From: Christensenella sp. UBA1242 | GTDB lineage: Bacteria; Bacillota; Clostridia; Christensenellales; UBA1242 | Reading direction: 5' to 3' | NCBI GenBank assembly: GCA_002308915.1 | Contig: DBWI01000014.1 | Location: 5,340 to 69,339, forward strand | Length of the DNA: 64,000 bases | In this document: in pieces, positions 1-64,000 of the stretch | How the letters are laid out: the number at the start of each line of letters is the position of its first letter | Position numbering within the stretch: position 1 is the stretch's first letter | Translations under genes and position numbers: made by a program | The notes under the pieces: model-generated | Databases searched by the model: none | Told to the model about the DNA's origin: nothing | Seen by the model: only the letters and a program-made list of their open reading frames with translations

Positions 1-3000
1 TCCAGTTAGTCATTTGATAACCTTTTGTGTAATAAGTGTTGTAATATGCTACTATGCTGTAATTAGGTAAAATATCTTCAAAATCGGTTCTAAATGTGTA
101 TGGTGAATTGTATGTTACTTTGTCAACGGTAATAACATAACCAGACATTGTGTAAATTACATTATATACATCATATTCCCAAACAGCATAAAGATGAATT
201 GTTGAATTTTCTGTTGTTGACAAGTCAAATACTTCTTGACCATCTTCATATATTACTGCTGTTGTTGGATAAAGTGCCCAACCAACAAAGTGCTTGTTTG
301 TAACACCAGAATATGTACACAATGGCAAATTATATCTTTCGCCACAATGTACAACAAGATTATCCATTGTTCCAGTTGCTTCAGTTGAGTTTTTCTCAAA
401 TACAACTGTATATTGATTACCTTCCCAAACTGCAAATAACCAAGCATATCCAAGATTGTCAACATAGTTAAACATCATATTTGTTTGTGATTGATTTAAA
501 ACTTGTTTGTCGGTATATGTTGGTTGTGTGGCATTTGGATCCAATGACCAACCCAAGAACTTGTAACCTTGCTTAGAGAAAGTATTTTCTGCAAGTGGTA
601 TTGAATAGTTTGTAACACTTCTTGTAACAAGTTCTGTGTATTCTATTTCATTGCTAGAGGTTTTTCCACCATTGCCTTTATAGATAATTGAGAATGTATT
701 TTTTCTCCATTGTGCATAGAAAGTTGTGTCTTTTGTTATAACAAATTGAGATTCGCCATCCCATTCTTCACCTGTTGATGCTGTCCAATTAAGGAATGTG
801 TAACCTTCAACAACTGGTTTGTTTGGTTCCAAAATCTCTTGACTCCAAACTGCATACAAAACAAGCTTTCCAACACCATCATATCCACTCTTGCTTAAAT
901 CAATAACATCATTTTCGGCATAAACTACTTCACCATTTGGTGTGAGAGCCCAACCTAACAATTGGTGTGTTAATATTCTTGATGTGTTTGTTCCTATTCC
1001 ACTTTCATTAAACACAACTTGTGATTGTTTGGTAAAGTATTTTTCATTATAACCGTATGTGTTTGAAAGACTGAAATTTGATTGATAGTCAAGTGTTGGT
1101 TTTTCTCCAACTCCACCATTTGCATCAAATGTTATTGTGTTTGGAACAAAGTATGCATAAAGCATTTGTCTGTATTGATTTGTGTTATAGAAAACAAGTG
1201 TATCATTTGTGACTTGAGTTCCCTTTCCAAAATATTCTGTAAACCAACCAACAAATTTGTAACCTTCTCTTTGAAGTTCTGGAAGTGGACGGATATCACC
1301 AAATTTTCCTGTTCCATTGTCATATCTTACAAAGAAGTCTTCTTCAACATTTTGTCCATTTTCGTCTTGATAGTTGTGATTTAATACTATTTGGAAAATA
1401 TTTGAAACCAATGTTGTTTCGTATCCACCTGTTGTGTAACGAAGAATTTGAACAATATCTGAGATGTCAATACTACCATCAAGGTTTACATCACCATAAT
1501 TGATATCAAACCATTGATTATCTTGTTGCATTCTTGCAATAAATTCTTCTCTTTCACGTGAATCTAATACTGTGTAATTTGAAAGAATAACTGCATCAAC
1601 AAGGTCAAGTACTTCATCATCATTTACATCTCCAGGCAAACGTGAAACAACAATAATTCTGCCTGCATATGCGATAAAATCTGTTTTGTTTCCTTTTTGA
1701 TCTGTAAACTTATCTTTGTTGTCTTTGTTTGTTACTTGAATATAAAAACTATCTGCTGGAATTTTAACTCTTGGCAATTGGAATGTTAATGCAAGTATTG
1801 TTCCATCTGACTTGTAATCTGTTCCACTTTGTGCAACTGACACATTAAGGTGGTCATCATATAATCTAAATGAATCAATTGAACTGCGTCCGTTCAAGAT
1901 ATTACCAAGTTTGTAGGAAACAAGCGTAAGTTGTGAATCAAAGTTTACAGTAAAGTTCGCTGCTGTTATTCCACTGTTTGCGTGCAAGTCAACAAATACT
2001 GTAACTTGTTCTGTCGCTGGTACAACATAAGCATTTTGAACAACAACTCTTGGAAGTTTTTCTATTTCTTCTCTTGAATTTACATCTAATGTTGTTGTGT
2101 ATTCACATTTAACGCAAGTGCAAACAACTTTATCGTCTATTTCACTTGTTTTATACATATGTTCTTCAACAAAACCACAATTGATACAAAAGTGACCATG
2201 AGAATCATGATAAGAAGCCAGAGTTTCTCTTGGATAATCAAAGTTGTGTGGTTTTAGTGCAGTCCTTTCACCATTCTTGACAACAAGGTCTTCTACAAGA
2301 ATTCCATCTGTTTCACTTGCTAAAACACAAATATCTCCTGTGTAACCATATTCTGAACAAGTTGCCTCTCTTTCTCCAACAATTGTTGTTGCAAATTCTT
2401 TTGCAATATATGAAATTCGTTTCTCGCCACAAATTGAACACCACTCTTCTTTGTAACCATAAACTGTAACGTATGTTCCATCATCACTAAGGTTATATTC
2501 TGTTACAACAACTTTTTGTTGGTCATATTGTTCTGCACACTTGATAACAAAATCCAATTCTTCAACAATGTTGTCATATCTAATGTAACCTTTTACTGAA
2601 CCTGTTTGTGTTGTATCTAGTTCAAATGTTGCATCTGCAAATACATTCGTTTTTGTTCCGTTGTAATACTCGCCTTCAAGGTCATTTGTTCTTAAAACAT
2701 CAAACAAAGTAACTTCTTGATTTTGCATAAATGTTTTTGTGTAATCACTTGGAACTTCTATTTTGTAAACTTTGTTTTTCTTTGCGTAATAACCATTTTC
2801 TATGGTATAAATTGTATTATTATCAACATCATAAATCTTAATGGTAATTGCTCTTAATGCATGTTCTGTTGTGCTTGTGTTCTTTGAGTCAAAACCATAA
2901 ACACCAACAACTGTGTAATTAACTTTTCTTTGGAATGTTGAACCACTTTCTGTTGTTGTAACTAATTTTACATCTAAATTATCTATTACAAAGTATCTAT

Positions 3001-5716
3001 CTCTACCATCATAAACCAAATCTTTTGAATATTCTGCAAATTCTGGATCTGTGCATTTTTCCGTACTGAATGAATATTCTAATTTCTTTTTATCGGTACG
3101 AATTTGATATGTGTTTTTGTTTGCAGCTTTAATTGAAGTCAAATCATTTTCTTTTTGATTTGGGACCCAAACGTGTGGTTTTGATTCTATATGATTATCC
3201 TTTGAACCACCGAGAGCATGTTCATTTTTATAATCATAAGTTGCAGAAATTGCTGTTACTTCTGAAAATACCTCTTTAATATTTTTAAGTGAAGTTGCAT
3301 AACCAGTAATTCCACCAGCCCAAACATTTATGTATGGATATCTGATAGATAATCCAGCATACATATAACTTTCTGCTTTAACAATTATTTGAACAGAAGC
3401 AGCAGCATAACTGTTTTTAAGCAAACCACCATTAAGTCCAACCAAACCGCCGCCATAAACACTATTTCTATTATTTGAATCTTCGTTTGCAGAATAATAT
3501 CTGATTGCGCTTCCTTTAACTGTTGTTGATTCTATTTTGCAATAAGAAACCTCGCCATAGTTTTCTCCAACAATTCCACCAACATACATAGAAATTGCTT
3601 TGTTGATTACTTCTGTGTTGGTTTCTGTTGCTTTTCTGCCTGCTTCAACAGAAGAATTGCTTACATAACAAGAAATTATTCTTCCATTGTTTACAGCAGC
3701 AATAGTTCCTGCAACAATCTTTTTGGCATCATCATTGGTCTTGTATTCATAAACAGAGATTTTGTCAAACTCCAAATATTCAACAACTCCACTTCCACCA
3801 ATAACTCCAAATATTGATGCTGTATCTTTTGATGCCACATTAATTTTTACATTTTTAATTACGTGTCCACCACCATCAAATGTTCCGTTATATTGATTTA
3901 TGTCTGAATAAAGTGGATCAAGTTTATCATTGCCAAAATCCAAATCTTTGACAAGCATATAACACTTATCATTTTTTGTCTCGTTATATATCAATTTAAA
4001 TTGTCTTGTTGTTCCAATAACATAAGGATCATCAATTGTTCCCTTACCACCCAAATATGTTGAATCGTCATATAATCTAAAATTGATGGTATAAAGAGCA
4101 ATATCACCATAAACAGGGTCTTTGTAAACAAGACTTGCTTGGAAATTATTGTAAGTTTTAATTGTGTAATATCCTTTTGTCAAGTCTTCTTCAAGATATT
4201 GTTTGTTTGAATTAACCACTTCATAAAATTCATATCTGAATAATGTTGAATCCAAACCAAATTGATTACAATATGGAACAATTAGTTGATTTAGATATAT
4301 TGTTTCACCTGACAAAACATTTCCAAATACGTTGGCATTTGTATCATTTTTTGTTACATATCTTTGTCTGCCATCTTGTTCTTTTACAAGATAAGATGAA
4401 CCAAGTCCAACAATATATTCAACATCTTTTAGCATTTGTCTGTATGCAGCTTCTTGCAAGGTATCCAAACGATTTAATGTGTTTTGAATTTCATTTATTG
4501 TTAAATAGTCGTCTTGACCTTCACCATAATAATATTTCGCTTCACATCTTGCTTGACCAGTCATGTCAGAATTTTGCAAGAATATTTGAGACATTTGATA
4601 TGAACTAATAAACCTTATAAAATTTATCATTGTCATATAGTCATAATATACTTGTGATGCAAAATCTAGTGAAACAAGAGAAGCGTTATCTGTGATGTAA
4701 CTTTGATTTGAAGAAACATAATCATAGTAATAGTGTCCAATTGATTGTCTTGTATTTGAACCAATGTAATATTCAGTGAACATATCTAGATATGAAGCAC
4801 CATTTGATCTTGCACCCATTAAAGCTTTGTAAAGATTTTTGTATGTTCTTTCAATCTCTTCATCACTTGCATTTTTTGTTACACTTGTGGCAAGATCGCC
4901 AAATGAATTACCTTTTTCAAATCCATATATATAATTTTTGAGAATATTATAACTGAAATTACCCGAAGTTGAATAAATAAAATCTGTTACTTGTGTTTTT
5001 GCATAATATGCTTCAAACGACTCATCAATCTTATTCAAAACTCTGTCAATTTCTTCTGTAAGTTTTGTAGAAAGTTCTGCAATTTGTCTTTTTACATCAT
5101 CAATTTCACGACTTATTTTATCAAATTGGTCATTAAGTCTTGCTTCCATCATTTGAAGTTCACTTTGTGAAGTTTCGCCAATATGGCACCACTTTAATAT
5201 CATATCAAAAGCACCATCAACGGCAGCACCAGCAGCCGGTGAACCAAAATATGCTGTAGCAGCAAGGGCAGCACCACTCTTAATTATATTAACACTATAT
5301 TTTAACCAATCAACTGCACCATCTTTGGTTACTGCGTCATAAATCATATCATTGAGTGATGATGCTGCTTTTACACCGTAGTTTACCATGGCAGTTTTGG
5401 TTGCATTATCATATTTACCTTTGTTTGCTGGGTTTGCAGCAGCATTTGCACCTGCATTGTTTGCATTGGCCACTTGGTTGTTTTGAGCATTAACAATTTG
5501 TTCATTGTTGTTGCCATGCCCATCATTTTCTAAAAAATCACCAATATCTATTTCGCCATCAACATCAATGTTAACTTCTCCACCATCATCAGGCGGAACA
5601 GCATATACTTGTTGTGCATTTGTTGAAAAACAATTTATTAACAAACCAAATGAACAAGCCAAAAGAGTAAATACTAATGATAAAAATATAAAACTTTTTT
5701 TATTTTTATTAATCAT
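1..5716 (-). CDS. giant secreted surface protein, truncated by the window edge (about 1905 codons visible), with cohesin-like, dockerin-like and Listeria-Bacteroides-type repeat modules
   Basis: Open minus-strand frame from ATG 5716-5714 (RBS GGAGG 5730-5726) to the window start. It is absent from the ORF track because it has no stop in the window. N-terminus MINKNKKSFIFLSLVFTLLACSF is a signal peptide. G-rich GGxVGxNxG (GLUG-like) repeats lie at ~3300-3900 and a Cys-rich segment at ~2100-2500. A cohesin-like module lies at ~1640-2080. Dockerin-type repeats GDVNDDEVLDLVDAVILSNY and GDVNLDGSIDISDIVQILRY lie at ~1430-1640. GYxFxGW repeats occupy 1-1400; the frame was checked at 1510, 1633 and 4. 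Confidence 0.8.
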   Translation of the reverse strand, partial: MINKNKKSFIFLSLVFTLLACSFGLLINCFSTNAQQVYAVPPDDGGEVNIDVDGEIDIGDFLENDGHGNNNEQIVNAQNNQVANANNAGANAAANPANKGKYDNATKTAMVNYGVKAASSLNDMIYDAVTKDGAVDWLKYSVNIIKSGAALAATAYFGSPAAGAAVDGAFDMILKWCHIGETSQSELQMMEARLNDQFDKISREIDDVKRQIAELSTKLTEEIDRVLNKIDESFEAYYAKTQVTDFIYSTSGNFSYNILKNYIYGFEKGNSFGDLATSVTKNASDEEIERTYKNLYKALMGARSNGASYLDMFTEYYIGSNTRQSIGHYYYDYVSSNQSYITDNASLVSLDFASQVYYDYMTMINFIRFISSYQMSQIFLQNSDMTGQARCEAKYYYGEGQDDYLTINEIQNTLNRLDTLQEAAYRQMLKDVEYIVGLGSSYLVKEQDGRQRYVTKNDTNANVFGNVLSGETIYLNQLIVPYCNQFGLDSTLFRYEFYEVVNSNKQYLEEDLTKGYYTIKTYNNFQASLVYKDPVYGDIALYTINFRLYDDSTYLGGKGTIDDPYVIGTTRQFKLIYNETKNDKCYMLVKDLDFGNDKLDPLYSDINQYNGTFDGGGHVIKNVKINVASKDTASIFGVIGGSGVVEYLEFDKISVYEYKTNDDAKKIVAGTIAAVNNGRIISCYVSNSSVEAGRKATETNTEVINKAISMYVGGIVGENYGEVSYCKIESTTVKGSAIRYYSANEDSNNRNSVYGGGLVGLNGGLLKNSYAAASVQIIVKAESYMYAGLSIRYPYINVWAGGITGYATSLKNIKEVFSEVTAISATYDYKNEHALGGSKDNHIESKPHVWVPNQKENDLTSIKAANKNTYQIRTDKKKLEYSFSTEKCTDPEFAEYSKDLVYDGRDRYFVIDNLDVKLVTTTESGSTFQRKVNYTVVGVYGFDSKNTSTTEHALRAITIKIYDVDNNTIYTIENGYYAKKNKVYKIEVPSDYTKTFMQNQEVTLFDVLRTNDLEGEYYNGTKTNVFADATFELDTTQTGSVKGYIRYDNIVEELDFVIKCAEQYDQQKVVVTEYNLSDDGTYVTVYGYKEEWCSICGEKRISYIAKEFATTIVGEREATCSEYGYTGDICVLASETDGILVEDLVVKNGERTALKPHNFDYPRETLASYHDSHGHFCINCGFVEEHMYKTSEIDDKVVCTCVKCEYTTTLDVNSREEIEKLPRVVVQNAYVVPATEQVTVFVDLHANSGITAANFTVNFDSQLTLVSYKLGNILNGRSSIDSFRLYDDHLNVSVAQSGTDYKSDGTILALTFQLPRVKIPADSFYIQVTNKDNKDKFTDQKGNKTDFIAYAGRIIVVSRLPGDVNDDEVLDLVDAVILSNYTVLDSREREEFIARMQQDNQWFDINYGDVNLDGSIDISDIVQILRYTTGGYETTLVSNIFQIVLNHNYQDENGQNVEEDFFVRYDNGTGKFGDIRPLPELQREGYKFVGWFTEYFGKGTQVTNDTLVFYNTNQYRQMLYAYFVPNTITFDANGGVGEKPTLDYQSNFSLSNTYGYNEKYFTKQSQVVFNESGIGTNTSRILTHQLLGWALTPNGEVVYAENDVIDLSKSGYDGVGKLVLYAVWSQEILEPNKPVVEGYTFLNWTASTGEEWDGESQFVITKDTTFYAQWRKNTFSIIYKGNGGKTSSNEIEYTELVTRSVTNYSIPLAENTFSKQGYKFLGWSLDPNATQPTYTDKQVLNQSQTNMMFNYVDNLGYAWLFAVWEGNQYTVVFEKNSTEATGTMDNLVVHCGERYNLPLCTYSGVTNKHFVGWALYPTTAVIYEDGQEVFDLSTTENSTIHLYAVWEYDVYNVIYTMSGYVITVDKVTYNSPYTFRTDFEDILPNYSIVAYYNTYYTKGYQMTNW

Positions 5717-7835
5717 TGTTTGTTTCCTCCTTGTAAATTGTTATTGAATTAGACAACATTATTGGAGTCATTTTTATAAAATCTTTAACATAATTAGAAG
5801 TTTCAAGTATGTCAATTTCATAATCCCCAACAGGCAAGTGCTTATCTACTTGGAATCTAAGTTCAAACACTTCTGCATAGTTGTTTGAAAGTGTTACTTC
5901 ATTTGTTGATATCCAAGAAAAACTTAACTGATGATCAACAGAATCAAGTGTTAAATTGTATTTGTCTTGAACATTAAACATATTTTTAACAACAATATCA
6001 CTTAAAGTTAAATTTAGGTTGCTATTGTATGATAAATTGATTTCTAGTGCATTGAATGATGTTACTGCAATAACATAAACACTAACACTAATATATTGAG
6101 TTGTTCCAACTTCAACTTGCGTTGGCTCTATGTAAATAATTGGTGTTTGTATAACTTCATAAACAGCATAAATATCCATATCTTCTTGAACATTATTAAA
6201 CTCTTTATCCCAACCTGCAAAAATATAACCTTTTTCTATTGAATCCCAATCAATTTGTATATCATTTTCAAGATAAGGTGCTTGGGCACTTGTACCATGA
6301 TATACTTTTTCAGTTGATATCAATTTTTTGTTGTAATCATAAAAACTAACATTGTATGTTAATTCTTTGTATGTTGCAACTACAGTTATGTCTGTTTCAA
6401 CGTTTGTAAACTCACAACTCCAACCATCAAATGTGTAGCCGTCTCGTGATGGAAGTATTGGTGCTGTTGCATCGCCGCCTTCGTCAACAACTTGAACTTT
6501 TAATTCTGTGTTATCATAATCAACAAAAGTTACTGTGTATTGTTTGATGTATACAGCATTAATTTCTATGTTTGCTAATATATTTGTCAAATTTCCTTCC
6601 CAATGGTCAAATCTGTAACCTGTTCTTGTTGGATCAACAACAGGAACTGTTGCATTTTTGCCATAGTCGACAACTTGAACTTCATAAACTGAAAAATCAT
6701 AGTCTAGGAAAAGAACTTCAAATGTTTGAACATATTGAGCATAAATAACCATGTCTGCAATTACTTCGCTGAAATCTCTGCTCCAAGAATCAAATCTGTA
6801 GCCAGGTCTGTTTGGATTTTCTGGTGCAACTGCTGAATGGCCAACTACAACATTTTGTTCATAACAAACCACATCATCAACCAAAACTCCAAGTGGAGTG
6901 TTGTCGTAATCTAAAAATTTGACATTAAATGTTTTAAGTCCATAAACTGCCTTAACTACTAAATCTTCTGTTACATTTGTAAATACATTATTCCAACCAT
7001 AGTGAATAAAATCAGGTCTTTCTGGTAATTCTGGCGCCGTTGCATCGCCACCTTCATCAACAACTTCAACTTTTAATTCTGTGTTATCGTAATCCAAGAA
7101 AGTAACTGTGTATTGTCTTACATAAACTGCAACAATATCTATATCTGCCGTTATATTTGTGTAAGCACCTTCCCAATGATCAAATCTATAATTTTCTCTT
7201 GTTGGGTCTTGTGGTGCTGTTGCTGAATGTCCATGTTCTATAACTTGTACAGTTACCATTTCTCCACCAATATTAACTCCAATTGGTTGATTGTCGTAAT
7301 TCAAAAATCTTACATTGTATGTTGCTACCCTGTAAGTTGCTTTTACTATTAAATCTTGTGTTACATTAGAATATTGATTGTCCCAATGATCAAAAACATA
7401 TTCTTCTCTTGTTGGATTTTGTGGCGCAACCGCATTACTCCCTTCATCAACAACTTGAACTTTTAGTTCTGTATTATCGTAATCAGCAAAAGTAACTGTC
7501 CATTGTTTTACATAAACAGCATTAATAACCAAATCTTCTGTTACATTTGAGAACTCTTTATCCCAACTATCAAATCTGTAGCCCGCACGAGTTGGGGTTT
7601 GTGGCGCAACTGCTGCATGACCACTTTCAATTTGTTGTTCATAAACAACATTACCGTCTATTGTAACGCCAATTTGTGTGTCGTCATGGTCAACAAATTT
7701 TACTGAATATGTTGTTGGCGCTGGCTGTTCCTGACAAGAACAAGAGCAAGCAATAAGTACATTCGAAAGCAAAGCAATAAAAGCAAAAACAAGTACTATG
7801 CTTACAATATTCAAAAACTTGTATCTTTTGTTCAT
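5709..7835 (-). CDS. secreted/lipoprotein-like repeat protein with C-terminal cohesin-like domain (708 aa)
   Basis: ATG 7835 follows GGAG at 7841-7844. The N-terminal signal peptide ends LSNVLIAC (lipobox-like). About 8 tandem ~70-aa repeats fit YxVxFxDYDxxxxxxxVxxGxxAxAPxxPxRxGYxFDxW (Listeria-Bacteroides repeat type). The last ~140 aa look like a cohesin beta-sandwich. The stop overlaps the next start (ATGATTAA). Confidence 0.8.
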   Translation of the reverse strand: MNKRYKFLNIVSIVLVFAFIALLSNVLIACSCSCQEQPAPTTYSVKFVDHDDTQIGVTIDGNVVYEQQIESGHAAVAPQTPTRAGYRFDSWDKEFSNVTEDLVINAVYVKQWTVTFADYDNTELKVQVVDEGSNAVAPQNPTREEYVFDHWDNQYSNVTQDLIVKATYRVATYNVRFLNYDNQPIGVNIGGEMVTVQVIEHGHSATAPQDPTRENYRFDHWEGAYTNITADIDIVAVYVRQYTVTFLDYDNTELKVEVVDEGGDATAPELPERPDFIHYGWNNVFTNVTEDLVVKAVYGLKTFNVKFLDYDNTPLGVLVDDVVCYEQNVVVGHSAVAPENPNRPGYRFDSWSRDFSEVIADMVIYAQYVQTFEVLFLDYDFSVYEVQVVDYGKNATVPVVDPTRTGYRFDHWEGNLTNILANIEINAVYIKQYTVTFVDYDNTELKVQVVDEGGDATAPILPSRDGYTFDGWSCEFTNVETDITVVATYKELTYNVSFYDYNKKLISTEKVYHGTSAQAPYLENDIQIDWDSIEKGYIFAGWDKEFNNVQEDMDIYAVYEVIQTPIIYIEPTQVEVGTTQYISVSVYVIAVTSFNALEINLSYNSNLNLTLSDIVVKNMFNVQDKYNLTLDSVDHQLSFSWISTNEVTLSNNYAEVFELRFQVDKHLPVGDYEIDILETSNYVKDFIKMTPIMLSNSITIYKEETNND

Positions 7836-7897
7836 AAAGTCTCCTTAACTTTTTTATTATACAATAAAAAATTAAAATGTCAAAAATATATTATATC

Positions 7898-7922
7898 AAA
7901 AAAACAGCCGGCTGGCTGTTTT
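7898..7922. terminator. bidirectional rho-independent terminator (leuS / 708-aa gene boundary)
   Basis: Stem ACAGCC(7904-7909)/GGCTGT(7914-7919) flanked by an A-run upstream and a T-run downstream. On the minus strand it gives a hairpin plus T7 right after the leuS stop. Confidence 0.7.
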
Positions 7923-7926
7923 AATT

Positions 7927-10338
7927 TTATTGAATTACATTCAAAATTTTGTTTGGTACATAAATAACCTTTTTGATTGGCAAGTTTGCATCAATGATAT
8001 TTTGTGCTTTAACAACTTCCAAAACAGCATCTTGGTTGCTATCTGTTTGAATTGTTACTTTGCCTTTAAGTTTGCCATTAACTTGAACAGGAATTTCAAT
8101 CTCTGACATAACAAGATTTTTTTCATCATATTCTGGATATTTTTCATCCAATATATCTGTTCCAAACACATTTTCAAATATTTCACTTGTTATATGTGGT
8201 GCCATTGGGTTAAGAATAACCAAAAATTGTTTTAACTCTTCTTTTGTAATGTATCCATCTTCTTTAATCTTTTTAAGGAAAATCATACAAGCAGAAATAC
8301 AAGTGTTAAGTTTAAGATTTTCGTAATCACTTTCTGATTTTTGAATAAGTGTTGCAAGATGATAAGCATGCTCTTTTGTTACACCGCCGTCCTTGACAAT
8401 TTCTTGCAATTTCCATACTTTGTCCAAAAAGTTTACAATACCTTCTATTCCACTATATGTCCACTTGCAATTATCTTCGTAAGCAGCCAAGAAGTGAACG
8501 TGCAATCTTGTTGCATCTGTGCCATATTTTTCGATAACTTCCATTGGTGAAACACCATTTTTTGAGCTCTTGCTCATCTTTTTGCCTTCGTCGTCTAAAA
8601 TAAGTCCACTACCCATTTTTCTTAAGAATGGGTCACGAGTTGGCACTGCACCAATTTCGTAAAGGAAATTTTGCCAGAAGAATGCATACAAAACGTGTCT
8701 TGTGATGTGTTCTGTTCCACCTGTATAGCAGTCAACACTTCCCCAATATTTAAGTTTTTCAAAGTCAGCAAGTTTTTCGCTGTTGTGTGGGTCACAATAT
8801 CTGAGCCAATACCAACTTGAGCCAGCCCAGTTTGGCATTGTGTCTGTTTCTCTTTTTGCATCTCTGCCACACTTTGGACATTTGCAATTAACAAAACTTT
8901 CTACTTTTGAAAGTGGGCTGTCGCCTTTTTCATTTGGTAAATAGTCTTTTGTTGCAGGAAGAACAAGTGGTAAATCTTTTTCGTCAAGTGGAACAATTCC
9001 ACAATTGTCGCAGAATACAACAGGAATTGGCTCGCCCCAATATCTTTGTCTGTTAAATGGCCAGTCTTGCATTTTGTAGTTGGTTTGTACTTTGCCATAG
9101 CCCTTTGCTACAACCATTTCTCCAATTTTCTTTTTTGCTTCCCTAACTGGCATTCCAGAAAATTCTGCAGAGTTGAGCATTTTGCTGTTTGCTTCCAAAT
9201 AATCGTATTTTTCAACAGCTTGTTTTGAGCAATCGCCGTCAATTACTTGTATCATTTCGATACCAAATTTTTCTGCAAACTCGTAATCCCTTTGGTCGTG
9301 ACAAGGAACAGCCATAACTGCACCAGTACCATAACCATTAAGAACAAAGTCTGCAATATATACTGGAACTTTTTTGTTTGTGATTGGGTTTATTGCATAA
9401 ACACCTTCAACTTTTGCCCCTGACTTGTCTTTTACTTGACTAATTCTGTCAAATTCTGTTTTGAGTGTTGTCTTTTTTTGATATTCAACAATCTCGTCAT
9501 AGTTTTTGATATGGTCTTTTAATTTTTCTAGTTTTTCATTTTCTGGTGCAAGGACAATAAATGTCACACCATAAACTGTTTCTATGCAAGTTGTGTATAT
9601 TTCTATGTCATCAATGTGATTATCTTTATCATCAACAAGTTTTAACTTGAGTTGAATACCTTCACTTTTGCCAATCCAATTGCGTTGCGCTTCTTTTAGA
9701 TAATCCGCCATGTTTATTCTGTCAACATTGCCAAGTAGTTTTTCGCTGTATTCCTTCATTTTTAGGAACCAAACATCTCTTTGAACTTGAATAACATCTG
9801 TTCCACATCTGTCACACTTTCCACCTTGGCTATCTTCATTACTAAGAACTGTTTGACATTTTGGACAGAAATTTACTGTACCATTCTTTTTATATGCCTT
9901 GTCATGTTTGAATAGTTGCAAGAAAATCCATTGTGTCCATTTGTAATATTCTTCATCACTTGTGCAAAAACATCTATCCCAATCAAAAGAAAGACCAAGT
10001 TGTTTTGATTGTCCCATAACAAGATTAAAACCATTTGCAACAAAGTCATGTGGGTCTATGCCTGTTTTGATTGCAGCATTCTCGGCAGGAAGTCCAAAAG
10101 AATCTCCACCAATTGGGAACAAAACATTATATCCCTTAAAACGCTTGTATCTTGCAAGTGCATCTGCTGGAACTGTGCCTTTAAGGTGTCCCATGTGAAG
10201 CTTGCCACTTATGTTATAAAATTCATACAATACATAATACTTTGGTCTTGGGTCAAAATCTATGGCCTTAAATCTGCCATCTTTCTCCCATCTGTCTTGC
10301 CATTTTTTTTCTATTGTCTTAAAATCATAAACTGCCAT
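7927..10338 (-). CDS. leuS: leucyl-tRNA synthetase
   Basis: Long ORF with class-I aaRS motifs HMGH (HIGH variant) and KMSKS, CxxC zinc knuckles and a LeuS-type editing insert. The start is placed at ATG 10338 (MAVYDFKTIEKKWQ) behind GGAG at 10345-10348, rather than the upstream track start at 10371. Confidence 0.95.
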   Translation of the reverse strand: MAVYDFKTIEKKWQDRWEKDGRFKAIDFDPRPKYYVLYEFYNISGKLHMGHLKGTVPADALARYKRFKGYNVLFPIGGDSFGLPAENAAIKTGIDPHDFVANGFNLVMGQSKQLGLSFDWDRCFCTSDEEYYKWTQWIFLQLFKHDKAYKKNGTVNFCPKCQTVLSNEDSQGGKCDRCGTDVIQVQRDVWFLKMKEYSEKLLGNVDRINMADYLKEAQRNWIGKSEGIQLKLKLVDDKDNHIDDIEIYTTCIETVYGVTFIVLAPENEKLEKLKDHIKNYDEIVEYQKKTTLKTEFDRISQVKDKSGAKVEGVYAINPITNKKVPVYIADFVLNGYGTGAVMAVPCHDQRDYEFAEKFGIEMIQVIDGDCSKQAVEKYDYLEANSKMLNSAEFSGMPVREAKKKIGEMVVAKGYGKVQTNYKMQDWPFNRQRYWGEPIPVVFCDNCGIVPLDEKDLPLVLPATKDYLPNEKGDSPLSKVESFVNCKCPKCGRDAKRETDTMPNWAGSSWYWLRYCDPHNSEKLADFEKLKYWGSVDCYTGGTEHITRHVLYAFFWQNFLYEIGAVPTRDPFLRKMGSGLILDDEGKKMSKSSKNGVSPMEVIEKYGTDATRLHVHFLAAYEDNCKWTYSGIEGIVNFLDKVWKLQEIVKDGGVTKEHAYHLATLIQKSESDYENLKLNTCISACMIFLKKIKEDGYITKEELKQFLVILNPMAPHITSEIFENVFGTDILDEKYPEYDEKNLVMSEIEIPVQVNGKLKGKVTIQTDSNQDAVLEVVKAQNIIDANLPIKKVIYVPNKILNVIQ

Positions 10339-10361
10339 AATTTTCTCCAATTTCGATTTGT

Positions 10362-10391
10362 ATTTTAGCATTAATTATATATAAAAGTCAA
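10362..10391 (-). promoter_or_regulatory. candidate sigma-A promoter of leuS
   Basis: On the minus strand: TTGACT (10391-10386), 18-nt spacer, TGcTAAAAT extended -10 (10370-10362). The leader is only ~25 nt, so there is no room for a T-box. Confidence 0.45.
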
Positions 10392-10426
10392 AGAAAATAA
10401 AAAAGAGATAATTGATTTATAACATA

Positions 10427-10455
10427 TTGTCAAAAAAATATTGTTATGCTATACT
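10427..10455 (+). promoter_or_regulatory. candidate promoter
   Basis: TTGTCA 10427-10432, 17-nt spacer, TGcTATACT extended -10 (10447-10455). Confidence 0.45.
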
Positions 10456-10476
10456 AATTCACAAAGAAGGTACATT

Positions 10477-10842
10477 ATGAATTACAATTATTACTCAATG
10501 CCATTTTTGAAAAAACAAACATACTATCCAAACGAATTGTATGTTTCAAAAATTGTAAAAATAAAATCAAAAAGTGAATTTGATGTTATAAAAGTTGGAA
10601 TTTTTGCAAAACTTGAAAATAATGAATTTTTAAATATTACAACTGGTATTGTTTTTAAGCCATTTAATGAAAATTCTCAAAAATGTGAGTATTATGTTTT
10701 GGAAGAAAACAGCAAATGTCTTTCGGATATTATTGTTGATGATTACGTAAGAAAGGTTGGCATGTCTTTTGAAGCAGTTGAATGGTTGGAAAAAGATTTT
10801 AATCAAAAAATTTATTCAAAAAAAACTAGCTTAGAAAAATAA
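10477..10842 (+). CDS. hypothetical protein (121 aa)
   Basis: ATG 10477 is preceded by AGAAGG. The ORF track begins at an upstream TTG (10441). No recognisable motifs. Confidence 0.55.
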   Translation: MNYNYYSMPFLKKQTYYPNELYVSKIVKIKSKSEFDVIKVGIFAKLENNEFLNITTGIVFKPFNENSQKCEYYVLEENSKCLSDIIVDDYVRKVGMSFEAVEWLEKDFNQKIYSKKTSLEK

Positions 10843-10867
10843 AAAATCCCAAATGGGATTTTTTTTG
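10843..10867. terminator. bidirectional terminator
   Basis: AATCCC(10845-10850) AAAT GGGATT(10855-10860) followed by T6 and preceded by an A-run. It lies between convergent genes. Confidence 0.75.
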
Positions 10868-10874
10868 ATGTCTT

Positions 10875-11678
10875 TTAATCAAAGTAATTATTCTTTTTGA
10901 ATAATGCCTTAAAGAACTTTCCAAAAGCTCTACGAGTTGAAAGCCAAACAATTTTGCTGTTATTCTTTTTGTTTTTTAACATTCTTGGAACAACATATTT
11001 TGAGATTGTTTCTGGATAATCTCCCAAAATATTATATACCTTTTTAACCTTGTCACTAAGTTCAACTTTTGTTTTGCCACCATTTGCTTCTTTTAGAAAA
11101 TCTGTTATCATGATTCCTGGTGTGAGCAACATTACTTGAACTTTGTCGTTGTAATGACTATCACATTCTTTAGCAAGTGCTTCTGTGAAATATGTTATTG
11201 CTCTTTTTGCTGTACCATAAATTGTTAAGCCAGTTTTCATTGCATCATTACTGCCATAACCTTCTATGTTGTAAATTTGTCCAAAACCTTGTTCAACCAT
11301 GTGAGCAAATGCGATTCTGGAACCATTGATTGCACCCTTTAGGTCAACATTAAGCAAAAAATCTATGTCTTGTTCGGTAAGCATACATACAGGTAAGTCT
11401 GGTTGATTGACTCCTGCATTATTTATCCAAATATCCACTGCTCCAAAAGTTTGTTTTGATTGCTCCCACAAATTTTCTAGCATATCACTTTTTGTAACAT
11501 CGCAAACAACTGTTAAAACTTTGCCTTTTCCTTCAATTTTTTCAAGTTCTTTTTTTGCTTTATCCAAACTTTCTTGTTTTAGGTCGCTAAGCACAACATT
11601 GCAACCATATTTACGGAAATCTTTTGCCATTGCAAAACCAAAACCACGAGCTGAGCCTGTTATTACTATTGTTTTCAT
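10875..11678 (-). CDS. short-chain dehydrogenase/reductase (SDR) family oxidoreductase
   Basis: N-terminal TGSARGFG (TGxxxGxG cofactor motif), NNAG and catalytic YGTAK (YxxxK). Confidence 0.85.
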   Translation of the reverse strand: MKTIVITGSARGFGFAMAKDFRKYGCNVVLSDLKQESLDKAKKELEKIEGKGKVLTVVCDVTKSDMLENLWEQSKQTFGAVDIWINNAGVNQPDLPVCMLTEQDIDFLLNVDLKGAINGSRIAFAHMVEQGFGQIYNIEGYGSNDAMKTGLTIYGTAKRAITYFTEALAKECDSHYNDKVQVMLLTPGIMITDFLKEANGGKTKVELSDKVKKVYNILGDYPETISKYVVPRMLKNKKNNSKIVWLSTRRAFGKFFKALFKKNNYFD

Positions 11679-11723
11679 ATTTTCTCCTTACTTTTGTATT
11701 TTAATATTTTTTGCAAATAAAAT

Positions 11724-11752
11724 CAAAAAAAAGAGACATAAATCTCTTTTTT
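11724..11752 (-). terminator. rho-independent terminator
   Basis: On the minus strand: AAGAGA TTTATG TCTCTT followed by T8, just after the stop of the 11762-12304 gene. Confidence 0.65.
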
Positions 11753-11761
11753 GTTTGTAAT

Positions 11762-12304
11762 TTATAAATCTTTTTCGTTATCTTCTATTTGTTTTGATGT
11801 GCCTAATTCTTTTTTTGTTGTGTATTTTGCAATAACTTCATCTTTGGCTTGTTCAACTTGAAAGTCTTCGTTCTGAATTAAATCTTCTTCACTTTCTAAT
11901 TCATTTGATTGTTGAAATGAACCTTGTATTTCCCAAGAAAGACGATTTGCTTTGTCTCTTAAGTCATATATTTTTTCTGCTCTACTTCTTTGTATTTTGT
12001 CTGAAACATCTATGTATAATACTGGACCACCACCAACAAGTGCACCACCTGCCATAAGTGTTATTGATAAAGCAATAAGTGGAAGTGGAAATGCTCCAAG
12101 AATGCAAGGTATTAACAACACTACACCTATCCCAAATGTTAACACTGACAATAAAAATGTGTTTGCACCGCTGCGGCCGTTACGCAAAAAGTCGCAAACT
12201 TCACGCAACCAACCTCTTTTGCTTGAATTTCTGTTCTTTTGTTCAAGTTTGTGTATTTTCTCTTGAATTTTTTCAATTTGTTTTTGTCTTTTATCAAATT
12301 CCAT
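11762..12304 (-). CDS. hypothetical membrane protein with charged coiled-coil ends
   Basis: 180-aa ORF with two central hydrophobic helices (FLLSVLTFGIGVVLLIPCILGAFPLPLIALSITLMAGGALVGGG) between K/E-rich segments. Confidence 0.6.
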   Translation of the reverse strand: MEFDKRQKQIEKIQEKIHKLEQKNRNSSKRGWLREVCDFLRNGRSGANTFLLSVLTFGIGVVLLIPCILGAFPLPLIALSITLMAGGALVGGGPVLYIDVSDKIQRSRAEKIYDLRDKANRLSWEIQGSFQQSNELESEEDLIQNEDFQVEQAKDEVIAKYTTKKELGTSKQIEDNEKDL

Positions 12305-12440
12305 GATAATTTACCTCATCTGTTTTTATTATATCATACGCAAATTGCTCTGGTCAATACATAAAAAACAATAAACCTGTTTTTTGATTTTCAATTTTTG
12401 ATTATTGTGATATAATCAACCAAAAGGAAACAAAAGAAAA

Positions 12441-13847
12441 ATGAGTGAAGTAAAATTTGGTACTGGTGGATTTAGAGGTGTTATTGCAGATAATTTCACA
12501 AAAGATAATATTCAAAAAATTTGTCAAGCAGTTGCAAATATTGTTGAAAAGAAAAAATTAAGAAAGAAAATTTGTATTGGTTACGACAATAGATTTTTGT
12601 CTGAATTTTTTGGAACATGGTGTGCAGAAGTTTTTGCAGGAAATGGATTTGAAGTTGAGCTGTTTAAAAATGCTTGTGCAACACCTGTTGTAATGTATAA
12701 AACCATGACAGAAGGCAATGATTATGGAATTATGATAACAGCTAGTCATAATCCTTTTGAATATAATGGAATTAAAATTTTTACCAAAGATGGCAGAGAT
12801 GCAAGTGTTGAAGCAACAAATGAAATTGAAAAAGAATTTAATAAAGTTAAAACCATAAAAATTTCTAGCGAACAGCAATTTGAAAATCTTGTAAAAATTG
12901 TTGATTATGTTGAAGAATTTGTTGACTATATTGTTAAAAATCAAGAACTAGATGATTGTAGTAATTTGCGTGTCGTTTTTGATTCGAAGTTTGGTTCAAC
13001 TGCAGAAGAAATAAATTTGCTATGCCAAAAAATTAACTTAAAAAATTACAAAATAATTAACTCAAAAAGAGATGCTTTGTTTAATTATGTTACACCTGCT
13101 CCAAGTGAAAATAATGTTGAAGAATTAAAAACAAATGTGGCACTCTTTAGAGCAGATATTGGTTTTGCACTTGATGCTGACGGCGACAGACTTGCGGTTA
13201 TTGACAAAGATGGAAATTATTTGGATAATAATATAATTCTTTCACTTGTTTATTACTATTTTGTGAAGTACGAAAACAAAACTGGTGATGTTGTAAAAAA
13301 TTGTGCAACAACTTCCCTTCTTGATGTTTTGGCAAGCAAATTTGGATTTGTGTGTCACGAAGTTCCTGTTGGCTTTAAACATATTTCTAGCAATTTGATT
13401 TCAACAAACTCTGTTGTTGGTGGAGAAAGTAGTGGTGGTCTTGCTATTCAAAATCATATTTGGGGAAAAGACAGCCTTATTTCTATTGCTCTTGTTTTGA
13501 AAATAGTGTCAACTTTGAATAAACCTTTTGATGAAATTGTAAATGAAATGCTTAAGTTTGCAGATAATTTTTCAAAAGTGATAAAAGATAAACAATACAA
13601 GTATTCTCCAGAAAAAGAAAAAGAAATTAAAGAAACGCTGTTCAAAAAACAACTAATGCCAAACTTAACACATAATGTTGTAAAAATTCAAAGAGATGAT
13701 TGTGTTAAAGTTTTTTATGAAAATGGAGATTGGACGCTTATTCGTTTTTCTGGAACAGAACCAGTTCTTAGAATTTTTGTTGAGTTTGAAAACAACTTAA
13801 CTTGTCAACAAGAAATATCTTTGTGGCAGGACTTTTTGAATTTGTAA
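12441..13847 (+). CDS. phosphoglucomutase/phosphomannomutase family phosphohexomutase
   Basis: Active-site loop TASHNPFEYNGIK, metal loop DADGDR, sugar-binding GGESSGG. GGAAAC RBS-like sequence upstream. Confidence 0.85.
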   Translation: MSEVKFGTGGFRGVIADNFTKDNIQKICQAVANIVEKKKLRKKICIGYDNRFLSEFFGTWCAEVFAGNGFEVELFKNACATPVVMYKTMTEGNDYGIMITASHNPFEYNGIKIFTKDGRDASVEATNEIEKEFNKVKTIKISSEQQFENLVKIVDYVEEFVDYIVKNQELDDCSNLRVVFDSKFGSTAEEINLLCQKINLKNYKIINSKRDALFNYVTPAPSENNVEELKTNVALFRADIGFALDADGDRLAVIDKDGNYLDNNIILSLVYYYFVKYENKTGDVVKNCATTSLLDVLASKFGFVCHEVPVGFKHISSNLISTNSVVGGESSGGLAIQNHIWGKDSLISIALVLKIVSTLNKPFDEIVNEMLKFADNFSKVIKDKQYKYSPEKEKEIKETLFKKQLMPNLTHNVVKIQRDDCVKVFYENGDWTLIRFSGTEPVLRIFVEFENNLTCQQEISLWQDFLNL

Positions 13848-13848
13848 A

Positions 13849-13875
13849 TAAATCCCGTCTGGGATTTTTTTATTT
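13849..13875 (+). terminator. rho-independent terminator
   Basis: AATCCC(13851-13856) GTCT GGGATT(13861-13866) plus a T-run. Confidence 0.75.
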
Positions 13876-13919
13876 AAACAAAATTGACATAGATATATAA
13901 GTTATTGTACAATGCAGTT

Positions 13920-14402
13920 ATGAAAAAATTTAGCACATCAAAAAATGTTTATTATATTTTGGGTTTTGCAATTCTTCTTGTTCTTGGTGGAATTGCACTT
14001 TTGGTTTGGAGTATTTTTGATTTTAGTACAGACAAACTTATGGCAACAATAACCGTACTTTTTGTTGGTTTTACTATACTTGTTCCTTTGATAAAACATT
14101 CAAAATTAATATTTTGTAAGGTTTCATTTTCTAAAGACGGAATTAGTAAATTCTATCATGGAAAGTTGGTTGTTTTTATTGGTTGGCAAGAGATTAAAAA
14201 AATGGAAGTAATGCCAAGAATAAACAGATTTAATGAAACAAAAATGTATGTTCAAAAAACAGAATTCGCTACTAGTGAGTATATTAAAGACATGAGAGAA
14301 AACATCTATTTTGTAATCAATTTTAAAACACTTGCAGAACTTTTGAAATACAAAAAACAATTCCCAAAAGAAATTGTCAATCGTGAAGTTATAGGTATTT
14401 GA
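13920..14402 (+). CDS. hypothetical membrane protein
   Basis: Start taken at ATG 13920 (MKKFSTSK). Two N-terminal TM helices. No known motif. Confidence 0.5.
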   Translation: MKKFSTSKNVYYILGFAILLVLGGIALLVWSIFDFSTDKLMATITVLFVGFTILVPLIKHSKLIFCKVSFSKDGISKFYHGKLVVFIGWQEIKKMEVMPRINRFNETKMYVQKTEFATSEYIKDMRENIYFVINFKTLAELLKYKKQFPKEIVNREVIGI

Positions 14403-14405
14403 TAT

Positions 14406-15656
14406 ATGTCAAAAATTAACAAAAAATTAAATAATCTTACAAAAAATTTTGGTTTTAAAAAACAAGAACTTACCGAGATAAAAAAAATGTATCTTGGTGA
14501 GTTTTTTAATCCTCAAGATACAGCATATCAAAAACTTTTGAAGATATCAAAAAAACTATGTGATGAATACAACTCTATAGATAAAAATCTTAAGGAAAAA
14601 CTATCACTTTTTAAAACTATAAAAATATATTTCAAAAAGAAAAAAATAATCAACAAACTCTTTCCTTGTCACAAAATGATTGGAAGCATTAGACATGTTG
14701 ATACAATAATTGGACTTGTTGACCTTGATAACTTTGTATTCTTAAATAATGGTGCAAGTTTTTCTAAATATACTCTTACTCATATTGGCAGTGGTACAAT
14801 GTTTGGAGTAAAAGTTACTGTTGGTAGTGATGAAGTTGAAAAAAATGATAATTTAATTAAATTATCAAAAATTGAAATTGGTAAAAACACTTGGCTTGGT
14901 GCTGGTGCAAAAATATTTAATAACACAACGCTAAATGATGGATGTGTGGTTGCAAGTGGAGCAAATGTTTGCGATGATGTAAACAAAAATTCTTTGTACC
15001 TTGGCAGACCAGGAAAAAACTATTGCGTGTTAGATAAATCATATTCACCAAAACCAAAAATTCATCAAGATTACACACATGAGCAAGTTGAAAAAATTTA
15101 TTCCACAATTAAAAATCTTGGTTACAAAAGTGTATGGAAAGAATACAAAAAAATGCTAACCGGTCAAAAATTTAATACTTGTAAAATTAAGTTTGGAAAT
15201 CTGTTTTTGCTTACGCACAGACTTTGTGCTGAAATGAGTAACAAAGAAACAACAAAATCTCGTCGTGAACAAATTATTGATGTATTATTCCCTAACCATG
15301 GTGAAAATTTTGTTGTAGAAAATGATGTGTTTATTGATTTGCTTGGAAGTGTGGTTTGTGGTGATAATGTTACAATTAAAAGTGGAACTTATCTTGCAGG
15401 AAATGTTTTTATTGGTGACAATGTTACATTGCAAAATAATACAATAATTTTTGCAAGTGAACATGATATGATTGCTAGTGACAGAAAAATGCGATTTAAC
15501 TTGAAAAATGGTTTATATCGCTGGACTTGGACAGATACAGTTATTGTTAATTCAAATATCTCAATTGGAGAAAATGCAATAATTGTCCCTAGCACAGTGG
15601 TATCTCAAAATATTCCTGCAAACGCTCTTTGTACAAACAAAAAAATTATTGAATAA
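14406..15656 (+). CDS. tandem-duplicated sugar O-acetyltransferase (two left-handed beta-helix hexapeptide modules in one 416-aa chain)
   Basis: Each half has a Mac-like N-terminal helix region (YLGEFFNPQD..., MLTGQKFNT...) followed by hexapeptide repeats (IGKNTWLGAGAKI..., IGDNVTLQNNTII..., ISIGENAIIVPSTVV). Only the second half keeps the SEHD...DR catalytic-type segment. Confidence 0.7.
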   Translation: MSKINKKLNNLTKNFGFKKQELTEIKKMYLGEFFNPQDTAYQKLLKISKKLCDEYNSIDKNLKEKLSLFKTIKIYFKKKKIINKLFPCHKMIGSIRHVDTIIGLVDLDNFVFLNNGASFSKYTLTHIGSGTMFGVKVTVGSDEVEKNDNLIKLSKIEIGKNTWLGAGAKIFNNTTLNDGCVVASGANVCDDVNKNSLYLGRPGKNYCVLDKSYSPKPKIHQDYTHEQVEKIYSTIKNLGYKSVWKEYKKMLTGQKFNTCKIKFGNLFLLTHRLCAEMSNKETTKSRREQIIDVLFPNHGENFVVENDVFIDLLGSVVCGDNVTIKSGTYLAGNVFIGDNVTLQNNTIIFASEHDMIASDRKMRFNLKNGLYRWTWTDTVIVNSNISIGENAIIVPSTVVSQNIPANALCTNKKIIE

Positions 15657-15699
15657 AAAAATTGACACGAAAAGTGCCAATTTTTTATTTTTTACTTAA

Positions 15700-16503
15700 T
15701 TATTTTCTATTATTTGATATTTGAATTTTCATAACAATTTCAAGTATAATTTGAACAATTCTTATGACTGCAACTATAAATTCACAAATATATGTAAGCT
15801 TGTATGCCTCAAATACTTTTTTTGTCGTTTCAATTTCTTCTTCATCTAGTACTTTTGAATCTGTAATAATTTTGAGTGCCATTTTATTTGCTTTTGTTTC
15901 TACTGGCAAGTTGAGTAAAAGTTCAACAAATCCAGCAAGAATAATAAAAGTACTAACTCCAAGACAAATAATTGAAACTAAACCAAATTGTGAAAATAAA
16001 ACAAGATCAATAATTGCACCAAGCAAAATAATTGGAATAAACAAAATTGGTCCAACAAGTGATAACACTTGTGATGCATTTCTTACCCTTACAGTTTTGT
16101 CGCCGTCATGGTCCATTTTTGCAAGTGCAACTTTTTGAAGAGCAACACTTACTGCTGTTATACTATCTTTGTTTGCTATTCTTCCTCTTAAATAAATTGT
16201 CTTTCTTCTTACGCTATAACAGTTACCAATAAAGAACGCTCTAAGCCAACTTGCTTTTTTTATTTTTACATCATTTAATCCAGCTGCTTTTAGTGCTTCT
16301 TCTGCAACTTCAAAACTTGTTTTACCATTTTTGGTTGTTGCATGATTGGCTTTGCTGTATTTTACTACAAGAATAATTCTCATAACAAGTGCTGCAATTA
16401 TCATAACTGCAAGTAAAGCAGAAACTATTAAATATGCAATTGCAAGTCCTCTTGTTACACCTAAGTCTGTTAAATATTTTATTGCTTTTTCTATTAGTTC
16501 CAT
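15700..16503 (-). CDS. YugP-like (Zn_peptidase_2 type) membrane protein with degenerate active site
   Basis: Same architecture as the two YugP-like genes at 56847-58310 (LPVETKAN vs LPVELNAS; KLTYI vs AMTYVAA). The HExxH position reads SVALQKVALAKMDH, so both the His and Glu ligands are lost. Confidence 0.6.
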   Translation of the reverse strand: MELIEKAIKYLTDLGVTRGLAIAYLIVSALLAVMIIAALVMRIILVVKYSKANHATTKNGKTSFEVAEEALKAAGLNDVKIKKASWLRAFFIGNCYSVRRKTIYLRGRIANKDSITAVSVALQKVALAKMDHDGDKTVRVRNASQVLSLVGPILFIPIILLGAIIDLVLFSQFGLVSIICLGVSTFIILAGFVELLLNLPVETKANKMALKIITDSKVLDEEEIETTKKVFEAYKLTYICEFIVAVIRIVQIILEIVMKIQISNNRK

Positions 16504-16518
16504 AAAATTCTCCGTCTA

Positions 16519-17379
16519 TTACATTGTTTGTTCTGGTTCATTATTTTTGTTATCAGAATATGTTACTGTGTAATCAGTTGATACTGTTAATGGTGCTGAT
16601 AACACTTCTTGAATATTTCCTGTGTATGTTGGTTCTGCACCATAAAATTGAACATTATATTTGTCTAATAGATAAATATCATATTCTGTAACATCTTTTG
16701 GAGTACCAGGTTTTACATATGTATTCATTATTGATGCTCTGTCATCAATATGAGCAAAACCCATTGCGTGCATTGATTCGTGTACTGCAGTTGTATATGC
16801 AGCTGCATTATGAGCACTCAATGTTTCTTCAATTGTATCAAGTTCATCCCATACCATTAAAAGATAATTTTTTCTAAAAGTGATACTAAGGTCTTTTAAT
16901 TCATGACTAAAAAGTTCATAATGCCAATTTGTGTGAGCCATAACATTTTTATTGTTGTCAAGAACTTCTGTTGTCATATAAAGTGGAATGTCTTGTTTTC
17001 CTATTGAGTCAACTTTTGGTATATCATATTTTTCCGCCAGATTCTCATCTTGTGTACACAAATTGAAATTTACTTTGCTGTTGTAGTTATTTAATGTTGT
17101 GTATGCTTCTTTGAATGCGTTAACCACCAAAAACTCGTCTTCTTCTGTTGTTCCAAAATGAAGCATTTCATCAAATTGTTCGGTTATTACAACATTATGT
17201 TCACCTTCTTTAAGATGAACTCCATTTGCAAGAAGTGGTAAACCATCAGCCACACTTGCGTGATGATGGTCAACCAAATCTAATGTTAAATTCATGCCAC
17301 CTATACCAATTGCAGCACCGATAATAGCTATACCAGCCATCTTTAGGATGCCTTTTATGCCATCTCTTTTTTTACCCAT
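16519..17379 (-). CDS. membrane-anchored metzincin-type zinc metalloprotease
   Basis: HESMHAMGFAH matches HExxHxxGxxH. One N-terminal TM helix. The start is preferred at ATG 17379 behind GAGGA (17388-17384); the track start is GTG 17391. Confidence 0.7.
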   Translation of the reverse strand: MGKKRDGIKGILKMAGIAIIGAAIGIGGMNLTLDLVDHHHASVADGLPLLANGVHLKEGEHNVVITEQFDEMLHFGTTEEDEFLVVNAFKEAYTTLNNYNSKVNFNLCTQDENLAEKYDIPKVDSIGKQDIPLYMTTEVLDNNKNVMAHTNWHYELFSHELKDLSITFRKNYLLMVWDELDTIEETLSAHNAAAYTTAVHESMHAMGFAHIDDRASIMNTYVKPGTPKDVTEYDIYLLDKYNVQFYGAEPTYTGNIQEVLSAPLTVSTDYTVTYSDNKNNEPEQTM

Positions 17380-17380
17380 T

Positions 17381-18457
17381 TTATTCCTCACATAATTTTT
17401 GGTTTACTTTGTATAAAGCTACAACAGAATTTTTTGTGAAACTATATATTTTTTGAATATAAGTAAATCTGTTTGCATCTTCTTTTGCATATTCATCCAA
17501 ATCAAAATGATAATCAATTCTAAATACTGCCATATCTACAGAATCTAAGCTTCTATAGAAACACTCTTTATCATTCATATAACTATTGTAAACATCTAAA
17601 TAATCTTGTAATTCTTGAACTGTTGCTGTTACAGTTGTGTTTGTGTTATCAAGTTGAACATAATTGTTTAATGTTTCAAAAATATTGTCTGTGTCCAATT
17701 TTACGTAATCACCATTAAAAGAATTAAGATATTTGATTGCTGGAGTTATTGTTTCTATAACACTTTGCAAGTTGCTAATTGTTTTTTGGTTCTTTAATTG
17801 AACATCTGTTAATTCAATATATGATCCATCTGCATTTTTGAATGTATCAAATTTTGGATAGATATACTTTTGACATAGTTCCAAGAAGTTGTTATCCAAC
17901 TCAACAACTTTTTCACAAAGATTAATTAGTTTTCTTTTATATTCTCTTAAATGTTGTAAACTAATTGAACCAACAGCATTAGCTTGTGAATCATTGATAA
18001 TGTTTGTATCTAATTGTTCAACTGTTGTGTGGAAACCTTTGATGGTCTCTTTTACATCTTTTACTAGTTTTTCAAATTTTTGATAATCGTTCTTCATCTC
18101 TGAAGTTGTTTTTGCAGGTACTACCAAAAATATTCCTTCAAACGCTGACAAAAAGTGGAATGATGCTGTGAATATGTTGTCATAAACATCTTTTAGTTCT
18201 GTATAGGCAACAACTTTTTCATCTGTGTATGTGTGGTTTTCAATTTTTTCTAGAACATCATTAACACGAGCACCATACTTTATGCCTTCACTGTATTTTG
18301 TTTCTTCATTTAAACAAATTTCAGTGATGAACTCACTATAAACTGTGTTTGTTTGTTCATAGAATCTATCACTACTATCTAGTTCACAGGCCATAAATGT
18401 TAAACTAACAAAAATCAATAAACAAAAAACTGAAATAATTTTTAGATAATTCTTCAT
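17381..18457 (-). CDS. hypothetical lipoprotein
   Basis: Signal peptide with lipobox LTFMAC. Its stop abuts the start of the downstream metalloprotease gene. Confidence 0.6.
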   Translation of the reverse strand: MKNYLKIISVFCLLIFVSLTFMACELDSSDRFYEQTNTVYSEFITEICLNEETKYSEGIKYGARVNDVLEKIENHTYTDEKVVAYTELKDVYDNIFTASFHFLSAFEGIFLVVPAKTTSEMKNDYQKFEKLVKDVKETIKGFHTTVEQLDTNIINDSQANAVGSISLQHLREYKRKLINLCEKVVELDNNFLELCQKYIYPKFDTFKNADGSYIELTDVQLKNQKTISNLQSVIETITPAIKYLNSFNGDYVKLDTDNIFETLNNYVQLDNTNTTVTATVQELQDYLDVYNSYMNDKECFYRSLDSVDMAVFRIDYHFDLDEYAKEDANRFTYIQKIYSFTKNSVVALYKVNQKLCEE

Positions 18458-18467
18458 ATTAACCTCC

Positions 18468-19403
18468 TTAAACTAAAAAGTATGATTTGAGTGCTGTTGC
18501 ACTTTCGGCTACTGCGCCTTCAAGTGATGCTATAAATTCATCATATTTGTAAGTTGCTAAAGCATTGATACAATCATCAAAGTTTAGATTTGCAAAGTTG
18601 CTTGCTGCAACATCACAATCTGCTTTGTGATCTACATAATATAGTACATCATCTGCTTTGTGAGTATTTGCAAAACTTTGTAGTTTTGATATTGATTGTG
18701 CAAAATTAAATTGTGTCATTTCTTCTTCTTTGTAATTTAAATAGTATTCTGTAATTTTTCTAGCCCAAGAAGCTGTTGTTTGAATTGTCATTTTGCTATG
18801 CTTGTTTACAGAAATTGTATCTGACAAATAATTTGCAAATATTTTTGACATATACTCATAATACTTTGTTTGTGAATTAATAAGCTTTTCGTAAAGGAAT
18901 TTGTAGTTGTATACTTTTTGATACAATGCATCATTACTTGTATACTCATTTATTTGTTGATTTGTAAGATAAGTTTCTAAATATTTTTTGCACTCTGCAA
19001 TGTTATCATTAAGTTCAGAATAATTCTTTTTTATTTCTTGTTGCAACTTGGCCATATCTTCGCCTTTGTTCTCTGTAAACTTTAAGTTGTCAAGATAAAT
19101 TTCATTTTGTGTATCAAGTACCACACTTACTTGGTTATAAACAACAATTTTTGCTTTTGTTTGTTGATAAGTCTCTTCTTGAATTGAAGATAACCTGTTT
19201 GTTAATACTTCTTCAATTTTTGCATTTCTTGATTTTACATAGGCAAAATCTTCACTATGAACAAGTACATATGTGTCATTGTATGGTGCTTCAAGGTCTG
19301 GCTTTGGTTTTAAAATAAAGAATAAACCCACACCAAGTCCAATAACAAGAAGAATTGCTATAAATATAATCAATCCTTTTTTGCCAACTTTAACATTTGC
19401 CAT
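18468..19403 (-). CDS. hypothetical membrane-anchored protein
   Basis: Single N-terminal TM helix (LIIFIAILLVIGLGVGLFFIL). RBS GGAGAGG upstream of ATG 19403. Confidence 0.6.
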   Translation of the reverse strand: MANVKVGKKGLIIFIAILLVIGLGVGLFFILKPKPDLEAPYNDTYVLVHSEDFAYVKSRNAKIEEVLTNRLSSIQEETYQQTKAKIVVYNQVSVVLDTQNEIYLDNLKFTENKGEDMAKLQQEIKKNYSELNDNIAECKKYLETYLTNQQINEYTSNDALYQKVYNYKFLYEKLINSQTKYYEYMSKIFANYLSDTISVNKHSKMTIQTTASWARKITEYYLNYKEEEMTQFNFAQSISKLQSFANTHKADDVLYYVDHKADCDVAASNFANLNFDDCINALATYKYDEFIASLEGAVAESATALKSYFLV

Positions 19404-19479
19404 AATCCTCTCCTTTTATTTATAATATAACACATAAAAATAATAAAATCAATATATGTAAATAAAATTGATTGTCAAG

Positions 19480-19509
19480 TTGACATTTATTGAACACTTG
19501 GCTTATAAT
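19480..19509 (+). promoter_or_regulatory. candidate dnaA promoter
   Basis: TTGACA 19480-19485, 18-nt spacer, TATAAT 19504-19509. The predicted TSS is ~19516, which favours ATG 19527 as the dnaA start. Confidence 0.5.
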
Positions 19510-19514
19510 CTAAA

Positions 19515-20879
19515 ATGGAGAAAAAGATGCAAGATATTAAAAATTTATGGGAAAAAGTTCTTTCTAGAGTGGAAACAAATGTTAGTGTTGTTTATTACGA
19601 ACTTTGGATAGAACCTTTGGAACTTATTGATTACAAAGACAAGCTTATTATTGCTTCAAATTCACAAAATGCAAAAAAACAAGTTCTTAAATATCATCAA
19701 AAAGAACTTAGCGATGCAATTGCAGATGTATTTGGTGAAGAAATTGAATTTGAGATTTTGGACCCACAAGAAAAAGATGAATATCTTAAACAAAATAAAA
19801 CAGAAGAAACTCAAGTTTTTGAAGAAGATGAAAAGAAATTTGTTTTTAATCCAAAGTACACTTTTGATAACTTTATTATAGGCAAAAGCAATCAATACTG
19901 TGCTGCAGCTGCTCGTGCTGTTGCAGAAAATCCAGGACAAAAATTTAATCCACTATTTATTTATGGTGGCGTTGGTCTTGGAAAGACTCACCTTTTGCAC
20001 GCAATTGGAAACTATATAAAACAAAACAATCCAAAACTAAAAATTCAATATGTTACTTGTGATCAATTTACAAATGATTATATTGCATCACTTGGAACAA
20101 ACAAAGAAAAAAGCACAATTAAAGGCACGGTTGAATTTAGAGAAAAATATAGAAATGTTGATGTTTTGATGGTTGATGATATCCAGTTCATTTCTGGAAG
20201 AACAAGTACACAAGAAGAATTCTTTAATACTTTTAATGATCTTTATCAAAACAACAAACAAATTATTATATCTTCTGACCGTCCACCAAAAGAAATTGAA
20301 ACACTTGCAGACAGACTTACTTCAAGATTATTGAGCGGTTTGATTCAAGATATGCAAATGCCAGATTTTGAAACAAGAGTTGCAATTTTGAGAAAAAAAG
20401 CACAACTTGAAAGATATTTTATTGATGATGAAGTAATTGAATTTATTGCAGAAAAAGCTGCAACAAATATTCGTGAAATGGAAGGACTACTTAGTAAGGT
20501 ATACTTCTTCGCTTCCCTTCTTGGTAAAAAAACAGCAACAATTGAAGATGCAAGAGAAGCACTAAAAGAGCAACTTGATATTCAAAAAGAAAAATTGACA
20601 CCAGAGTCAATAATAAAAACAGTTTGCGATTATTATAGTATTGACTATGCTGAAATTACAGGCAAAAAGAAGTCAAAAGAAATTGTTGAGCCAAGAATGA
20701 TTTCAATTTATCTTATTAGCGAAATGATGGATTTACCTTTGGTAACAATTGGAAAATTGTTTGGTGGAAGAGACCACACAACAATTATTCATGCAAGAGA
20801 TAAAATTGCAGAACTTGTAAAAAAAGATCAAAAAACCAAGATGATTGTAAACGACTTAAAGTCAAAAATTAATGAATAA
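19515..20879 (+). CDS. dnaA: chromosomal replication initiator protein DnaA
   Basis: Walker A GGVGLGKTHLL, AAA+ sensor motifs and the C-terminal DNA-binding signature GGRDHTTIIHARDKI. The alternative and probably true start is ATG 19527 (MQDIKNLWEKV), which uses the GGAG at 19517-19520. Confidence 0.95.
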   Translation: MEKKMQDIKNLWEKVLSRVETNVSVVYYELWIEPLELIDYKDKLIIASNSQNAKKQVLKYHQKELSDAIADVFGEEIEFEILDPQEKDEYLKQNKTEETQVFEEDEKKFVFNPKYTFDNFIIGKSNQYCAAAARAVAENPGQKFNPLFIYGGVGLGKTHLLHAIGNYIKQNNPKLKIQYVTCDQFTNDYIASLGTNKEKSTIKGTVEFREKYRNVDVLMVDDIQFISGRTSTQEEFFNTFNDLYQNNKQIIISSDRPPKEIETLADRLTSRLLSGLIQDMQMPDFETRVAILRKKAQLERYFIDDEVIEFIAEKAATNIREMEGLLSKVYFFASLLGKKTATIEDAREALKEQLDIQKEKLTPESIIKTVCDYYSIDYAEITGKKKSKEIVEPRMISIYLISEMMDLPLVTIGKLFGGRDHTTIIHARDKIAELVKKDQKTKMIVNDLKSKINE

Positions 20880-20887
20880 TGTTTATT

Positions 20888-20926
20888 TGTGGATAAATTA
20901 AAAATTTTGTCAACAACTTGTCCACA
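20888..20926. promoter_or_regulatory. DnaA boxes in the dnaA-dnaN spacer
   Basis: TGTGGATAA 20888-20896 is a perfect box on the minus strand. TTGTCCACA 20918-20926 has one mismatch. An A/T-rich stretch at 21030-21065 lies downstream. Confidence 0.6.
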
Positions 20927-21078
20927 AAAAGCAAACACAATATATAGTGTAAAAAGAAAAATATTTTTCAAAAAATTACAATAATTTGTTGTGAAAAGAA
21001 CTTGTTAACATATCAACAGTGCATATAAATAAAACAACAATTTAATAATAAAAAAAATAAAAAGATAAGGAGAAAAAA

Positions 21079-22191
21079 ATGAAAGTAATTTGTGATGGAT
21101 TGGATTTGTCTGATGCAGTCTTAAAAGTAAGTAAAGCTATTGCAGTAAAAACAACTAATCCTGTTTTGGAAGGAATAAAACTTGTTGCAGAAGAAGATAG
21201 TTTAACACTATTTGCAACAGATCTTGAAATTTCAATCGAAAAGAAAATAAGAGCAGAAGTTCTTGAAGAAGGAAGTTGTGTTGTTCCTGGAAAGTTCTTT
21301 TGTGAATATGTTAAGAAATTAACAAATGAAAAAATTGAATTAACACTTAATGATAACAAGAATCTTGCTATTAAGTATGTTGATAGTGAAGGCTTTATTC
21401 AATGTTTTAATGAAGATGAATTCCCTAACATTAACTCATTAAGTTCTGCAGAATATTTTGGAATAACACAAAAAGGATTAAAGAATGTTATTAACAGAGC
21501 AATATTCTCTGTTGCAACAGATGATTCAAGACCAATTCTTAAAGGATGTTTGTTTGAAGTAGGTCAAGATGTTTTGAAAGCAGTTACTAGTGATGGTTAC
21601 AGACTTTCACTTGCAAGAGAAGTCCTTAATTTTAGTAACATTGAAACATCATGTATTGTTCCAGATAAAAGTTTGAGAGAAATTAGCAAATTACTTGATG
21701 ATAGCGACACAATAATCAATGTTTATGTTCAAAAGAATTTCTTGATGGTTGACCTTAATGATACAAAAGTTATAACAAGACTTCTTGAAGGTGAATTTTT
21801 GAAATATAATCAAATATTGTCATCTTCTGCAAAAGATACATCTGTTATTGTAAACAAAGAACAATTGTTAGATTCTTTGGAAAGAGCTTCCCTTCTTACA
21901 AGAATCGGCCAAAACAATCTTGTAAAATTTAGCATTAGTGAAGATGGACTTTTGGTAACTTCTAATTCTGAAATTGGCAATATTAAAGAAAAAATAAATA
22001 TTTCTCTTGAAGGAAAAGATATTGTTATTTCATTTAATGCAAAATACTTTTTGGATGCACTTAGAGTTGTTGAAAATGAGTTTATTAAAATTAATTTTTC
22101 AACACAATCAAATCCATGCACAATTACACCTGTTGACGGCGAAAAAGAAGATTATGTATATTTAATCTTACCTATAAGAACAATAAATTAA
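21079..22191 (+). CDS. dnaN: DNA polymerase III beta sliding clamp
   Basis: 370 aa directly after dnaA, RBS AAGGAG. Typical N-terminus MKVICDGLDLSDAVLKVSKAI...NPVLEGIKL and three-domain length. Confidence 0.93.
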   Translation: MKVICDGLDLSDAVLKVSKAIAVKTTNPVLEGIKLVAEEDSLTLFATDLEISIEKKIRAEVLEEGSCVVPGKFFCEYVKKLTNEKIELTLNDNKNLAIKYVDSEGFIQCFNEDEFPNINSLSSAEYFGITQKGLKNVINRAIFSVATDDSRPILKGCLFEVGQDVLKAVTSDGYRLSLAREVLNFSNIETSCIVPDKSLREISKLLDDSDTIINVYVQKNFLMVDLNDTKVITRLLEGEFLKYNQILSSSAKDTSVIVNKEQLLDSLERASLLTRIGQNNLVKFSISEDGLLVTSNSEIGNIKEKINISLEGKDIVISFNAKYFLDALRVVENEFIKINFSTQSNPCTITPVDGEKEDYVYLILPIRTIN

Positions 22192-22192
22192 A

Positions 22193-22219
22193 AGAAGGAA
22201 ACTTTCCTTCTTTTTTTTT
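22193..22219 (+). terminator. rho-independent terminator of dnaN
   Basis: GAAGGAAA / TTTCCTTC stem followed by T9. Confidence 0.75.
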
Positions 22220-22267
22220 GTCAAATTTTGTCGCATATTGTTTTATTATGTGGTAAAATGTCAACAG

Positions 22268-23740
22268 ATGAAAAAGATTATAATAACAATACTAACAATT
22301 GTTATAACCACACTTATTGGTGTTGGTATTTTTCTTATTGTGTTTTTGCCAAGTGAACAAAATAACAATGAACCAGATATTAATAATCAACCAAATAATG
22401 AAATTTTTCCACAAATATTTTGTGATGATATAAGTTTGTATGTTGGACAGTCAAAAGTTATTAATTACACTGTTGTTTGTGGTGCAGAATATTCTGTTAG
22501 TTTTTCTTCTACTTTTAATTGTTTGGCATTTGATAATAACAACATTACTTCTTCTCAAAGTGGAGAATTTAATTTTGATATAAATGTCTTTTTTAATGAG
22601 AAAACTTATTCCAAAAATGTTAAAGTTTTTGCATATCAAAATATCACAGATGTAACTTACAATTTTTATAATTCAAGAAACCAAATTGTTGATAAATTAT
22701 TTGTTGGTGAAACATATATTTTAACAGTAAATTCAGATAGCAAAATTATTGATTCAAATTTGACATATTCAGAGAATATACAAATATTAAATTGTGAAAA
22801 TATTAACAATAAATTGTTAATAACATTAAAAATTTTGAGTTATGATGACATAGAAATAGTTTTTAATTGTTATAATTTTTCAAAAGAAATTACTGCAGAT
22901 TTGTTCTGTTTTATTGAAGATTTTGATATTACTTTTGGTACGCAAAATTTGTATATTTTTAATCAAGATTATGTACAACAAGCTAATAGTGATAACAAGT
23001 ATTCTCAAACATCATTTAGTGTTAGTGTAGATGAAAAATGTGTTAGTGATTATGATATAAATTTGTCATGTGAAAATGTTATCTCAGTTAATCAAAATAT
23101 CATTACAGCAATTGGCGAGGGTCAATGTAAAATTACATTTTCTGCAAAAGATGGAAGTGGTTATTCCGAGAATATTACAATAACAGTTGAAAAGATTGTA
23201 ATAGACACAATTGAATTTACAGATGCTAGTATTGAATTATTGGAAAATGAAAGTTATTTTGTAGAATATTCCTACTCACCTGTTTATGCTATTTGTGATT
23301 TGGAATTTGATAAAAATCTTAACAATGGTTATATTAGTTTTGACACCGCTGGTGAATATAGTTTGGTTTTGACTGATAACATAACAAACAAAAGTTGTAC
23401 TCTTGAAATTACAGTAGTAAGAGAGACAAGTTATGGTTTTGAACTTCACTTTAATCAATCTTTTCTTGATGAATACTCGGCTACTTATGAAAATGATATT
23501 TTGACTTTAACAGGAAAAGACACAACACAAATTACTTTTGATTATATTATTACTCCAGATTATACTGGAAGTATTGATTGTTCTATTGTTGTTTTGAATA
23601 ATATTGATATGGAAATTGAAATACAAAGTATTTCAAACGCAGTAATTTTAACAACTTTGGACAAAGGTAGTTTTGATGTAAAACTAACATTAACAAGCAA
23701 TACAAGTGTAACTTTTACTTTAAAAATCATAATAAATTAA
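22268..23740 (+). CDS. membrane-anchored protein with Ig-like (Big_2-type) segment
   Basis: Start preferred at ATG 22268 (MKKIIITILTIVITTLIGVGIFLIVF, a TM anchor). ITAIGEGQCKITFSAKDGSGYSENITITV resembles a bacterial Ig-like group 2 strand pattern. Confidence 0.6.
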   Translation: MKKIIITILTIVITTLIGVGIFLIVFLPSEQNNNEPDINNQPNNEIFPQIFCDDISLYVGQSKVINYTVVCGAEYSVSFSSTFNCLAFDNNNITSSQSGEFNFDINVFFNEKTYSKNVKVFAYQNITDVTYNFYNSRNQIVDKLFVGETYILTVNSDSKIIDSNLTYSENIQILNCENINNKLLITLKILSYDDIEIVFNCYNFSKEITADLFCFIEDFDITFGTQNLYIFNQDYVQQANSDNKYSQTSFSVSVDEKCVSDYDINLSCENVISVNQNIITAIGEGQCKITFSAKDGSGYSENITITVEKIVIDTIEFTDASIELLENESYFVEYSYSPVYAICDLEFDKNLNNGYISFDTAGEYSLVLTDNITNKSCTLEITVVRETSYGFELHFNQSFLDEYSATYENDILTLTGKDTTQITFDYIITPDYTGSIDCSIVVLNNIDMEIEIQSISNAVILTTLDKGSFDVKLTLTSNTSVTFTLKIIIN

Positions 23741-23792
23741 GGTATTTACAAATTAATAAGTTTAATTTATAATAAAAACAAAGAGGTTGATT

Positions 23793-25997
23793 ATGTATAA
23801 TAAATATTATTACTATTACCAACTAGATTCAAATATTGATGAAATAATTAAAAAATATTTAGAACGCAAAGCAAATAACAAAGACCTAAAGTTTGTTATT
23901 ATTGTTGCCAAGTCACAAATGATGTCTGGCGCATACAAAAAGTTATATAATGAAATAATAAAGAAATTATACCAACATATTGGACCTTATGACATTTCTG
24001 TTTCTGTTTACACAAAAGACCATTATTATTCAACAAGTGATTGGTTAAAAATTAAAGAAGCAGGAGAATTTTTTAAAAAGTATTCAATAACCTTTGGATT
24101 TGAAGATATGAACAAAACTTGGTCTGTTAAAGAAGTTGAAATCGCAAATTCAAAAATTATGAGTTCTGCAAATGAGATAAAAAAAATGGGGCTCTCACCT
24201 TTTGAGTCTTTGATGGCGGCATATCTTAAAGTTACTTCAAGAAAATATACTTCGGAAGAAGAAAATGACCATTGGTCAACATCAAGGTCTGTTTATGGAG
24301 CTCTTAATGGTGGAAAAATTGTTTGTACTGGGTACAGTCAAATTTTGAAAGCCATAATTGATGAACTGGGTGAAGAAAATATTATTATTTACACAAATCA
24401 TGTTGCTGTTTCATGGGAAAATGAACAAATTGATGGATATCATTCAAATGTTATTTTGTATATTAAAGACGAAAAATATGGTATCAATGGTTATTATTAC
24501 CTAGATCCAACTTGGGATTCTAATAGTAAAAATATATCAGAAAAAGATTTGGCACACTTTATGGTTCCACTAAAAGACATTAATAAAATTAGAGGTAATA
24601 TTATATCTGATGATCATGTCTTTCCAAATAAAGATCCTGAGGATAAAAAACCTCAAAATGGTACTAAAAAGAACACATCAAAAAGTGATGAAATATATAA
24701 TAATTTTAAAATAGTCAATGCAACTAGAAGTGTTTCATTTACAAGTGATGGATTTCAGTTGACACAAAAATTTGTTAAAGATTTGCTTAAAATTTATCCA
24801 GAATTTGAGACTTATGTGAGAGAAAAATATAGAGATGAACAAGTAAACAAAACAATTGAATTAATCAATTCAACAGAAGAACAATATAAAGATTTATTAA
24901 ACCAATACAAACAAGATATCTATTATTTTGAAAGTGTTAAAGAGTTGTTTAAAGAATATGGAATAACTTACCTGACATTAAAAGAAGAAACTGATTTGAT
25001 GTTGATTGATTTTGATTCTGATAATAATAAAAAACTAGATGAAATTATTGATTTTTTGGATAAAACAAAACAAGCTCGTGAAGAAATTATGCAAAAATAC
25101 CCAGATGCTGTTAGTAGATTTGTTGATGCTTATAAAAATTATTACAAACAAAGAATTGAAGGATTAAATAAAAACATAGAAGAACAATTAAGAAATTGTA
25201 AAGAAATTTATCAACTTAACTATAATGGTGTTTATGAAGAATCAATACAAAAAGGATATTCACCAGAACAAGCTAAAGAAATAACTGAACGAATTAACGG
25301 AAAAACTTTTGAAGAAAGTCAAGAATACCTTACTTTTATTAGCAGAAAATCAGTTGATGATGATGCAATAAAAGAATGTGAAGATATTTTAATGAACAAA
25401 ACTCCTATTATTGAACAATTTGTAAAATATCACCCAGAAAGTCATCCATCTATTCTGGCATTATCAGATGAAGAAATAAGTGATTGTATTTTCTCTATGG
25501 ATCTTAATATTAGATGGGGAACTGAAGAAAGAGAATATGCGATAACAGAAGAGGATAAAGAAATTTTTGATAAAGAAATTACAAATAGAGGGTTAAAAGT
25601 TGAAAAGTATTTTTCACAAATCGATGACCAAATCGCCTCAAAAAAAGAATTTTTAGAAAGCGTAATACAAAGTAAAAATAAATTTATTAAAAGCTATAGT
25701 GAACTTGGATATGATGAGAACCTTAATGAAGACATTGTACAATATATAATGCGTAATCAAAATTTAGTTAAAGATTTTATAAGCAAAAAGAGTACTCCTG
25801 TTTTACAAGGCGGAATAGCGAATGCACTTAAGGCTGTACTTTCAAAAAAATATAAACAACTTGGCAAAGACCATGTTTATAGATTAGTAAAAGAGATTAT
25901 GGATTATAACTTTAGACATGCACCAAAAGAATTTAAAGACGATGCATCAATTTGTTTTTGTGAAAAAGGAATGGTTGCAGAACAAGGGAAAGAATAA
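23793..25997 (+). CDS. transglutaminase-like cysteine protease-fold protein with long coiled-coil C-terminus
   Basis: AGAGG RBS then ATG 23793. Candidate Cys-His-Asp triad context GKIVCTGYSQIL ... GYHSNVILYI ... YYLDPTWDS. Confidence 0.6.
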   Translation: MYNKYYYYYQLDSNIDEIIKKYLERKANNKDLKFVIIVAKSQMMSGAYKKLYNEIIKKLYQHIGPYDISVSVYTKDHYYSTSDWLKIKEAGEFFKKYSITFGFEDMNKTWSVKEVEIANSKIMSSANEIKKMGLSPFESLMAAYLKVTSRKYTSEEENDHWSTSRSVYGALNGGKIVCTGYSQILKAIIDELGEENIIIYTNHVAVSWENEQIDGYHSNVILYIKDEKYGINGYYYLDPTWDSNSKNISEKDLAHFMVPLKDINKIRGNIISDDHVFPNKDPEDKKPQNGTKKNTSKSDEIYNNFKIVNATRSVSFTSDGFQLTQKFVKDLLKIYPEFETYVREKYRDEQVNKTIELINSTEEQYKDLLNQYKQDIYYFESVKELFKEYGITYLTLKEETDLMLIDFDSDNNKKLDEIIDFLDKTKQAREEIMQKYPDAVSRFVDAYKNYYKQRIEGLNKNIEEQLRNCKEIYQLNYNGVYEESIQKGYSPEQAKEITERINGKTFEESQEYLTFISRKSVDDDAIKECEDILMNKTPIIEQFVKYHPESHPSILALSDEEISDCIFSMDLNIRWGTEEREYAITEEDKEIFDKEITNRGLKVEKYFSQIDDQIASKKEFLESVIQSKNKFIKSYSELGYDENLNEDIVQYIMRNQNLVKDFISKKSTPVLQGGIANALKAVLSKKYKQLGKDHVYRLVKEIMDYNFRHAPKEFKDDASICFCEKGMVAEQGKE

Positions 25998-26002
25998 AAA
26001 AA

Positions 26003-26029
26003 GATAGGGATTTGTTCCCTATCTTTTTT
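26003..26029 (+). terminator. rho-independent terminator
   Basis: GATAGGGA TTTGT TCCCTATC followed by T6. Confidence 0.8.
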
Positions 26030-26035
26030 GTTGTT

Positions 26036-26110
26036 TGGTAGCCTTAACGAGAATCGAACTCGTGATTCCGCCTTGAGAGGGCGGCGTCTTAACCGCTTGA
26101 CCATAAGGCC
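26036..26110 (-). tRNA. tRNA-Glu (anticodon CTC)
   Basis: The reverse complement folds as GGCCTTA-TG-GTC-AAGCGGTTAA-GAC-G-CCGCC-CTCTCAA-GGCGG-AATC-ACGAG-TTCGATT-CTCGT-TAAGGCT-A-CCA. The anticodon loop is CT CTC AA and CCA is encoded. Confidence 0.85.
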
Positions 26111-26166
26111 ATATTTTTGATAGCAATGATATGCTAACAAATTTTTTTTTATTTGGCAAGTAATTT

Positions 26167-26505
26167 TTACATTTCAATATTTATGTTATAGAAATTATTA
26201 AAATCATTATCATAATTATGTCCAAACTTTGCTGACATGTGGTCAACAAAAGCTGCAGAAAGGTCTGTGTCTAACCAAGAAATTGATGTACCCTTTTTGA
26301 TGATTGTCATTGAGTAGTCTGTTACATTAACAAAAATTGTTTTTCCACTTTCTAATTTTGTTGCCAAAATAACATTTTGGTCACCATAAAAAACACCATT
26401 AACAAAACCAACATCTATGTCGCTGTAATCTTCATTAAGTTCACAACCTGCATTGTTAAGAATTGCTCTGTAATCATTAACAGATAATTTGTCTAAATAT
26501 TTCAT
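26167..26505 (-). CDS. hypothetical protein (112 aa)
   Basis: Clean ORF with RBS GGAGA upstream. No recognisable motif. Confidence 0.5.
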   Translation of the reverse strand: MKYLDKLSVNDYRAILNNAGCELNEDYSDIDVGFVNGVFYGDQNVILATKLESGKTIFVNVTDYSMTIIKKGTSISWLDTDLSAAFVDHMSAKFGHNYDNDFNNFYNINIEM

Positions 26506-26625
26506 TTTTATCTCCGTTCATAATATATCACATAAAAAATGTATTTTCAATACATTATAATCAAAAAAAGTTTATTATTTTTATTTTTTGTGATAATATA
26601 TCTATCGAATTAGTTAGGAGAAAAC

Positions 26626-27642
26626 ATGAATTTATTATTACTTAATTGGGATGAAATTGGTCAAGAAACATTAAATATTTTGAAAAAGCTTGGAATGAAC
26701 TTTGCCAATGCACTTGGAATTTTTATTGTTGGTTTTTTGCTAATAAGAGTTATTGTTATTTTGTTAAGGAAAATATTTTCAAAAACCAAAGTTCCAAAAG
26801 TGACATACAAGTTCATTATTAGTGTGACAAAATTTTCTTTATACTTGTTGCTTTTGTTGGTTATTTGTCAGGCAGTTGGAATTCCAACAACAGGATTTGT
26901 TGCACTTGTGTCTGCTGCAGGACTTGCTCTTTCACTTGCCCTTCAAGGCAGTTTGTCTAACCTTGCAAATGGTGTTGTTATTATTAGTACACAGCCATTT
27001 AAGGAAGGCGACTATATTTCTGTTAACGGACATGAAGGAACTGTTATTGAGATGAAAATGTTGCATACAATAATAAAAACTCCCGATAACAAAAGAATTA
27101 GTATTCCAAATTCAAAAATTGTTGAAAATGAACTTATTAACTACAACATTAATGTTACAAGAAGAGTAAACTTTGATTTTTCTGTTGACTATGCAACAGA
27201 TGTTGACAAAGCAAAAGAAATAATCATTAGTGTTATGAAAAGTAGTAATCTTGTTTTCACAGACCCAGCTCCATTTTGTGAACTAAAAACACTTGGTTCT
27301 AGCAGTATAAATTTGTTTGCATATTGTTGGTGTTATGGAAAAGATTATTGGACAGTATATTATTATGTTATGGATAATGTGTTTAATGAATTAAAGAGAA
27401 ATAATATAAATATACCATTTGGACAAATGGAAGTTAGACTTAGAAATGATGAAGTTAAAATGCCATACAGAGAGCAAGAACTTCCAGAAAGAAATGTTGA
27501 ACTTGCTGTTAAACCATATATTCCAGAAGATGGAGATATATTTGATAAAGCATTAAAGAATTTTAAAAAGAAACATCATAAAAAACCAAAAGAACCAAAG
27601 AAAGCAAAAGAAAAAGTAAAGAAAGAAAAAAATAAAAAGTAG
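26626..27642 (+). CDS. MscS-family mechanosensitive channel
   Basis: Three TM helices followed by the MscS beta-domain signature GDYISVNGHEGTVIEMKMLHTIIKTPDNKRISIPNSKI. Lys-rich tail. RBS AGGAGA. Confidence 0.85.
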   Translation: MNLLLLNWDEIGQETLNILKKLGMNFANALGIFIVGFLLIRVIVILLRKIFSKTKVPKVTYKFIISVTKFSLYLLLLLVICQAVGIPTTGFVALVSAAGLALSLALQGSLSNLANGVVIISTQPFKEGDYISVNGHEGTVIEMKMLHTIIKTPDNKRISIPNSKIVENELINYNINVTRRVNFDFSVDYATDVDKAKEIIISVMKSSNLVFTDPAPFCELKTLGSSSINLFAYCWCYGKDYWTVYYYVMDNVFNELKRNNINIPFGQMEVRLRNDEVKMPYREQELPERNVELAVKPYIPEDGDIFDKALKNFKKKHHKKPKEPKKAKEKVKKEKNKK

Positions 27643-27646
27643 ATAT

Positions 27647-27679
27647 AAAAAAACAAGGTTTTGTGACCTTGTTTTTTTG
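27647..27679. terminator. bidirectional terminator
   Basis: ACAAGGT(27653-27659) TTTGTG ACCTTGT(27666-27672) with an A-run before and T6 after. Confidence 0.75.
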
Positions 27680-27690
27680 TTTGTTAATAA

Positions 27691-29010
27691 TTAGTCTTCT
27701 GTTGAATTTGTTGTTAAGTCATCAGCAGCCACGCTTGCAATACATTCAACTCTTTGTTCTGGAACGCTAAGGCCTGGAGTTTTGATGTTTGCACGATGTG
27801 CATAATATGTGTTTGTTGAGTTGTCTGTCATTTGTGCATAGAAGTAAATGTATTCACCTGCAATTTCCATTGCACCTTGTTTGATGTTTTTAATTTCTGC
27901 AATTGTTTGAACATCTTCATCATTTTTGTAACTTTTTCTATAGATTCCATTGCTTGTTGAGTAGTAAACATATTCGCCATTAACAAGTTCAATTGTTGCG
28001 TCTTCATTAACTAAAACTTCAAAATTTCCACCAGCTTTTCCAATATATAATTTTGATTGAGCTTTGTATACAACAGCGTTTTCGTTTATAACTTTGAAAT
28101 CACTTACTGCATCTTCTGTGTTAGGGATTGTCCATACCACTTCTTCACCTATTCCATTCATGAATTTTGAAGAATAGTAAGAAAAGTCGCCATTTTCGTC
28201 TGCTTGTCTATAGTAAAGTGTGTTGTTTTCAAAAGTAATCAACTTCATTTCTTTTTCATTTTTTTGCACTTCTACATTTGCTTTGTTTGCAAGATTATAT
28301 CTGTACAAATAGTTTCCTGTAAGACCACTTGCTTTGTCTGTTTCACTTAAATCTTTTGTATAGAAAATATTTGAAAGAGTTGAATAGTTTGATGGGAATA
28401 CAACATCCAAAACATTTTCAACTAAAGTTGTTTGTGAACCCAAGTTATCTTTGATTTCAAGTTTTGAAATTTTGTTGTTATCAAAAATTAAAAGATATGG
28501 ATGTTCATCTGTAACCAAGAAGAATTTTCCTTGTGTTGTTTCGGTTGTTAAAATTTCCTTAAAGTTTGTTCCATCAACTTTGATTCTAAAGAGTGTTGTT
28601 AAATCAAACTTATCATTACCTGTTTTGTTTTCTTTGTGAACGTTTGGAGATGTGAAGTAGAGATAATTTCCAACAATAAACATATTTGAATTATTGAAAC
28701 CAGCCATTTTTGAATAAACTTTGCTAACTTCTGTTACTCTGTTGTCATCATCATGGAATGTGTATCCATTTTCATCTGTTTTAATTTTGAAAATTGCATT
28801 ATATTCTACATTGCTTTCTTTGTTCATTTCTCCTGAAAGTGTTGTGTAATCAACAAATGTGTTTGCAAAGAAAACATATTCGTCTGCAGTCACTACCCTG
28901 CCACCATTTGAAGATACGCTGTTTACAAGTTTTGGGTCTGCTCCGCAGCCAGCAAAAATAAAACATACGCTAAGCAATAATGCTGCCAATATTGATAAAT
29001 ACTTTTTCAT
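27691..29010 (-). CDS. lipoprotein with repeated aromatic beta-propeller-like blades (DUF5050-like)
   Basis: Lipobox FIFAGC. Recurring blade motifs YVFFAN, GNYLYFTS, NTLYYRQ, GEYVYYST, GEYIYFYA. Confidence 0.6.
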   Translation of the reverse strand: MKKYLSILAALLLSVCFIFAGCGADPKLVNSVSSNGGRVVTADEYVFFANTFVDYTTLSGEMNKESNVEYNAIFKIKTDENGYTFHDDDNRVTEVSKVYSKMAGFNNSNMFIVGNYLYFTSPNVHKENKTGNDKFDLTTLFRIKVDGTNFKEILTTETTQGKFFLVTDEHPYLLIFDNNKISKLEIKDNLGSQTTLVENVLDVVFPSNYSTLSNIFYTKDLSETDKASGLTGNYLYRYNLANKANVEVQKNEKEMKLITFENNTLYYRQADENGDFSYYSSKFMNGIGEEVVWTIPNTEDAVSDFKVINENAVVYKAQSKLYIGKAGGNFEVLVNEDATIELVNGEYVYYSTSNGIYRKSYKNDEDVQTIAEIKNIKQGAMEIAGEYIYFYAQMTDNSTNTYYAHRANIKTPGLSVPEQRVECIASVAADDLTTNSTED

Positions 29011-29148
29011 AACAATTCCTTTTCTAGTCTTTATTTATTATTGTTTGTTTTTTGAGTGTCATTTGACACATAACAATTTCGCTTTATAATTTTATATATT
29101 TGTAATATATATGTCAAGCAATAAAATTATTTTACTTTTAATATAGTA

Positions 29149-29871
29149 CTATATTTTTTTAATAAGTGCAACAAATTCGATGTTACCATCTCCACCTTTT
29201 ATGCAAGATTGAGCAAGATTAAGAATATGAATATTTTTTGATGCAAAATCTTTTGTTACTTCATCAATAACTTTTTGGTGAATTTTGTTGTCTTTTATTA
29301 CTCCTTTGAATTTTTTTGCAATATTTTTGCCACACTCAAATTGTGGTTTTATTAAAATTATCCCCAAATCCCCAGAATTTAGTATTTCGGAAATCTTGAA
29401 AGAGATTTTTGTGAGTGAAATAAAAGAAACATCACAGACAACAAAATCTACATCTTGGATATTCTCTTTTTTTATTGTTCTTATATCACACTCTTCCATT
29501 ACAATAACTTTGTTATTGTTTTTTATTTTTTCAGCAAGTTGATTTTTTCCAACATCAACACAATATATTTTTTTTGCACCATTTTGCAAGCAGTAATCAC
29601 TAAAGCCACCAGTTGAAGAACCAATATCCAAAACGACCTTATCTTTTACGCTAATGTTGAACAGTTTGCAAGCACCTTCTAGTTTTAGTCCAGCACGAGA
29701 AACATATGGACAAATTTGTCCTACAATTTCTATTTGGTTATTTTCGTTAACTTCAAAACTAGATTTTGTTACAATTTTTTTATCAACAAAAACAGCACCA
29801 GCTTTTATTAATTCCTGTGCCTTGTTTCTGGAAATTTCTTTGTTTTTTTGCAAATATAAATCCAATCTCAT
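29149..29871 (-). CDS. tlyA: TlyA-family rRNA 2'-O-methyltransferase (S4 + FtsJ-like domains)
   Basis: Start at M13 (MRLDLYLQKNKEISRNKAQELIKAGAVFVDKKIV, an S4 domain). SAM motif VLDIGSSTGGFSDY...VDVG. Confidence 0.8.
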   Translation of the reverse strand: MRLDLYLQKNKEISRNKAQELIKAGAVFVDKKIVTKSSFEVNENNQIEIVGQICPYVSRAGLKLEGACKLFNISVKDKVVLDIGSSTGGFSDYCLQNGAKKIYCVDVGKNQLAEKIKNNNKVIVMEECDIRTIKKENIQDVDFVVCDVSFISLTKISFKISEILNSGDLGIILIKPQFECGKNIAKKFKGVIKDNKIHQKVIDEVTKDFASKNIHILNLAQSCIKGGDGNIEFVALIKKI

Positions 29872-29945
29872 ACAAATAAAAATAGCAACAAAAGTAAAAT
29901 TTGTCAAATAAGAGCAAAAAAGTTAACAACTTTCAAAAAAAAGTG

Positions 29946-29975
29946 TTGACAAATAAACAATAAGAGTGTTATTAT
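29946..29975 (+). promoter_or_regulatory. candidate promoter of tRNA-Ala
   Basis: TTGACA 29946-29951, 18-nt spacer, TGtTATTAT extended -10 (29967-29975). Confidence 0.5.
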
Positions 29976-29994
29976 TACCAAGCATTAAGCAAAT

Positions 29995-30071
29995 GGGGGT
30001 TTAGCTCAGCTGGCTAGAGCGCCTGCCTTGCAAGCAGGAGGTCATCGGTTCGATTCCGATAATCTCCACCA
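29995..30071 (+). tRNA. tRNA-Ala (anticodon TGC)
   Basis: GGGGGTT acceptor with a G3:U70 pair, anticodon arm CCTGC-CTTGCAA-GCAGG, T arm ATCGG-TTCGATT-CCGAT, CCA encoded. Confidence 0.9.
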
Positions 30072-30080
30072 TATAAAAAG

Positions 30081-30108
30081 TCCAAATCATAAAGATTTGG
30101 ATTTTTTT
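30081..30108 (+). terminator. rho-independent terminator after tRNA-Ala
   Basis: TCCAAATC ATAAA GATTTGGA followed by T7. Confidence 0.8.
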
Positions 30109-30299
30109 ATTTATAAAAAAAGACAAAGATATGTGATTTGGTTTTTTCAAATACCAAAGGGATTTGAAAAAGTTGTGCGAAAGCACAGATTTTTTATAAT
30201 CTCACACCAAAGGTAAAAATTAATATATCTGTACTAAATTTCAGGATTTATTTGACAGTATGTTTGCTGTACAATTAAAATATACATAGGAGAAAGTTT

Positions 30300-30436
30300 A
30301 TGATTGGTGCTATTGTTGCAATGGAAAAAAGAAGCTAAATATTTTATTGAAAAAAATGGAAAATGTTAAATCGTACACTGATTCAGGAAAGAAAGTTTAT
30401 CAAGATAAAATAAAACAGATTAATTTGGAGTGATTT
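30300..30436 (+). pseudogene. decayed 5' fragment of an MTA/SAH nucleosidase (mtnN/pfs-like) gene
   Basis: Promoter TTGACA 30252 / TAAAAT and RBS AGGAGA precede ATG 30300. MIGAIVAMEK stops after 12 codons. Shifting frame at two poly-A runs restores ...EAKYFIEK / MENVKSYTDSGKKVYQDKIKQINLE, resembling the IGIIGAMEEE...G N-terminus of Pfs. The rest of the gene is missing. Confidence 0.35.
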
Positions 30437-31033
30437 ATGCAGATTGTTAAAGATGTTGTTATGTATCAAGCAACTACTAGAGATTATAAAGTTGGAGATA
30501 TAATTAAGTTTGGTGATGATTATAATTATCAAGCAAAGCGAGTTCTTGATGTTGATTATAAAATGGAAAACGCACCAAATAACATGCCAGAAATGTTATT
30601 AGAAGAAAAGATAAAACATCACAAAAAATTAAACAAAAATGAACTTAGAGAAGTTTGTGATATCCTTTGGAATTATGGTTTTTCTATGAGAGAAATTGGC
30701 TTGGAAATATGTAGACAAAGATATTATCCAAATGAACCATCAAGATTTAAGTGTATGTTTTTATGTAAAAAACCAGAAGAAGCAAAGTGCTATTTATCTA
30801 CTGCCAAAACAAAAGGAAACACTTCTCAACCAAAAGTGATTGGAGTTAAACTTAATGGAAAAATACTTATGACCAGTAATTCATTTAATATGAGGGGTGG
30901 CAAAAGTATAAATGAATTTATTGAACAAGCACATGCTTATTGGCAAGGAGTTGATGATAGTTTTGTGGACAAAGCAAGTATTGAATATTTGTTTGAAGGT
31001 ATTGCAGAAGTTGTGGAAATAATTAATGAATAA
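30437..31033 (+). CDS. hypothetical protein (198 aa)
   Basis: ATG 30437 behind GGAG. No confident family assignment. Confidence 0.6.
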   Translation: MQIVKDVVMYQATTRDYKVGDIIKFGDDYNYQAKRVLDVDYKMENAPNNMPEMLLEEKIKHHKKLNKNELREVCDILWNYGFSMREIGLEICRQRYYPNEPSRFKCMFLCKKPEEAKCYLSTAKTKGNTSQPKVIGVKLNGKILMTSNSFNMRGGKSINEFIEQAHAYWQGVDDSFVDKASIEYLFEGIAEVVEIINE

Positions 31034-31053
31034 TTTTCAATAACAAAAAACCA

Positions 31054-31082
31054 TTGACAATATTTTTGTTGTAGGTTAAAAT
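31054..31082 (+). promoter_or_regulatory. hisS promoter
   Basis: TTGACA 31054-31059, 17-nt spacer, TAAAAT 31077-31082. Confidence 0.6.
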
Positions 31083-31091
31083 AATGTCGTT

Positions 31092-31127
31092 ATGAAAAAG
31101 ATATTCAATTTACATCATCACGCTTAA
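31092..31127 (+). CDS. candidate leader peptide MKKIFNLHHHA (three consecutive His codons)
   Basis: ATG AAA AAG ATA TTC AAT TTA CAT CAT CAC GCT TAA. It starts ~3 nt after the predicted TSS (near-leaderless, no SD) and is followed by overlapping alternative hairpins and a terminator upstream of hisS. Confidence 0.35.
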   Translation: MKKIFNLHHHA

Positions 31128-31184
31128 TTTGTGTTGCAAAACTGCAGCACCATTTTGTCGTGGTGTGTTATTAAAAGAAATGAC

Positions 31185-31210
31185 GCACCGAAAATAGTCG
31201 GTGCTTTTTT
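31185..31210 (+). terminator. leader (attenuator) terminator upstream of hisS
   Basis: GCACCGA(31185-31191) AAATAG TCGGTGC(31198-31204) followed by T6, 68 nt before the hisS ATG. Confidence 0.75.
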
Positions 31211-31278
31211 ATTAAAGTACGATAAATGTGTTTTGAAAATAAAACACAAAATGATAAAGTAGTAATAAGGAGAAATTT

Positions 31279-32592
31279 ATGATTGAGCCAAGAACATTAC
31301 CAGGGTTTATGGAATTATTACCTGGTGACCAAATACTTTTTAATAAAATTAAAGATACAATAAGAAAAAATTATGAAAGATATGGTTTTTTGCCACTTGA
31401 TACTCCTGTTTTGGAAAGTAGTGAAGTTTTGCTTGCAAAAGCTGGTGGTGAAACAGAAAAACAAATATATCAATTTAAAAAAGGCGATTCAGATTTGTGT
31501 ATGCGCTTTGACTTAACTGTTCCGCTTGCTAAATATGTTGCAGAAAATTTCAATGAACTTTCCTTCCCTTTTGCAAGATATCAAATTGACAAGGTATATC
31601 GTGGAGAAAGACCACAAAAAGGAAGATTTAGAGAATTTTATCAATGCGATATTGATGTTATTGGTAGAGACAGTTTGAGTTTGTATTATGACGCAGAAAT
31701 TCCTAGTATTATGTACAATGTGTTCAAAGAACTTAATATTGGAGATTTTACAATTTTTGTAAGCAACAGAAAAATATTGTTGGGACTAATTGAAGAGCTT
31801 GAGTTGAAAGATATTGCCACAGATATTTTTAGGCTTATTGACAAGATTGAAAAAATTGGCGAGAATAATTTTGTTTTGGCACTTAAAGATGATTACAAAG
31901 TTGACGAACAAAAAATCCAAAAACTTTTGGAGTTTGTAAAAATTAAAGGTTCAGTTGATGAACAGATTGGATTATTAAAAAATATGCCAATACAAAACGC
32001 AAACTTTAGAGCTGGTATTGATGAATTGGAAGTTGTTACCAAATACATGAAAACATTTGGAGTTACAGAAGAAAATTTTGAAATTAACCTTTCTATTGCT
32101 CGTGGTCTTGATTATTACACTGGCACAGTTTATGAAACATTTATTAAAGGAAAAGAAAATATTGGTAGTATTTGCAGTGGTGGAAGATTTGATAACCTTG
32201 CAGGATTTTATACAAAAGAACATTTGCCAGGAGTTGGAATGTCTATTGGATTAACAAGATTATTCTATCAACTTAAAGAAAATAATATACTTGCCAATGA
32301 AAGTCAATCTGTTGCAAAGGTTGTAATACTGCCAATGAGTGATGAATGTATTGAAAAAAGTATTGAACTTAGCAACAAATTAAGAGAGAATGAAATTAAC
32401 ACAACAATATATTTGGAAAACACAAAATTTAAGACAAAACTTGCATTTGCAGTAAAATCTAATGCAAACTATGCAATCTTTATGGGCGAAGATGAAATTA
32501 AAAACAGTGTTTATACAATCAAAGATTTGATTAAGCAAGAACAACAAACAGTTACACTTGATGAACTTTTAACTATTTTGAAAGAAAAATAA
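31279..32592 (+). CDS. hisS: histidyl-tRNA synthetase
   Basis: Class II motifs: [29 protein letters not shown]-type motif 2 (here [27 protein letters not shown]), GGRFDNL motif 3 region and a C-terminal anticodon-binding domain. RBS AAGGAGA. Confidence 0.95.
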   Translation: [437 protein letters not shown]

Positions 32593-32658
32593 AAAATACT
32601 GGACATTTTGAACATATCGTGTTAGTATAATATCCGTATGCGCTAATGCGATATATAT

Positions 32659-32736
32659 GGTGGGTATAGCGCAGTTGGTTAACGTGCCAGATTGTGACTC
32701 TGGAGACCATGGGTTCGAGTCCCATTACTCACCCCA
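32659..32736 (+). tRNA. tRNA-His (anticodon GTG) with encoded G-1
   Basis: G-1 then GTGGGTA acceptor pairing with TACTCAC, C73 discriminator, anticodon arm CCAGA-TTGTGAC-TCTGG, T arm ATGGG-TTCGAGT-CCCAT, CCA encoded. Confidence 0.9.
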
Positions 32737-32742
32737 TAAAAA

Positions 32743-32768
32743 AGAACACTCTTTTTTGAGAGTGTTCT
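32743..32768. terminator. bidirectional terminator (tRNA-His / tsaD)
   Basis: AGAACACTCT(32743-32752) / AGAGTGTTCT(32759-32768) with T-runs on both strands. Confidence 0.8.
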
Positions 32769-32769
32769 T

Positions 32770-33819
32770 TTATTTTAGTGGTACTGTTGATTTTGCTGTG
32801 AGATTGAGTTCTGCAAAAGGATTGTCATCTTCCATAAGTTGATAATATGCATATGAACCAATCATTGCTGCATTGTCGGTGCAAAGTTTTAGACTTGGTG
32901 AATATAATTCAATGCCATTATTTTTGCATTCTTGTTCTAATACTTCTTTGAGTTTACTATTTGCTCCAACACCACCTGCAACAACAAGTTTGTTTTGTTT
33001 TAATTCTTTTAGTGCGTGTAAAGTTTTTTGAGATAGTTCATCAACAACTGCTTTTTGGAAACTTGCAGCAATATCTGCTTTGTTAAGTTCTTCACCTTTT
33101 TGTTCTTTGTTGTGAACATAGTTTATTACTGCTGTTTTTATTCCACTAAAACTAAAATTATATGTTCCACCCATAATATTTTTGTGAGTGAAAGAGATAT
33201 TGTCTTGACCTTCTTTTGCAAGTTTGTCTATTTTTGGGCCACCTGGGTAACCAAGGCCAATTACTCTTGCAACTTTATCAAATGCTTCGCCAACTGCGTC
33301 GTCTACCGTTGTCCCAAGTAATTCCATTTGAGTGTAATTTGGTATATTGAGTAGTGCTGTGTGTCCACCACTAACCAAAAGACAAACAAATGGCGGTTTC
33401 AGGTCGCCGTGTGTTAAATAGTTTGCTGCAATATGTCCACGAATATGGCTAACAGGTATTAGTGGTTTGTTTTGCATATATGCAAGACCTTTTGCAAAAC
33501 TAACTCCCACCAAAAGTGCACCCAAAAGTCCGGCTCCATATGTTACTGCAATTGCATCAATATCTTCCATGGTTAAGTTGGCTTCTTTTAGTGCTTCGTT
33601 GCAAACATTTGAAATTGCTGTTATGTGGTTTCGTGATGCAACTTCGGGAACAACCCCACCAAAACGAGTGTGGATTTCTATTTGTGTTGCAATAATATTA
33701 CTCAAAATTGTTCTACCATTTTCGACAATTGCAACGCTTGTTTCGTCACAGCTTGATTCTATTGCAAGAATACGAATGTTTTCTTTTTTTCTTAATTTTT
33801 CTAATAATTCTTTTTCCAT
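32770..33819 (-). CDS. tsaD: tRNA N6-adenosine threonylcarbamoyltransferase
   Basis: [17 protein letters not shown]-terminus, HIRGHI metal site, [14 protein letters not shown]-fold length of 349 aa. Confidence 0.9.
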
Positions 33820-33829
33820 TTTTTCACCA

Positions 33830-34931
33830 TTAGTTACTTTTTACAAGATAGTCGTTTATAAAAGGTTGAATATTGCCATTCATAACTCCATCAACATCAG
33901 AAGTTTCATAGCCTGTTCTGTGGTCTTTGACCATTGTGTATGGACAAAATACATAACTGCGTATTTGACTGCCCCACTCAATCTTTTTGATTTCACCTTT
34001 TATGTCGTTCATTTTTTTGAGTTCGTCTTCTTCTTGTTTTTCAACAAGTTTACTGTATAACATTTTCATTGCTGTTTCACGGTTTTGGATTTGGCTTCGT
34101 TCTGTTTGGCAGCTTACAATAAATCCTGTTGGAATATGCGTTATTCTTATGGCACTTTCTGTTTTGTTTACATGCTGTCCACCTGCTCCACTTGAACGAT
34201 ATGTGTCAATCTTTAAGTCTTCTGGACGAATTTCTATATCTGGCAAACTTTCAATTTCTGGCATAACTTCAACACTTGCAAAACTTGTGTGTCGTCTGGC
34301 ATTTGAATCAAATGGAGAAATTCTAACCAATCTGTGAACACCTTTTTCGCATTTAAGGTATCCATAGGCATCATCGCCACTAACCAAGAATGAAATACTT
34401 TTTATACCTGCTTCATCACCAGGAAGTTCATCTAGAACTTTTACCTTGTAATTTCTTTTTTCACAGTACATTTGATACATTCTAAAAAGCATTTCTGTCC
34501 AATCTTGTGCTTCTGTTCCACCTGCACCAGAGTGTAAAGTGAGAATTGCATTGTTTGAATCATATTTGCCTTTGAGTAGTGTTTCTATTCTAAAGTCTTC
34601 TAATTCTTCTTCTAGTTCTTGAAGTTTTTGCTCTATTGTTTGCTCAATTTCTTCATCATGACCAAGTTCCAAAAGTTCCAATGCAACATTGATATCATCA
34701 ATTAAGTTTTCACATTTTTTGACACGGTCTAGTTTGTATTCAATATTTTTTATTTTTTGGCCAACAACTTTTGTTTTTTCAATGTCATTAAAAAAGTCTG
34801 GCTTTTGTTGTTCATTTTTTAATTCTTGCAAGTTTGACTGTAGTTTTGGTAAGTCAAAGACACTCCTTTATAATTTTAAGAGTGTTTATGTGTTTTTCTA
34901 AATTTTCCTTTACGCTTTCAATAATTATCAT
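33830..34931 (-). CDS. prfB: peptide chain release factor 2, requires programmed +1 frameshift
   Basis: Frame 0 is ATG 34931 [25 protein letters not shown] then TGA. The +1 frame continues [20 protein letters not shown]... into the 333-aa track ORF. SPF tripeptide and [11 protein letters not shown] motif are present. Confidence 0.9.
34853..34868 (-). promoter_or_regulatory. RF2 autoregulatory frameshift site
   Basis: On the minus strand: AAGGAGTG TCTTTGAC, an internal SD-like AGGAG 3 nt before the slippery CTT TGA C. Confidence 0.9.
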
Positions 34932-35037
34932 GTATTTGCTCCAAATTCAGTGTAAGTATAGCACCTATATAAAATTAAAGTCAAAGTAAATGCAAAATGC
35001 TGTTGCAAAATTTTTTAGATTAGTTTAATATATTTGT

Positions 35038-35712
35038 GTGAAAAAATTATTTTTATGTATTTTTGTTATGATGCTTGCGCTTTTGCCTTCTGCTTATGGT
35101 GGGCAAGTTATTTTTGCATCCAATATACCAAGTCAAGTGAGAACATTGACACGGACACCGCTTTATGTGGATTGTGATGTGATGAGTGAATTTGTGAAAG
35201 ATAATCAAAACCAAGATGTGTACCTTAAAGAAGGAACGCAATTGAGAGTAGATACAACTTTTGCTGATACAATGTTTTATAAGGTGTACACATTTAATGT
35301 TTATGTTGGTGCTGGAGAAACTGATTTTGCATATGTACTTATTTCTCAAACACTTGATGCAACAATAACTTCACCAACACAAAGATTGGATACAAATGCA
35401 ACTATAAAAAATGACAATGTACCAGTTTATAGATATTATGAAAATGATAATTCATATAGTCAAACAGAAATCAACTTAAAGAAAGATACAAAAGTTAGAG
35501 TTCTTGATGGATATGATTCATCAAAAAAATATACATACATCTCTTATCAAAATGAAAATGGCACAATAAATTATGGATATGTTTTAACTTCTGACCTTGC
35601 TGTTGAAGGAATAAATTATTCAATAATTGTTGCGATTTCAATTCTTATTGTGTGTATATCATTGTTGTTAATAATATTTGGGTTAAAAGGCAAAAAGAAG
35701 AAGAAAAAGTAA
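35038..35712 (+). CDS. secreted, C-terminally membrane-anchored protein with two SH3b-like segments
   Basis: GTG start. Signal peptide MKKLFLCIFVMMLALLPSAYG. Two repeats of the V(R/P)xY....LKxxTxxRV type. C-terminal TM helix plus KGKKKKKK. Confidence 0.55.
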   Translation: MKKLFLCIFVMMLALLPSAYGGQVIFASNIPSQVRTLTRTPLYVDCDVMSEFVKDNQNQDVYLKEGTQLRVDTTFADTMFYKVYTFNVYVGAGETDFAYVLISQTLDATITSPTQRLDTNATIKNDNVPVYRYYENDNSYSQTEINLKKDTKVRVLDGYDSSKKYTYISYQNENGTINYGYVLTSDLAVEGINYSIIVAISILIVCISLLLIIFGLKGKKKKKK

Positions 35713-35750
35713 AAAAAACAAGCAAAAATTCAACTTTGCTTGTTTTTTTA
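35712..35750. terminator. bidirectional terminator
   Basis: ACAAGCAAA(35718-35726) AATTCAAC TTTGCTTGT(35735-35743) with an A-run before and T6 after. Confidence 0.75.
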
Positions 35751-35752
35751 TG

Positions 35753-36433
35753 CTAATTTTTGAGTTTTTTCAATATTTCGTCAAGAACAACGTTGTGAAT
35801 GTGTTCTATTGAATATGGTTTATTTTCTTTTGCACAATCGATTTTTATGTACTTATGTAAATCACATAATGACAAATAAACTTTTTCGCTGTTGAGTAAA
35901 TATTTTTCATCCATTTCATGTTGGTCTGGTTTTTCGGCTCTGTGTGATTTTAATATTTTTGCTGCTTCAAGTGGCATGTATAAAAATATTGTTATATCAG
36001 CTCTTGGCAGCTCCAATAATTCATATTCTAATTTTTCCAAGAAATCAAACATTTCTTGTCTTTTTTTGTCATCGTAAATTTTTGAGCCCTGGTGAGCAAA
36101 GTTTGAATCAATATATCTGTCAACAACAACATTAATTCCGTTGTTAAGTTTGTCTAATATTTTTCCAATATTATATTTCCTGTCTGCTGCAAAAAACAAA
36201 CTTGCAACCCTTGGGTCAACATTTGAAGCTCCTTCTTCAAAATACCCTTCACAATAATCTGGCTTGCCAAGGTATGGTCCTGCAATCATTTTTCCTGTTG
36301 CGCTGGCATAGTATGGGAAACAAAACTTTTCTGTTTTGTAGCCAAGTTCATTTAGTTTTGCAACTAACAAATTGCTTTGTGTTTCTTTTCCAGAACAATC
36401 TGTTCCTTCAATAACAATAAGTTTACCTTTCAT
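35753..36433 (-). CDS. tmk: thymidylate (dTMP) kinase
   Basis: Start at ATG 36433 (MKGKLIVIEGTDCSGKETQ, a P-loop) behind AGGAG at 36443-36439. DRY motif VVDRYIDSNFAHQ. Confidence 0.85.
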   Translation of the reverse strand: MKGKLIVIEGTDCSGKETQSNLLVAKLNELGYKTEKFCFPYYASATGKMIAGPYLGKPDYCEGYFEEGASNVDPRVASLFFAADRKYNIGKILDKLNNGINVVVDRYIDSNFAHQGSKIYDDKKRQEMFDFLEKLEYELLELPRADITIFLYMPLEAAKILKSHRAEKPDQHEMDEKYLLNSEKVYLSLCDLHKYIKIDCAKENKPYSIEHIHNVVLDEILKKLKN

Positions 36434-36484
36434 AATAACTCCTAACATTATTATTATAGCATATCGCAATTATTTAATCAAATT

Positions 36485-36814
36485 TTAACTGTTAGATACT
36501 GCAAAATACATTAAGTCGTTTACTTTGCTGTTATTTAGATGGTAAACAATAATTTTTCCACTTCTAATACAAGATATAATCCCCTGGTCTTTAAGCGACC
36601 TTAGCTGATGTGAAATGGTTGTTTGATTTATACAAAGCAATTTTGATAAGTCGTTTACACATAAATCACACATTGCAAGGCATGAAATAATTTTTAGGCG
36701 TGTACAATCACTGAAATTTTGAAAATATAGTGCAAGTTTATTTAATTCTTTATCCGGTGGCAAATATTCAAGAATTTTATTTCTATTTTTAACTGAAAGC
36801 AATAAATAATCCAT
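36485..36814 (-). CDS. ArsR/SmtB-family metal(loid)-responsive transcriptional repressor
   Basis: Winged HTH with CTRLKIISCLAMCDLCVNDLSKLLCINQTTISHQLRSLKDQGII. The CDLC resembles the CxC metal site in helix alpha3. Confidence 0.8.
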   Translation of the reverse strand: MDYLLLSVKNRNKILEYLPPDKELNKLALYFQNFSDCTRLKIISCLAMCDLCVNDLSKLLCINQTTISHQLRSLKDQGIISCIRSGKIIVYHLNNSKVNDLMYFAVSNS

Positions 36815-36952
36815 ACAAAACTCCTTTGTAACATATTTTGTTTGTTTGGCATATAAGATAACGATTGTTTTATATATATTTTAACAATTATAATTGATTA
36901 TTTTTTGTCTAATAGTATATAAAAACAAAATATATTGTCAAAAGGAGGTATT

Positions 36953-37132
36953 ATGAATTTTTCACAAGACATTTTAATGGTATTGCTGATATCGATATTA
37001 GCGACATCAACAAACACAGATCTTGCAAATAACACGAACATGCTATTAATATTGCTTCTTGCTTTGTCGGGGAATAATGGCTTTAATTGTGGTTGTTGCC
37101 AAAATAACTATGCATCAAATAGGGTGTTTTAA
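36953..37132 (+). CDS. small hydrophobic Cys-rich peptide (59 aa), divergent from arsR-like gene
   Basis: Perfect RBS AGGAGG at 36943-36948, 4 nt before ATG 36953. MNFSQDILMVLLISILATSTNTDLANNTNMLLILLLALSGNNGFNCGCCQNNYASNRVF. Confidence 0.5.
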   Translation: MNFSQDILMVLLISILATSTNTDLANNTNMLLILLLALSGNNGFNCGCCQNNYASNRVF

Positions 37133-37313
37133 TATAGAAAAATTGATAATAATCTCCAAAAGAAAAGTAAAAAATAAGTTATACAAATATAACTATAAAA
37201 CTAAAATTAAAACTTGTGCAGTATGCATAATTGATAAAATAACTATTTTTGAACAAAAATTCACATAAAGTAAATAATTATTATTGTTGTGTGTTTTTGT
37301 TGGATTTTATGAC

Positions 37314-37937
37314 TTAATTATTGAAATTATTGTTTATGGTTTGTATTACATATTCTGTTGTTTGAGAAAAAACTTGTATTAATGAAGAGCTTTCTATTTG
37401 ATTGTTTAATACTTGATTTTTTATTATTGATTCGTTGGCAAATAAGGTAAGATAACATAATACACAAGAAATAAATATTCCTTTTGCGAAACCAATTAAT
37501 ATACCGGATATCTTGTCTAATATATTAGTTGGATGTGATTGCTCTGAGAATTTTATCATTTTATCTAATAAGAATTTAATTATTATTCGGATGAGCGTGT
37601 TTGTGAGAATAAAAATTATAGAATCTACAAGCAATTTTGATAAACTGATTTTTTGAGAATTGCTGTTTGTATGAAGAAAAAGCTTTATAAAATTGCTCAA
37701 TTTTGCATTTTTGTTTACAAAATCGACAATGCGCTCACTATTAAATATGTTAAAATTAAAATTTTCGTAATTTATTACATTATTTAATTGCGAAGATATT
37801 ACTGGGAGAAGTTTATAAGTTAGATATAACGATAATATTAGGGTAAAGAATGATGCAAGTGATTTTAATATTCCCCTTTTTAACCCCCAAACAGAATAAA
37901 TACACAAAACAATAATTATAATTAAATCTATAAGCAT
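37314..37937 (-). CDS. CvpA-like integral membrane protein
   Basis: Start preferred at M14 (MLIDLIIIIVLCIYSVWGLKRGILKSLASFFTLILSLYL), which resembles the CvpA N-terminal pattern. Four to five TM helices. Confidence 0.5.
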   Translation of the reverse strand: MLIDLIIIIVLCIYSVWGLKRGILKSLASFFTLILSLYLTYKLLPVISSQLNNVINYENFNFNIFNSERIVDFVNKNAKLSNFIKLFLHTNSNSQKISLSKLLVDSIIFILTNTLIRIIIKFLLDKMIKFSEQSHPTNILDKISGILIGFAKGIFISCVLCYLTLFANESIIKNQVLNNQIESSSLIQVFSQTTEYVIQTINNNFNN

Positions 37938-38115
37938 AAAATAATTATTGCAAAAACAAATATTTTTATAACGCAAAGCCTATTTTTTTGATTTTTAGCT
38001 TAAAATTGGGATTTAAAAAATCTTAATTCTAAGCGATTTTTGAAATTTTTGACGATATTTTACTTATGTCAAATTTTTGCGATTAAATGCCTATTTGCAT
38101 ACTTACTGTATACAA

Positions 38116-38325
38116 TGTTTCACGTGAAACAATTTATTATGTAAAAAATATTATTGTTAAAAAATGTTTCACGTGAAACAATTTGAATTTAAATCTATTC
38201 CTATAGAATTTTGAAATTGAATTTTTACAAATTTATTTATTTCAAAATATTAAAAAAATAGCAATGTTTCACGTGAAACATTGCTTAAATGAAATTGTTA
38301 TAAAATATATGTTTCACGTGAAACA
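38116..38325. repeat. cluster of four identical parS centromere sites
   Basis: TGTTTCACGTGAAACA (16-bp perfect palindrome) at 38116-38131, 38165-38180, 38265-38280 and 38310-38325. The third copy extends to the 24-bp palindrome GCAATGTTTCACGTGAAACATTGC (38261-38284). It matches the Firmicute parS consensus tGTTnCACGTGAAACa. Confidence 0.85.
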
Positions 38326-38330
38326 TTTAG

Positions 38331-38451
38331 TTATCCACATAAGTTATCCACATTTTTGCCATAAATTGTGGATAACTTGCCCTAAAATAGGTGTTTTGAT
38401 ATATTTTATAGTTGAATTGTACTACATTTATATATAGTTGACTGTGGATAA
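38331..38451. promoter_or_regulatory. cluster of four perfect DnaA boxes
   Basis: TTATCCACA at 38331-38339 and 38344-38352 (plus strand). TGTGGATAA at 38367-38375 and 38443-38451 (minus strand). All lie in noncoding AT-rich DNA. Confidence 0.85.
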
Positions 38452-38515
38452 GTTGAATAAAAAATCAGCCATAATGGCTGGTTTTTTGAATAATAAAATG
38501 AATTTTAAATATTAA

Positions 38516-39562
38516 TTAAACATTGAATTTGTTATTATTGGTATTATTGAAATTGCTCAAATCTCTGAGAGTTAAAGTCTTTTTTTGTAACAAATCAAGA
38601 AGTTCAGCAATCCTATCTAAATCATCTCTTGAATAGTAGTCAATATATATTCTACCTTTTTTATCACTACCAATTGCACTTACTTTTGTTGCAAATACTC
38701 TTTGCATATCGTTGATGAGTTCTTTAAGTTCCATGCTTTGTTCTGGTGGTTTGTTCTTTGCTTTTGGTGGGTTAAGATATTGTTTAACAAGTTTTTCTAG
38801 CTCTCTAACAGTAATTTTTCCATCACAAGCGGCTGACGCAAACTTAAATTGTGCTTTTTCATCGCCAATTACAACTAAGCACCTAGCATGACCAGCTGTT
38901 AATCTGTTTTGTTCAACAAGTTTAATTACATCTGGAGATAATGATAACAATCTTAATGTGTTTGCTATGTTTGGTCTTGAAATACCAATTCTATCGGCAA
39001 CAGTTTCTTGTGTGAAGTTGTATTCTTCCATAAGTTGTTTAATAGCCCTTGCTGCTTCAATTGGGTTTAAATCTTCTCTTTGAAGGTTTTCTATGATTGA
39101 TATTTCTTTAATTTGTCTTTCTGTATAGTTCTTTACAATACATGGAACTGTGTCTAAACTCGCTATTTTTGATGCGCGCCATCTTCTTTCACCGGCAATT
39201 ATTAGATAACCATTGTCTGTTTTGTTTACGACAATAGGTTGGATAACTCCATGGGTCTTTATTGATGCTGCAAGTTCGTTAAGAGCATCTTCATCAAAGT
39301 TTTTACGAGGTTGATTTGGGTTAGGGAATACTTTGTTAACATCAATTTCATTAACTGCTCCCTTGATTGGAACGTCTTTTACTTCTGCTGGTTTTTCTTC
39401 AACCTTTTCAACAGTTTTCTCTACAACTCTTTCTGGTTTTGTTTCTCTTTCTGGTTTTGCTTTTGGCTTTTCTGGTTGGCTACTTAATTCTTCTACTTCA
39501 TCATCATAGATGGCGAGTAATGCTCCCAATCCTTTGCCTAATCCCATTTTCTTTTGTGCCAT
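38516..39562 (-). CDS. parB: chromosome partitioning protein ParB/Spo0J
   Basis: GERRWRAS box, HTH TQETVADRIGISRPNIANTLRLLSL and a Lys/Glu-rich N-terminal extension. RBS GGAG. Confidence 0.9.
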   Translation of the reverse strand: MAQKKMGLGKGLGALLAIYDDEVEELSSQPEKPKAKPERETKPERVVEKTVEKVEEKPAEVKDVPIKGAVNEIDVNKVFPNPNQPRKNFDEDALNELAASIKTHGVIQPIVVNKTDNGYLIIAGERRWRASKIASLDTVPCIVKNYTERQIKEISIIENLQREDLNPIEAARAIKQLMEEYNFTQETVADRIGISRPNIANTLRLLSLSPDVIKLVEQNRLTAGHARCLVVIGDEKAQFKFASAACDGKITVRELEKLVKQYLNPPKAKNKPPEQSMELKELINDMQRVFATKVSAIGSDKKGRIYIDYYSRDDLDRIAELLDLLQKKTLTLRDLSNFNNTNNNKFNV

Positions 39563-39563
39563 A

Positions 39564-40379
39564 TTATATACTCCTTAATTGAATTTTACTATATTTAGTT
39601 ATCTTTTTATAACTTATTTTATTTCTATTTAGTATTTCTTCTGCTAAACTTAGGTATGCATTAGCTCCTTTTGATGATGTGTCATATAATACTATTGGCA
39701 AACCATGACTTGGTGCTTCTGCAAGTCTTATATTACGTGGAATATATGTATCATATACCTTTGTATTAAAGAATTTTTTAACTTCTTCGCTTACTTGTGC
39801 AACAAGGTTTGAACGATTATCTTTCATTGTTAGCACAACACCTTCGATTTTCAAATCGGGATTTAGGTGATGAATGATTAATCTTATTGTATTCATAAGC
39901 TGTGTTAACCCTTCAAGTGGGAAAAATTCGCACTGAATGGGTATTAAAACTGAGTCTGATGCTGTTAAAGCGTTTACAGTTAGTAATCCAAGTGAAGGTG
40001 GACAGTCGATTAGAATGAAATCGTACTTATCTTTTATTCTATCTAGTGCTTTTTTGACAATATGTTCTCTTGAATTCATTTGAACAAGGTCAATTTCTGC
40101 ACCGGCAAGGTCAACTGTTGCTGGAACAATATCTAATCCAGCCATAACTGTTGGAAGAATGATCTCATCAATCATAACTTCTTTGTCAATAACGTTGTAA
40201 AGTGTTTTTAGTTCACTGCTTTTTTCTATTCCAACGCCACTTGATGCGTTACCTTGTGGATCCATATCAACAATTAAAACTTTTTTGCCCATTGCTGCCA
40301 TATAGGCGGCAACATTTATGCAAGTTGTTGTTTTGCCAACTCCACCTTTTTGGTTGGCAAAAGCTATTATTTTGCCCAT
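39564..40379 (-). CDS. parA: ParA/Soj partition ATPase
   Basis: Deviant Walker A NQKGGVGKTTT, DCPPSLG, and 1-nt spacing to parB. Confidence 0.9.
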   Translation of the reverse strand: MGKIIAFANQKGGVGKTTTCINVAAYMAAMGKKVLIVDMDPQGNASSGVGIEKSSELKTLYNVIDKEVMIDEIILPTVMAGLDIVPATVDLAGAEIDLVQMNSREHIVKKALDRIKDKYDFILIDCPPSLGLLTVNALTASDSVLIPIQCEFFPLEGLTQLMNTIRLIIHHLNPDLKIEGVVLTMKDNRSNLVAQVSEEVKKFFNTKVYDTYIPRNIRLAEAPSHGLPIVLYDTSSKGANAYLSLAEEILNRNKISYKKITKYSKIQLRSI

Positions 40380-40461
40380 ATTTTCTCCTAATTTTATTAC
40401 TATATATAATATACGTACTTATTATAACATAATTTATCAAAAAATCAATTGTTTTGTAAAC

Positions 40462-40489
40462 ATAAAAAAATTCACTTTTCAGTGAATTT
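40462..40489 (-). terminator. rho-independent terminator of rsmG
   Basis: On the minus strand: AATTCACT GAAA AGTGAATT followed by T7, immediately after the TAG stop. parA then has its own TTGATT / TGtTATAAT promoter-like sequence. Confidence 0.7.
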
Positions 40490-41197
40490 CTATAATATTG
40501 GCTTTGTTTTTGCCAAATTTTTGCCTCTTGGGTATTCTTTTGGCGTGTTTTTTTGCTTTGAAATAGCAATATTTACTCTGATACTATTTTCTTCTTTTAC
40601 GAGTACATTTTGAAGATTGAAAATTTTTCCACCAAGAATTGTGATTGCATTTTGAGCTTCAATAATTTCTTCTTCGGCTTTCATACTTTTGTAAGCAATC
40701 ATTTTCCCACCAACTCTAACAAGTGGTAAGCAGTATTCACATAAAACATTTAATCTTGCCACGGCACGAGCAACACATATATCAAAGCTTTCGCGATTTG
40801 TTTTTGCAAAATCTTCTGCTCGGCTATGAATTGCATATATATTGTCAAGTTTAAGATGATTGCACACTTCTTTTAGAAATAGTATTCTTTTGTTTAGACT
40901 ATCAACCATTGTAATTTTTAGGTCAGGGCGAAGTATTTTTAGTGGAATGGAAGGAAAGCCTGCCCCAGCGCCAACGTCAACAACTGTTGCTCCAAACGGA
41001 ATCATGTTTATTGGAAGAACGCTATCCAAAATATTTTTTGTTGCAAATTCTTTTTCATCTGTTATATTTGTTAAATTCATAACCTCATTTTTTTGAATAA
41101 CAAGATTATAAAATTTTTCTAATTTGGTTAGTTTTTCATCATCATAATCTATGTGATACTTTTCAAATAATGTTTTTAATAAATCTATCATATACAC
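40490..41197 (-). CDS. rsmG: 16S rRNA (guanine527-N7)-methyltransferase
   Basis: GidB family: VVDVGAGAGFPSIPLKI SAM motif, 235 aa, position between mnmG and parA. Confidence 0.9.
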   Translation of the reverse strand: MYMIDLLKTLFEKYHIDYDDEKLTKLEKFYNLVIQKNEVMNLTNITDEKEFATKNILDSVLPINMIPFGATVVDVGAGAGFPSIPLKILRPDLKITMVDSLNKRILFLKEVCNHLKLDNIYAIHSRAEDFAKTNRESFDICVARAVARLNVLCEYCLPLVRVGGKMIAYKSMKAEEEIIEAQNAITILGGKIFNLQNVLVKEENSIRVNIAISKQKNTPKEYPRGKNLAKTKPIL

Positions 41198-41270
41198 CTA
41201 TAATATCATAAAATATCTTAAAAATATATCAAAATTTGTGTATTTTTGATGTATTTTTGCTTATTTTTCT

Positions 41271-43142
41271 CTATTTTTTGTTTTTAATATACATAATTAG
41301 TATCGTGACATCAGCTGGTGAAACACCACTTATTCTTGATGCTTGACCAATGCTAACAGGTTTAATTTTTTCTAGTTTTTGTCTTGCTTCAAGTCGTAAG
41401 CCTTTCATTTCGGAGTAGACAATGTCTGTTGGAATTAATAAGTTTTCTTGCTCCTTAAATTTTTTGATATCTTCTTCTTCTTGAGCAAGATAGCCTTCAA
41501 ATTTAACTTGAACATTAACATATTCTAGTGCACGCTTTGAGAAGTTTTCAAAAACTTTGTAATGCTCATTTATATCAAAAATATCTATATTGCTACGCTT
41601 GAGCATTTTGTAATATGTTTGTGAAGTCTCTGGAACACTCTCGTTGTGCTCAACATAGAATTGTTTTAAATCATCATCAATTTTTACTTTTGTTTGCAAA
41701 ATTTCATATATTTGTGATATTTCTTGTTGTTTTTTGTTGAATTTTGTATATCTTTCGTCATCAACAAGTCCAAAGTCTCTACCAATTTGAGTTAGTCTGA
41801 AATCGGCATTATCTTGACGAAGGTGAAGTCTGTACTCTGCTCTTGAAGTCATCATTCTGTATGGTTCGTTTGTTCCTTTTGTTACAAGGTCATCAATTAG
41901 AACTCCAATATAGGCTTGGTCTCTGCCTAAGACAAGTGGCTCTTTTTTGTCTAAAAATCTTGATGCGTTTATTCCTGCTATAAGCCCTTGTGCTGCTGCT
42001 TCTTCGTATCCACTTGTTCCATTTACTTGACCAGCAAAGAATAAGCCATTAACAATTTTTGATTCCAAACTTGCCTTTAGTTCCAAACTATCAATAAGGT
42101 CATATTCAATTGCATATGCGTCTCTCATTATTGTTGCATTTTCTAGACCTTCGATTGTTTTGTACATTTGTTTTTGAACATCAACAGGAAGAGAAGTTGA
42201 AACACCTTGAATGTATACTTCGTTTGTGTATAGTCCTTCTGGTTCCAAAAATATTTGATGGCGTTCTTTGTCTGCAAATCTAACAATTTTATCTTCAATT
42301 GAAGGGCAATATCTTGGCCCAACACCTTTTATTATTCCACTAAACATTGGAGCTCTTGATAAATTTGCTCTTATAACATCGTGGGTTTTTGCATTTGTGT
42401 AGGTTAGGTAACAATCAACAACATTTTTTGGGGTATGTTCTGACAAAAAGCTAAATGATTGTATATCTTCATCGCCATGTTGAACAACGAGTTTTGAAAA
42501 ATCAATAGTTTTGCCGTTCATTCTTGCAGGTGTTCCTGTTTTAAATCTGCGAACAGTATGTCCAAGGTCGATTATACTTTGAGTTAAGTTTTCTGCACGA
42601 AGAAAACCATTTGGTCCACTTTCTTTTGAGTATTCACCAATTATGATTTTACTTTTTAGATAAACTCCTGTGCAAACAACTATTGTGTCTGCATAATAAA
42701 TTTCGCCTTGAACTGTTTCTATTCCACAAATTTTGTTGTTTTTTACAATAATATTTTTTGCTTCGGCCTGTTTTATGAATACATTTGGTTCTTCTTCCAA
42801 AGTTCTTTTCATATTATTGTGATAAAGTTGTTTGTCAACTTGAGCACGGAGTGAATATACTGCAGGGCCTTTGCCCATATTGAGCATACGAATTTGAATT
42901 GCACTTTTGTCTGTGCATTTTCCCATTTCTCCACCAAGTGCATCAATCTCGCAAACAAGGTGACCTTTTGCTGTTCCGCCAATACTTGGATTGCATGGCA
43001 AAAAACCAATCGCATCAAGATTGATTGTTAGCATCAAAGTTTTTTTGCCAAGTCTGGCTAGGGCAAGAGTTGCTTCGCAACCGGCATGACCACCACCAAT
43101 TACCACTGCATCAAATTTATTAATATCGTTTACATTTTCCAT
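41271..43142 (-). CDS. mnmG: tRNA uridine 5-carboxymethylaminomethyl modification enzyme
   Basis: FAD motif [14 protein letters not shown] and conserved GidA core ([28 protein letters not shown]). 623 aa. Confidence 0.95.
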
Positions 43143-43218
43143 AATACTTCAATATAATAACACTTGTTCAAAAAAAAATAAAGTCAAAAATATATATTTG
43201 CTTTTTATGTGCTAAAAA

Positions 43219-43312
43219 GTAACAAAAAGCTTAGGATGATGCGATTCTCTAGCTCCCCGCCAAGAGCGAACTGTACGCACATTCATAAAGAGGAGCGTAC
43301 TTTTTTTGTTAC
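43219..43312 (+). repeat. structured element L flanking the R-M cassette
   Basis: Outer stem GTAACAAAAA(43219-43228)/TTTTTGTTAC(43303-43312). It encloses CCGCCAAGAG (43257-43266) and TAAAGAGGAG (43286-43295). Inner alternative stems are GCTCC/GGAGC and GTACGC/GCGTAC followed by T7. It is related to element R at 46471-46525. Confidence 0.5.
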
Positions 43313-43368
43313 AGAAGATTGTTTTGGAATGATTGTTTCCTATACAAAGAAAGCATTATATAAAATGT

Positions 43369-43420
43369 TTGACAAATTTAATTTTTAATGATATCATTAT
43401 TTCATAATATTATGATATCA
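43369..43420 (+). promoter_or_regulatory. R-M operon promoter with two palindromic operator-like sites
   Basis: TTGACA 43369-43374, 17-nt spacer, TATCAT 43392-43397. The palindrome TGATATCA occurs at 43389-43396 (overlapping the -10) and again at 43413-43420, 24 bp centre to centre. Confidence 0.5.
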
Positions 43421-43432
43421 CAAGGAGTAAAA

Positions 43433-43612
43433 ATGAACAATACAAAAACGCCGACAGCTGAAAAGGTCATGTTCCCGTTGCGATTACCACCTGATATGTA
43501 TAAGGAAATACGAAAAATTGTTGCAATAGAGCATGAGAAAGGAAATTATAGATACAGCACAAATGATTGTTTAACACAAATTATAGAAAAGGGATTGAAG
43601 GAGAAAAAATGA
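43433..43612 (+). CDS. ribbon-helix-helix (CopG/Arc-like) DNA-binding protein, candidate R-M controller
   Basis: AAGGAG RBS then ATG 43433. 59 aa; FPLRLPPDMYKEIRKIVA fits an RHH beta-strand plus helix. Its stop overlaps the next start (ATGA at 43609-43612). Confidence 0.65.
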   Translation: MNNTKTPTAEKVMFPLRLPPDMYKEIRKIVAIEHEKGNYRYSTNDCLTQIIEKGLKEKK

Positions 43613-45441
43613 AAAGAAGCGATATAATACAAACTGTTGGTAGTGAATTTTTAGTTAGTAATATAGAAAATGATGAATTCAAATATTCAAAAGAGTTTAA
43701 AAGGCTGTCAATACCTTTTACCCCAATAAAAAGTAGTAAGGGCAACAGACACTATGACAATTTGGATATTAGATTTGTTAATGACAATGTTTCTGTTTTA
43801 ATAGAAACAAAAGTTGATTTTGATAACGATATTGAAATGGCAAAAGAACAACTTTCAGCTTATGTGGAATATGAAAAACAAATTAATAACAACAAGATTG
43901 TTGCTATTTTGGCTAACACTTCAAACAATAAAGTTATGGTATGGCGTGGTGTAGTTTCAGATGCAGATTATATGCCAAATGAAACAGCCTTAAAAACAAT
44001 GCCAGAATATGTAGATTTTTACACTTCAAAAGTTAATGATAAAGAAAAAGTTATGGCGAATACTTATAAATTGAATGAACTTTTACATAAACATGGTATT
44101 AAAGAAAAATTAAGAAGTCAATTCGTTGGGACATGTTTATTGGCATTAAAAAATGGATTAGACTATAAATCAGTTACTCTTTCAAATTCTCAAATAAGAG
44201 CTGCAATTAAAGATACATTAGAAAAATTATTTAATGAAAATGGCGATTTAGAAAAAGCTAAAAAATTAGGCTTATTGGATGATAAAATACTGAAAAATCA
44301 AATTGTTAGATCATTAAAAATTGAAGATTTGAGAGAAATATTAATGTTTATAGAAGATAATATATTGCCTTTTATAAATGATAAAACAACAGCAGGACAA
44401 GATTTATTAAATTTGTTTTTTGTTACTTTTAATAAATATGTTGGTAAGGCTGACAAGAATCAAGCGTTTACACCCGACCACATAACAGATTTTATGTCTA
44501 AAATCACAGGAGTAAATAAACATTCTGTTATTTTAGACCCATGTTGTGGTAGTGGCTCATTTCTTGTAAGAGCAATGACACAAGCTTTAGATGATTGTGC
44601 AACTGAAAAAGAGCAAATAAAAGTGAAGAGAGAACAGATTTTTGGAATAGAATTTGATGAAGATGTGTATGGACTTGCAGCAACAAATATGCTTATTCAT
44701 AGTGATGGAAACTCTCACATAGTATGCGGTAGTTGTTTTGATTATAAGGAATGGATTATTAAGAATAAACCAAATGTTATTTTGATGAATCCACCTTATA
44801 ATGCGCAAAGAACACAAATGCCTGAAAAGTTTACAAAAACGTGGAATAAAGATAAAAAAGAAGACCCAACAAAAGGTTTCTACTTCGTGAAGTATATTGC
44901 AGACACGCTAAATGCAATTAATCAAACTGCAACACTTGCTGTATTGTTACCTGTTGCTTGTGCTATTGGAACAAGCAAAGAAATTGCAAATATAAAAGAA
45001 GAAATATTGAAAGAAAATACGCTTGACGCTGTATTTACATTACCAAGTGAAGTATTTTATCCTGGTGCATCCGCATCAGCTTGTTGTATGGTATTTAAAA
45101 TTGGTAAAAAACATAATGATATATCAAATCCTGACACTTTCTTTGGGTATTATAAAGATGATGGATTTAAGAAAAAGAAAAACTTAGGAAGAATTGAACA
45201 AACAGACCAACATGGCAATAGTCGTTGGGTTGAAATTGAAAAGCAATGGATTGAACTTTATAGAAATAGACAATCTAAAGATGGTTTATCAGCTACACAT
45301 AAAGTAGCAGGAAATGATGAGTGGCTTTGTGAAGCATATATGAAAACCGATTATTCAACATTAACTGAAGAAGATTTTCAAAAGACAATTAATGAATATC
45401 TTGCTTATTTAGTAAAAGAAGGTAATGTGCATGAATCTTAA
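43609..45441 (+). CDS. fused PD-(D/E)xK nuclease / N6-adenine DNA methyltransferase (Type IIB/IIG-like RM subunit)
   Basis: N-terminal D...ExK (NLDIRFVNDNVSVLIETKVD). Methyltransferase motif I VILDPCCGSGSFLVRA and motif IV VILMNPPYN (gamma-class order). 610 aa. RBS AGGAGA. Confidence 0.8.
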   Translation: MKRSDIIQTVGSEFLVSNIENDEFKYSKEFKRLSIPFTPIKSSKGNRHYDNLDIRFVNDNVSVLIETKVDFDNDIEMAKEQLSAYVEYEKQINNNKIVAILANTSNNKVMVWRGVVSDADYMPNETALKTMPEYVDFYTSKVNDKEKVMANTYKLNELLHKHGIKEKLRSQFVGTCLLALKNGLDYKSVTLSNSQIRAAIKDTLEKLFNENGDLEKAKKLGLLDDKILKNQIVRSLKIEDLREILMFIEDNILPFINDKTTAGQDLLNLFFVTFNKYVGKADKNQAFTPDHITDFMSKITGVNKHSVILDPCCGSGSFLVRAMTQALDDCATEKEQIKVKREQIFGIEFDEDVYGLAATNMLIHSDGNSHIVCGSCFDYKEWIIKNKPNVILMNPPYNAQRTQMPEKFTKTWNKDKKEDPTKGFYFVKYIADTLNAINQTATLAVLLPVACAIGTSKEIANIKEEILKENTLDAVFTLPSEVFYPGASASACCMVFKIGKKHNDISNPDTFFGYYKDDGFKKKKNLGRIEQTDQHGNSRWVEIEKQWIELYRNRQSKDGLSATHKVAGNDEWLCEAYMKTDYSTLTEEDFQKTINEYLAYLVKEGNVHES

Positions 45442-46450
45442 TATTGAAAATTGGAAAGAATTTAAAATAAAAGATATTTTTAGATTAGAGCCAACAAAAG
45501 GCATTGACTCAACTGAATTATTAGAAGGAAATGATATTAATTATATTGGAGCAAAACACGAAGATAATGGTTTGATGATGTGTTGCCAATTAGATGGATT
45601 TGAATCTTGGGTATCAAAAGGTAATTGTATTGTTTTTATTCAACTTGGAGCAGGAAGTGCCGGATATGCAAATTATATACCAGATGATTTTATTGGCATG
45701 AATGGTAAAACGCTTTGTGGTTATATAGATGGGATTATGAATCCTCAAATAGGACTGTTTTTAGAAACAATTTTATGTAAAGAAAGACCGAAATATTCTT
45801 TTGGAAGAAGCTGGACTGGTGATAGGCTTAGAGAAACTATAATAAAACTACCTGCAGACTCACAAGGAAATCCTGATTGGCAATTTATGGAAGATTATAT
45901 CAAATCTATAAACAATAAACCTATTAGCACAAAGAATAAGGGAGGGCAATTATCACCTATTCTTGGACAGACTAATTGGAAGGAATACAAATTAGGGCAA
46001 TTATTTTGTGATATTTATAAAGCTGAAGCCCATGTCAAAAATGATATTGATAATTTTGAGCATGGCAATAGTGATAGATTGGAATTTATTACAAGAACAG
46101 ATACAAATAATGGTTGTGATTGCTTTGTAAATAAAAACGATGTTAATGGCATCGAAAAAGGCAATGCAATTATTATTGGAGATACAACTTCAACAATTTA
46201 TTATCAAGCAAATAATTTTGTTGCTGGCGACCATATTGTTGTATGTCGTGCAGATTGGATAAATAAATATACTGCATTATTCCTTAAAACAATTTTAGAA
46301 AAAGAAAGATATAGATATAGTTACGGAAGAGCTTTTAAAATGGATTTAATTAAATCTACTATTGTTAAATTACCAACAAAAAATAATGAACCTGATTGGC
46401 AATATATGGAAAATTACATTAAATCTTTACCATATGGAGATAGAATATAA
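45431..46450 (+). CDS. HsdS-like DNA specificity subunit with two target-recognition domains
   Basis: Two half-repeats begin NWKEFKIKDIF and NWKEYKLGQLF. Each ends (N/E)PDWQ(F/Y)ME(D/N)YIKS(I/L). The start overlaps the upstream gene by 11 nt (ATG 45431) or 17 nt (ATG 45425). Confidence 0.8.
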   Translation: MNLNIENWKEFKIKDIFRLEPTKGIDSTELLEGNDINYIGAKHEDNGLMMCCQLDGFESWVSKGNCIVFIQLGAGSAGYANYIPDDFIGMNGKTLCGYIDGIMNPQIGLFLETILCKERPKYSFGRSWTGDRLRETIIKLPADSQGNPDWQFMEDYIKSINNKPISTKNKGGQLSPILGQTNWKEYKLGQLFCDIYKAEAHVKNDIDNFEHGNSDRLEFITRTDTNNGCDCFVNKNDVNGIEKGNAIIIGDTTSTIYYQANNFVAGDHIVVCRADWINKYTALFLKTILEKERYRYSYGRAFKMDLIKSTIVKLPTKNNEPDWQYMENYIKSLPYGDRI

Positions 46451-46470
46451 TGTGCGTATAAAAGCACTCA

Positions 46471-46525
46471 CAGTCCGCCAAGAGAGATTGAATACAATAT
46501 TAAGAGGTGGCTGATTTTGTTGTGC
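46471..46525 (+). repeat. structured element R flanking the R-M cassette
   Basis: Stem CAGTCCGCC(46471-46479)/GGTGGCTG(46506-46513) then ATTTTGTTG. It carries CCGCCAAGAG (46475-46484) and TAAGAGGTGG (46501-46510), the same motifs and order as element L. Confidence 0.5.
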
Positions 46526-46599
46526 CAACTAAATATAAAGATTAGAATACAAATATCATTATTTTTATCTAACATTTTTGTAAACATAGTTTATTGAAG

Positions 46600-46634
46600 T
46601 AAAAAAAAATAGTCTAATTTTAGACTATTTTTTT
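46600..46634. terminator. bidirectional terminator
   Basis: A9 TAGTCTA ATTTT TAGACTA T7. The stop codon of the minus-strand gene lies inside the stem. Confidence 0.75.
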
Positions 46635-47566
46635 GATGCTTTCTTTTGTTCTTTTTTTTGAGCTTTTTTTGCTTTTTTAACTTCTTTCCATTGTTCTTTT
46701 GTATAGTTGATTTTTTTCATGTTTTCTGGTAATTCAAATGGTTGTTGCAAAAGTTCTGGGTTGTTCATGTATTTTTTGATAAGTTTTATGCTTTTTGCAT
46801 AATAAAAACCATCGCAAATTCTTTCATCAACAACAACACCAATTCTAAGTACTTTGCCAACTTCAATTTGTTCGGTTAGGGGATTGACAACAGGTTCTAA
46901 TCTTTCTTTGCCAAGACCTACGAACAATGAAGATGTTCCAAAGTCATATAGATGATGATAAACATAATCTGTTGAAATACTTTTCATGTTTGTAATCCAG
47001 CAACTTGCATGAAAAGGACTAACTTTAATTAACCATTTTGGAAGAAGACCATGCTTGTCTAAAAATTTTGCAAGTCCAACAATAAACTTTGTTAAAAAGT
47101 TTGGAACAGCTTTAAGGGCTTTTGCTGTTTTGTCTGTTCCGCTTTTGTCAACACTTCTTGTTCTTGCAATTTCTTCGTTAACACGAACTCTAATTTCTTC
47201 AAGTGTTTCTTCACCAGTAAATCTCATTTTAACAATGCTTTCTGGAGCATCATCACTAAGTTCTGTTTTTGCAGCAAAACAAATGTAGATTCCTTTTCGT
47301 TGATAAACTCTTCCGTTCATAACAAAACGATTGATGCTTGGTCTTTCTGCATAAAGACGAACAAGTGCGGCTGTTAGTATGTGCATATAAGTATATCTTG
47401 TTCCTTGTTCTGACATTTCTCGTATATATTCGTCCATTGATTCACAATTTTGCACATGTAGGAAATTAACCATTGCATCGTATCTGTGAGACATAATATG
47501 AGATGTCATTCCAAGTACGGGGTCTGCGTCTTTTGCAAAAACTGCATCGCTTCTGTATCTAAACAT
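46625..47566 (-). CDS. stand-alone 2-oxoacid dehydrogenase E2 / CAT-fold acyltransferase-like protein
   Basis: The C-terminal core motif VVVDERICDGFYYAKS corresponds to the E2 DHRxxDG signature but has Glu in place of His. Lys-rich tail. RBS AGGAG. There is no terminator between it and mnmE. Confidence 0.55.
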   Translation of the reverse strand: MFRYRSDAVFAKDADPVLGMTSHIMSHRYDAMVNFLHVQNCESMDEYIREMSEQGTRYTYMHILTAALVRLYAERPSINRFVMNGRVYQRKGIYICFAAKTELSDDAPESIVKMRFTGEETLEEIRVRVNEEIARTRSVDKSGTDKTAKALKAVPNFLTKFIVGLAKFLDKHGLLPKWLIKVSPFHASCWITNMKSISTDYVYHHLYDFGTSSLFVGLGKERLEPVVNPLTEQIEVGKVLRIGVVVDERICDGFYYAKSIKLIKKYMNNPELLQQPFELPENMKKINYTKEQWKEVKKAKKAQKKEQKKASKK

Positions 47567-47618
47567 AAAAACTCCTATGTCGATATATTAACATAAATAA
47601 CTTATAAATGTAAACAAA

Positions 47619-48950
47619 TTATTTACCAAGACAAAATTTGCTAAATATATCGTTTATAATTTCTTCTGTGGCACTTTCACCGGTGATTTTTCCAAGTTCT
47701 TGCCATACTCTTTTTGTTTGCATATCGACAATGTCAGCACTAAAGTTTGTGCTTTGGATTGCTTCATCAATTAAAGATATTGCATTTTCTATTGCAATTT
47801 TGTGTCTTTGGTTTGTTATATAAAGTTGAGAAAAATCAATTTTGTCAACTCTAGTTTTTTCAAGAATTGAGTCAAGAATTTTGTCAATATTTTGGTTGTT
47901 TAATGCACTAACCAAAATTGCATTGTCTAATTTTGTAACAATTTGCTTGTCTGTTTTGTTAAGGATATAGAGTGTGTTTTTGTCTTTGATAAGGCTAAGT
48001 AATTCTTCATCTTCTTTGTCAAGTTTTTCGCTTGCATCAAAAATTGCAAGAATAATATCGGAATTGTTAAGCATTTGTTTGCTTTTTTCTACACCAATTT
48101 TTTCAACAATATCATCACTATTTCTGATTCCTGCTGTGTCAACAAAATTAATTTTTAATCCTTTGTACGAAATTGTTTCTTTTAGAACATCTCGAGTTGT
48201 TCCTTTGATTTCTGTTACAATGGCTCTATCTTCACCAATTAACCTATTGAGAAGACTGCTTTTCCCCACATTAGGTTTTCCAACAATTGCAACTGTTATT
48301 CCAAATTTTATTTTTTGACCAGTTGTGTAACTGTCTTTTAACTTTTCTAATTCTTGTTTGCTGTTTTGCAAAGTTTGTTTAACTTGGTTAATAGACATTT
48401 CTTCATCATCATGTTCGGGGTAGTCAAGAGAAACTTCCAAGTTGACAAGACAGTCCTTTAGATTGTCTTGAATTGTTTTTATTGTTTTGAAAAGCATGCC
48501 ATCTGTTAAGTTACTTGAAGCCTTGAGTTCTGCATCACTTGTGGCATTTATCATATCAATTGTTGCTTCTGCTTCATCGAGTGACATTTTGCCATTCATG
48601 AATGCACGCTTGGAAAATTCACCATTTTGTGCAAGTTCACAACCATTTTCTACTAATTTTTGCAAAATTTTTGTTGCAAGGTATTCTCCACCATGGATTT
48701 GAAATTCTACAACATCTTCACCAGTGAATGAGTATGGAGCTTTGAAGTAAACCATCATACACTTTTCAAAAGCGTTGTCACCAAGGTTGAACTTGCCAAG
48801 ATACATCTTTCTTGGTTCAATGTTATCTTTGGTTAAATTTTTTGCACAAAAAAGATTAAAGGCAATTTGCATTGCCTTGTCTCCACTTGTTTTTACTATT
48901 GAGATTCCGCCACTACCTAGAGGCGTAGATATCTGCGCTATTGTCTTCAT
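47619..48950 (-). CDS. mnmE: tRNA modification GTPase
   Basis: G1 GKPNVGKSSLLN, G3 DTAGIR, N-terminal THF-binding fold and C-terminal FCLGK (CxGK) motif. RBS GGAG. Confidence 0.95.
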   Translation of the reverse strand: MKTIAQISTPLGSGGISIVKTSGDKAMQIAFNLFCAKNLTKDNIEPRKMYLGKFNLGDNAFEKCMMVYFKAPYSFTGEDVVEFQIHGGEYLATKILQKLVENGCELAQNGEFSKRAFMNGKMSLDEAEATIDMINATSDAELKASSNLTDGMLFKTIKTIQDNLKDCLVNLEVSLDYPEHDDEEMSINQVKQTLQNSKQELEKLKDSYTTGQKIKFGITVAIVGKPNVGKSSLLNRLIGEDRAIVTEIKGTTRDVLKETISYKGLKINFVDTAGIRNSDDIVEKIGVEKSKQMLNNSDIILAIFDASEKLDKEDEELLSLIKDKNTLYILNKTDKQIVTKLDNAILVSALNNQNIDKILDSILEKTRVDKIDFSQLYITNQRHKIAIENAISLIDEAIQSTNFSADIVDMQTKRVWQELGKITGESATEEIINDIFSKFCLGK

Positions 48951-49896
48951 GTTTCTCCGTTGTTTGAGTGTATTTTGTTATTGCTTGATTGTATGCTTGT
49001 TTTGCAAGTCCATTTAATGTTATTAAATATTCTTTATAACTAGGTGTTATATAATATCCAAGATGTTCTATTTCTCTTATTGAATTTTTAATGTCAAAAT
49101 GTTTTAGTGTTTGTTTTAGGTATTCCATATATGTTGGTTTTGTTTGAGCCAACAAAACTATTTGTTCAACATCCTTTTTATATATTTTTTGATAGTCAAC
49201 CAAAATGCATTCATCATTGCAAAAGAAGTGCATATTTTGACCATGGTCAAACAAAAATCCTGATGTACCTAATAACTCTTTTTGTTCTAATGCAATACAC
49301 ATTGTACTTCCGCCAAAAGCTAATTCATTGTCAACTACTGGTGCAAGTTCATAAGTTTTATTTTGTCTGTCGTATAAAAAATTTAGGTTGTTGTGACGAT
49401 CTTCTTGAAATGTTAATGAGTCAAGTACCATAAGTTTGAATAGGTCAAAAGCTAGTTTGTCGATATCGGTATTGCTTTTGATTAAATTAAAATGGTCAAT
49501 TAGTCCTTGATAAGTAATATCATAAACAATTTTTCCATACATTTCTTGAATTGATACTAACTGTTTGTTTTTTGTTACAAAATTGTAACTTACTAGTCCA
49601 ACTTGTTTTTCATTGTGAGCAGCTTCGTATTCAGCCACTTTAACTCCATGTCTTTTTGCTAAGTTGCAATAAAGTAATTCATTTAATACTCTAATTTTTG
49701 ACATGTTTCCATCGTATGTTTTAAATAAGGCTTCTCCCTTTGGGGTTATGAACCAAACTTTTCCAAATGGGACAGAAGAAATACCAGTTTCACCAGTTCT
49801 TATTTTTGTGATAAAATCTTGCAAATTTATACCCTTTGCAAGTTTGATGTTTTTGTATTTCTTTTTATTTTTTATTAGATAACTAAATTTTACCAT
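48913..49896 (-). CDS. HipA_C-like kinase-fold protein, paralog 5 of 5
   Basis: 327 aa. DSLTFQEDRHNNLN catalytic-loop-like motif and LAPVVDNELAFG. RBS GAGGAAA. The last 38 nt overlap the mnmE start. Confidence 0.8.
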   Translation of the reverse strand: MVKFSYLIKNKKKYKNIKLAKGINLQDFITKIRTGETGISSVPFGKVWFITPKGEALFKTYDGNMSKIRVLNELLYCNLAKRHGVKVAEYEAAHNEKQVGLVSYNFVTKNKQLVSIQEMYGKIVYDITYQGLIDHFNLIKSNTDIDKLAFDLFKLMVLDSLTFQEDRHNNLNFLYDRQNKTYELAPVVDNELAFGGSTMCIALEQKELLGTSGFLFDHGQNMHFFCNDECILVDYQKIYKKDVEQIVLLAQTKPTYMEYLKQTLKHFDIKNSIREIEHLGYYITPSYKEYLITLNGLAKQAYNQAITKYTQTTEKHEDNSADIYASR

Positions 49897-50891
49897 AGTA
49901 TTTCCTCAACATCGTAATCAAAACATTGTGGGTGAATTTGTTTTGTTTCTTTTATTGTACTAACAAAAATTTGTTTTGACAAGTCGGTTATATCTTTTAG
50001 ATATTTTTTATAGTCAGCAGAGATTTTGTAACCTAGTTGTTCAACATTATTTATTGCGCTTTCTATATTAATATTGTTTAGACATTTTATGACAAATTCC
50101 TCATATTCTTTTCTGCCATATGACATTTGCAATAAATGTTTGAGATTTTCTTTGTATCTTACATCTGTAGACAAATAAGTTGTTCTGTCGTAAACAGGGA
50201 ACATCATATATCCTGCATGAGTTTTTAAAAAGTCTTGTGTTCTCATTTGTTCAGAACCAAAATTGTGGAATTTGTTGATTGTTTTTACGCCAAATGCAAA
50301 TTCGTTGTCGATAATAGGGGAAAGTTTGATTGTGTTATCCTTGGTGAGCAGAAAATGAATATTTGAATTGTGTCTGTCTTCTTGGAATGTCAATTCGTCA
50401 AGAATCATCATTTTAAACAAATCAAAATATATTTCTTTTTCATTAAAATTGTAGTCAACACGATAAACACTTAAAGCACGATAAAATGTTTCAAAATTAT
50501 CAATAACAAGATCCTTTCCAAATAGTTCACTAAGCTCAATTAATTTTTCGCCATTTTTTGCAACATCTATGCTTATAAGCCCAACATCTTTGTTTATATT
50601 CGCAGGTTTGTATTCTGCAACCTTAACACCAACTTGTTTTGCTACTTCATTGTATAATAGTTCACTGATAATTCTTAAATCTTTTGAAACATTAAAATCA
50701 TAATGTTTATACGACTTAAAAAGACCCTTGCCATATTTTGTAACAAACCATGTGTCACCATAGCCAATTGTTGATATTCCTTCAGTATAGTTATAGCGTT
50801 TAATTTTTTTTAAGTGTTTTATATCAATACCTTTGGCGAGTTTAAGGGTTTTGTATTTTCCTTTGTTTTTTAATAAAATTTTATTTCTCAT
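49890..50891 (-). CDS. HipA_C-like kinase-fold protein, paralog 4 of 5
   Basis: 333 aa. DELTFQEDRHNSNIHF and LSPIIDNEFAFG. Overlaps paralog 5 by 7 nt and paralog 3 by 11 nt. Confidence 0.8.
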   Translation of the reverse strand: MRNKILLKNKGKYKTLKLAKGIDIKHLKKIKRYNYTEGISTIGYGDTWFVTKYGKGLFKSYKHYDFNVSKDLRIISELLYNEVAKQVGVKVAEYKPANINKDVGLISIDVAKNGEKLIELSELFGKDLVIDNFETFYRALSVYRVDYNFNEKEIYFDLFKMMILDELTFQEDRHNSNIHFLLTKDNTIKLSPIIDNEFAFGVKTINKFHNFGSEQMRTQDFLKTHAGYMMFPVYDRTTYLSTDVRYKENLKHLLQMSYGRKEYEEFVIKCLNNINIESAINNVEQLGYKISADYKKYLKDITDLSKQIFVSTIKETKQIHPQCFDYDVEEILW

Positions 50892-51882
50892 TTATAATGT
50901 TTTCAACCTTTTTGTTATTAGAAAGCTCTGCGATATTTTCTTGAAATATTTCTTTTGATAAATTTGCTAAGTCAATTAAATAATTTTTGTAATCATAAGT
51001 GAATTGGTATCCATAGTCTTGCAATTTTTCAATTGCAGAAACCATATCTAAATTATTTAGTGCTTGCAACAAAAATTGCTTACAATTTTCATTTTTTTGT
51101 GCCAAACTTATTAAACTTTTTACATTATATACATATCTTTGAGTTCTTGGAATTTTGTTACCTTCTTGATCTACAAAAAATATTATATTTTGTCCATGAC
51201 ATGAAATAAATTTATCTTTGTATACATACAATGAAGAACAATCAAAGCCATGGCAGTAGTCAGTCATTGTTTTGATACCAAAAGCAAATTCGTTGTCAAT
51301 AATAGGTGATAGTCTTATGCTGTTGTTTGTGTCATTTACTATAAAATGTATGTTGTTATTATGTCTGTCTTCTTGGAAGGTAAGGGCATCAAAAACCATC
51401 ATTTTGTATAAGTCCAAAACCATTTTTTGTTTATCGTAATTTATATTTTTTGAATCCAAACTTTGCAAAATACTTTTTATTGAATATTTTGGTTCATCGT
51501 TAAAAAATGAAATACAATTTTGTATTTTTTCATTTTCACCACAAACATTGTATGAAATTACACCTTTTTTGAAATCAACATGTGCAGGTTCATAAATTGC
51601 AGTATCAATCCCAATTTGTTTTGCTATTTCGTAGCACAATACTTCGTTTGCATTTCTTATGTATTTTAACTCAATAAAATTCGCATTTTGAGCATTATAT
51701 GACTTAAAAATTCCAAGCCCGTTTTTTGTGTTAAACCAAACATTTTTATATTCATCTTCAACTGATATTCCGGTGGAAGTGTTTTGTCTAAACTTTGTGT
51801 TTACAGCGCCAAGCCAAATGCCTTTTGCAACTTTGAGTACTTGGTAATAGCCATTTATTTTTATTATAGGATTATTTGTCAT
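50881..51882 (-). CDS. HipA_C-like kinase-fold protein, paralog 3 of 5
   Basis: Start moved to ATG 51882 (MTNNPIIKING) behind GGAGGA at 51896-51891. DALTFQEDRHNNNIHF and LSPIIDNEFAFG. Overlaps the paralog 2 stop by 11 nt. Confidence 0.8.
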   Translation of the reverse strand: MTNNPIIKINGYYQVLKVAKGIWLGAVNTKFRQNTSTGISVEDEYKNVWFNTKNGLGIFKSYNAQNANFIELKYIRNANEVLCYEIAKQIGIDTAIYEPAHVDFKKGVISYNVCGENEKIQNCISFFNDEPKYSIKSILQSLDSKNINYDKQKMVLDLYKMMVFDALTFQEDRHNNNIHFIVNDTNNSIRLSPIIDNEFAFGIKTMTDYCHGFDCSSLYVYKDKFISCHGQNIIFFVDQEGNKIPRTQRYVYNVKSLISLAQKNENCKQFLLQALNNLDMVSAIEKLQDYGYQFTYDYKNYLIDLANLSKEIFQENIAELSNNKKVENIINEK

Positions 51883-52873
51883 AGATTTTATCCTCCAATA
51901 CAATGGAGTCTTGGCATTCTTGGCGTATTTCAGAAATACATTCTTTGAATGTGTTTTTTGATATTTTAATCAAATTTTTGACATAATTTTTGTATTCTGG
52001 CGAGATTTCGTATCCCAATTTTTCAACATTTTGGAATGCTTCTTCAATATTTAATTTGTGCAAAGCAAGGAATAAAAAGTTTTGCATTCTTTTGCTTTTT
52101 GTTGCCAATCTTACTAATTCTTTTATGTTTGCCTTATATCTTTGTTCACATGGCAATTTGCTTACAACTGTGTTTACATGCAATCTTATTGCTTCGCCGT
52201 GAAGTTTCATAAATGTGTTGTAGTCAATGTATTTAAATTTGTTGGCTTCATCAGAATTTAATGTTAGGGCGGCAAAACACATTTCGTTATCAATTAGTGG
52301 GGCACAAGTAAGGTAACCATCTTTATGATTTACTAAAAATGTCATATTATGTTCATGTCTGTCTTCTTGAAATGTTAGGGAGTCAAGAATCATCATTTTG
52401 TATAGGTTCATTTTGATATTACTTTTGTCAACATAATATCCTTCGCCTTCTTTAAAAATATCAAGGGCTTTTATGTAATCAACAAAAACATTGAATCCAC
52501 CAAATTCATCGTAATCTAGTAGTCCGCAGCCATCCATAAGTTCTTCATTGGATTTTGCAATATCCATACTAAGAAGACCGTTGTATTTTTTATAGTGAGC
52601 TGGTTTATATTTTGCAACAGATATACCTAATTGTTTTGCAAGTTCATCATACAAAAGTTCATTGGCAATTCTTGTTCCATCCATATCTATGTTGTAGTTT
52701 TTAAAAATTCCTCTGCCTTTTGGAGTTATAAACCACCTTGAGCCAAATCTTGACGTGGAAATACCTTTGACACCTGTTCTTTTTTGAGTGTCAAATTCTT
52801 CCAAATTTAATCCCAATGCGGGTTTGAGAGGTACAAGTTTGTATTTCTCTTTGTTTTTGATTATGGCTTTCAT
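51872..52873 (-). CDS. HipA_C-like kinase-fold protein, paralog 2 of 5
   Basis: 333 aa. DSLTFQEDRHEHNMTF and CAPLIDNEMCFA. AAGGA RBS. Starts 8 nt after the paralog 1 stop. Confidence 0.8.
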   Translation of the reverse strand: MKAIIKNKEKYKLVPLKPALGLNLEEFDTQKRTGVKGISTSRFGSRWFITPKGRGIFKNYNIDMDGTRIANELLYDELAKQLGISVAKYKPAHYKKYNGLLSMDIAKSNEELMDGCGLLDYDEFGGFNVFVDYIKALDIFKEGEGYYVDKSNIKMNLYKMMILDSLTFQEDRHEHNMTFLVNHKDGYLTCAPLIDNEMCFAALTLNSDEANKFKYIDYNTFMKLHGEAIRLHVNTVVSKLPCEQRYKANIKELVRLATKSKRMQNFLFLALHKLNIEEAFQNVEKLGYEISPEYKNYVKNLIKISKNTFKECISEIRQECQDSIVLEDKIYDK

Positions 52874-52881
52874 TTTTTCCT

Positions 52882-53844
52882 TTATTTTTGAAAATCATCT
52901 TTTTTGCGTTGCTTGTCAATTTGTTTTTTGTAACATTTTTTTGCAAGTTTTTCTAATTCCAAAAGATACAATTCGTAATCAGATGGAATTACGTGTCCTT
53001 TTTGACGAACATTATCTATTGCTTGTCTGAAATTTACATTTGTAAGCATTTTTACTAATATTTCTTTCTTTTGTTCATCTTGTGCTGCAATTTTTACAAT
53101 GTTATTTATATTATCAATATAACCCCTTCTTGAAGATGTTAAAGATGTTATAGGTATTGTTTCTGCAACATAATCCAAGTTTATGCTGTGTGAATACAAG
53201 AAAGATTTTTCTGCAATACCTTTTTCGTCGTAAACAACATTTTCTTGAAAACCACCAAATGCAAATTCGTTGTCAAGTATTGGTGCTAATTTAATTGTGT
53301 TATTTTTTTCATTATACAAGAACAATATATTTGAGTCGTGTCTGTCTTCTTGGAATGTTAATGAATCAAAAACCAATAATTTGTATAGGTCATTTGATGT
53401 TTTTTCAACATCAATATTATATCCGTGTTCATTTTTGAGAGTGTTAAGTGTTTGTATGTATTCTTTGAATGTGTTTGAAGGGTAGCCACTATTTACAATT
53501 TCTACAAGTTGCTCACCATCAATAATAACATCATCTTCATGTTCTCTTATATCATAAGAAACTAAGCCAGTTTTGTTTTTATAGTTTGCAGTTTCATATT
53601 TTGCCATATTAAGACCAAGTTGTTTGCCAAGTTCAAAACAGATAAGTTCATTTGCCATTCTCATTTCTGTTGTGCTTGTACCAAAAAACTTTTTGTCATA
53701 ATCTTTAAAATACAATTTTCCTTGTGGAGTATAAAAAAACCTAAGCACAATATCTTCTTGGCTTTTAAATTTGTCTAAATATATTCCTTTGGCGAGTTTA
53801 ATTCTGTCAAATTTGTTTTTATTTTTAATAATTATATTACTCAC
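52882..53844 (-). CDS. HipA_C-like kinase-fold protein, paralog 1 of 5
   Basis: 320 aa. GTG start with no SD, located at the predicted TSS. DSLTFQEDRHDSNILF and LAPILDNEFAFGG. The N-terminus IIIKNKNKFDRIKLAKGI aligns with the other four. Confidence 0.75.
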   Translation of the reverse strand: MSNIIIKNKNKFDRIKLAKGIYLDKFKSQEDIVLRFFYTPQGKLYFKDYDKKFFGTSTTEMRMANELICFELGKQLGLNMAKYETANYKNKTGLVSYDIREHEDDVIIDGEQLVEIVNSGYPSNTFKEYIQTLNTLKNEHGYNIDVEKTSNDLYKLLVFDSLTFQEDRHDSNILFLYNEKNNTIKLAPILDNEFAFGGFQENVVYDEKGIAEKSFLYSHSINLDYVAETIPITSLTSSRRGYIDNINNIVKIAAQDEQKKEILVKMLTNVNFRQAIDNVRQKGHVIPSDYELYLLELEKLAKKCYKKQIDKQRKKDDFQK

Positions 53845-53850
53845 GATATT

Positions 53851-53910
53851 ATTATAACATAAATATGTGTTATGTCAAGTGTTGACAAATGAGACTATAT
53901 ATGCTAAAAT
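53851..53910. promoter_or_regulatory. back-to-back divergent promoters
   Basis: Minus strand: TTGACA (53879-53874), 17 nt, TGtTATAAT (-10 at 53856-51). Plus strand: TTGACA 53882-53887, 17 nt, TGcTAAAAT (-10 at 53905-53910). The two -35 boxes form TGTCAA GTG TTGACA. Confidence 0.55.
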
Positions 53911-53950
53911 CTACTTGTTAAAAATAAAATACAAAAGAAAAAAGGTTTAT

Positions 53951-54895
53951 ATGAAAGAAAATATACAGAAAAAAGTTTTTGCGATAATTTGCGTGGCTAT
54001 TTTCATAATTGCATTTAGTATTTCAGTAACTTATTATATAGAAAACAAAGATAATAATTTAAAATCAATTCCAACAGGTGTAGAAACAATAGAAGGGCAG
54101 ATTGAAGATGGTGATAACACTTCTTCGGACGATGAAGGTTCAACAGAAAGTGATCAACCTGCAACTCAAGTAAAAACCTACAATAATGGCTATGCTTGTA
54201 TCACTGATGCTTTCAAATTGGTTAGTTCAGAGCCTGGAATAAAATTAACTTCAACAATAACAGCAAATGCAGAAGTTCTTGGCGTTGTTTCAACACAAAG
54301 AGTAAAAAGCATTATGATTCATTCTCAAAATGGATTTTTGAAAGAAACATGGGCAGCTTGTAGTGTAAGTTTGGGACAAAACTTTTATAGATATATGTAT
54401 TCAAACGATAATTTGCAAAATATTGAATTGAGAAAAACCACATCTGCTACATTTGGCGGCGAACCCAATTGGAATTCAACAACAATCAACACAATAACAA
54501 ACAGAGATGGCATTTTGGCAAATTATGATCCAATTTGTTTTGACTACTTTGATTTTATTCCAAACAAGAAAAACTCAAAACTTGTTAGATTTGATAGAAC
54601 TTCAAACAAAAATTACTATATAATATCATTTGCATTTGATTTGAAGTGTGTGAATCCCGCATATACACAAAACACAATAAATGAAGGCGGATTGTCTTCA
54701 ATGAGTTATAAATCTGTTACAACAACATATTATGTTGAAAAGTCAACATTATACATAAGAAAATGTGAAAACGATTTAACATATAGTATGACAAAGGGTG
54801 TGACTGTTGATGTCACAATGCACCAAGATGTTTTTGTTAATAGTATTGGCAAAGCCATAAATGTTCAAAAACCATCATATTGTTATTTAGGATAG
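53951..54895 (+). CDS. membrane-anchored/secreted hypothetical protein
   Basis: Start at ATG 53951 (MKENIQKKVFAIICVAIFIIAFSISV, a TM anchor). An acidic linker is followed by ~250 aa of unknown fold. Confidence 0.6.
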   Translation: MKENIQKKVFAIICVAIFIIAFSISVTYYIENKDNNLKSIPTGVETIEGQIEDGDNTSSDDEGSTESDQPATQVKTYNNGYACITDAFKLVSSEPGIKLTSTITANAEVLGVVSTQRVKSIMIHSQNGFLKETWAACSVSLGQNFYRYMYSNDNLQNIELRKTTSATFGGEPNWNSTTINTITNRDGILANYDPICFDYFDFIPNKKNSKLVRFDRTSNKNYYIISFAFDLKCVNPAYTQNTINEGGLSSMSYKSVTTTYYVEKSTLYIRKCENDLTYSMTKGVTVDVTMHQDVFVNSIGKAINVQKPSYCYLG

Positions 54896-54906
54896 GAGAG
54901 AAAAAA

Positions 54907-55389
54907 ATGATAGATTACGAAAAAGTTGCATTAAAAATTTTACATCATGCAAAAGAAGGTGAGTACGATTCTGAACTTGCAAAAAGCGACTACTTTAATT
55001 GGAAAAAAGGATTTTTCAAAAAAAGAGAAGTTATTTTGGAAAATTATGCAAAACAAGTTTGCTATAGACACGAATTTAGAAAAATAGCAAAGATGCTCAA
55101 TGAATATGTAGATAACCTTTTGGGAAACAAAGTTGGTTGCAAATTAACTCAAGCACAAGTGATTATTGGAATTAGCAACAAAATTGAAAGTATCTGCAAC
55201 AACCATAAAGACGATGAAACAATGAATGATATTATGGAAGAACTCTTGTTTAACATTTATCCTTTTATTGATACAGAAAATAATAAAGTTACAGAACTTC
55301 ATGAGTTTAAGGAACAAGAGTTTACACTAATTAAAAAATACATTGCATGTCTAAATCAATTAGAACAAAAAGAAGACAAAGAATTATAA
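54907..55389 (+). CDS. hypothetical protein (160 aa)
   Basis: GGAGAG RBS then ATG 54907 (MIDYEKVALKIL). Helical and cytoplasmic-looking. Confidence 0.55.
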   Translation: MIDYEKVALKILHHAKEGEYDSELAKSDYFNWKKGFFKKREVILENYAKQVCYRHEFRKIAKMLNEYVDNLLGNKVGCKLTQAQVIIGISNKIESICNNHKDDETMNDIMEELLFNIYPFIDTENNKVTELHEFKEQEFTLIKKYIACLNQLEQKEDKEL

Positions 55390-55400
55390 TTTATGAATTA

Positions 55401-55431
55401 AAAAACCTGGCAATTTTTGTCAGGTTTTTTT
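55401..55431. terminator. bidirectional terminator
   Basis: ACCTGGCA ATTTT TGTCAGGT (one G:U pair) with A5 before and T7 after. Confidence 0.75.
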
Positions 55432-55475
55432 GTTGTAATTTTATATATTAACATAATATGTTAAAAATTATTGTT

Positions 55476-56834
55476 TTATACTAAATCATAAAAAGCACGA
55501 TAGCACAAATAACTTTCATAAATGTCAACTTTGCTTGTTACTTCCCAAGGTGCATGCATTGATAGAACTGGTACTCCAGCATCAATTACTTCCATGCCAT
55601 AGTTTGCCATAATATAGGCAATTGTACCGCCGCCGCCAGCATCAACTTTTCCCATTTCTGTTGCTTGGAAATATATTTCTTTTTTATCAAGTTCGGCACG
55701 AAGTTTTGCAATAAATTCTGGGTTGGCATCATTAGCATCATATTTTCCACGACTTCCAGTGTATTTGTTAAACGAAATACCTCTTCCAAGATGTGCTTCT
55801 GTGTTTTCGTTCATTGGTGTTGGATAATTTGGATCATAACCAGCAGTGACATCACTTGAAAGCATTTTTGATTTATTTAATGCTCTGCGCATATTAAGTT
55901 CGCTATAGTTGCCGCAAAGATTCATTATTTCTGCAATTACATTTTCAAAGAATTTGCTTTGCATTCCTGTTGCTCCAACACTTCCAATTTCTTCTTTGTC
56001 AACAAGTAAACACACTGCTGTTTTTTCTGGGTTTTTGACTTCCATAAAAGCCATAAGTGAAGAATAAGCACAAACTTTGTCATCTTGACCATAACCAAGT
56101 ACCATGCTTTTATCTAAGCCAAAATCTCTTGCTTTTCCACTTGGCACAACTTCTAGTTCTGCAGAGAACAAATCTTCTTCATCAATATTATTTGCGTTAA
56201 GGATTTTGATTATATTGTTCTTGTACTTATCTTTTTCAACACTTGTGTCTGGTTTTGAACCAACGAGTAAGTTAAGGTCTTCGCCTTTAACTTTTGGATT
56301 TTGTCTGTTTGGATCAAGGTGAGGGAGAATGTCTGTTATGCCAACACAAGCACCATCTCCTTCTCCAAAAACAAAGTTAATAACTTTGCCATCTTTTTTT
56401 GCAACTGTTCCATGAATTGCAAGTGGGATAGCAGTCCATTGATAAGTTTTTATTCCACCATAATAGTGTGTGTCAACAAGACACAATTCATTGTTTTCGT
56501 AAATTGGTGTTGCCTTGATGTCTAGTCTTGGGCTATCAAGGTGAGAGCCGACAAAATTTATTCCTTCTGCCATATCTTTTTTGCCAACAACTGCCAAAAG
56601 AATAGACTTGTTCATATTTATTGCAAAAACCTTGTCTCCAGCTTTGAGTTTTTTGTTTTGTTTAATTGCGTCACTTAGGTCAATAAAACCATTAGATTTT
56701 GCTAATTCTGCAGCGAAGAGAGTACATTCTCTTTCTGTTTTGTGGTTGGATAAAAAGTCTTTATATCCATCACAAAATTTTTCCATTGCTTTTGTTTTTT
56801 CTTCTGAGTATTTTTCCCAAACATTTTTATTCAT
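55476..56834 (-). CDS. M18-family aminopeptidase
   Basis: N-terminus MNKNVWEKYSEEKTKAMEKFCDGYKDFLSNHKTEREC and GSHLDSPRLDIK (the H-x-D-S-P metal site pattern of M18/M42-like peptidases). 452 aa. Confidence 0.75.
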   Translation of the reverse strand: MNKNVWEKYSEEKTKAMEKFCDGYKDFLSNHKTERECTLFAAELAKSNGFIDLSDAIKQNKKLKAGDKVFAINMNKSILLAVVGKKDMAEGINFVGSHLDSPRLDIKATPIYENNELCLVDTHYYGGIKTYQWTAIPLAIHGTVAKKDGKVINFVFGEGDGACVGITDILPHLDPNRQNPKVKGEDLNLLVGSKPDTSVEKDKYKNNIIKILNANNIDEEDLFSAELEVVPSGKARDFGLDKSMVLGYGQDDKVCAYSSLMAFMEVKNPEKTAVCLLVDKEEIGSVGATGMQSKFFENVIAEIMNLCGNYSELNMRRALNKSKMLSSDVTAGYDPNYPTPMNENTEAHLGRGISFNKYTGSRGKYDANDANPEFIAKLRAELDKKEIYFQATEMGKVDAGGGGTIAYIMANYGMEVIDAGVPVLSMHAPWEVTSKVDIYESYLCYRAFYDLV

Positions 56835-56846
56835 AATTTTTCTCCT

Positions 56847-57590
56847 TTATTTTCTGTCCCTTGAATTTAGTATAAAGAACAAAACAAATCTTAATAATTG
56901 TAAAATTGATACAACAATTGCTGCAACATAAGTCATTGCTGCTGCAGATAAAACTTTTTTTGCGCCTTTAACTTCCAATTCATCTAGACTTCCAGTTTCT
57001 ACTAACATTTTTAAGCCACGTTTTGATGCATTTAATTCAACAGGTAAGGTAACTAATGAAAATAGCAAAGTAACACCAAAGAATGCTACGCCAGCCCATA
57101 AGAATGCCTTACCAATAACACCACCAATATATGCAAAATCAAGAATAATTCCAATCAAAATTAGTGGCCAAACAAATGCGTTCATAATACTGCTTGTTTT
57201 TGCTAAAACTGTTCTAACTTTTAATGGGGCATATCCTTCACTGTGTTGAATTACGTGTCCAATTTCATGTGCAGCAACTGCAAGAGAGGCAACACTATCT
57301 TCGCCGTAAACTCTTTTTGATAGTGTTACAACTCCACTCTGTGGGTCATAGTTATCAATCAAGTCATCACTATCACCCTGTCTTACAACAGCATCAAGAA
57401 TATTATTTTTTTCAAGAATTTTGTTCGCAACTTCAGCACCAGTATATCCTTTTGCAGATTTAACTTGGTAGTATTTTGCGAATGTTAAATTTACTTTTAA
57501 ACTCATTACTGATGCAAAAATAATTCCTGGCAAAAGTATTAAACCAAGAAGTGTGTATTCAATATATTCAGGTGAGAACAAAATCCACAT
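56847..57590 (-). CDS. YugP-like membrane zinc metallopeptidase (Zn_peptidase_2 type)
   Basis: SLAVAAHEIGHVIQH (HExxH), LPVELNASKR and AAAMTYVAA. Collinear with B. subtilis YugP as recalled from memory. Confidence 0.8.
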   Translation of the reverse strand: MWILFSPEYIEYTLLGLILLPGIIFASVMSLKVNLTFAKYYQVKSAKGYTGAEVANKILEKNNILDAVVRQGDSDDLIDNYDPQSGVVTLSKRVYGEDSVASLAVAAHEIGHVIQHSEGYAPLKVRTVLAKTSSIMNAFVWPLILIGIILDFAYIGGVIGKAFLWAGVAFFGVTLLFSLVTLPVELNASKRGLKMLVETGSLDELEVKGAKKVLSAAAMTYVAAIVVSILQLLRFVLFFILNSRDRK

Positions 57591-57599
57591 ATTAAGCTC

Positions 57600-58310
57600 C
57601 TAATAAAAATCATATTTATTAACTAGCATTGTCCATTTTAGAACACTCTTTAGGAATGAAGCAATGTATGTTAATTTGGCGGCGGCCAAGACTTTTTTTG
57701 CACATTTTACGTCTTCTTCGTCAAAATATGCATATTTTTGTAGTAATCCTATTGCATTTTCCGATGCTTCTCTTTCTATTTGAATTGTTGAAAGTTTTGC
57801 AATAAGACCACTTAAAAAACAAAATATACCAACAGCAAAAACAGCTATTGCTGGAATAATACTAAAAAATGCAATTGGAATTGCAATTAGAACAAATGGC
57901 AAAGCGAGTTTTGATACAATAGAGCAAAAAACCAATTTTCTTCCAAACTTTTTCATTTTTTCTGGAGTGTCACGATATTGAATTGCGTGACCAAGTTCAT
58001 GTGCACAAACAGAGAATGCCGAAACATTATTTGCAGATGCAACACCTTGGGAAAGAGAGATTGTTTCTTTGTAGTAATTGTCTGTCAAAATTCCTGGAAT
58101 AATTGTTGTTCTTACTCTGCCATGAAATTCATTGTCAGAAACAGTTTGTGCAAATTTGAGAGGAGTGTTGAAATCAACAATTCTTTTTGAAAACTTGTTG
58201 TAAACAACAAGCAAATTTTCGCCAGCAAAATTAGCGACTGCAAGACCAATCACCAACAATAGCACAATTGCACCAATAACTGACAAAATTATAATTGTTT
58301 GTAAATCCAT
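57600..58310 (-). CDS. YugP-like membrane zinc metallopeptidase, second tandem copy
   Basis: FSVCAHELGHAIQY (HExxH), IQIEREASENA and AAAKLTYIASF. 9-nt gap to the downstream copy. Confidence 0.75.
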   Translation of the reverse strand: MDLQTIIILSVIGAIVLLLVIGLAVANFAGENLLVVYNKFSKRIVDFNTPLKFAQTVSDNEFHGRVRTTIIPGILTDNYYKETISLSQGVASANNVSAFSVCAHELGHAIQYRDTPEKMKKFGRKLVFCSIVSKLALPFVLIAIPIAFFSIIPAIAVFAVGIFCFLSGLIAKLSTIQIEREASENAIGLLQKYAYFDEEDVKCAKKVLAAAKLTYIASFLKSVLKWTMLVNKYDFY

Positions 58311-58370
58311 ACATATATAATGTGCAAAAAAAAAGAAAAAGTCAAATCAATTAATGCTTTATAATGCATA

Positions 58371-58399
58371 TTGACAAAAACATGAAAGTGGTGTAATAT
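58371..58399 (+). promoter_or_regulatory. cassette 1 promoter
   Basis: TTGACA 58371-58376, 17 nt, TAATAT 58394-58399. Near-identical to the sequences at 59620 and 60766. Confidence 0.6.
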
Positions 58400-58422
58400 A
58401 AAAACATAAGGGGAGAAAAATT

Positions 58423-59577
58423 ATGGCAAAATTAACAGAAAAAGAAGTTGTTGAACAAATAATAAATGCAGATATCAACTTTTTTGATGAATTAGAAGAA
58501 GAAAAAGAATACAAAGAGCTTCAAGAGATTTATAAAGAAGAAGAAAAACTTGCAGAAAAAGCAGAAAAAGAAGCAAAGCCATTCGAAGAAATTCAAGAAC
58601 AAATGAAAAATGATTTTCGTAAAATAATTGCGGAAAATTATTTTATTGATACTCATGAAACATGGAATGGGGAATATGGACCTGATGCTAGTTGGGATTA
58701 TAGTGATAACCTTTATATTAATGGCCATTTGTTAATTGAAGATACTATGTTACATGACCATTGGGATAGGGGAGATGTTTTAAGTATTCCAGCATCTCAA
58801 TTTGAAAAAATAATAGATGCATCGCTTAAATTAAAAGAAGAATTAGATAAACATGTTATTCGTTACAATGAATTGTTAGAACAACCAGAAGTTGTAGAAT
58901 ATAATAATCTCCAAAATCAAATAGACGAATTGTCAAAACAAAAAGGATTGGGAGCAAAATTAAAGTTAGCTCAATTAAATTCAAAGAAAAAGAAAATGCT
59001 CAAAAACCCAGCAGTTAAAGAATTTGATGACATAATAAAAGTATTTGATGTTAATCTTTATAATAAACTTGAAGAAGTTATTCCAGTACTTCAAGAAAAA
59101 AATGAAAAATACAGAAAAGCAAAAGAAGATGAAGAAAAAGTATGGAGTGATTTAAAAAGTAAATTTAAATTTAGCGAAGATGAAAAATATTCTCTTTGGT
59201 ATTGGGAAGAAGATAGAATAAATAATAAGTTAAGGGAACTAGATAAAAAGATAAAAGGAATAAAAATTCCAAGAGAAAAAGCTACCAAATTGTTAATTCT
59301 TGCACAGTTTTATAGAGAACATGAAGCAGAATACAAAGATGACCGTAAAACACTTCTTATGATATATGCAGAGAATATGGATAAAGAATTAAAAGAAGAT
59401 TTTAAGACAGCTTTAAGTGCATATGACAAAGCAATTAATATTGCAAAGACAGAAGGAAAGGCGGATTTCAAAAAGCTTACAATTTTGGAACAATTGGATT
59501 ACTTTGAAGCAGGTAAAAAAGTTATTAAAGCAGAAAAGGAATTTGGAAAGCTTAATAATGGCGATGGTAAACAATAA
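58423..59577 (+). CDS. uncharacterised MAKLTEKE-family protein, cassette 1 of 3 (384 aa)
   Basis: RBS GGGGAG. N-terminus MAKLTEKEVVEQI. Conserved C-terminal block FYREHEAEY...RKTLLMIYAEN...YFEAGKKVIKAEKEF. No signal peptide or TM helix; highly charged and helical. Confidence 0.8.
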   Translation: MAKLTEKEVVEQIINADINFFDELEEEKEYKELQEIYKEEEKLAEKAEKEAKPFEEIQEQMKNDFRKIIAENYFIDTHETWNGEYGPDASWDYSDNLYINGHLLIEDTMLHDHWDRGDVLSIPASQFEKIIDASLKLKEELDKHVIRYNELLEQPEVVEYNNLQNQIDELSKQKGLGAKLKLAQLNSKKKKMLKNPAVKEFDDIIKVFDVNLYNKLEEVIPVLQEKNEKYRKAKEDEEKVWSDLKSKFKFSEDEKYSLWYWEEDRINNKLRELDKKIKGIKIPREKATKLLILAQFYREHEAEYKDDRKTLLMIYAENMDKELKEDFKTALSAYDKAINIAKTEGKADFKKLTILEQLDYFEAGKKVIKAEKEFGKLNNGDGKQ

Positions 59578-59587
59578 TAAACAAAAA

Positions 59588-59611
59588 GGCACACCACTTG
59601 GTGTGTTTTTT
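59588..59611 (+). terminator. cassette 1 terminator
   Basis: CACACCA CT TGGTGTG followed by T6. Confidence 0.75.
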
Positions 59612-59619
59612 ATTGTATA

Positions 59620-59648
59620 TTGACAAAAACAAGAAAGTGGTGTAATAT
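59620..59648 (+). promoter_or_regulatory. cassette 2 promoter
   Basis: TTGACA 59620-59625, 17 nt, TAATAT 59643-59648. Confidence 0.6.
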
Positions 59649-59671
59649 AAAAATATAAAGGGAGAAAAATT

Positions 59672-60721
59672 ATGGCAAAATTAACAGAAAAAGAAGTTGT
59701 TGAACAAATCAATAGTGAAGATATTTCACTATTAGATAATTATGCGCCACATATTGCAGACAAAGAAAGTCTTGTAAAATTTGAAAAAGACAAGGAAGTT
59801 GCAGAAAAAAGAAGAAGAGAAAAAGAAGACGAACTTGACAAGTTTTTTGAAGGAATAGGGGTTGAAGACCGTGTTACTGGTTCTCATGATGAAGGATATG
59901 GTAGAGACAGAGATACCTACTATGATGTTGTTTTATGTATTGGTGGTTGTACTATTGATAAAAAATTAGATAGTTGGAGTAGTCATTTTTCTATAGATGA
60001 AAAAGTTGAAGCATTAAATGAATTTTTAAAAGAATACAATGAAAAACAAAATAGATTTAATCACCTTGTTGCTGGGAAAGAACTTGAAGAATACAATAAT
60101 CTTATTGATGAATTAAATGAAATTAAAAACAAGGGATTTTTTGGAAAACTTGCAGCAAGTGGCAGAGTTAGACAAATAAATAAAAGATTGGCAGAGCTCA
60201 AAAAATATGCTGATGAATATAATGAATTAAATTTCGATTTGAAAGTCAAAAAAAATGCATATGACAAAGTTTCTGGCATTGAAAACGAAATGAATGAAAA
60301 GTTTGAAGAGTTAAAAAAATTAGAAGAATTAGAAAAGTCTTTTAGGTATGGTTATAATTATTGGGACCGTGGCGAAAGATATAAAGAGAAAGACGAAACA
60401 GAAGAAAGAATTAAAAACAGAGAAAAGAATGTTAAAAACTTTAAACTTGTTAAGTTTTATAGAGAGCACGAAGCTGAATTTGCAAACACCAGAAAAACTC
60501 TTCTTATGATATATGCAGAAAATACAAACCAAGAATTCCAAGAGAATTTCAAAGATATGTTAAAAGCTTATGACCAGGCTGCTAAGATTGCAAAAGAGGA
60601 AGGCAAAGATTTTGCAACACTCAAAGAAGTAGAGCAATTTGAGTATTTTGAAGCAGCTCAAAAGGTTATTGAAGCAAACAAAAAATTTGATGCACACAAA
60701 CAGGGCGGCGGAAAAGAATAA
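59672..60721 (+). CDS. uncharacterised MAKLTEKE-family protein, cassette 2 of 3 (349 aa)
   Basis: The first ~40 nt of coding sequence and the 5'UTR are almost identical to cassette 1. The C-terminus KFYREHEAEFANTRKTLLMIYAEN...FEYFEAAQKVIEANKKFDAHKQGGGKE. Confidence 0.8.
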   Translation: MAKLTEKEVVEQINSEDISLLDNYAPHIADKESLVKFEKDKEVAEKRRREKEDELDKFFEGIGVEDRVTGSHDEGYGRDRDTYYDVVLCIGGCTIDKKLDSWSSHFSIDEKVEALNEFLKEYNEKQNRFNHLVAGKELEEYNNLIDELNEIKNKGFFGKLAASGRVRQINKRLAELKKYADEYNELNFDLKVKKNAYDKVSGIENEMNEKFEELKKLEELEKSFRYGYNYWDRGERYKEKDETEERIKNREKNVKNFKLVKFYREHEAEFANTRKTLLMIYAENTNQEFQENFKDMLKAYDQAAKIAKEEGKDFATLKEVEQFEYFEAAQKVIEANKKFDAHKQGGGKE

Positions 60722-60732
60722 AACAAAAGCAA

Positions 60733-60758
60733 GGCACACCACTTGGTGTGTCTTTTTG
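60733..60758 (+). terminator. cassette 2 terminator
   Basis: CACACCA CT TGGTGTG then TCTTTTT. Confidence 0.7.
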
Positions 60759-60765
60759 TTGCATA

Positions 60766-60794
60766 TTGACAAAAACAAGAAAGTTGTGTAATAT
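60766..60794 (+). promoter_or_regulatory. cassette 3 promoter
   Basis: TTGACA 60766-60771, 17 nt, TAATAT 60789-60794. Confidence 0.6.
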
Positions 60795-60817
60795 AAAAAC
60801 ATAAAGGGAGAAAAATT

Positions 60818-61870
60818 ATGGCCAAATTAACAGAAAGAGATGTGTTTGAAGCGCTTAGAAACCTTGATACTAGTTTTTTGGATGACTATAAACCATATAA
60901 CGATGATTATGCTACGACGATAAAATTTCATGAAGGCAAAAGAACTTCCGAAAGTAATTATTTTAATGCAGCAGGAAAAGTACAGAAGGCGATAGATAAG
61001 TGTTTAATTCGTGAGAAATCAAATTTTGTAAGACATGATGGCGATTTGGAGGGTGATAATTTATATAATTACGACTTGTATATTGCAGGAGTAAATGTTT
61101 CTCATATTACTGATATTGAGTATTATGAATATCCGCTAAAAAAGAAAATTGAGTATGCTCAAGAATTTGTGAAAGAATTTAAACAGAATTATGAAAAAAA
61201 CAAAAAAAGGCTAGAAGAACTTACTGCTAGTCCAGAAATTGCTGAATATAACAATCTTATTAATGTATTAGATAAAATAGATAATAAAGGATTTTTTGGA
61301 AGACTTACCGAAGAATCAAAAATTAGACAAATAAGAAAAAGATTAGAAGAACTCAAAAAATATGTTGATGATTACAATAACTTAAAGAAATATGTTAAAG
61401 ATTATAAAGATGGAGATGTGGTTGTTGAAAATTTGCCAAAGTTAATAGAAGCGATTCGAGAACGCGATGCCATGTATGATGTGTACAGAATTTATCATAA
61501 TGAAAATAGATTTAATGATTCAAAAGAATATTTAGACTACCAAAATGCAAAAAAACAAGTTTCCAAAAGAGAATCTAATGCAAAGGATTTTAAGATTGTT
61601 AAGTTTTATAGAGAGCATGAAGCAGAATTTGCAAATACCTCCAAAACTCTTATTATGATTTATCAAGAAATTCTAGGCGAAAGATATTTGGAAAACTTTA
61701 AAGATATGCTGGTAGCATATAATCAAGCCGGCGTTATTGCAAAAAAAGAAGGAAAAGATTTTAACGCTCTTCAAGAAAGCGAACAATTTGGGTACTTTGA
61801 GGCAGCTCAAAAAGTTGTTGAAGCAAACAATAAATTTAATGCACACAAAGAGGGTGGCGGAAAAGAATAA
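60818..61870 (+). CDS. uncharacterised MAKLTEKE-family protein, cassette 3 of 3 (350 aa)
   Basis: MAKLTERDVFEAL... The C-terminus KFYREHEAEFANTSKTLIMIYQE...FGYFEAAQKVVEANNKFNAHKEGGGKE. Confidence 0.8.
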   Translation: MAKLTERDVFEALRNLDTSFLDDYKPYNDDYATTIKFHEGKRTSESNYFNAAGKVQKAIDKCLIREKSNFVRHDGDLEGDNLYNYDLYIAGVNVSHITDIEYYEYPLKKKIEYAQEFVKEFKQNYEKNKKRLEELTASPEIAEYNNLINVLDKIDNKGFFGRLTEESKIRQIRKRLEELKKYVDDYNNLKKYVKDYKDGDVVVENLPKLIEAIRERDAMYDVYRIYHNENRFNDSKEYLDYQNAKKQVSKRESNAKDFKIVKFYREHEAEFANTSKTLIMIYQEILGERYLENFKDMLVAYNQAGVIAKKEGKDFNALQESEQFGYFEAAQKVVEANNKFNAHKEGGGKE

Positions 61871-61881
61871 AAATAAAAAAG

Positions 61882-61909
61882 ACATATCCAATAAAGGATA
61901 TGTTTTTTT
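61882..61909 (+). terminator. cassette 3 terminator
   Basis: ACATATCC AATAAA GGATATGT followed by T7. Confidence 0.75.
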
Positions 61910-61972
61910 ATGCATAATTTCAAATTTTTTCTTGACAACAGAGAAAAAATAATATAACATATAGAAGATTTT

Positions 61973-62054
61973 GCGAGTATGGCGGAATGGCAGACGCGCT
62001 TGTTTAAGGGGCAAGTGGGAAACCGTATGGGTTCAAGTCCCGTTACTCGCACCA
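61973..62054 (+). tRNA. tRNA-Leu (class II; anticodon read manually as AAG)
   Basis: GCGAGTA-TG-GCG-GAATGGCAGA-CGC-G-CTTGT-TTAAGGG-GCAAG-TGGGAAACCGT-ATGGG-TTCAAGT-CCCGT-TACTCGC-A-CCA. Long variable arm. The anticodon assignment needs tRNAscan confirmation. Confidence 0.8.
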
Positions 62055-62088
62055 AATTCACACTCAAGTTGGGTGTGTTTTTTTATTT
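62039..62088 (+). repeat. direct repeat copy A (tRNA-Leu 3' end plus terminator)
   Basis: CCCGTTACTCGCACCAAATTCACACTCA (62039-62066) is identical to 62213-62240. The following hairpin and T-run are also conserved except for the loop. Confidence 0.85.
62059..62084 (+). terminator. terminator after tRNA-Leu
   Basis: CACACTCA AGT TGGGTGTG followed by T7. Confidence 0.75.
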
Positions 62089-62212
62089 ATTTTTTTGAAA
62101 AAATTAAATGGACTTGAACCCAAGGGTTCAACCCTTGTCGGGCTGACCGAAACAGAGTTTCTCCCGGCTTTGGCTAAAAACTTGCCACTGGCAACTTTTT
62201 TCACGCGTCGCC

Positions 62213-62261
62213 CCCGTTACTCGCACCAAATTCACACTCATATTGAGTGTGTTTTTTATTT
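62213..62261 (+). repeat. direct repeat copy B (orphan tRNA-Leu 3' end plus terminator)
   Basis: The same 28-nt core, then CACACTCA TAT TGAGTGTG followed by T6 (62233-62257). It lies 174 bp downstream of copy A with no tRNA body in front of it. Confidence 0.85.
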
Positions 62262-62320
62262 GTATAAAAATAATTTTGCATATTTTTTTTATTTATGTTA
62301 AATTATTAACGGAGACTTTT

Positions 62321-63412
62321 ATGAAAAATATAATTTTAACAGCAGATAGACCAACTGGAAACTTGCATATTGGGCATTTTGTAGGGTCACTTCGTGAAAG
62401 AGTTAGAATGCAAAACGAAACAGAATATGATGATTTGTTTGTTATGATTGCAGATGCGCAAGCATTAACAGACAATGCAGATAATCCACAAAAAATTAGG
62501 GATAATGTTATGGAAGTTATGCTTGATTATTTGGCTGTTGGACTTGATCCACAAAAAACAACTTTTTGTCTTCAATCCGAAATAACTGCGTTGCCAGAAA
62601 TAACATTATATTATATGAATCTTGTATCTTTGCCAAGACTTCTTAGGAACCCAACAGTAAAAACAGAAATTGGAATGAGAGGATTTGATAAGAATACTGG
62701 TGTGCCAGTTGGATTTGCTTGTTATCCAATAAGTCAAGCTGCAGATATTACAGCATTCAAGGCAAACCTAATTCCTGTTGGGGAAGATCAAGAACCAATG
62801 CTTGAACAAACAAGAGAAATTGTTCGTGCTTTTAACAGAATATACAAAACAGATATTCTTGTTGAGTGCAAAGCAATGCTTGGTAGAAATAAAGAGAGTA
62901 TGCGTCTTCCTGGTACAGATGGAAATGCAAAAATGAGCAAGTCAATTGGTAATTGTATATATCTTTGTGATGAGCCAGATGTAATTAAAAAGAAAGTTAA
63001 TTCAATTGCTACCGCTCCAAGGAAGTTAGAAGAGCCTGGTGATGTTGAAAATAGTGTGTTATTCACATATCTTCGTGCATTTTGTGAAGATAAACATTTT
63101 GAAATGTTCTATCCAGAATATGCCAATTTAAAAGAATTGGAAGCTGCTTATGCAAAAGGTGGACTTGGTGATGGTAAGGTTAAAAAATTTCTTTTTGATG
63201 TACTTAATGATGTTTTGACTCCTATTCGTGAAAGAAGGAAAGAAATGTCTAAGCACATTCCAGAGATTTTAGAAATACTCAAAAAGGGTACACAAAAAGC
63301 AAATCAAGTTGCAGATAATACACTTCATGAAATAAAGCGAGCAATGGGTATTGATTACTATAGTGATAATAGTTTTGCAGAAGAACAAATAAAAAAATAC
63401 TCAAATAAGTAA
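62321..63412 (+). CDS. trpS: tryptophanyl-tRNA synthetase
   Basis: Start at ATG 62321 behind GGAG at 62311-62314 (the track ORF starts upstream inside the terminator). HIGH-type GNLHIGHF, KMSKS as AKMSKS, and a TrpRS II-like length of 363 aa. Confidence 0.93.
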   Translation: MKNIILTADRPTGNLHIGHFVGSLRERVRMQNETEYDDLFVMIADAQALTDNADNPQKIRDNVMEVMLDYLAVGLDPQKTTFCLQSEITALPEITLYYMNLVSLPRLLRNPTVKTEIGMRGFDKNTGVPVGFACYPISQAADITAFKANLIPVGEDQEPMLEQTREIVRAFNRIYKTDILVECKAMLGRNKESMRLPGTDGNAKMSKSIGNCIYLCDEPDVIKKKVNSIATAPRKLEEPGDVENSVLFTYLRAFCEDKHFEMFYPEYANLKELEAAYAKGGLGDGKVKKFLFDVLNDVLTPIRERRKEMSKHIPEILEILKKGTQKANQVADNTLHEIKRAMGIDYYSDNSFAEEQIKKYSNK

Positions 63413-63430
63413 AATAAAAAATAATTGTTG

Positions 63431-63464
63431 TTGACATTCTGATATTCATTTGTTAGAATGTCAA
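63431..63464 (+). promoter_or_regulatory. tRNA-Trp promoter embedded in a 10-bp inverted repeat
   Basis: TTGACA 63431-63436, 17 nt, TGtTAGAAT (-10 at 63454-63459). TTGACATTCT (63431-63440) is the exact reverse complement of AGAATGTCAA (63455-63464). Confidence 0.6.
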
Positions 63465-63470
63465 ATGTAT

Positions 63471-63546
63471 AGGCGAATAGCTCAGTTGGTAGAGTCGCGG
63501 TCTCCAAAACCGTTGGTCGTGGGTTCGAGTCCTACTTCGCCTGCCA
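63471..63546 (+). tRNA. tRNA-Trp (anticodon CCA)
   Basis: AGGCGAA acceptor / TTCGCCT, anticodon arm GCGGT-CTCCAAA-ACCGT, T arm GTGGG-TTCGAGT-CCTAC, G73, CCA encoded. 76 nt. Confidence 0.9.
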
Positions 63547-63558
63547 AAGTAAAATAAG

Positions 63559-63584
63559 GTTAAGTTTTGTACTTAACTTTTTTA
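63559..63584 (+). terminator. terminator after tRNA-Trp
   Basis: GTTAAGT TTTGT ACTTAAC followed by T6. Confidence 0.75.
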
Positions 63585-63634
63585 TTTTAAAACAATAGGG
63601 AAATAGGGATTAAGTCCGCAGGTTAACTGACATA

Positions 63635-63666
63635 GAAAAAGAAGTCATATTTTGACTTCTTTTTTA
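63635..63666. terminator. bidirectional terminator
   Basis: GAAGTCA(63641-63647) TATTT TGACTTC(63653-63659) with A-rich sequence before and a T-run after. It follows the stop of the minus-strand 86-aa gene. Confidence 0.7.
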
Positions 63667-63669
63667 TTT

Positions 63670-63930
63670 TTAATTTTCATTAAGTTCTTTGATATATTGT
63701 TCAATGAGTTCTTTTGGAGCTTTGCCACTTTCTTCCAATTCATCAATTAATGTGTAGAGAAGAACTGTTTTTTCATGTTCAACATATTTTTCCAATTTAA
63801 CCATTGCATCAATATTTAGTGGATTTCCACATTTTGGGCAAAAATTCAATTTTAAATCTTTGTCTTTTGAAACCTTTTGATTACATTCTGCACAAAAGAT
63901 TTCTCCATTTTGTGTTTTTATTCCTTGCAT
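63670..63930 (-). CDS. zinc-ribbon protein (86 aa)
   Basis: CAECNQKV...CPKCGNPL (CxxC-x17-CxxC). RBS GGAGGGC. The start lies 1 nt after the stop of the upstream partial ORF. Confidence 0.55.
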   Translation of the reverse strand: MQGIKTQNGEIFCAECNQKVSKDKDLKLNFCPKCGNPLNIDAMVKLEKYVEHEKTVLLYTLIDELEESGKAPKELIEQYIKELNEN

Positions 63931-63931
63931 T

Positions 63932-64000
63932 TTAGCCCTCCATTACTTTGTCGGTTTTTGATGTTTCTTCTGTTTTTGTTGTCTTTTTTCCATGAACTAC
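63932..64000 (-). CDS. 3' end of an unidentified gene (partial, 22 codons)
   Basis: Open minus-strand frame ...VVHGKKTTKTEETSKTDKVMEG then TAA at 63934-63932. Too short to classify. Confidence 0.3.
   Translation of the reverse strand, partial: VVHGKKTTKTEETSKTDKVMEG

Follow-up and report, generated by a model that had tools for sequence, protein, structure and literature searches.

Organization of the hisS locus

The window analysed here is a 64,000-nucleotide stretch of contig DBWI01000014.1 from Christensenella sp. UBA1242. Its hisS gene occupies positions 31279-32592 of the plus strand, is preceded by an SD sequence, AAGGAG, at 31267-72, and encodes a protein of 437 aa. The product scored 397.8 bits against the TIGR00442 hisS equivalog model (cutoff 286.75), matched the Pfam families tRNA-synt_His and HGTP_anticodon, and scored under the HisZ cutoff with the HisZ model; it is a genuine HisRS with an anticodon-binding domain. 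Directly 3′ of hisS, on the same strand, lies a gene for tRNA-His(GTG) at 32660-32736, whose product ends in C73-CCA, and then a terminator at 32740-32771. The order hisS, tRNA-His is the same in 15 relatives, and the tRNA may in part be co-transcribed with hisS. A 225-nt leader region lies between the upstream DUF2441 gene (30437-31033) and hisS, the gene that it would regulate.

The leader region begins with promoter P1 (31054-31082, plus strand), in which a -35 hexamer TTGACA at 31054-59 and a -10 hexamer TAAAAT at 31077-82 are separated by 17 nt and together match the consensus at 11 of 12 positions. An 11-codon mini-ORF follows at 31092-31127 of the same strand; it encodes MKKIFNLHHHA, with CAT CAT CAC at 31113-21 and the stop codon TAA at 31125-27. 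The original prediction, which was made from the DNA sequence, had proposed a consensus promoter and an ORF of this kind, and both were confirmed at these positions. Its two caveats also hold. The ORF in the window has just three His codons, and it is nearly leaderless, with no SD sequence, its ATG 9 nt past the -10 hexamer and a predicted transcription start at about G31089, which gives a likely 5′ UTR of 3 nt. On leaderless mRNAs a 3-nt leader should reduce initiation, and this counts against the ORF in the window. The triplet run is itself not rare, as CAYCAYCAY occurs 16 times in the window with both strands counted; what marks the run in the leader is therefore its context and conservation. 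Another mini-ORF with CAYCAYCAY, found on the minus strand at 25365, lies antisense to a 736-aa gene and was rejected as a chance occurrence.

Competing helices in the leader

Beyond the mini-ORF the leader can form several overlapping helices on the plus strand. The hairpin P0, called H0 in the original prediction, spans 31131-31150 as GUGUUGCA-AAAC-UGCAGCAC (-10.7 kcal/mol). It starts 3 nt past the stop codon, is followed by CAUUUUG, and was flagged as terminator-like; it may serve as an RNA polymerase pause hairpin. Segment 2 (31157-31172) is a hub strand with three partners, namely segment 1, the 3′ arm of P0, and segment 3. Segment 1, CAUCACGC at 31116-31123, spans the second and third His codons together with the Ala codon. 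It pairs with GUCGUGGUG at 31157-65 (GUGGUG) in a helix that encloses P0 and is part of the MFE fold. We call this helix P1, as distinct from promoter P1. Helix P1 and P0 together contribute -19.1 kcal/mol. Pairing of the P0 3′ arm (31147-52) with 31161-66 gives the second alternative, H1, at -6.8 kcal/mol. The third is the antiterminator hairpin at 31161-31190, UGGUGUGUUAUU / AAUGACGCACCG, in which 31161-72 pairs with 31179-90 over 12 bp at -14.8 kcal/mol. The intrinsic terminator, GCACCGA-AAAUAG-UCGGUGC + U6, spans 31185-31210, with arms at 31185-91 and 31198-204 and the T6 tract at 31205-10 (-11.0 kcal/mol). Since the antiterminator occupies six of the seven bases of the terminator 5′ arm, the two are mutually exclusive, at -14.8 versus -11.0 kcal/mol.

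All four helices of the original prediction are thus present, H1 and the terminator H3 with its T6 as described. H0 proved one base pair longer than claimed (31131-38/31143-50), and the antiterminator H2 extends to a continuous 12-bp helix. The strongest helix, P1, had been overlooked. In the folding model helix P1 is a textbook anti-antiterminator, the 5′ strand of which would lie under a ribosome stalled on the His codons. Because this helix ties up segment 2 with the His codons, termination would be the default when the ORF is untranslated. Compared with shuffled sequences, the leader fold has z = -4.5, and none of 200 shuffles folded equally well. When the intervening sequence was shuffled 2000 times, no shuffle equalled the double complementarity of segment 2, which matches the terminator 5′ arm as well as the His region.

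Recurrence in related genomes

We compared 174 hisS loci, made up of 80 genome loci, 80 metagenome loci and 14 closer relatives obtained by exact-protein look-ups. The relatives are uncultured Clostridia, many of them labelled Christensenellales or 'Clostridium sp. CAG', and the nearest HisRS is 81% identical to that of the window. The metagenome HisRS scan returned none above 61% identity; it added the His-run leaders L088 and L115 and no close kin of the window's lineage. Runs of at least three His codons occur upstream of hisS at approximately six times the background rate of the same loci. At 15 of 174 loci a terminator followed a mini-ORF with three or more His codons in a row; at a single locus (L061, within a coding region) such a mini-ORF had no terminator. 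Among the remaining 158 loci, 19 had a terminator without a His mini-ORF in the scan and 139 had neither. One of these 19, L088, does in fact have an HHH ORF and a terminator, so the true split is 16 and 18. HHH matches at L061 and L145 were discarded, both being within coding regions. Altogether, an HHH mini-ORF (in one case with five His), followed each time by a terminator, is present in about 14 distinct hisS leaders of uncultured Clostridia. No leader precedes hisS in the close relatives L001, L164, L173, and L174, which implies that the element is dispensable.

The window's own subfamily, type A, includes leaders of genomes whose HisRS is 80% (L161, peptide MKKITNIHHHR), 76% (L162, MKKIAFLHHHKN), 74% (L166/167, MIKFISIHHHS), 73% (L168 and L169/172, MIKYISIHHHS and MSKFISIHHHS), 67% (L002, MKIKSLLHHHSI), and 59% (L005, MIKMSLRHHHR) identical to that of the window. 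Their geometry is constant. Seven codons always precede HHH, one or two follow it, and P0 begins 2-4 nt past the stop codon. The ORF has neither an indel nor an internal stop, despite diverged nucleotide sequence. Across the 27 type-A His codons the CA is invariant and the third base is T or C; we found no non-synonymous change of the kinds that would be neutral for pairing (C to U at position 1, A to G at position 2), while synonymous changes do occur.

The helices recur with the ORF. P0 is kept in all type-A leaders, with pair changes on both sides in L162 and L005, and the RNAalifold consensus of eight leaders consists of helix P1 and P0. Covariation is weak in this set of eight sequences, several of them close relatives, and both-side changes affect 3 of 13 pairs. 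When whole leaders were aligned with MAFFT, the ORF and P0 matched up well and the 3′ half fell out of structural register; the antiterminator and terminator were therefore compared by extracting helices from each sequence. Analogues of H1 were found in eight of eight type-A relatives (-7.9 to -11.7 kcal/mol), and antiterminators equivalent to that of the window occur in relatives as well. The predicted H0/H1/H2/H3 scheme recurs in all eight type-A relatives. Hairpins that persist without the mini-ORF, which the original prediction had named as evidence against its reading, were not found among the orthologous leaders; those with the hairpins keep the mini-ORF and its HHH.

Other architectures and a link to a deacylase

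Further leaders upstream of hisS have a different layout, which we call type B. At L019/L088, L039/L059, L076, and L115 a longer, SD-led mini-ORF with a His run precedes hisS, the run at L115 reaching five consecutive His codons. Segment 2 can pair with either the His region or the terminator arm in five of the six type-B leaders. At L049 the leader ORF contains five dispersed His codons.

A covariance model of helix P1 and P0 found a single site in the window, the hisS leader, at 82.7 bits, with the next match at 23.8. The model also pointed to leaders missed earlier, at L008, L070, and L001. At L008 (MTNLFVTLHHHS) and L070 (MKQLFVTLHHHS) the leader precedes a gene for an ArgE/DapE-family deacylase, with hisS directly after it. 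At L001 a leaderless MSKNINKVHHCK leader precedes an ArgE/DapE-type deacylase gene and lies 1.7 kb upstream of the leader-free hisS of that genome. The module is always found upstream of hisS or of a hisS-linked ArgE/DapE-like gene.

Candidate translation starts and promoters

A perfect TTGACA -35 hexamer with a 17-18 nt spacer is common to five related leaders (L161, L162, L166, L005, and L002). The ATG lies 6 nt past the -10 hexamer in the first four and 7 nt past it in L002, which places its A at the usual distance of a transcription start, so these mRNAs should be leaderless. At L168/169/172 a homologue of the L166 leader lies behind dnaN, and an AAGGAG 9 nt upstream of the start replaces the leaderless start. 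The occurrence of one leader with either a leaderless or an SD-led start is good indirect evidence that this leader is translated. The window, with its 9 nt between the -10 hexamer and the ATG, is a weak case. SD sequences are also present in the type-B leaders and in L008 and L070.

A second candidate promoter, P2, was identified at 31233-31260 of the plus strand (TTGAAA, 16 nt, TG-n-TAAAGT), matching the consensus at 9 of 12 positions plus the TG; its -10 element ends 18 nt short of the hisS ATG. Stronger sites are present at this position in L166 and, with 11 of 12 matches, in L168/169/172; L005 also has a site. No such site was found between the terminator and hisS in L161, L162, or L002. 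The total number of promoter-like sites in the region is at chance level. The distance from the terminator to the hisS ATG is 17 nt in L161, counted from the end of the U-tract, and 31 nt in L002. With no promoter-like site after the terminator in L161 and L002, hisS transcription in these two must come from read-through. Close relatives with no leader at hisS (L001, L164, L173, and L174) have a hisS promoter at the position equivalent to P2. We read P2 as an older constitutive hisS promoter, upstream of which an attenuator module would have been added in some lineages. A P2-like site in the window, L166, L168, and L005 would blunt regulation there or could mean that the leader and hisS are separate units, and regulation in the window may span only a modest range.

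Fold switching under a ribosome mask

The response of the fold to a ribosome was modelled by making a 28-nt footprint unpairable and folding the remaining RNA thermodynamically. The free leader RNA of the window folds into helix P1, P0, and the terminator at -33.2 kcal/mol. When the A site was placed on any of the His codons, the terminator was lost and P0 with the antiterminator became the MFE structure. The same flip was seen in L162, L002, L168, L172, L005, L039, and L059. A mask on the stop codon brought the terminator back through H1 in L162, L002, L005, L039, and L059. In the window and L168 the stop-codon mask did not restore the terminator and gave the antiterminator, as did the mask on His. 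Other leaders behaved differently. L161 adopted the antiterminator fold even when free, and L166 and L169 retained the terminator under the mask. L019, L088, and L115 showed the terminator in every state (in full-length folds for L019 and L088). In L076 the free and His-masked folds were identical, and a short terminator hairpin appeared solely with the ribosome at the stop codon. As the His and stop states are not separated thermodynamically in the window and L168, and other leaders are ambiguous, discrimination between them would have to be kinetic. The energy model supports the architecture.

The geometry of the ribosome agrees with the stall and stop logic of the original prediction. A ribosome with the third His codon in its A site would extend forward to approximately 31131, where P0 begins. 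Once the stop codon occupied the A site, the front edge of the ribosome would lie at approximately 31137-40 and open the 5′ arm of P0.

A probable ribosome-mediated attenuator and its alternatives

We consider it likely, with good though not complete confidence, that the hisS leader is a ribosome-mediated transcription attenuator of the trp/his/pheST type that tunes hisS to the level of charged tRNA-His. The original prediction had favoured such a reading, and it withstood every computational test that we ran; the case is decided by the comparative data on related leaders. Transcripts from promoter P1 would start at, or 3 nt before, the AUG of the 11-codon ORF. If the ORF were untranslated, or the ribosome had left, segments 1 and 2 would pair around P0, the terminator would form, and transcription would stop at 31205-10. 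A ribosome at the stop codon would melt the P0 5′ arm with its front edge, and the freed 3′ arm would take up segment 2 as H1, again allowing the terminator to form. A ribosome stalled on CAU-CAU-CAC while awaiting His-tRNA would produce the sole state in which segment 1 is covered and P0 is closed. Segment 2 would then be free to form the 12-bp antiterminator with the terminator 5′ arm, giving read-through into hisS. A probable second promoter just upstream of hisS would provide basal expression. The sequence elements, their competing pairings with energies, and their conservation among relatives are observed; in this scheme we infer the translation of the ORF, the positions of the ribosome edges, the order of folding, pausing at P0, and the response to histidine.

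The placement of the His codons, beside a terminator/antiterminator pair and ahead of an aminoacyl-tRNA synthetase gene, is also the classic setting of a T-box. A degenerate T-box or related tRNA-binding riboswitch, in which uncharged tRNA-His would pair with the CAU/CAC codons as a specifier and stabilise the antiterminator with no translation, might draw on the UGGU within segment 2 and on the T-box core motif that precedes hisS in the distant relatives L133 and L138. Those two are the only ones of the 174 loci with this motif upstream of hisS, and the expectation in the original prediction that Firmicute hisS genes are normally T-box controlled does not hold in this HisRS clade. Its statement that no T-box consensus or Stem I could be found in the leader was correct. 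The core motif is absent and the scan with RF00230 was negative. At the gathering score, Rfam models matched only tRNAs across the whole window, with no T-box and no His_leader; at E<=10 on 30950-31350 neither family appeared, and there were merely chance-level snoRNA and sRNA matches. Upstream of hisS, no Rfam T-box was found in any of 40 related loci; T-boxes were found downstream of hisS in four Tissierellia-like loci. The discriminator also does not fit, as C73-CCA of tRNA-His would need UGGG in the bulge, whereas the UGGU of the leader lies in a helix strand and not in a bulge. The approximately 20 nt ahead of the codons leave no space for Stem I, and nothing would account for the fixed seven-codon frame, its stop codon, or the start signals. 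A tRNA-binding riboswitch is thus very improbable. The wording 'instead of a T-box' in the original prediction is only loosely apt, since neither element is present in most relatives.

The candidate promoter P2 raises the further prospect that promoter P1 drives a separate short unit (small ORF or sRNA) ending in an efficient terminator, that hisS is transcribed solely from P2, and that the His codons are non-regulatory. The P2-like sites of the window (9 of 12 plus TG), L166, L168/169/172 (11 of 12), and L005, as well as the use of a promoter at the equivalent place by relatives with no leader, are consistent with this arrangement. It is contradicted by L161, L162, and L002, which have no P2; in L161 the U-tract ends 17 nt before the hisS ATG. 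In addition, the module always sits upstream of hisS or the hisS-linked ArgE/DapE-like gene, a conserved antiterminator overlapping the terminator would be purposeless in a plain terminator, and the match between codon and synthetase would have to be a coincidence in each of approximately 14 leaders. We regard independent units as unlikely. A switch that works with no ribosome, responding to a HutP-like protein, to HisRS itself, or to a small ligand, is improbable to a similar degree. Here CAUCAUCAC would be conserved merely as a pairing strand, and indeed the His codons lie in helix P1, where C/U wobble changes keep the pairing with G, so part of the His-codon conservation could be structural. 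However, the first His codon is unpaired in the window and still conserved, and the 27 His codons show synonymous changes and none of the pairing-neutral non-synonymous ones. The ATG held exactly seven codons upstream and the swap between leaderless and SD-led starts in a homologous leader likewise speak for translation, and no Rfam family matches. Loop sequences of both P0 and the antiterminator vary among the leaders and show no apparent site for a ligand or protein; HutP-type and HisRS-mimic operators were considered and rejected, as the alignment contains no conserved loop or repeated triplet motif. Finally, an AT-rich intergenic region and the terminator of the upstream gene could mimic such a leader by chance, given the 16 CAYCAYCAY occurrences in the window and promoter-like hexamers at chance frequency. 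The fold z score of -4.5, the dual complementarity reached in 0 of 2000 shuffles, the recurrence of the architecture in approximately 14 distinct leaders, and the separation of 82.7 from 23.8 bits in the window make this scarcely credible, and the comparative data have already effectively refuted it.

Relation to known systems and significance

The attenuator proposed here resembles the hisL leader of E. coli and Salmonella (RF00514) in its tandem His codons, in pairings of the 1:2/2:3/3:4 type, in its terminator, and in a possible pause hairpin. The RF00514 His_leader covariance model gave no match in the window at the gathering score or in the leader at E<=10 on 30950-31350. Whereas hisL has seven His codons, the leader in the window has three in a nearly leaderless 11-codon ORF, and it would control a synthetase rather than a biosynthetic operon. 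It also has the additional nested P0 hairpin, the 3′ arm of which would act as a second anti-antiterminator through H1. The pheST operon of E. coli offers a precedent for the target, as the pheM leader peptide forms a cognate-codon-rich attenuator of an aminoacyl-tRNA synthetase operon, with a normal ribosome-binding site. Both are leader-peptide attenuators aimed at a synthetase, and they differ in amino acid, phylum, and sequence. The T-box (RF00230) occupies the same niche and has the same output, read-through of a leader terminator at low charged tRNA, but it senses tRNA by RNA-RNA contacts, and none of its defining motifs is present in the window leader. Short polycysteine ORFs of mycobacteria reportedly act as leaderless attenuators. 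They are likewise leaderless, have tandem cognate codons, and serve as amino-acid sensors for downstream genes; they differ in belonging to Actinobacteria, in using Cys codons, and in their reported mode of action, mainly at the level of downstream translation or operon expression and not by way of a canonical intrinsic terminator.

The closest parallels are the His leaders of other Firmicutes. In bacilli, His leader peptides have been predicted upstream of a hisS paralogue and of hisZ (Naville & Gautheret 2010, PMC2965389). At his operons they have been predicted in the B. cereus group, in Peptostreptococcaceae/Lutispora, and in Erysipelotrichales (Ashniev et al. 2022, PMC9413887); the latter study makes no mention of hisS and reports no RF00514 match in Firmicutes. 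By the description in PMC9413887, these leaders (PMC2965389, PMC9413887) are alike in having a short ORF with 3-5 consecutive His codons just upstream of attenuator, antiterminator, and terminator hairpins. They are alike too in their low-GC Gram-positive hosts, and one published target is a hisS-family gene. In contrast, the target here is a full HisRS with an anticodon-binding domain, linked to tRNA-His, in Christensenellales-like MAGs, and several of the leaders are leaderless. Both the mechanism and the target family had thus been predicted before (PMC2965389, PMC9413887). What is new is the lineage, the tRNA-His-linked full hisS as target, the leaderless start at fixed spacing, the P0/H1 layer, and the link to an ArgE/DapE-like deacylase.

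The hisS leader establishes no new principle; with a known mechanism, the putative attenuator is a fairly ordinary find, though a solid one. It provides a comparatively supported case of leader-peptide attenuation in Clostridia, where synthetase genes are usually presumed to be T-box controlled or unregulated. The natural variants (leaderless versus SD-led, with or without a downstream promoter, and leader deletions) are useful experimentally, and the constant geometry of seven codons, HHH, one or two codons, a stop, 2-4 nt, and a hairpin offers a direct way to examine how the position of the ribosome determines the choice of RNA fold. The link of the module to the ArgE/DapE-like deacylase gene is a lead for annotating that enzyme. 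With evenly balanced confidence, we suggest that these leaders form an undescribed, patchily distributed family of His attenuators in uncultured gut Clostridia, with a leaderless peptide and a fixed seven-codon run-up, placed upstream of an older constitutive hisS promoter and recruited to the hisS-linked deacylase, which hints that this enzyme supplies histidine. Such a family would define a small regulon responsive to His-tRNA, comprising hisS, possibly tRNA-His, and the deacylase, in the place usually taken by a T-box.

Possible loss and decay of the leader at related hisS loci

The hisS leader of the window, with its mini-ORF containing three histidine codons, competing hairpins and terminator, varies among the related hisS loci gathered for comparison (numbered with the prefix L; percent identities are for HisRS relative to that of the window). 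The L165 and L161 HisRS proteins both show 80% identity to the window protein, and their leaders differ. When the two leader regions are compared (about 1040-1097 in L165 vs 1330-1500 in L161), L165 is seen to be missing the mini-ORF together with most hairpins, and a TTGACA is joined to its terminator tail. The difference has the appearance either of a naturally occurring attenuator deletion or of a discrepancy in assembly. A similar loss of the mini-ORF with retention of the terminator is seen in L072 vs L115. The L163 locus (74% identity) is also without the mini-ORF but retains, at about 1270-1300, the terminator AUGCACCGAAUCGGUGCAUUUUUU, which is very similar to that of the window. This terminator now lies immediately 3' of the upstream gene, with a promoter positioned after it, and may represent a decayed attenuator.

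The window contains a second promoter-like site just 5' of the hisS SD (31233-31260), overlapped by an AU-rich hairpin, GUGUUUU-GAAAAU-AAAACAC (31228-31247). Stronger promoter-like sites are present at an equal distance from hisS in L166, L168, L169, and L172.

Regions flanking hisS

A tRNA-Ala(TGC) gene is located 5' of the hisS leader region in the window, L161, and L165. In the window a DUF2441 gene separates this tRNA from the leader (tRNA-Ala to DUF2441, 29995-31033). In L161 a phage-type integrase lies just 5' of the tRNA. This part of the locus could be a hot spot for insertions. In L170 and L171, argS and hisS are separated by a long intergenic region in which a unit of about 150 bp occurs three times in tandem (about 880-1350 in L170), each copy ending in ...AAAATTTAACATCACATAG. 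In the Tissierellia-like loci L015, L017, L020, and L090, hisS has a plain promoter only, and a T-box leader lies immediately 3' of hisS, at about 80-100 nt; these T-boxes presumably control the next gene, usually aspS.

Six of the 16 CAYCAYCAY runs in the window are grouped within 4.7 kb on the plus strand (874-5581). The window also encodes RF2 (prfB) on the minus strand (33830-34831, TTG start). About 25-30 N-terminal residues are apparently missing from this ORF; this would be expected with the usual programmed +1 frameshift site just 5' of it.

Genes linked to hisS and a possible role in histidine supply

The order hisS to tRNA-His(GTG) is found in the window and in L001, L002, L003, L008, L022, L083, L089, L161-L166, L173, and L174. 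The tRNA lies 40-70 nt 3' of hisS in the majority of close relatives; the gap is larger in L003, about 720 nt. In the window, tRNA-His has a promoter-like site of its own at 32600-32628, and a strong terminator follows the gene (tRNA and terminator together, 32660-32771). Since no terminator was found between hisS and tRNA-His in the window, the tRNA may be partially co-transcribed, and hence co-regulated, with hisS.

An M20 deacylase of the ArgE/DapE family, scoring under all equivalog cutoffs, is linked to hisS in L070, L008, and L001, and also in L173, L174, and L022; no homologue was found in the 64-kb window. A His-codon leader and terminator are positioned immediately 5' of the deacylase gene in L070 (gene at 1858-2958), L008 (1896-2981), and L001 (1336-2445). 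This placement directly behind the leader and terminator hints that the deacylase may help to supply histidine, for example by hydrolyzing N-acyl-histidine or His-peptides.

Follow-up and report, generated by a model that had tools for sequence, protein, structure and literature searches.

The window, that is, the whole 64-kb stretch of DNA analyzed here, from an uncultured gut Clostridia bacterium, carries a partition operon whose last gene, parB, is followed by a noncoding gap of 539 bp holding four perfect 16-mer parS sites and four perfect TTATCCACA DnaA boxes (Table 1). ParB matches the Pfam profiles ParB_N (6.6e-34) and HTH_ParB (7.1e-35) and, at 185 bits and above its cutoff, NCBIfam parB_part; rsmG and mnmG lie upstream from parA and parB. 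The operon ends in an intrinsic terminator that may act in both directions, as a T-run also follows on the forward strand, and a hairpin with a T-run is found at the matching position after parB in every relative. Toward the cvpA-like gene, the promoter annotation is weak because promoter-like sites in this region are not above chance (8 found versus 9.4 expected); the short direct repeat AAATTTTTG(A)CGAT reported there in a preliminary description of this DNA is present, at 38044-38057 and 38072-38084. That description had also named two very AT-rich stretches. The one at 38190-38260 (88.7% A+T) is indeed so, and its position is not conserved in relatives, while the other, at 37980-38100, has 77.7% A+T and is ordinary for intergenic DNA here (mean, 75.2%). 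An origin of the locus as a plasmid-derived replicon or centromere was considered and rejected, no similar DNA being present among 72,556 plasmid records.

Table 1. Features of the parB–cvpA gap, its flanking genes, and the dnaA–dnaN region (positions within the window)
Feature	Position	Strand	Remarks
dnaA	19515-20879	+	
dnaA–dnaN spacer	20880-21078	+	Candidate canonical oriC
Spacer box, perfect	20888-20896	-	
Spacer box	20918-20926	+	TTGTCCACA
Degenerate tandem box	21002-21010		TTGTTAACA; dnaA–dnaN spacer
Degenerate tandem box	21010-21018		ATATCAACA; dnaA–dnaN spacer
GC cluster GTGCA	21019-21023		dnaA–dnaN spacer, after tandem boxes
Six NAN trios (TAT AAA TAA AAC AAC AAT)	21024-21041		Followed by A/T tract up to dnaN start
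dnaN	21079-22191	+	
cvpA-like membrane protein gene	37314-37976	-	Pfam Colicin_V 1.3e-16; co-oriented with parB
Promoter-like site for cvpA	38026-38089	-	TTGACA-16-AAAAAT, 38072-38045; with the short direct repeats
parS copy furthest from parB	38116-38131		Perfect TGTTTCACGTGAAACA
parS copy	38165-38180		Perfect
Most AT-rich stretch of gap	38190-38260		Between two parS copies
parS copy (38265-38280) within 26-bp perfect palindrome	38260-38285		
parS copy nearest boxes	38310-38325		Perfect TGTTTCACGTGAAACA
DnaA box 4	38331-38339	+	Perfect; tandem with box 3 (4 nt between); 5 nt from nearest parS
DnaA box 3	38344-38352	+	Perfect; inverted relative to box 2, 14 nt between (inverted repeat I15)
DnaA box 2	38367-38375	-	Perfect TTATCCACA, parB-sense strand
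Box 1–box 2 spacer	38376-38442		67 nt; 74.6% A+T
DnaA box 1	38443-38451	-	Perfect TTATCCACA, parB-sense strand; 64 nt after parB stop
Intrinsic terminator of parB operon	38456-38480	-	Hairpin CAGCCATTATGGCTG plus T-run (terminator scan)
parB	38516-39562	-	348 aa; last gene of mnmG-rsmG-parA-parB block
parA (Soj-type partition ATPase)	39564-40379	-	271 aa; Pfam AAA_31 3.1e-70 and CbiA; NCBIfam ParA_partition

All four parS sites previously noted at 38116, 38165, 38265, and 38310 were recovered as perfect copies of the 16-bp palindromic consensus TGTTNCACGTGAAACA; the extended palindrome around the third, given earlier as 24 bp, measures 26 bp. No other parS with fewer than three mismatches occurs in the window, and allowing up to three mismatches there are 6 matches versus 1.08 expected, a count reached in none of 100 shuffles. 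Cognate ParA and ParB are encoded next to the sites, which are origin-proximal in the sense that dnaA lies 17 kb away. Most relatives, outgroups included, have 2 to 7 parS sites directly after parB, and those in which the gap is uncut have 3 to 7 (with at most one mismatch) within 1.7 kb after parB. The gap is probably the centromere of the chromosome, with four predicted ParB-loading sites.

The four DnaA boxes, two per strand beside the parS sites, were recovered as well. They fall within 121 bp and form a cluster in noncoding DNA of the kind expected at an oriC, and the earlier statement that the gap is the densest initiator-box DNA holds, with a cluster score of 16.3 versus 6.7 for the next cluster in the window. 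Perfect TTATCCACA boxes number five in the 64 kb, compared with 0.72 expected (0 of 100 shuffles reach 5), and the sole one outside the gap lies at 20888 on the reverse strand, in the dnaA–dnaN spacer. All four gap boxes show the extended form AGTTATCCACA(T), as does the strong box of the dnaA–dnaN spacers of the family, and boxes 3 and 4 form a direct repeat (D5) in which AGTTATCCACAT occurs twice.

This arrangement is shared by 14 genomes, the window counted, the module-bearing relatives having ParB proteins 75 to 79% identical to that of the window. In each, terminator, box 1, spacer, box 2, inverted boxes 3 and 4, and parS array follow in the same order, and the boxes lie between the parB terminator and the first parS. 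In 13 of the 14, box 1 is perfect, with its place and orientation preserved, whereas L004 has it inverted, as a component of the terminator stem; box 2 reads TTATCCACA or TTGTCCACA and box 3 is perfect in all 14, while box 4 in the relatives reads TGTGGATAA, TGTGTATAA, or a weaker form. Between genomes, boxes 2 and 3 share 98% identity. The box 1–box 2 spacer is not conserved in sequence (about 45% identity between spacers of equal length), and its length is 56 to 57 nt in seven genomes and 65 to 67 nt in seven. These length classes are 10 bp apart, and the other length change, between boxes 2 and 3 of L004, is also about 10 bp, a quantization based on two evolutionary events. The start-to-start distance is 22 to 23 nt between boxes 2 and 3 in 13 genomes (33 nt in L004) and is fixed at 12 to 13 nt between boxes 3 and 4. 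Box 4 lies 5 to 17 nt from the first parS in 9 of the 14 genomes, and this interval reaches 45 to 70 nt in five.

Two relatives, L013 and L038, have kept the terminator and three to four parS sites and have no boxes. They are nested inside the box-bearing clade in a neighbor-joining tree of two proteins, and since parS was kept without boxes in these lineages, the boxes appear to be dispensable. In outgroups, whose ParAB system is the same, parS has no boxes nearby. In a more distant MAG, L030, a DnaA-box cluster was observed inside a parS-rich noncoding stretch of 4 kb after parB, which suggests two or more independent origins of the fusion.

A second feature expected of an oriC is an unwinding module, defined here as a box with at most two mismatches, a spacer of 0 to 16 nt, at least three NAN DnaA trios, and then an AT-rich tract (PMC8287927). 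No run of at least three NAN trios occurs within 16 nt of any of the four gap boxes, the longest run being one to two; beside box 1 the run is two in the window and shorter than three in 7 of the 14 genomes, and it is not conserved. The dnaA–dnaN spacer, in contrast, conforms to the same rule with six trios. As previously described, this spacer has one perfect and one single-mismatch box, and the 110 bp upstream from dnaA have no box with fewer than two mismatches. The contrast drawn earlier between the gap and the dnaA region is sound with respect to the few strong boxes of the spacer but misleading overall, as the spacer keeps the family-wide signature of an unwinding module, comprising tandem boxes, GC cluster, trios, and A/T tract. 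The register of this module is common to 12 of 14 related dnaA–dnaN spacers, and TTGTTAACA is the box adjoining the trios in the window as well as in L016 and L038. For the window spacer alone, a run of at least six trios appears in 27% of shuffles under a lenient box criterion; the argument therefore rests on the cross-genome register and not on the window by itself. Perfect boxes number 0 to 2 in the dnaA–dnaN spacers of this clade, compared with 2 to 4 in those of outgroups. Compensation of a weak dnaA–dnaN spacer by a strong parB module was considered and rejected, because L038 has a weak spacer and no module.

Replication polarity was assessed as the strand term of the third-codon-position GC (GC3) skew from pooled third-position counts. 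These counts replaced four-fold degenerate sites, which showed no sign switch at the tested break points but were noisy, because a 30%-GC genome offers too few G+C sites per gene. The strand term is +0.272 ± 0.045 for 27.7 to 38.0 kb and +0.245 ± 0.044 for 38.5 to 49 kb. An origin would give opposite signs on its flanks, so that there is no polarity switch at the gap. The minimum of the raw cumulative skew lies at about 11 to 13 kb, not at 38 kb. The strand term is still +0.108 ± 0.040 for 1 to 19.4 kb and is positive from 1 to 64 kb; no switch was found at dnaA or elsewhere from about -5 kb to 64 kb, and the genes on a further 5 kb to the left, read from an identical Logan contig, show no leading-strand signature; the same sequence is present in SRR5324861. 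The skew therefore places no origin within the window, and it is the conserved module that argues for the dnaA–dnaN spacer. In an orthologue-controlled comparison with the window, genes that point toward the gap (+0.19 to +0.52) and genes that point away from it (+0.18 to +0.51) shift in the same direction in every relative, boxless ones included. In L008, L010, and L011, the shift of the upstream genes (+0.24 to +0.25) is roughly half that of the downstream genes (+0.46 to +0.51), and polarity may change between dnaN and the gap in this subclade.

These results bear on the proposal that the gap is the true origin, or an alternative one in some lineages, with oriC and centromere fused in about 0.5 kb and the dnaA–dnaN spacer a decaying former origin. 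The gap has the window's densest cluster of perfect boxes and adjoins parB, a classical origin-indicator gene, with AT-rich DNA close by; the weakened dnaA–dnaN boxes of the clade could be read as origin function migrating to the parB gap, and L030 too has its cluster in parS-rich DNA after parB. In the L008 genome, co-oriented genes have a GC3 skew of -0.25 as far as dnaN and of +0.2 to +0.37 once past the gap. Against this, the strand term is equal in sign and size across the gap in the window, where the genes downstream show lagging-type skew although the proposal demands that they be on the leading strand, and in no relative are the upstream genes lagging-strand-like. The flanking parB and cvpA genes are co-oriented, as are nearly all genes of the L008 genome from maf by way of dnaA, dnaN, rpmH, and parB to tmk; no box has a trio array, and the spacer sequence is not conserved. 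Finally, an oriC would be expected to be retained in all close relatives, and the boxes are not: they were lost in the two parS-keeping lineages, and in one of these, L038, a 21-kb stretch with dnaA in it is devoid of perfect boxes. We conclude that the gap is probably not oriC, and we regard the fused-origin explanation in either form as unlikely.

It had also been suggested that the gap is one half of a bipartite origin. The boxes would then form a DnaA-box-only half that loops to an unwinding half in the dnaA–dnaN spacer. In the bipartite origins known to us, the halves are split only by the dnaA gene. The two loci here are complementary, the gap having strong boxes without an unwinding element and the spacer having an unwinding signature with weak boxes, and the literature describes bipartite origins for B. 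subtilis, H. pylori, and C. difficile. However, the loci do not behave as two clusters split by dnaA and forming one unit, as both their distance and their relative orientation vary: the window has them 17 kb apart and inverted, L038 and the L008 genome about 10 kb apart in direct orientation. L038, moreover, has the same weak spacer and no boxes after parB, so that the spacer works without such a partner. A bipartite origin is therefore highly improbable.

The position of the boxes, exactly between the parB terminator and the first parS in every module-bearing genome, might instead point to local action, with DnaA serving as a roadblock or insulator between the parB operon and parS (stopping either read-through into parS or the sliding of ParB clamps into parAB) or as a regulator of a neighboring promoter. 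Consistent with this, two inverted boxes make up the terminator stem of L004, and DnaA is a known transcription factor, with gidAB–parAB of P. aeruginosa regulated from the oriCII box cluster (PMC13438810). A good intrinsic terminator is, however, already in place, the parS array stands between the boxes and the cvpA promoter, and a length-constrained architecture of four sites exceeds the needs of a roadblock. A promoter inside the box 1–box 2 spacer was rejected as a candidate, since promoter-like matches there do not exceed chance and no -35/-10 pair has been conserved among the genomes. On balance, we doubt that the boxes act only on their immediate surroundings.

DnaA at the centromere might also serve segregation itself, licensing or triggering ParABS movement apart from the control of initiation. 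This would be Caulobacter-like: according to Mera et al. 2014, as summarized in PMC6399470, DnaA bound to boxes in the parS region of Caulobacter allows the centromere to move even when DnaA is too scarce for initiation. The short distance of 5 to 17 nt between box 4 and the first parS in most module-bearing genomes would suit such a role, but the distance of 45 to 70 nt in the other five would not, and parS arrays exist without boxes both in L013 and L038 and in the outgroups, which have the same ParAB system. We consider a role confined to segregation very unlikely.

With moderate confidence, we favor the interpretation that the gap is a centromere joined to a conserved four-box DnaA cluster outside oriC, of the type of the B. 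subtilis DnaA-box clusters (DBCs) or E. coli datA and DARS. Four perfect boxes of the high-affinity type stand here in noncoding DNA that lacks the hallmarks of an origin; binding of DnaA and ParB is predicted from consensus matches. Among the functions first suggested for the gap, that of a combined DnaA-titration and ParB-loading hub would fit the conserved anatomy and the precedents, whereas the true oriC is disfavored by polarity, gene orientation, the missing trio module, and box loss, and the half-origin by its variable distance and orientation to the dnaA–dnaN spacer.

DnaA would occupy four boxes whose geometry is that of one box, a length-constrained spacer, and one box facing two tandem boxes. 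This fixed geometry might bring the DnaA molecules into contact, probably across a bend or loop, to form a small complex. Because there is no DnaA-trio or unwinding element, the predicted complex could not unwind DNA; it might hold or inactivate DnaA, or exchange its nucleotide, and so tune initiation. The gap lies 10 to 17 kb from dnaA–dnaN; if dnaA–dnaN holds the origin, duplication of the gap would follow closely on initiation and double the DnaA sink. As the boxes abut parS, we propose that the DnaA complex sits within the ParB partition complex, where ParB would stimulate the ATPase of ParA (Soj). In Bacillus subtilis, ParA (Soj) is a direct regulator of DnaA. A DnaA complex within the ParB complex would couple initiator control and segregation at one locus.

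A more speculative extension, to which we give a small chance, is that the high-affinity DnaA sites moved from the origin to the centromere, while dnaA–dnaN kept the unwinding module and lost its strong boxes. From within the ParB complex, the four-box platform would then influence initiation remotely, either by catalysis in the manner of DARS or datA or by bridging origin and centromere; in certain lineages, such as the L008 group, it might instead serve as a second functional origin. If true, this clade would offer a natural example in which the segregation locus has taken over the licensing of replication.

Under the favored interpretation of a centromere joined to a DnaA-box cluster, the module represents a natural, evolutionarily stable fusion of a predicted initiator-binding cluster and a ParB loading site. 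It is compact (about 330 bp), has a fixed geometry, and comes with natural loss variants (L013 and L038), and it could therefore be transferred into B. subtilis for testing. Automatic origin finders that weigh box density beside indicator genes would probably call the gap oriC, and our results suggest that they would err throughout a clade of gut Clostridia whose genomes come solely from metagenome assemblies. Among the papers searched, we found none joining Christensenell* with oriC and DnaA and, among the titles and abstracts listed, no description of DnaA boxes and parS downstream of parB in such an arrangement.

Several known systems share parts of this anatomy. Like the canonical Firmicute oriC (PMC8287927), the gap has consensus boxes in AT-rich noncoding DNA near origin-region genes; unlike it, the gap has no box-adjacent trios and no polarity switch and is dispensable, and it is the dnaA–dnaN spacer of the window that fits the oriC family. 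The oriCII of P. aeruginosa, at gidA, is a box cluster that DnaA uses for regulation rather than for initiation (PMC13438810). Both clusters are found at a gidAB–parAB locus distinct from the dnaA-adjacent region, but oriCII lies upstream and controls the operon promoter, whereas the gap cluster lies downstream of the operon terminator, beside parS. On chromosome 2 of V. cholerae, RctB is titrated at rctA/parS2, beside ParB2, and initiator-titrating and ParB-binding sites there occupy adjacent zones near the origin, repressing replication by titration (PMC6399470). The gap has a similar layout; the V. cholerae initiator, however, is RctB and not DnaA, and the replicon is plasmid derived. In Caulobacter crescentus, DnaA boxes are likewise found at the centromere, downstream of parB and apart from the origin (Mera et al. 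2014, as summarized in PMC6399470). Caulobacter belongs to another phylum, and the gap differs in having four perfect consensus sites in a fixed array beside parS that is dispensable in two lineages.

To our knowledge, E. coli has no ParABS system, and its datA and DARS sites are not linked to a centromere. In datA, DARS1, and DARS2, all of them DnaA-box clusters, box orientation and spacing matter; datA is duplicated early because it is near oriC, a bend between two of its boxes is needed, and its essential boxes are co-oriented and flank an IHF-binding site (PMC5742627). The gap boxes, with 1 and 2 pointing one way and 3 and 4 the other, depart from this orientation, and the likeness to datA lies in the length-constrained gap between boxes. 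[quoted passage not shown]

The oriC-proximal DBCs of B. subtilis (Okumura et al. 2012), which include a cluster at thdF(mnmE)–jag, keep initiation in check and have a genetic link to Spo0J/Soj (ParB/ParA), being synthetically sick with loss of spo0J (PMC3245932). The gap cluster resembles them as an intergenic, noncoding cluster of high-affinity-type boxes outside oriC near the presumed origin region of a Firmicute. It differs in that it abuts parS directly after the parB terminator, a juxtaposition that PMC3245932 does not describe for the B. subtilis clusters, and in its fixed four-box geometry conserved across the clade. In model organisms, the link between initiator control and segregation is genetic or one of looser proximity, as for the B. 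subtilis DBCs with Spo0J/Soj and for Caulobacter DnaA at parS; here, the two types of site are nucleotides apart.

The noncoding gap between parB and the cvpA-like gene holds the four identical parS palindromes and four DnaA boxes that the preliminary description placed there, each a perfect match at its position (see the table); the extended parS palindrome, given as 24 bp, is 26 bp long. Perfect DnaA boxes number 5 in the window, against 0.72 expected, the fifth lying in the dnaA-dnaN spacer, and the gap is by a wide margin the densest cluster. All four gap boxes have the extended form AGTTATCCACA(T), also found at the strong box of the family's dnaA-dnaN spacers. No other parS-like site with fewer than three mismatches occurs elsewhere in the 64-kb window. 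The AT-rich stretches described for the gap were borne out in part: 38190-38260 is unusual (88.7% A+T), but no other part is, the whole gap (77.6%) being near the window's intergenic DNA (75.2%). Short direct repeats at 38026-38089 (AAATTTTTGACGAT / AAATTTTTGCGAT, plus GCGATTTTTGAAAT) overlap a promoter-like site of the cvpA-like gene and may serve as an operator; relatives, whose cvpA-like genes are just 30-36% identical, do not keep them.

Features of the gap and related sites (window coordinates unless stated; boxes numbered 1 to 4 from parB toward parS)
Feature	Position	Strand	Description
parB-cvpA gap	between cvpA-like gene (37314-37976) and parB stop (38516)	cvpA-like gene minus	539 bp
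parS palindrome TGTTTCACGTGAAACA	38116, 38165, 38265, 38310		four perfect copies
DnaA box TTATCCACA	38331, 38344, 38367, 38443	+, +, -, -	all perfect
mnmG, rsmG, parA, parB	right of gap	minus	gene identities secure
dnaA, dnaN	19.5-22.2 kb	plus	gene identities secure
dnaA-dnaN spacer module	TTGTTAACA 21002-21010; ATATCAACA 21010-21018; GTGCA; TAT AAA TAA AAC AAC AAT 21024-21041		in register with relatives
Relatives, element 1	after parB		intrinsic terminator
Relatives, element 2		parB-sense	box 1, TTATCCACA
Relatives, element 3	between boxes 1 and 2		AT-rich spacer
Relatives, element 4			box 2, TTATCCACA or TTGTCCACA
Relatives, element 5	13-14 nt after box 2	inverted	box 3, TGTGGATAA
Relatives, element 6	3-4 nt after box 3		box 4, TGTGGATAA or weaker TGTGTATAA-like site
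Relatives, element 7			array of 3-7 parS (where contig runs on)
L030 DnaA cluster	~13546-13800 (L030)		three perfect and three single-mismatch boxes

A ParB search of species-representative genomes yielded 36 loci, nearly all from metagenome-assembled genomes (MAGs) of uncultured gut Clostridia and some labeled Christensenella sp. by their depositors; a DnaN search added 18 loci from metagenomes, and sequence identical to the window occurs in the Logan assembly of SRR5324861. The order of elements after parB is common to 13 of the 15 closest genome loci that have post-parB gap sequence (ParB 75-79% identical). Across the 14 genomes (window counted), boxes 2 and 3 are 98% identical, whereas box 1-box 2 spacers of equal length are ~45% identical, close to random at their composition. 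The length of that spacer is constrained, at 56-57 nt in seven genomes forming one subclade and 65-67 nt in the other seven; the sole other length change, in the relative L004, sets the starts of boxes 2 and 3 33 nt apart rather than 22-23 nt, likewise about one helical turn. These changes suggest that the module is helically phased, a suggestion short of proof because it comes from only two events. Just after parB in L004 (3270-3300), a pair of inverted DnaA boxes (TTACCCACA ... TGTGGATAA) itself makes up the terminator hairpin, and a T-run comes next. One perfect DnaA box also lies 2.36-2.94 kb past the parB end, between the cvpA-like gene and arsR, in L004, L007-L011, and L013; the window has no counterpart there.

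In the next clade out (ParB ~65% identical; L017-L021, L039-L041), dnaA is divergent from and adjoins parA, three or four perfect boxes lie in the dnaA-dnaN spacer, and merely two or three parS follow parB. In more distant relatives, too, dnaA is where the best box cluster lies, except in L030 (JAZSQZ010000083.1), a more distant Clostridia MAG. There, ~4 kb directly after parB (10761-14812) lacks any open reading frame (ORF) longer than 77 codons and carries five parS, a cluster of six DnaA boxes, and a further near-parS at 14385; dnaA is absent from the 20.7 kb of L030 sequence examined. This co-location is probably independent of that in the window's clade, and DnaA boxes and post-parB parS arrays may have come together more than once in evolution. 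In a neighbor-joining tree of ParA and ParB, the fully boxed L012, L014, and L015 are basal in the window's clade, and the module is therefore ancestral to it. Two nested members, L013 and L038, keep the terminator and 3-4 parS and have no boxes, L038 showing no remnants of them. The losses were probably independent, since the L013 terminator is of the type found in its boxed sisters L006, L007, and L009.

An origin at 38.3 kb would demand opposite signs of replication-strand skew on its two sides. When per-gene third-position GC (GC3) skew was decomposed into coding and strand terms, the latter had the same sign on either side of the gap: +0.272±0.045 at 27.7-38.0 kb, +0.245±0.044 at 38.5-49 kb, and +0.211±0.032 at 49-64 kb. 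Orthologues agree. Pooled GC3 skew in the window is -0.34 for genes pointing toward the gap (mnmE, mnmG, rsmG, parA, parB) and -0.32 for those pointing away (cvpA, arsR, tmk, and two more), and every relative, boxless ones included, exceeds the window in both sets (+0.19 to +0.52 and +0.18 to +0.51, respectively). Both sets shift together; therefore, forks traverse the whole block, gap included, in one direction per genome, and with respect to replication the block is inverted in the window. Genes flanking the gap are co-oriented on both sides; the L008 genome has ~31 kb almost wholly on one strand (maf...dnaA-dnaN-rpmH-rnpA-yidC-jag-mnmE-mnmG-rsmG-parA-parB-cvpA...tmk). Under the rule for an unwinding module (a box followed after 0-16 nt by three or more NAN trios; PMC8287927), none of the four gap boxes qualifies, the longest run being one or two trios, and the sequence following box 1 is not conserved. 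The boxes are also dispensable, being absent from the nested L013 and L038. Skew, orthologues, co-orientation, the lack of a trio module, and box loss thus all speak against the possibility, raised in the preliminary description, that the gap is an origin, which we consider improbable for the window.

The dnaA-dnaN spacer looks like the origin on two grounds, a conserved module and Firmicutes precedent. Spacers were aligned from 12 genomes (DnaN 55-75% identical to the window's), and 14 were scored. A module conserved in register is common to the window's spacer (20880-21078) and its homologs in L016, L037, L038, L058, L060, L017, L019, L020, L039, L043, and L045-L047. The 3' part holds a strong box, a second half-degenerate box, a G/C-rich cluster of 3-5 nt, five to seven NAN trios (mostly six) with TTAAA conserved at the end in 12 of 14, and an A/T tract reaching the dnaN ribosome-binding site. 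In the window's clade TTGTTAACA or TAGTTAACA has taken the place of the strong box, and perfect boxes are scarce or missing: one perfect box and another with a single mismatch in the window, as previously counted; zero perfect in L016 and L038; zero perfect and three single-mismatch in the L008 genome and L060; and two perfect in L037. The strong cluster at parB thus coincides at clade level with weaker dnaA-dnaN boxes, which is one evolutionary event and not a statistic; L038, which has a weak spacer and no parB cluster, speaks against simple compensation of one for the other.

The origin is not mapped, because no skew switch occurs anywhere in the window (the strand term at 1-19.4 kb is still +0.108±0.040) and genes on 5 kb of extra left flank have no leading-strand signature. 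The gene region is strongly rearranged among relatives, which may blur skew. In the subclade of L008, L010, and L011, the shift of the upstream genes is only about half that of the downstream genes, and in the L008 genome the skew of co-oriented genes is -0.25 as far as dnaN, then about -0.1, and +0.2 to +0.37 past the gap; polarity may change there somewhere between dnaN and the gap. At 27.6 kb in the window (between 26626-27642 and 27691-29010), the strand term steps from about +0.1 in the left part to about +0.25 in the right part with its sign unchanged, and this may be an old rearrangement boundary.

Several neighboring genes were also noted. The first 5.7 kb (1-5716, minus) appears ORF free because truncated ORFs are left out of the ORF listing; it belongs to a surface-protein gene of 2108 aa (Flg_new, LRR_5 domains) that continues past the left end and is followed by a 708-aa paralogue-like gene (5709-7835). 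Five tandem, overlapping paralogues of 320-340 aa (48913-53844, minus), which match HipA_C (kinase-like) weakly, adjoin mnmE (47619-48950); relatives have one or two such genes, lying upstream of mnmE. Genes for a type I restriction-modification methylase (N6_Mtase) and specificity subunit (43567-46450, plus) separate mnmG from mnmE, adjacent in most relatives, and are probably an insertion linked to local rearrangement. L058, L059, and L060 (the L008 genome and relatives) have a gene order unusual for a Firmicute origin region, with dnaA, dnaN, rpmH, rnpA, yidC, jag, mnmE, mnmG, rsmG, parA, and parB all co-oriented; between rsmG and parA, and oriented oppositely, lies an uncharacterized gene of 363-366 aa that the window lacks.

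Directly observed are the sites, how they are conserved and arranged, their disappearance from two lineages, and the negative outcome of the origin tests; we favor, with moderate confidence, an accessory DnaA-box cluster joined to the centromere and lying outside the origin. The four parS would be the chromosome's ParB loading sites and the four boxes a DnaA-box cluster outside the origin; binding by either protein, and any regulatory consequence, is predicted from consensus matches and precedent. The layout, a single box, a length-constrained spacer, and then a box that faces a tandem pair, suggests that DnaA would form a defined complex there, incapable of opening DNA and probably closed through bending or looping. 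Should the origin be at dnaA-dnaN, 10-17 kb away, the cluster would be duplicated shortly after initiation; it might then sequester DnaA, inactivate it, or exchange its nucleotide. Beside parS, the DnaA complex would sit within the ParB complex, the site of ParA (Soj) turnover, and Soj regulates DnaA directly in B. subtilis. The result would be a clean, conserved, transplantable module joining initiator and centromere, and the parB gap is a likely trap for automatic origin prediction.

In the paper library searched, no literature on Christensenell* oriC and DnaA was found, and none of the listed titles and abstracts describes DnaA boxes and parS downstream of parB in this arrangement; plasmid records hold no match to the DNA. 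The closest kind of site is the DnaA-box clusters of B. subtilis, which are noncoding and origin proximal, restrain initiation, and are synthetically sick with spo0J loss (PMC3245932). E. coli datA and DARS illustrate how a few boxes, through their orientation and spacing, can form a catalytic regulatory site; the DARS core, one box opposed to two, resembles gap boxes 2-4 in topology (PMC5742627). In Caulobacter, boxes at the parS region are bound by DnaA, and V. cholerae RctB is titrated beside ParB2 at rctA/parS2 (PMC6399470); in P. aeruginosa, a box cluster at gidAB-parAB acts in transcription (PMC13438810). Unlike all these systems, the gap sets four boxes in a fixed array only a few nucleotides from a parS array, right after the parB terminator; the cluster itself belongs to a known kind.

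Follow-up and report, generated by a model that had tools for sequence, protein, structure and literature searches.

Three open reading frames lie in tandem on the forward strand of the window, i.e., the 64-kb stretch of DNA that was analysed: g1 (58423 to 59577, 384 aa), g2 (59672 to 60721, 349 aa), and g3 (60818 to 61870, 350 aa), with exactly the lengths given in the original prediction. The family hidden Markov model (HMM) matches g1 with an E value of 9.5e-93, g2 supplied the sequence for the structure models, and g3 is the ortholog of P0002, a protein of a related metagenome organism. To the left, on the reverse strand (57600 to 58310), is a gene for a membrane metallopeptidase of the Zn_peptidase_2 family (Pfam PF04298, E value of 1.3e-32). 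It is divergent from the array, forms the left edge of the locus, which is conserved, and is 75% identical to its counterpart beside the single family gene of locus L084. To the right, a tRNA-Leu(aag) gene (61973 to 62054, forward strand) with its own promoter (61932 to 61960) forms the conserved boundary in the window, L002, and L084.

Each gene appears to constitute an autonomous cassette. In the first, a homogenised 5' block (58366 to 58465, forward strand) comprises the promoter (58371 to 58399; TTGACA at 58371 to 58376 and TAATAT at 58394 to 58399, separated by 17 nt), a leader of ~20 nt, the Shine-Dalgarno sequence GGGGAG (58410 to 58415), and the first ~14 codons. The corresponding promoter, leader, and Shine-Dalgarno segments occupy 59620 to 59671 in the second cassette (TTGACA at 59620 to 59625, TAATAT at 59643 to 59648) and 60766 to 60817 in the third (TTGACA at 60766 to 60771, TAATAT at 60789 to 60794), both on the forward strand, and the upstream blocks of the three genes have a per-column identity of 89% across ~130 nt. 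With ≤1 mismatch allowed, the window contains three instances of a 36-nt promoter pattern, compared to 0 expected from 100 shuffles. Intrinsic terminators in the same orientation follow g1 (59584 to 59611, with a T-run; −12.7 kcal/mol) and g2 (60731 to 60754; −14.3 kcal/mol), both with the stem CACACCA/TGGTGTG. Downstream of the last cassette, the terminator scan placed GACATATCCAATAAAGGATATGTT and a T-run at 61881 to 61911 on the forward strand (hairpin at 61882 to 61903). This terminator is part of the conserved right flank and not of the cassette; the same hairpin stands 3' of P0004, the nonorthologous last cassette of L002, and a diverged version stands 3' of P0007 in L084. The energies of the hairpins range from −10 to −14 kcal/mol, and 12 terminator-like sites were observed in the region versus 2.0 expected. 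As had been proposed, each gene has a promoter, a ribosome binding site, which is strong, and a terminator, with one stem common to two of the three.

The same organization extends beyond the window. Of 13 family loci sampled independently, 12 had the stand-alone architecture, in agreement with the cassettes having been called autonomous: putative promoters scored 10 to 12 of 12 in 12 of the 13 upstream regions and were located 20 to 31 nt before the ATG (71 nt in one case), many of them TGn-extended, and terminators followed the genes. Codon choice did not set the array genes apart from other forward-strand genes.

Protein identity is 35 to 39% between g1 and g2, ~30% between g1 and g3, and ~43% between g2 and g3. 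The 78 columns invariant among them are concentrated in residues 1 to 11, a block around EYNNL and KG, and the C-terminal ~95 aa, a distribution that bears out the proposed conserved ends and patchy middle; g1 also has an insertion in the β-meander region described below. Over 17 family members no column is invariant, and only two tyrosines are near-invariant. The proteins end in GGGKE, GDGKQ, GKGKE, or another short stretch of polar residues without a glutamine run. As anticipated, no signal peptide or transmembrane helix was found in g1 to g3, in which no 19-residue stretch is hydrophobic enough (maximum Kyte-Doolittle mean, 0.44 to 0.69; 0.08 to 0.88 across all 17 members). Their GRAVY is about −1, and the family is mostly acidic, with a pI of 5 to 6.3 for 16 of the 17 proteins and of 8.5 for P0007.

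AlphaFold models of g2 had a pLDDT of 86 and a pTM of 0.69 and then, in a later run, 91.1 and 0.74, with all five models of that run at a pLDDT of ≥89.7. The model is a compact multihelix bundle with a three-stranded β-meander at residues 64 to 101 and a short, disordered C-terminal tail (pLDDT of <50). The original prediction of coiled-coil-like content thus holds only in part. Judged from sequence and model, the family protein is a real, folded, soluble, nonenzymatic helical bundle of ~350 aa.

Database searches upheld the view that the family is unrecognisable. Pfam gave no significant match (best E value of 0.005, 16.7 bits against a cutoff of 27, and in single members only), and any one Pfam family was matched by 2 of the 17 members at most. 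Nothing significant was found in NCBIfam (best E value of 0.023), PHROGs (best E value of 0.005, in one member), or PDB sequences, and PADLOC returned only LmuB for 2 of 17 members (E value of 1.8e-4), which was judged to be coiled-coil noise. The Foldseek check that had been suggested, run with the g2 model, gave no analogue in PDB or BFVD. The family comprises ~17 clusters among 1.84 billion representatives and is absent from the collections of phages, plasmids, IMG/VR, and GTDB species representatives that were searched. It is a previously undescribed protein family.

A comparison of copy number, also proposed at the outset, gave one copy in L084, at least three in a closer relative, three in the distant relative L090, and three in the window. 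In L084, a HipA_C-like array, an M18 peptidase gene, and Zn_peptidase_2 genes are followed by one family gene, a terminator, and tRNA-Leu; this single gene at the equivalent site is the ancestral single-copy state. L086 and L092 also have one copy each, and L089 has a disrupted second copy. The closer relative has the same promoter block and tRNA-Leu flank as the window, with its cassettes in a different order. In a neighbor-joining tree, g3 grouped with P0002 (95% bootstrap support, 48% identity), and g2 (79%) and then P0007 (89%) joined this pair, with g1 outside; the placements of g1 (63%) and P0004 (40%) are its weak points. On this topology, g1 predates the paralogue pair g2/g3, and the three copies are not of equal age. 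The three genes of L090 form a single operon and are monophyletic at 99%, indicating an independent triplication. Sequence comparison thus points to a lineage-specific tandem expansion in which a single stand-alone gene with strong expression signals gave rise to the three copies of the window locus.

Recurrent triplication could also mean that the paralogues are subunits of one hetero-oligomer, filament, or polymer of a cytoskeletal or coat-like kind. Assembly would then be through the conserved N- and C-terminal helices, with the variable parts facing outward, as in flagellin and intermediate-filament proteins, and identical promoters, or an operon, would keep subunit amounts balanced. In keeping with self-assembly, there were two independent origins of a three-copy set and a third genome has at least three copies, the promoters of the window are near-identical and the L090 triplet is one operon, the variable segments lie between a conserved centre and conserved termini, and strong expression signals are found family-wide. 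We nevertheless consider self-assembly unlikely. The predicted structure is a compact monomer (pTM of 0.74) and not an extended coiled coil, neither flagellin nor another known filament-forming protein was matched in Pfam or by Foldseek, and a fixed three-part complex is not required, since one copy suffices in L084, L086, and L092. The array does resemble tandem flagellin arrays (fliC or flaA-flaB type) in its adjacent, apparently monocistronic paralogues with their own promoters, terminators, and strong expression signals, in the conserved ends, variable interior, and lack of a Sec signal, and in the strong allelic differences among close relatives within conserved flanks. It differs from them in having no similarity of fold, a σA-type rather than σ28-type promoter, an additional conserved central block, and no linked export apparatus. 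Flagellin_N (PF00669) and Flagellin_C (PF00700) were absent from 17 of 17 members even at E values of up to 1.

The genomic context of family genes varies from lineage to lineage, although a tRNA gene is often adjacent, and no partner gene conserved across nine contexts was found. In L092, a VirD4/TraG-type gene lies 264 bp after the family gene; in L086, one lies 1.3 kb downstream, and the VirD4-like and array families are the only ones common to the two loci. The proteins might accordingly serve a VirD4-like type IV coupling protein as substrates or adaptors. The C-terminal helical block and disordered tail would be the signal for recognition or translocation, and the delivered activity would reside in the variable part. 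The conserved C-terminal domain, disordered tail (pLDDT of <50), and lack of a Sec signal fit this proposal, and XVIPCD provides an earlier example of a C-terminal domain of ~120 aa that binds VirD4 (PMC8740702). In a direct test, however, no family member was found in 80 loci of related coupling proteins (1.02 Mb), and the positive controls scored well. The coupling proteins of these loci were 33 to 68% identical to the L092 scan reference and up to 77% identical to the L086 protein, and the negative loci included L095, where the coupling protein is 77% identical and the downstream region syntenic, and L094, where it is 68% identical. Moreover, no coupling protein or type IV secretion gene is present in the 64-kb window or in 21 kb of L084 or L090, and a tRNA gene and a separate promoter intervene between the family gene and the VirD4-like gene in L092. 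The proposal is decidedly improbable for these proteins. As a family-wide genomic association, the link to coupling proteins was rejected (0 of 80 loci). The X-Tfe/XVIPCD effectors (PMC8740702) are similar in their conserved C-terminal domain of ~95 to 120 aa with a flexible tail, variable upstream sequence, several copies per genome, and, for two family members, a nearby VirD4-like gene; the present family differs in having no glutamine-rich tail, no adjacent immunity genes, and homologous full-length proteins rather than modular ones. Prophage morons and other autonomous cassettes are likewise promoter-gene-terminator units in contexts that vary by lineage, often near a tRNA gene, but here the window provides no prophage context or adjacent integrase, and no homologues were found in the phage collections searched.

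The original prediction of a diversifying family was substantiated by two comparisons with neighbouring sequence. Between the window and L084, family proteins are 28 to 40% identical, compared to 82% for the M18 peptidase and 73 to 75% for the Zn-peptidases; between the window and L002, family proteins are at most 48% identical, while the adjacent noncoding spacer is ~92% identical. In a second sample, DnaA is 100% identical to that of the window and g3 is 96.4% identical. Two near-identical cassettes from different samples differ by 10 nonsynonymous codons versus 1 synonymous codon, an excess that is not significant alone, and all differing codons fall in codons 164 to 236. By these alignments, divergence is much more rapid in the bodies of the cassettes than in the flanking sequence.

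Such fast divergence, together with recurrent paralogue expansion, could reflect an anti-phage or interbacterial conflict module composed of sensors, decoys, or immunity proteins that are produced constitutively and differ in specificity, or of a tripartite α-helical pore-forming toxin of the ClyA/Hbl/Ahl type. The L090 array lies just downstream of PycTM-/KwaA-like genes, with phage-like genes for a terminase and a portal protein on either side. A set of three neighboring helical paralogues of ~350 aa that include a small β element resembles tripartite α-pore-forming toxins, and AhlB was among the weak Foldseek matches. These AhlB matches were insignificant (E values of 0.4 to 2.3, TM scores of 0.13 to 0.19, rmsd of 11 to 21 Å) and gave no indication of the elongated, ClyA-like bundle of helices with a head domain, and the hydrophobic hairpin needed by a pore former is absent (maximum 19-aa hydropathy of ≤0.88). 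With only the LmuB noise in PADLOC, no matches in phage, plasmid, or IMG/VR collections, and no adjacent toxin, nuclease, or other effector gene in nine contexts, a conflict role is improbable. Two specific candidates were rejected: a known anti-phage system, no PADLOC match beyond this noise and no partner gene conserved across the nine contexts having been found, and a polymorphic-toxin immunity array, no toxin-like neighbour being present in the window, L084, L085, L086, L088, L089, L090, L092, or L093. The Hbl, Nhe, AhlABC, and SmhABC toxins do consist of three adjacent paralogues of ~350 to 400 aa with long helices and one small β element. Their operon organization is matched in L090, the window genes are predicted separate transcription units, and the 17 members differ from them in having no hydrophobic β-tongue or helical hairpin and in including genomes with a single copy.

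Spore coat and exosporium proteins are abundant, lack a signal peptide, are lineage specific and fast evolving, and are often encoded in paralogue clusters. The absence of an export signal, fast divergence, and narrow distribution of the family would suit such components made by the mother cell, and spoIVA, the gene for the coat-anchoring ATPase, directly follows the L090 array. This adjacency is limited to L090, the 64-kb window showed no sporulation gene, and the family promoters are near-consensus σA (TTGACA-17-TAnAAT) and not σE or σK, the consensus being that generally known for Bacillus. A role in the spore coat is very improbable.

Within the array, divergence is interrupted at the junctions. 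An identity profile delimited the putative conversion tracts, for which a dot plot had been recommended: 59584 to 59700 and 60731 to 60850 are 85 to 95% identical, and identity falls to 40 to 55% beyond a boundary at ~59700 and ~60850. This junction of ~120 nt comprises the terminator, promoter, leader, and first ~10 to 13 codons. Substitutions specific to a genome are common to all of its paralogues in the 5' block, with only 3 to 4 diagnostic sites in a block of 58 nt. Paralogous tracts that are more alike within than between genomes, with a sharp boundary, are a signature of concerted evolution, which sustains the suggestion of gene conversion at the 5' ends. Third-position identity in the C-terminal block is just 40 to 67%, so that this block is kept by purifying selection on the protein and not by conversion.

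The locus as a whole is probably best explained, and we hold this with moderate confidence, by tandem cassette expansion with homogenised junctions, yielding a co-expressed, diversifying repertoire of an abundant nonenzymatic protein. The unit of duplication would be the entire expression cassette, i.e., a σA-type promoter, ~20-nt leader, strong Shine-Dalgarno sequence, gene, and intrinsic terminator. Duplication of whole cassettes would leave each copy independently transcribed, and the near identity of the promoters suggests similarly high levels for all. Gene conversion or unequal crossing-over may keep the ~120-nt junction nearly identical within a genome, and the resulting repeats would be a substrate for cassette gain, loss, and reshuffling, which may account for one copy, at least three reordered cassettes, or the three found here in different genomes. 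Purifying selection would act on the N-terminal helix, the central EYNNL...KGFF...L..LKK segment, and the C-terminal helical block of ~95 aa, as fold core or common interaction surface, while the long helix and β-meander (approximately residues 30 to 135) and the helices at ~205 to 250 would change very fast.

The favored functional interpretation is that the co-expressed proteins would be versions of one abundant protein with a binding or structural role, whose variable surface phage, competitors, or the host may drive to diversify. Because active expression signals are kept in all copies, on/off antigenic variation does not appear to be the mechanism. A more far-reaching version, which we regard as distinctly unlikely, is that the family is a building block of a novel abundant structure, or a surface-recognition system, of uncultured low-GC gut Firmicutes, with a new fold and handle-driven cassette exchange. 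If this were true, the conserved termini and centre would mediate assembly or docking, the hypervariable helix/β-meander face would be the part diversified, and the ~120-nt promoter/terminator "handles" would define a new exchangeable-cassette variation locus in which every variant is expressed simultaneously. The operon form of the L090 array, for its part, is no less compatible with a hetero-oligomer than with a repertoire.

The array consists of three plus-strand open reading frames, g1 (58423-59577, 384 aa), g2 (59672-60721, 349 aa), and g3 (60818-61870, 350 aa), which lie where the original prediction had placed them. As it had also proposed, each gene forms a cassette with its own promoter (TTGACA, a 17-nt spacer, and TAATAT), a leader of ∼20 nt, an AAGGGAG-type Shine-Dalgarno sequence, and, downstream, its own terminator (a hairpin followed by a T-run). 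The promoters and Shine-Dalgarno sequences are of a type typical of Firmicutes. With ≤1 mismatch allowed, a 36-nt form of the promoter block is present at three places in the 64 kb and at none in 100 shuffles, and the region holds 12 terminator-like sites against 2.0 expected; these results confirm the three-cassette arrangement and exclude chance as its cause. Identity between the paralogues is about 43% for g2 and g3, 35 to 39% for g1 and g2, and about 30% for g1 and g3. The proposed pattern of shared ends and a patchy middle also holds, with invariant residues concentrated in the first 11 positions, around EYNNL/KG, and in the last ∼95. The family HMM detected no additional diverged copy across the window.

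The history of the array can be traced in two relatives. Synteny with the window is seen on a 98-kb metagenome contig (L084), which has tandem HipA_C-like genes, an M18 aminopeptidase gene, and Zn_peptidase_2 genes; next come a single family gene (encoding P0007), equipped with a promoter and a terminator of its own, and the tRNA-Leu gene that also flanks the array in the window. A closer relative, represented by contigs L001 to L003, shares the tRNA-Leu flank, has the promoter block of the window before each gene, and possesses at least three cassettes, as judged by comparison of contig ends. In a neighbor-joining tree, g3 groups with P0002 of the closer relative (95% bootstrap), then with g2 (79%) and the single-copy P0007 (89%), and both g1 and P0004, also of the closer relative, fall outside this clade. 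This topology indicates that g2 and g3 are a younger pair, that g1 is an older paralogue, and that the cassettes stand in a different order in the two close genomes.

Gene conversion at the 5′ ends, which had been suggested from the near identity of these regions, is supported by the junctions, i.e., the ∼120-nt tracts from the terminator to the first codons between cassettes. The g1/g2 and g2/g3 junctions are 85 to 95% identical, and identity then falls sharply to 40 to 55%. The homogenized tract runs from the terminator (59584 and 60731) through the promoter and leader to approximately the tenth codon (about 59700 and 60850). The 5′ blocks of g1, g2, and g3 all carry AAGAAAGT and AAAAA(C/T)ATAA, while both copies in the closer relative carry AAAAAAGT and AAAGGTATAA at those sites; the orthologous 5′ block of L084 is just 57 to 67% identical. 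As g1 predates the split of the genomes and yet shares genome-specific states, gene conversion or unequal crossing-over is indicated, on the basis of only three to four diagnostic sites. The C-terminal block has a protein identity of 47 to 87% but an identity at third codon positions of only 40 to 67%, and this low third-position identity argues that it is maintained by selection on the protein rather than by conversion. The junction tract may take in the final 15 codons of g2 and g3, which have 89% nucleotide identity.

The cassette bodies diverge much faster than their surroundings. Between the window and L084, identity is 82% for the M18 peptidase, 73 to 75% for the Zn-peptidases, 54% for a hypothetical gene, 42 to 46% for the HipA_C-like genes, and 28 to 40% for the family. 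Between the window and the closer relative, identity is ∼92% for the 102-nt noncoding spacer from the last cassette to tRNA-Leu and about 93% for the promoter block, whereas it is ∼33% for the proteins of the cassettes adjoining that spacer (g3 and P0004) and 48% for the most similar cross-genome pair (g3 and P0002). The bodies thus behave as a hypervariable region flanked by conserved “handles.” In the nearly identical cassettes of P0002 and its 97% twin, 11 codons differ, all of them within codons 164 to 236, and 10 of these differences are nonsynonymous, a suggestive excess that is not significant alone.

The window species is also represented in a second sample, by a 1,637-bp ENA contig whose 467-aa product (P0006) joins residues 1 to 250 of g3 (96.4% identity over 250 residues; window 60818-61585) to residues 51 to 272 of DnaA (100% over 222 residues; window 19665-20330). 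A genuine g3-DnaA fusion was rejected; the product is almost certainly a de Bruijn graph misassembly joined at the shared peptide QNAKKQV.

The family was originally described as unrecognizable, and it remained so when g1 to g3 and 17 members were searched individually against Pfam, NCBIfam, PHROGs, and PADLOC, none of which gave a significant match. Profiles of 5 and 17 members recovered only short coiled coils among PDB sequences (E ≥ 7.5e-4), and membership in a known family was rejected, family databases and PDB sequence profiles having returned coiled-coil noise alone. A word-indexed search of 5.8 billion clusters retrieved g1 to g3 and two metagenome proteins and nothing else; when it was repeated with the 17-member alignment, low-complexity words saturated the output and no new members emerged. 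When 1.84 billion representatives were searched exhaustively with an HMM, there were 21 matches, comprising ∼17 full-length members (333 to 384 aa), two C-terminal fragments, one tetratricopeptide repeat (TPR) false positive, and the chimera P0006. No relative was found among GTDB species representatives or, with patterns tuned to the window subfamily, in JGI metagenomes. A phage or plasmid origin is unsupported, as three different branches of the family had no match in INPHARED phages, PLSDB plasmids, or IMG/VR.

Despite this isolation, the structure of g2 is predicted with confidence. AlphaFold2 gave a pLDDT of 86 with 5 aligned sequences and of 91.1 (pTM, 0.74) with 17, and all five models built with 17 reached at least 89.7. 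The predicted order is two short N-terminal helices, a 37-residue helix, a three-stranded beta-meander (residues 64 to 101), ∼9 helices, and a five-residue disordered tail. Hydrophilic (GRAVY, −0.75 to −1.26) and rich in K and E, the proteins are acidic in 16 of 17 cases (pI 5 to 6.3), P0007 being the exception (pI 8.5). The predicted lack of a signal peptide or transmembrane helix extends to the whole family: no sufficiently hydrophobic segment is present in any of the 17 members. The 17-member alignment contains no invariant column and only two near-invariant positions, both tyrosines, which argues against an enzymatic role. A tripartite ClyA-type pore-forming toxin, another possible reading of the array, is unlikely, because fold matches were insignificant and the hydrophobic insertion element is absent. 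This is a protein family with a predicted fold that has no known relative; the novelty that has been demonstrated concerns the family and the fold and does not extend to a biological system.

Tandem duplication recurs in the family, as evidenced by the g1-g3 array, a triplet in the distantly related locus L090 (P0010, P0014, and P0018), and a disrupted second copy in L089. The L090 triplet is of independent origin (monophyletic at 99%) and forms an operon with one promoter, 45- to 60-bp spacers, and one terminator. Recurrent triplication, the operon, and conserved termini resembling assembly interfaces make a self-assembling hetero-oligomer or filament a serious alternative, but genomes with a single copy and the compact monomer of the predicted structure leave it rather improbable. 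L090 (positions 1 to 21011) is itself a mosaic of phage-like, defense, and sporulation genes, with PycTM- and KwaA-like defense genes and a terminase gene upstream of the family operon and spoIVA, parA, and a P22-type portal gene downstream. A defense or immunity function draws circumstantial support from fast evolution and from the PycTM/KwaA neighbors in this one locus, but both a PADLOC match and a partner gene are absent. The adjoining spoIVA in the same locus suggests spore coat components, a reading contradicted by the sigma-A-type promoters.

Several features suggest that high, constitutive, and monocistronic expression is a family trait. Of 13 upstream regions sampled independently, 12 have a best sigma-70-type site that scores 10 to 12 out of 12, and the family form of the promoter is TTGAC(A/G/T), a 16- to 17-nt spacer, and TAnAAT, frequently extended by TGn. 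The promoter ends 20 to 31 nt before the ATG in all cases except the L090 operon (71 nt), and it is followed by a strong Shine-Dalgarno sequence and, after the gene, a hairpin terminator. Codon bias was uninformative as an expression proxy for g1 to g3: codon usage could not confirm expression because third-position composition in the window is dominated by coding strand. With few exceptions, the frequency of third-position C in NNY codons is 0.28 to 0.42 in minus-strand genes and 0.10 to 0.26 in plus-strand genes.

A link to secretion was suggested by two loci. In L092, the family gene (encoding P0017) is followed by a tRNA gene and then a VirD4/TraG-type coupling protein gene (11392-13398), and in L086 such a gene (9598-11625) lies 1.3 kb downstream of the family gene. 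The family and the coupling protein are the only two gene families common to these loci, in which the coupling proteins are 47% and the family members 21% identical. The conserved C-terminal block might accordingly be a recognition domain for VirD4-type coupling proteins, analogous to the XVIPCD (PMC8740702). However, when the family HMM was run on every ORF of 80 coupling protein loci (1.02 Mb; coupling proteins 33 to 68% identical to the L092 scan reference and up to 77% to the L086 protein), there were no matches, with positive controls at E values of 1e-57 or better. No family gene was present even where the coupling protein was 68 to 77% identical and the downstream genes were syntenic, and the window lacks any coupling protein or type IV secretion system (T4SS) gene. 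As the linkage is not conserved, this explanation was downgraded and is now very improbable. The coupling protein itself is widespread on low-to-moderate-GC metagenome contigs (425 relatives). In L086 and L095 its gene sits among housekeeping genes (rpoZ, priA, def, and fmt), and the neighbors listed include no further T4SS gene; the protein is apparently a chromosomally encoded orphan.

At the level of sequence, the analysis establishes the anatomy and rarity of the array, its lack of homologues, a confident fold, its duplication history, the homogenized junction, and the contrast in rates. The expression signals further imply that transcription of g1 to g3 would be independent, strong, and simultaneous. 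With less support, the three genes may encode a co-expressed repertoire of an abundant, nonenzymatic binding or structural protein, in which diversifying pressure would act on the surface of the variable helix and beta-meander, and changes in copy number and the exchange of cassettes would be driven by the identical junction blocks. We consider this overall picture, the anatomy and history of the array together with a co-expressed diversifying repertoire, to be reasonably probable and any specific biochemical role much less so.

The family resists placement in any known family or fold despite confident structure prediction, although uncharacterized lineage-specific families are numerous. Abundant proteins usually evolve slowly, and g1 to g3 display the opposite pattern, in which apparently very strong expression signals accompany evolution several times faster than that of neighboring genes. 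This unusual pairing generally marks an interface with phages, competitors, or the host. Should the abundance of these proteins match their expression signals, they would be a major unrecognized component of an uncultured group of gut bacteria. The genetic phenomena at work, namely, tandem duplication, concerted evolution, and conserved flanks enclosing hypervariable alleles, are generally familiar; the locus is a clean natural example of promoter-to-terminator cassettes that have undergone duplication, homogenization of their junctions, and exchange among close relatives.

The window covers the chromosomal origin region of a 30%-GC bacterium, with dnaA-dnaN, parAB, mnmG/mnmE, hisS, leuS, trpS, tsaD, a release factor gene, and a type I restriction-modification system. 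The host is probably an uncultured low-GC Firmicute, given the Clostridiales/Clostridia labels of the closest trpS relatives and the spoIVA neighbor of a distant family member; a Saccharibacteria (CPR) host, raised by the Nanosyncoccus MAGs among the trpS relatives, was set aside on these grounds and on that of the Firmicutes-type promoters and Shine-Dalgarno sequences. Compared with L084, the segment holding dnaA-dnaN has the opposite orientation with respect to the family locus. Immediately downstream of dnaN are two plus-strand genes without a Pfam match (22238-23740, 500 aa; 23787-25997, 736 aa), the first of which also adjoins dnaN in L084. Five tandem, partly overlapping HipA_C-like (kinase-like) paralogues of 320 to 340 aa (48913-53844, minus strand) form a second fast-evolving array only 5 kb from g1 to g3; L084 has five syntenic full-length copies (30 to 46% identity) and a sixth cut at the locus end. 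Three minus-strand paralogues encode Zn_peptidase_2 (PF04298) membrane metallopeptidases (15700-16503, 56847-57590, and 57600-58310), two of them adjacent to each other and divergent from the g1-g3 array, and L084 has three consecutive copies. In L092, a giant ORF of >3,500 aa without a Pfam match (1-6074) lies 4 kb upstream of the P0017 gene. A “310-aa neighbor” recurring beside family genes was discounted, as it is not homologous between loci.

In four independent lineages, a tRNA gene, tRNA-Leu(aag), tRNA-Ile, tRNA-Arg(acg), or tRNA-Arg(tcg), lies ≤350 nt from a family gene (window 61973-62054; L084 11158-11239; L085 1075-1151; L089 3117-3193; L092 11175-11249), and in three of the four the family gene is located 3′ of the tRNA. 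The chance probability of this proximity, about 3e-5 against a background of unrelated low-GC loci, rises to an estimated 0.02 or so with the high tRNA density of the window itself. Hot spots of insertion or recombination, or the co-location of strongly transcribed units, may account for it. An Rfam scan of the array and its surroundings found tRNA-Leu as the sole family, with no T-box ahead of trpS. CACAC/GTGTG stems occur in four terminator-like hairpins within 2.7 kb, two after g1 and g2 (59590-59605 and 60735-60750), one after tRNA-Leu (62059-62077), and one just before trpS (62233-62251), which suggests local reuse of a terminator motif. The best relatives of trpS (62318-63412) are in two gut metagenome-assembled genomes (MAGs) labeled Clostridiales/Clostridia (74 to 77% identity), followed by “Candidatus Saccharibacteria”/Nanosyncoccus MAGs (loci L006 to L009; 66 to 69%), which rank above the remaining Firmicute- and Bacteroidota-labeled MAGs in the list; trpS may have passed horizontally between Saccharibacteria and gut Firmicutes.
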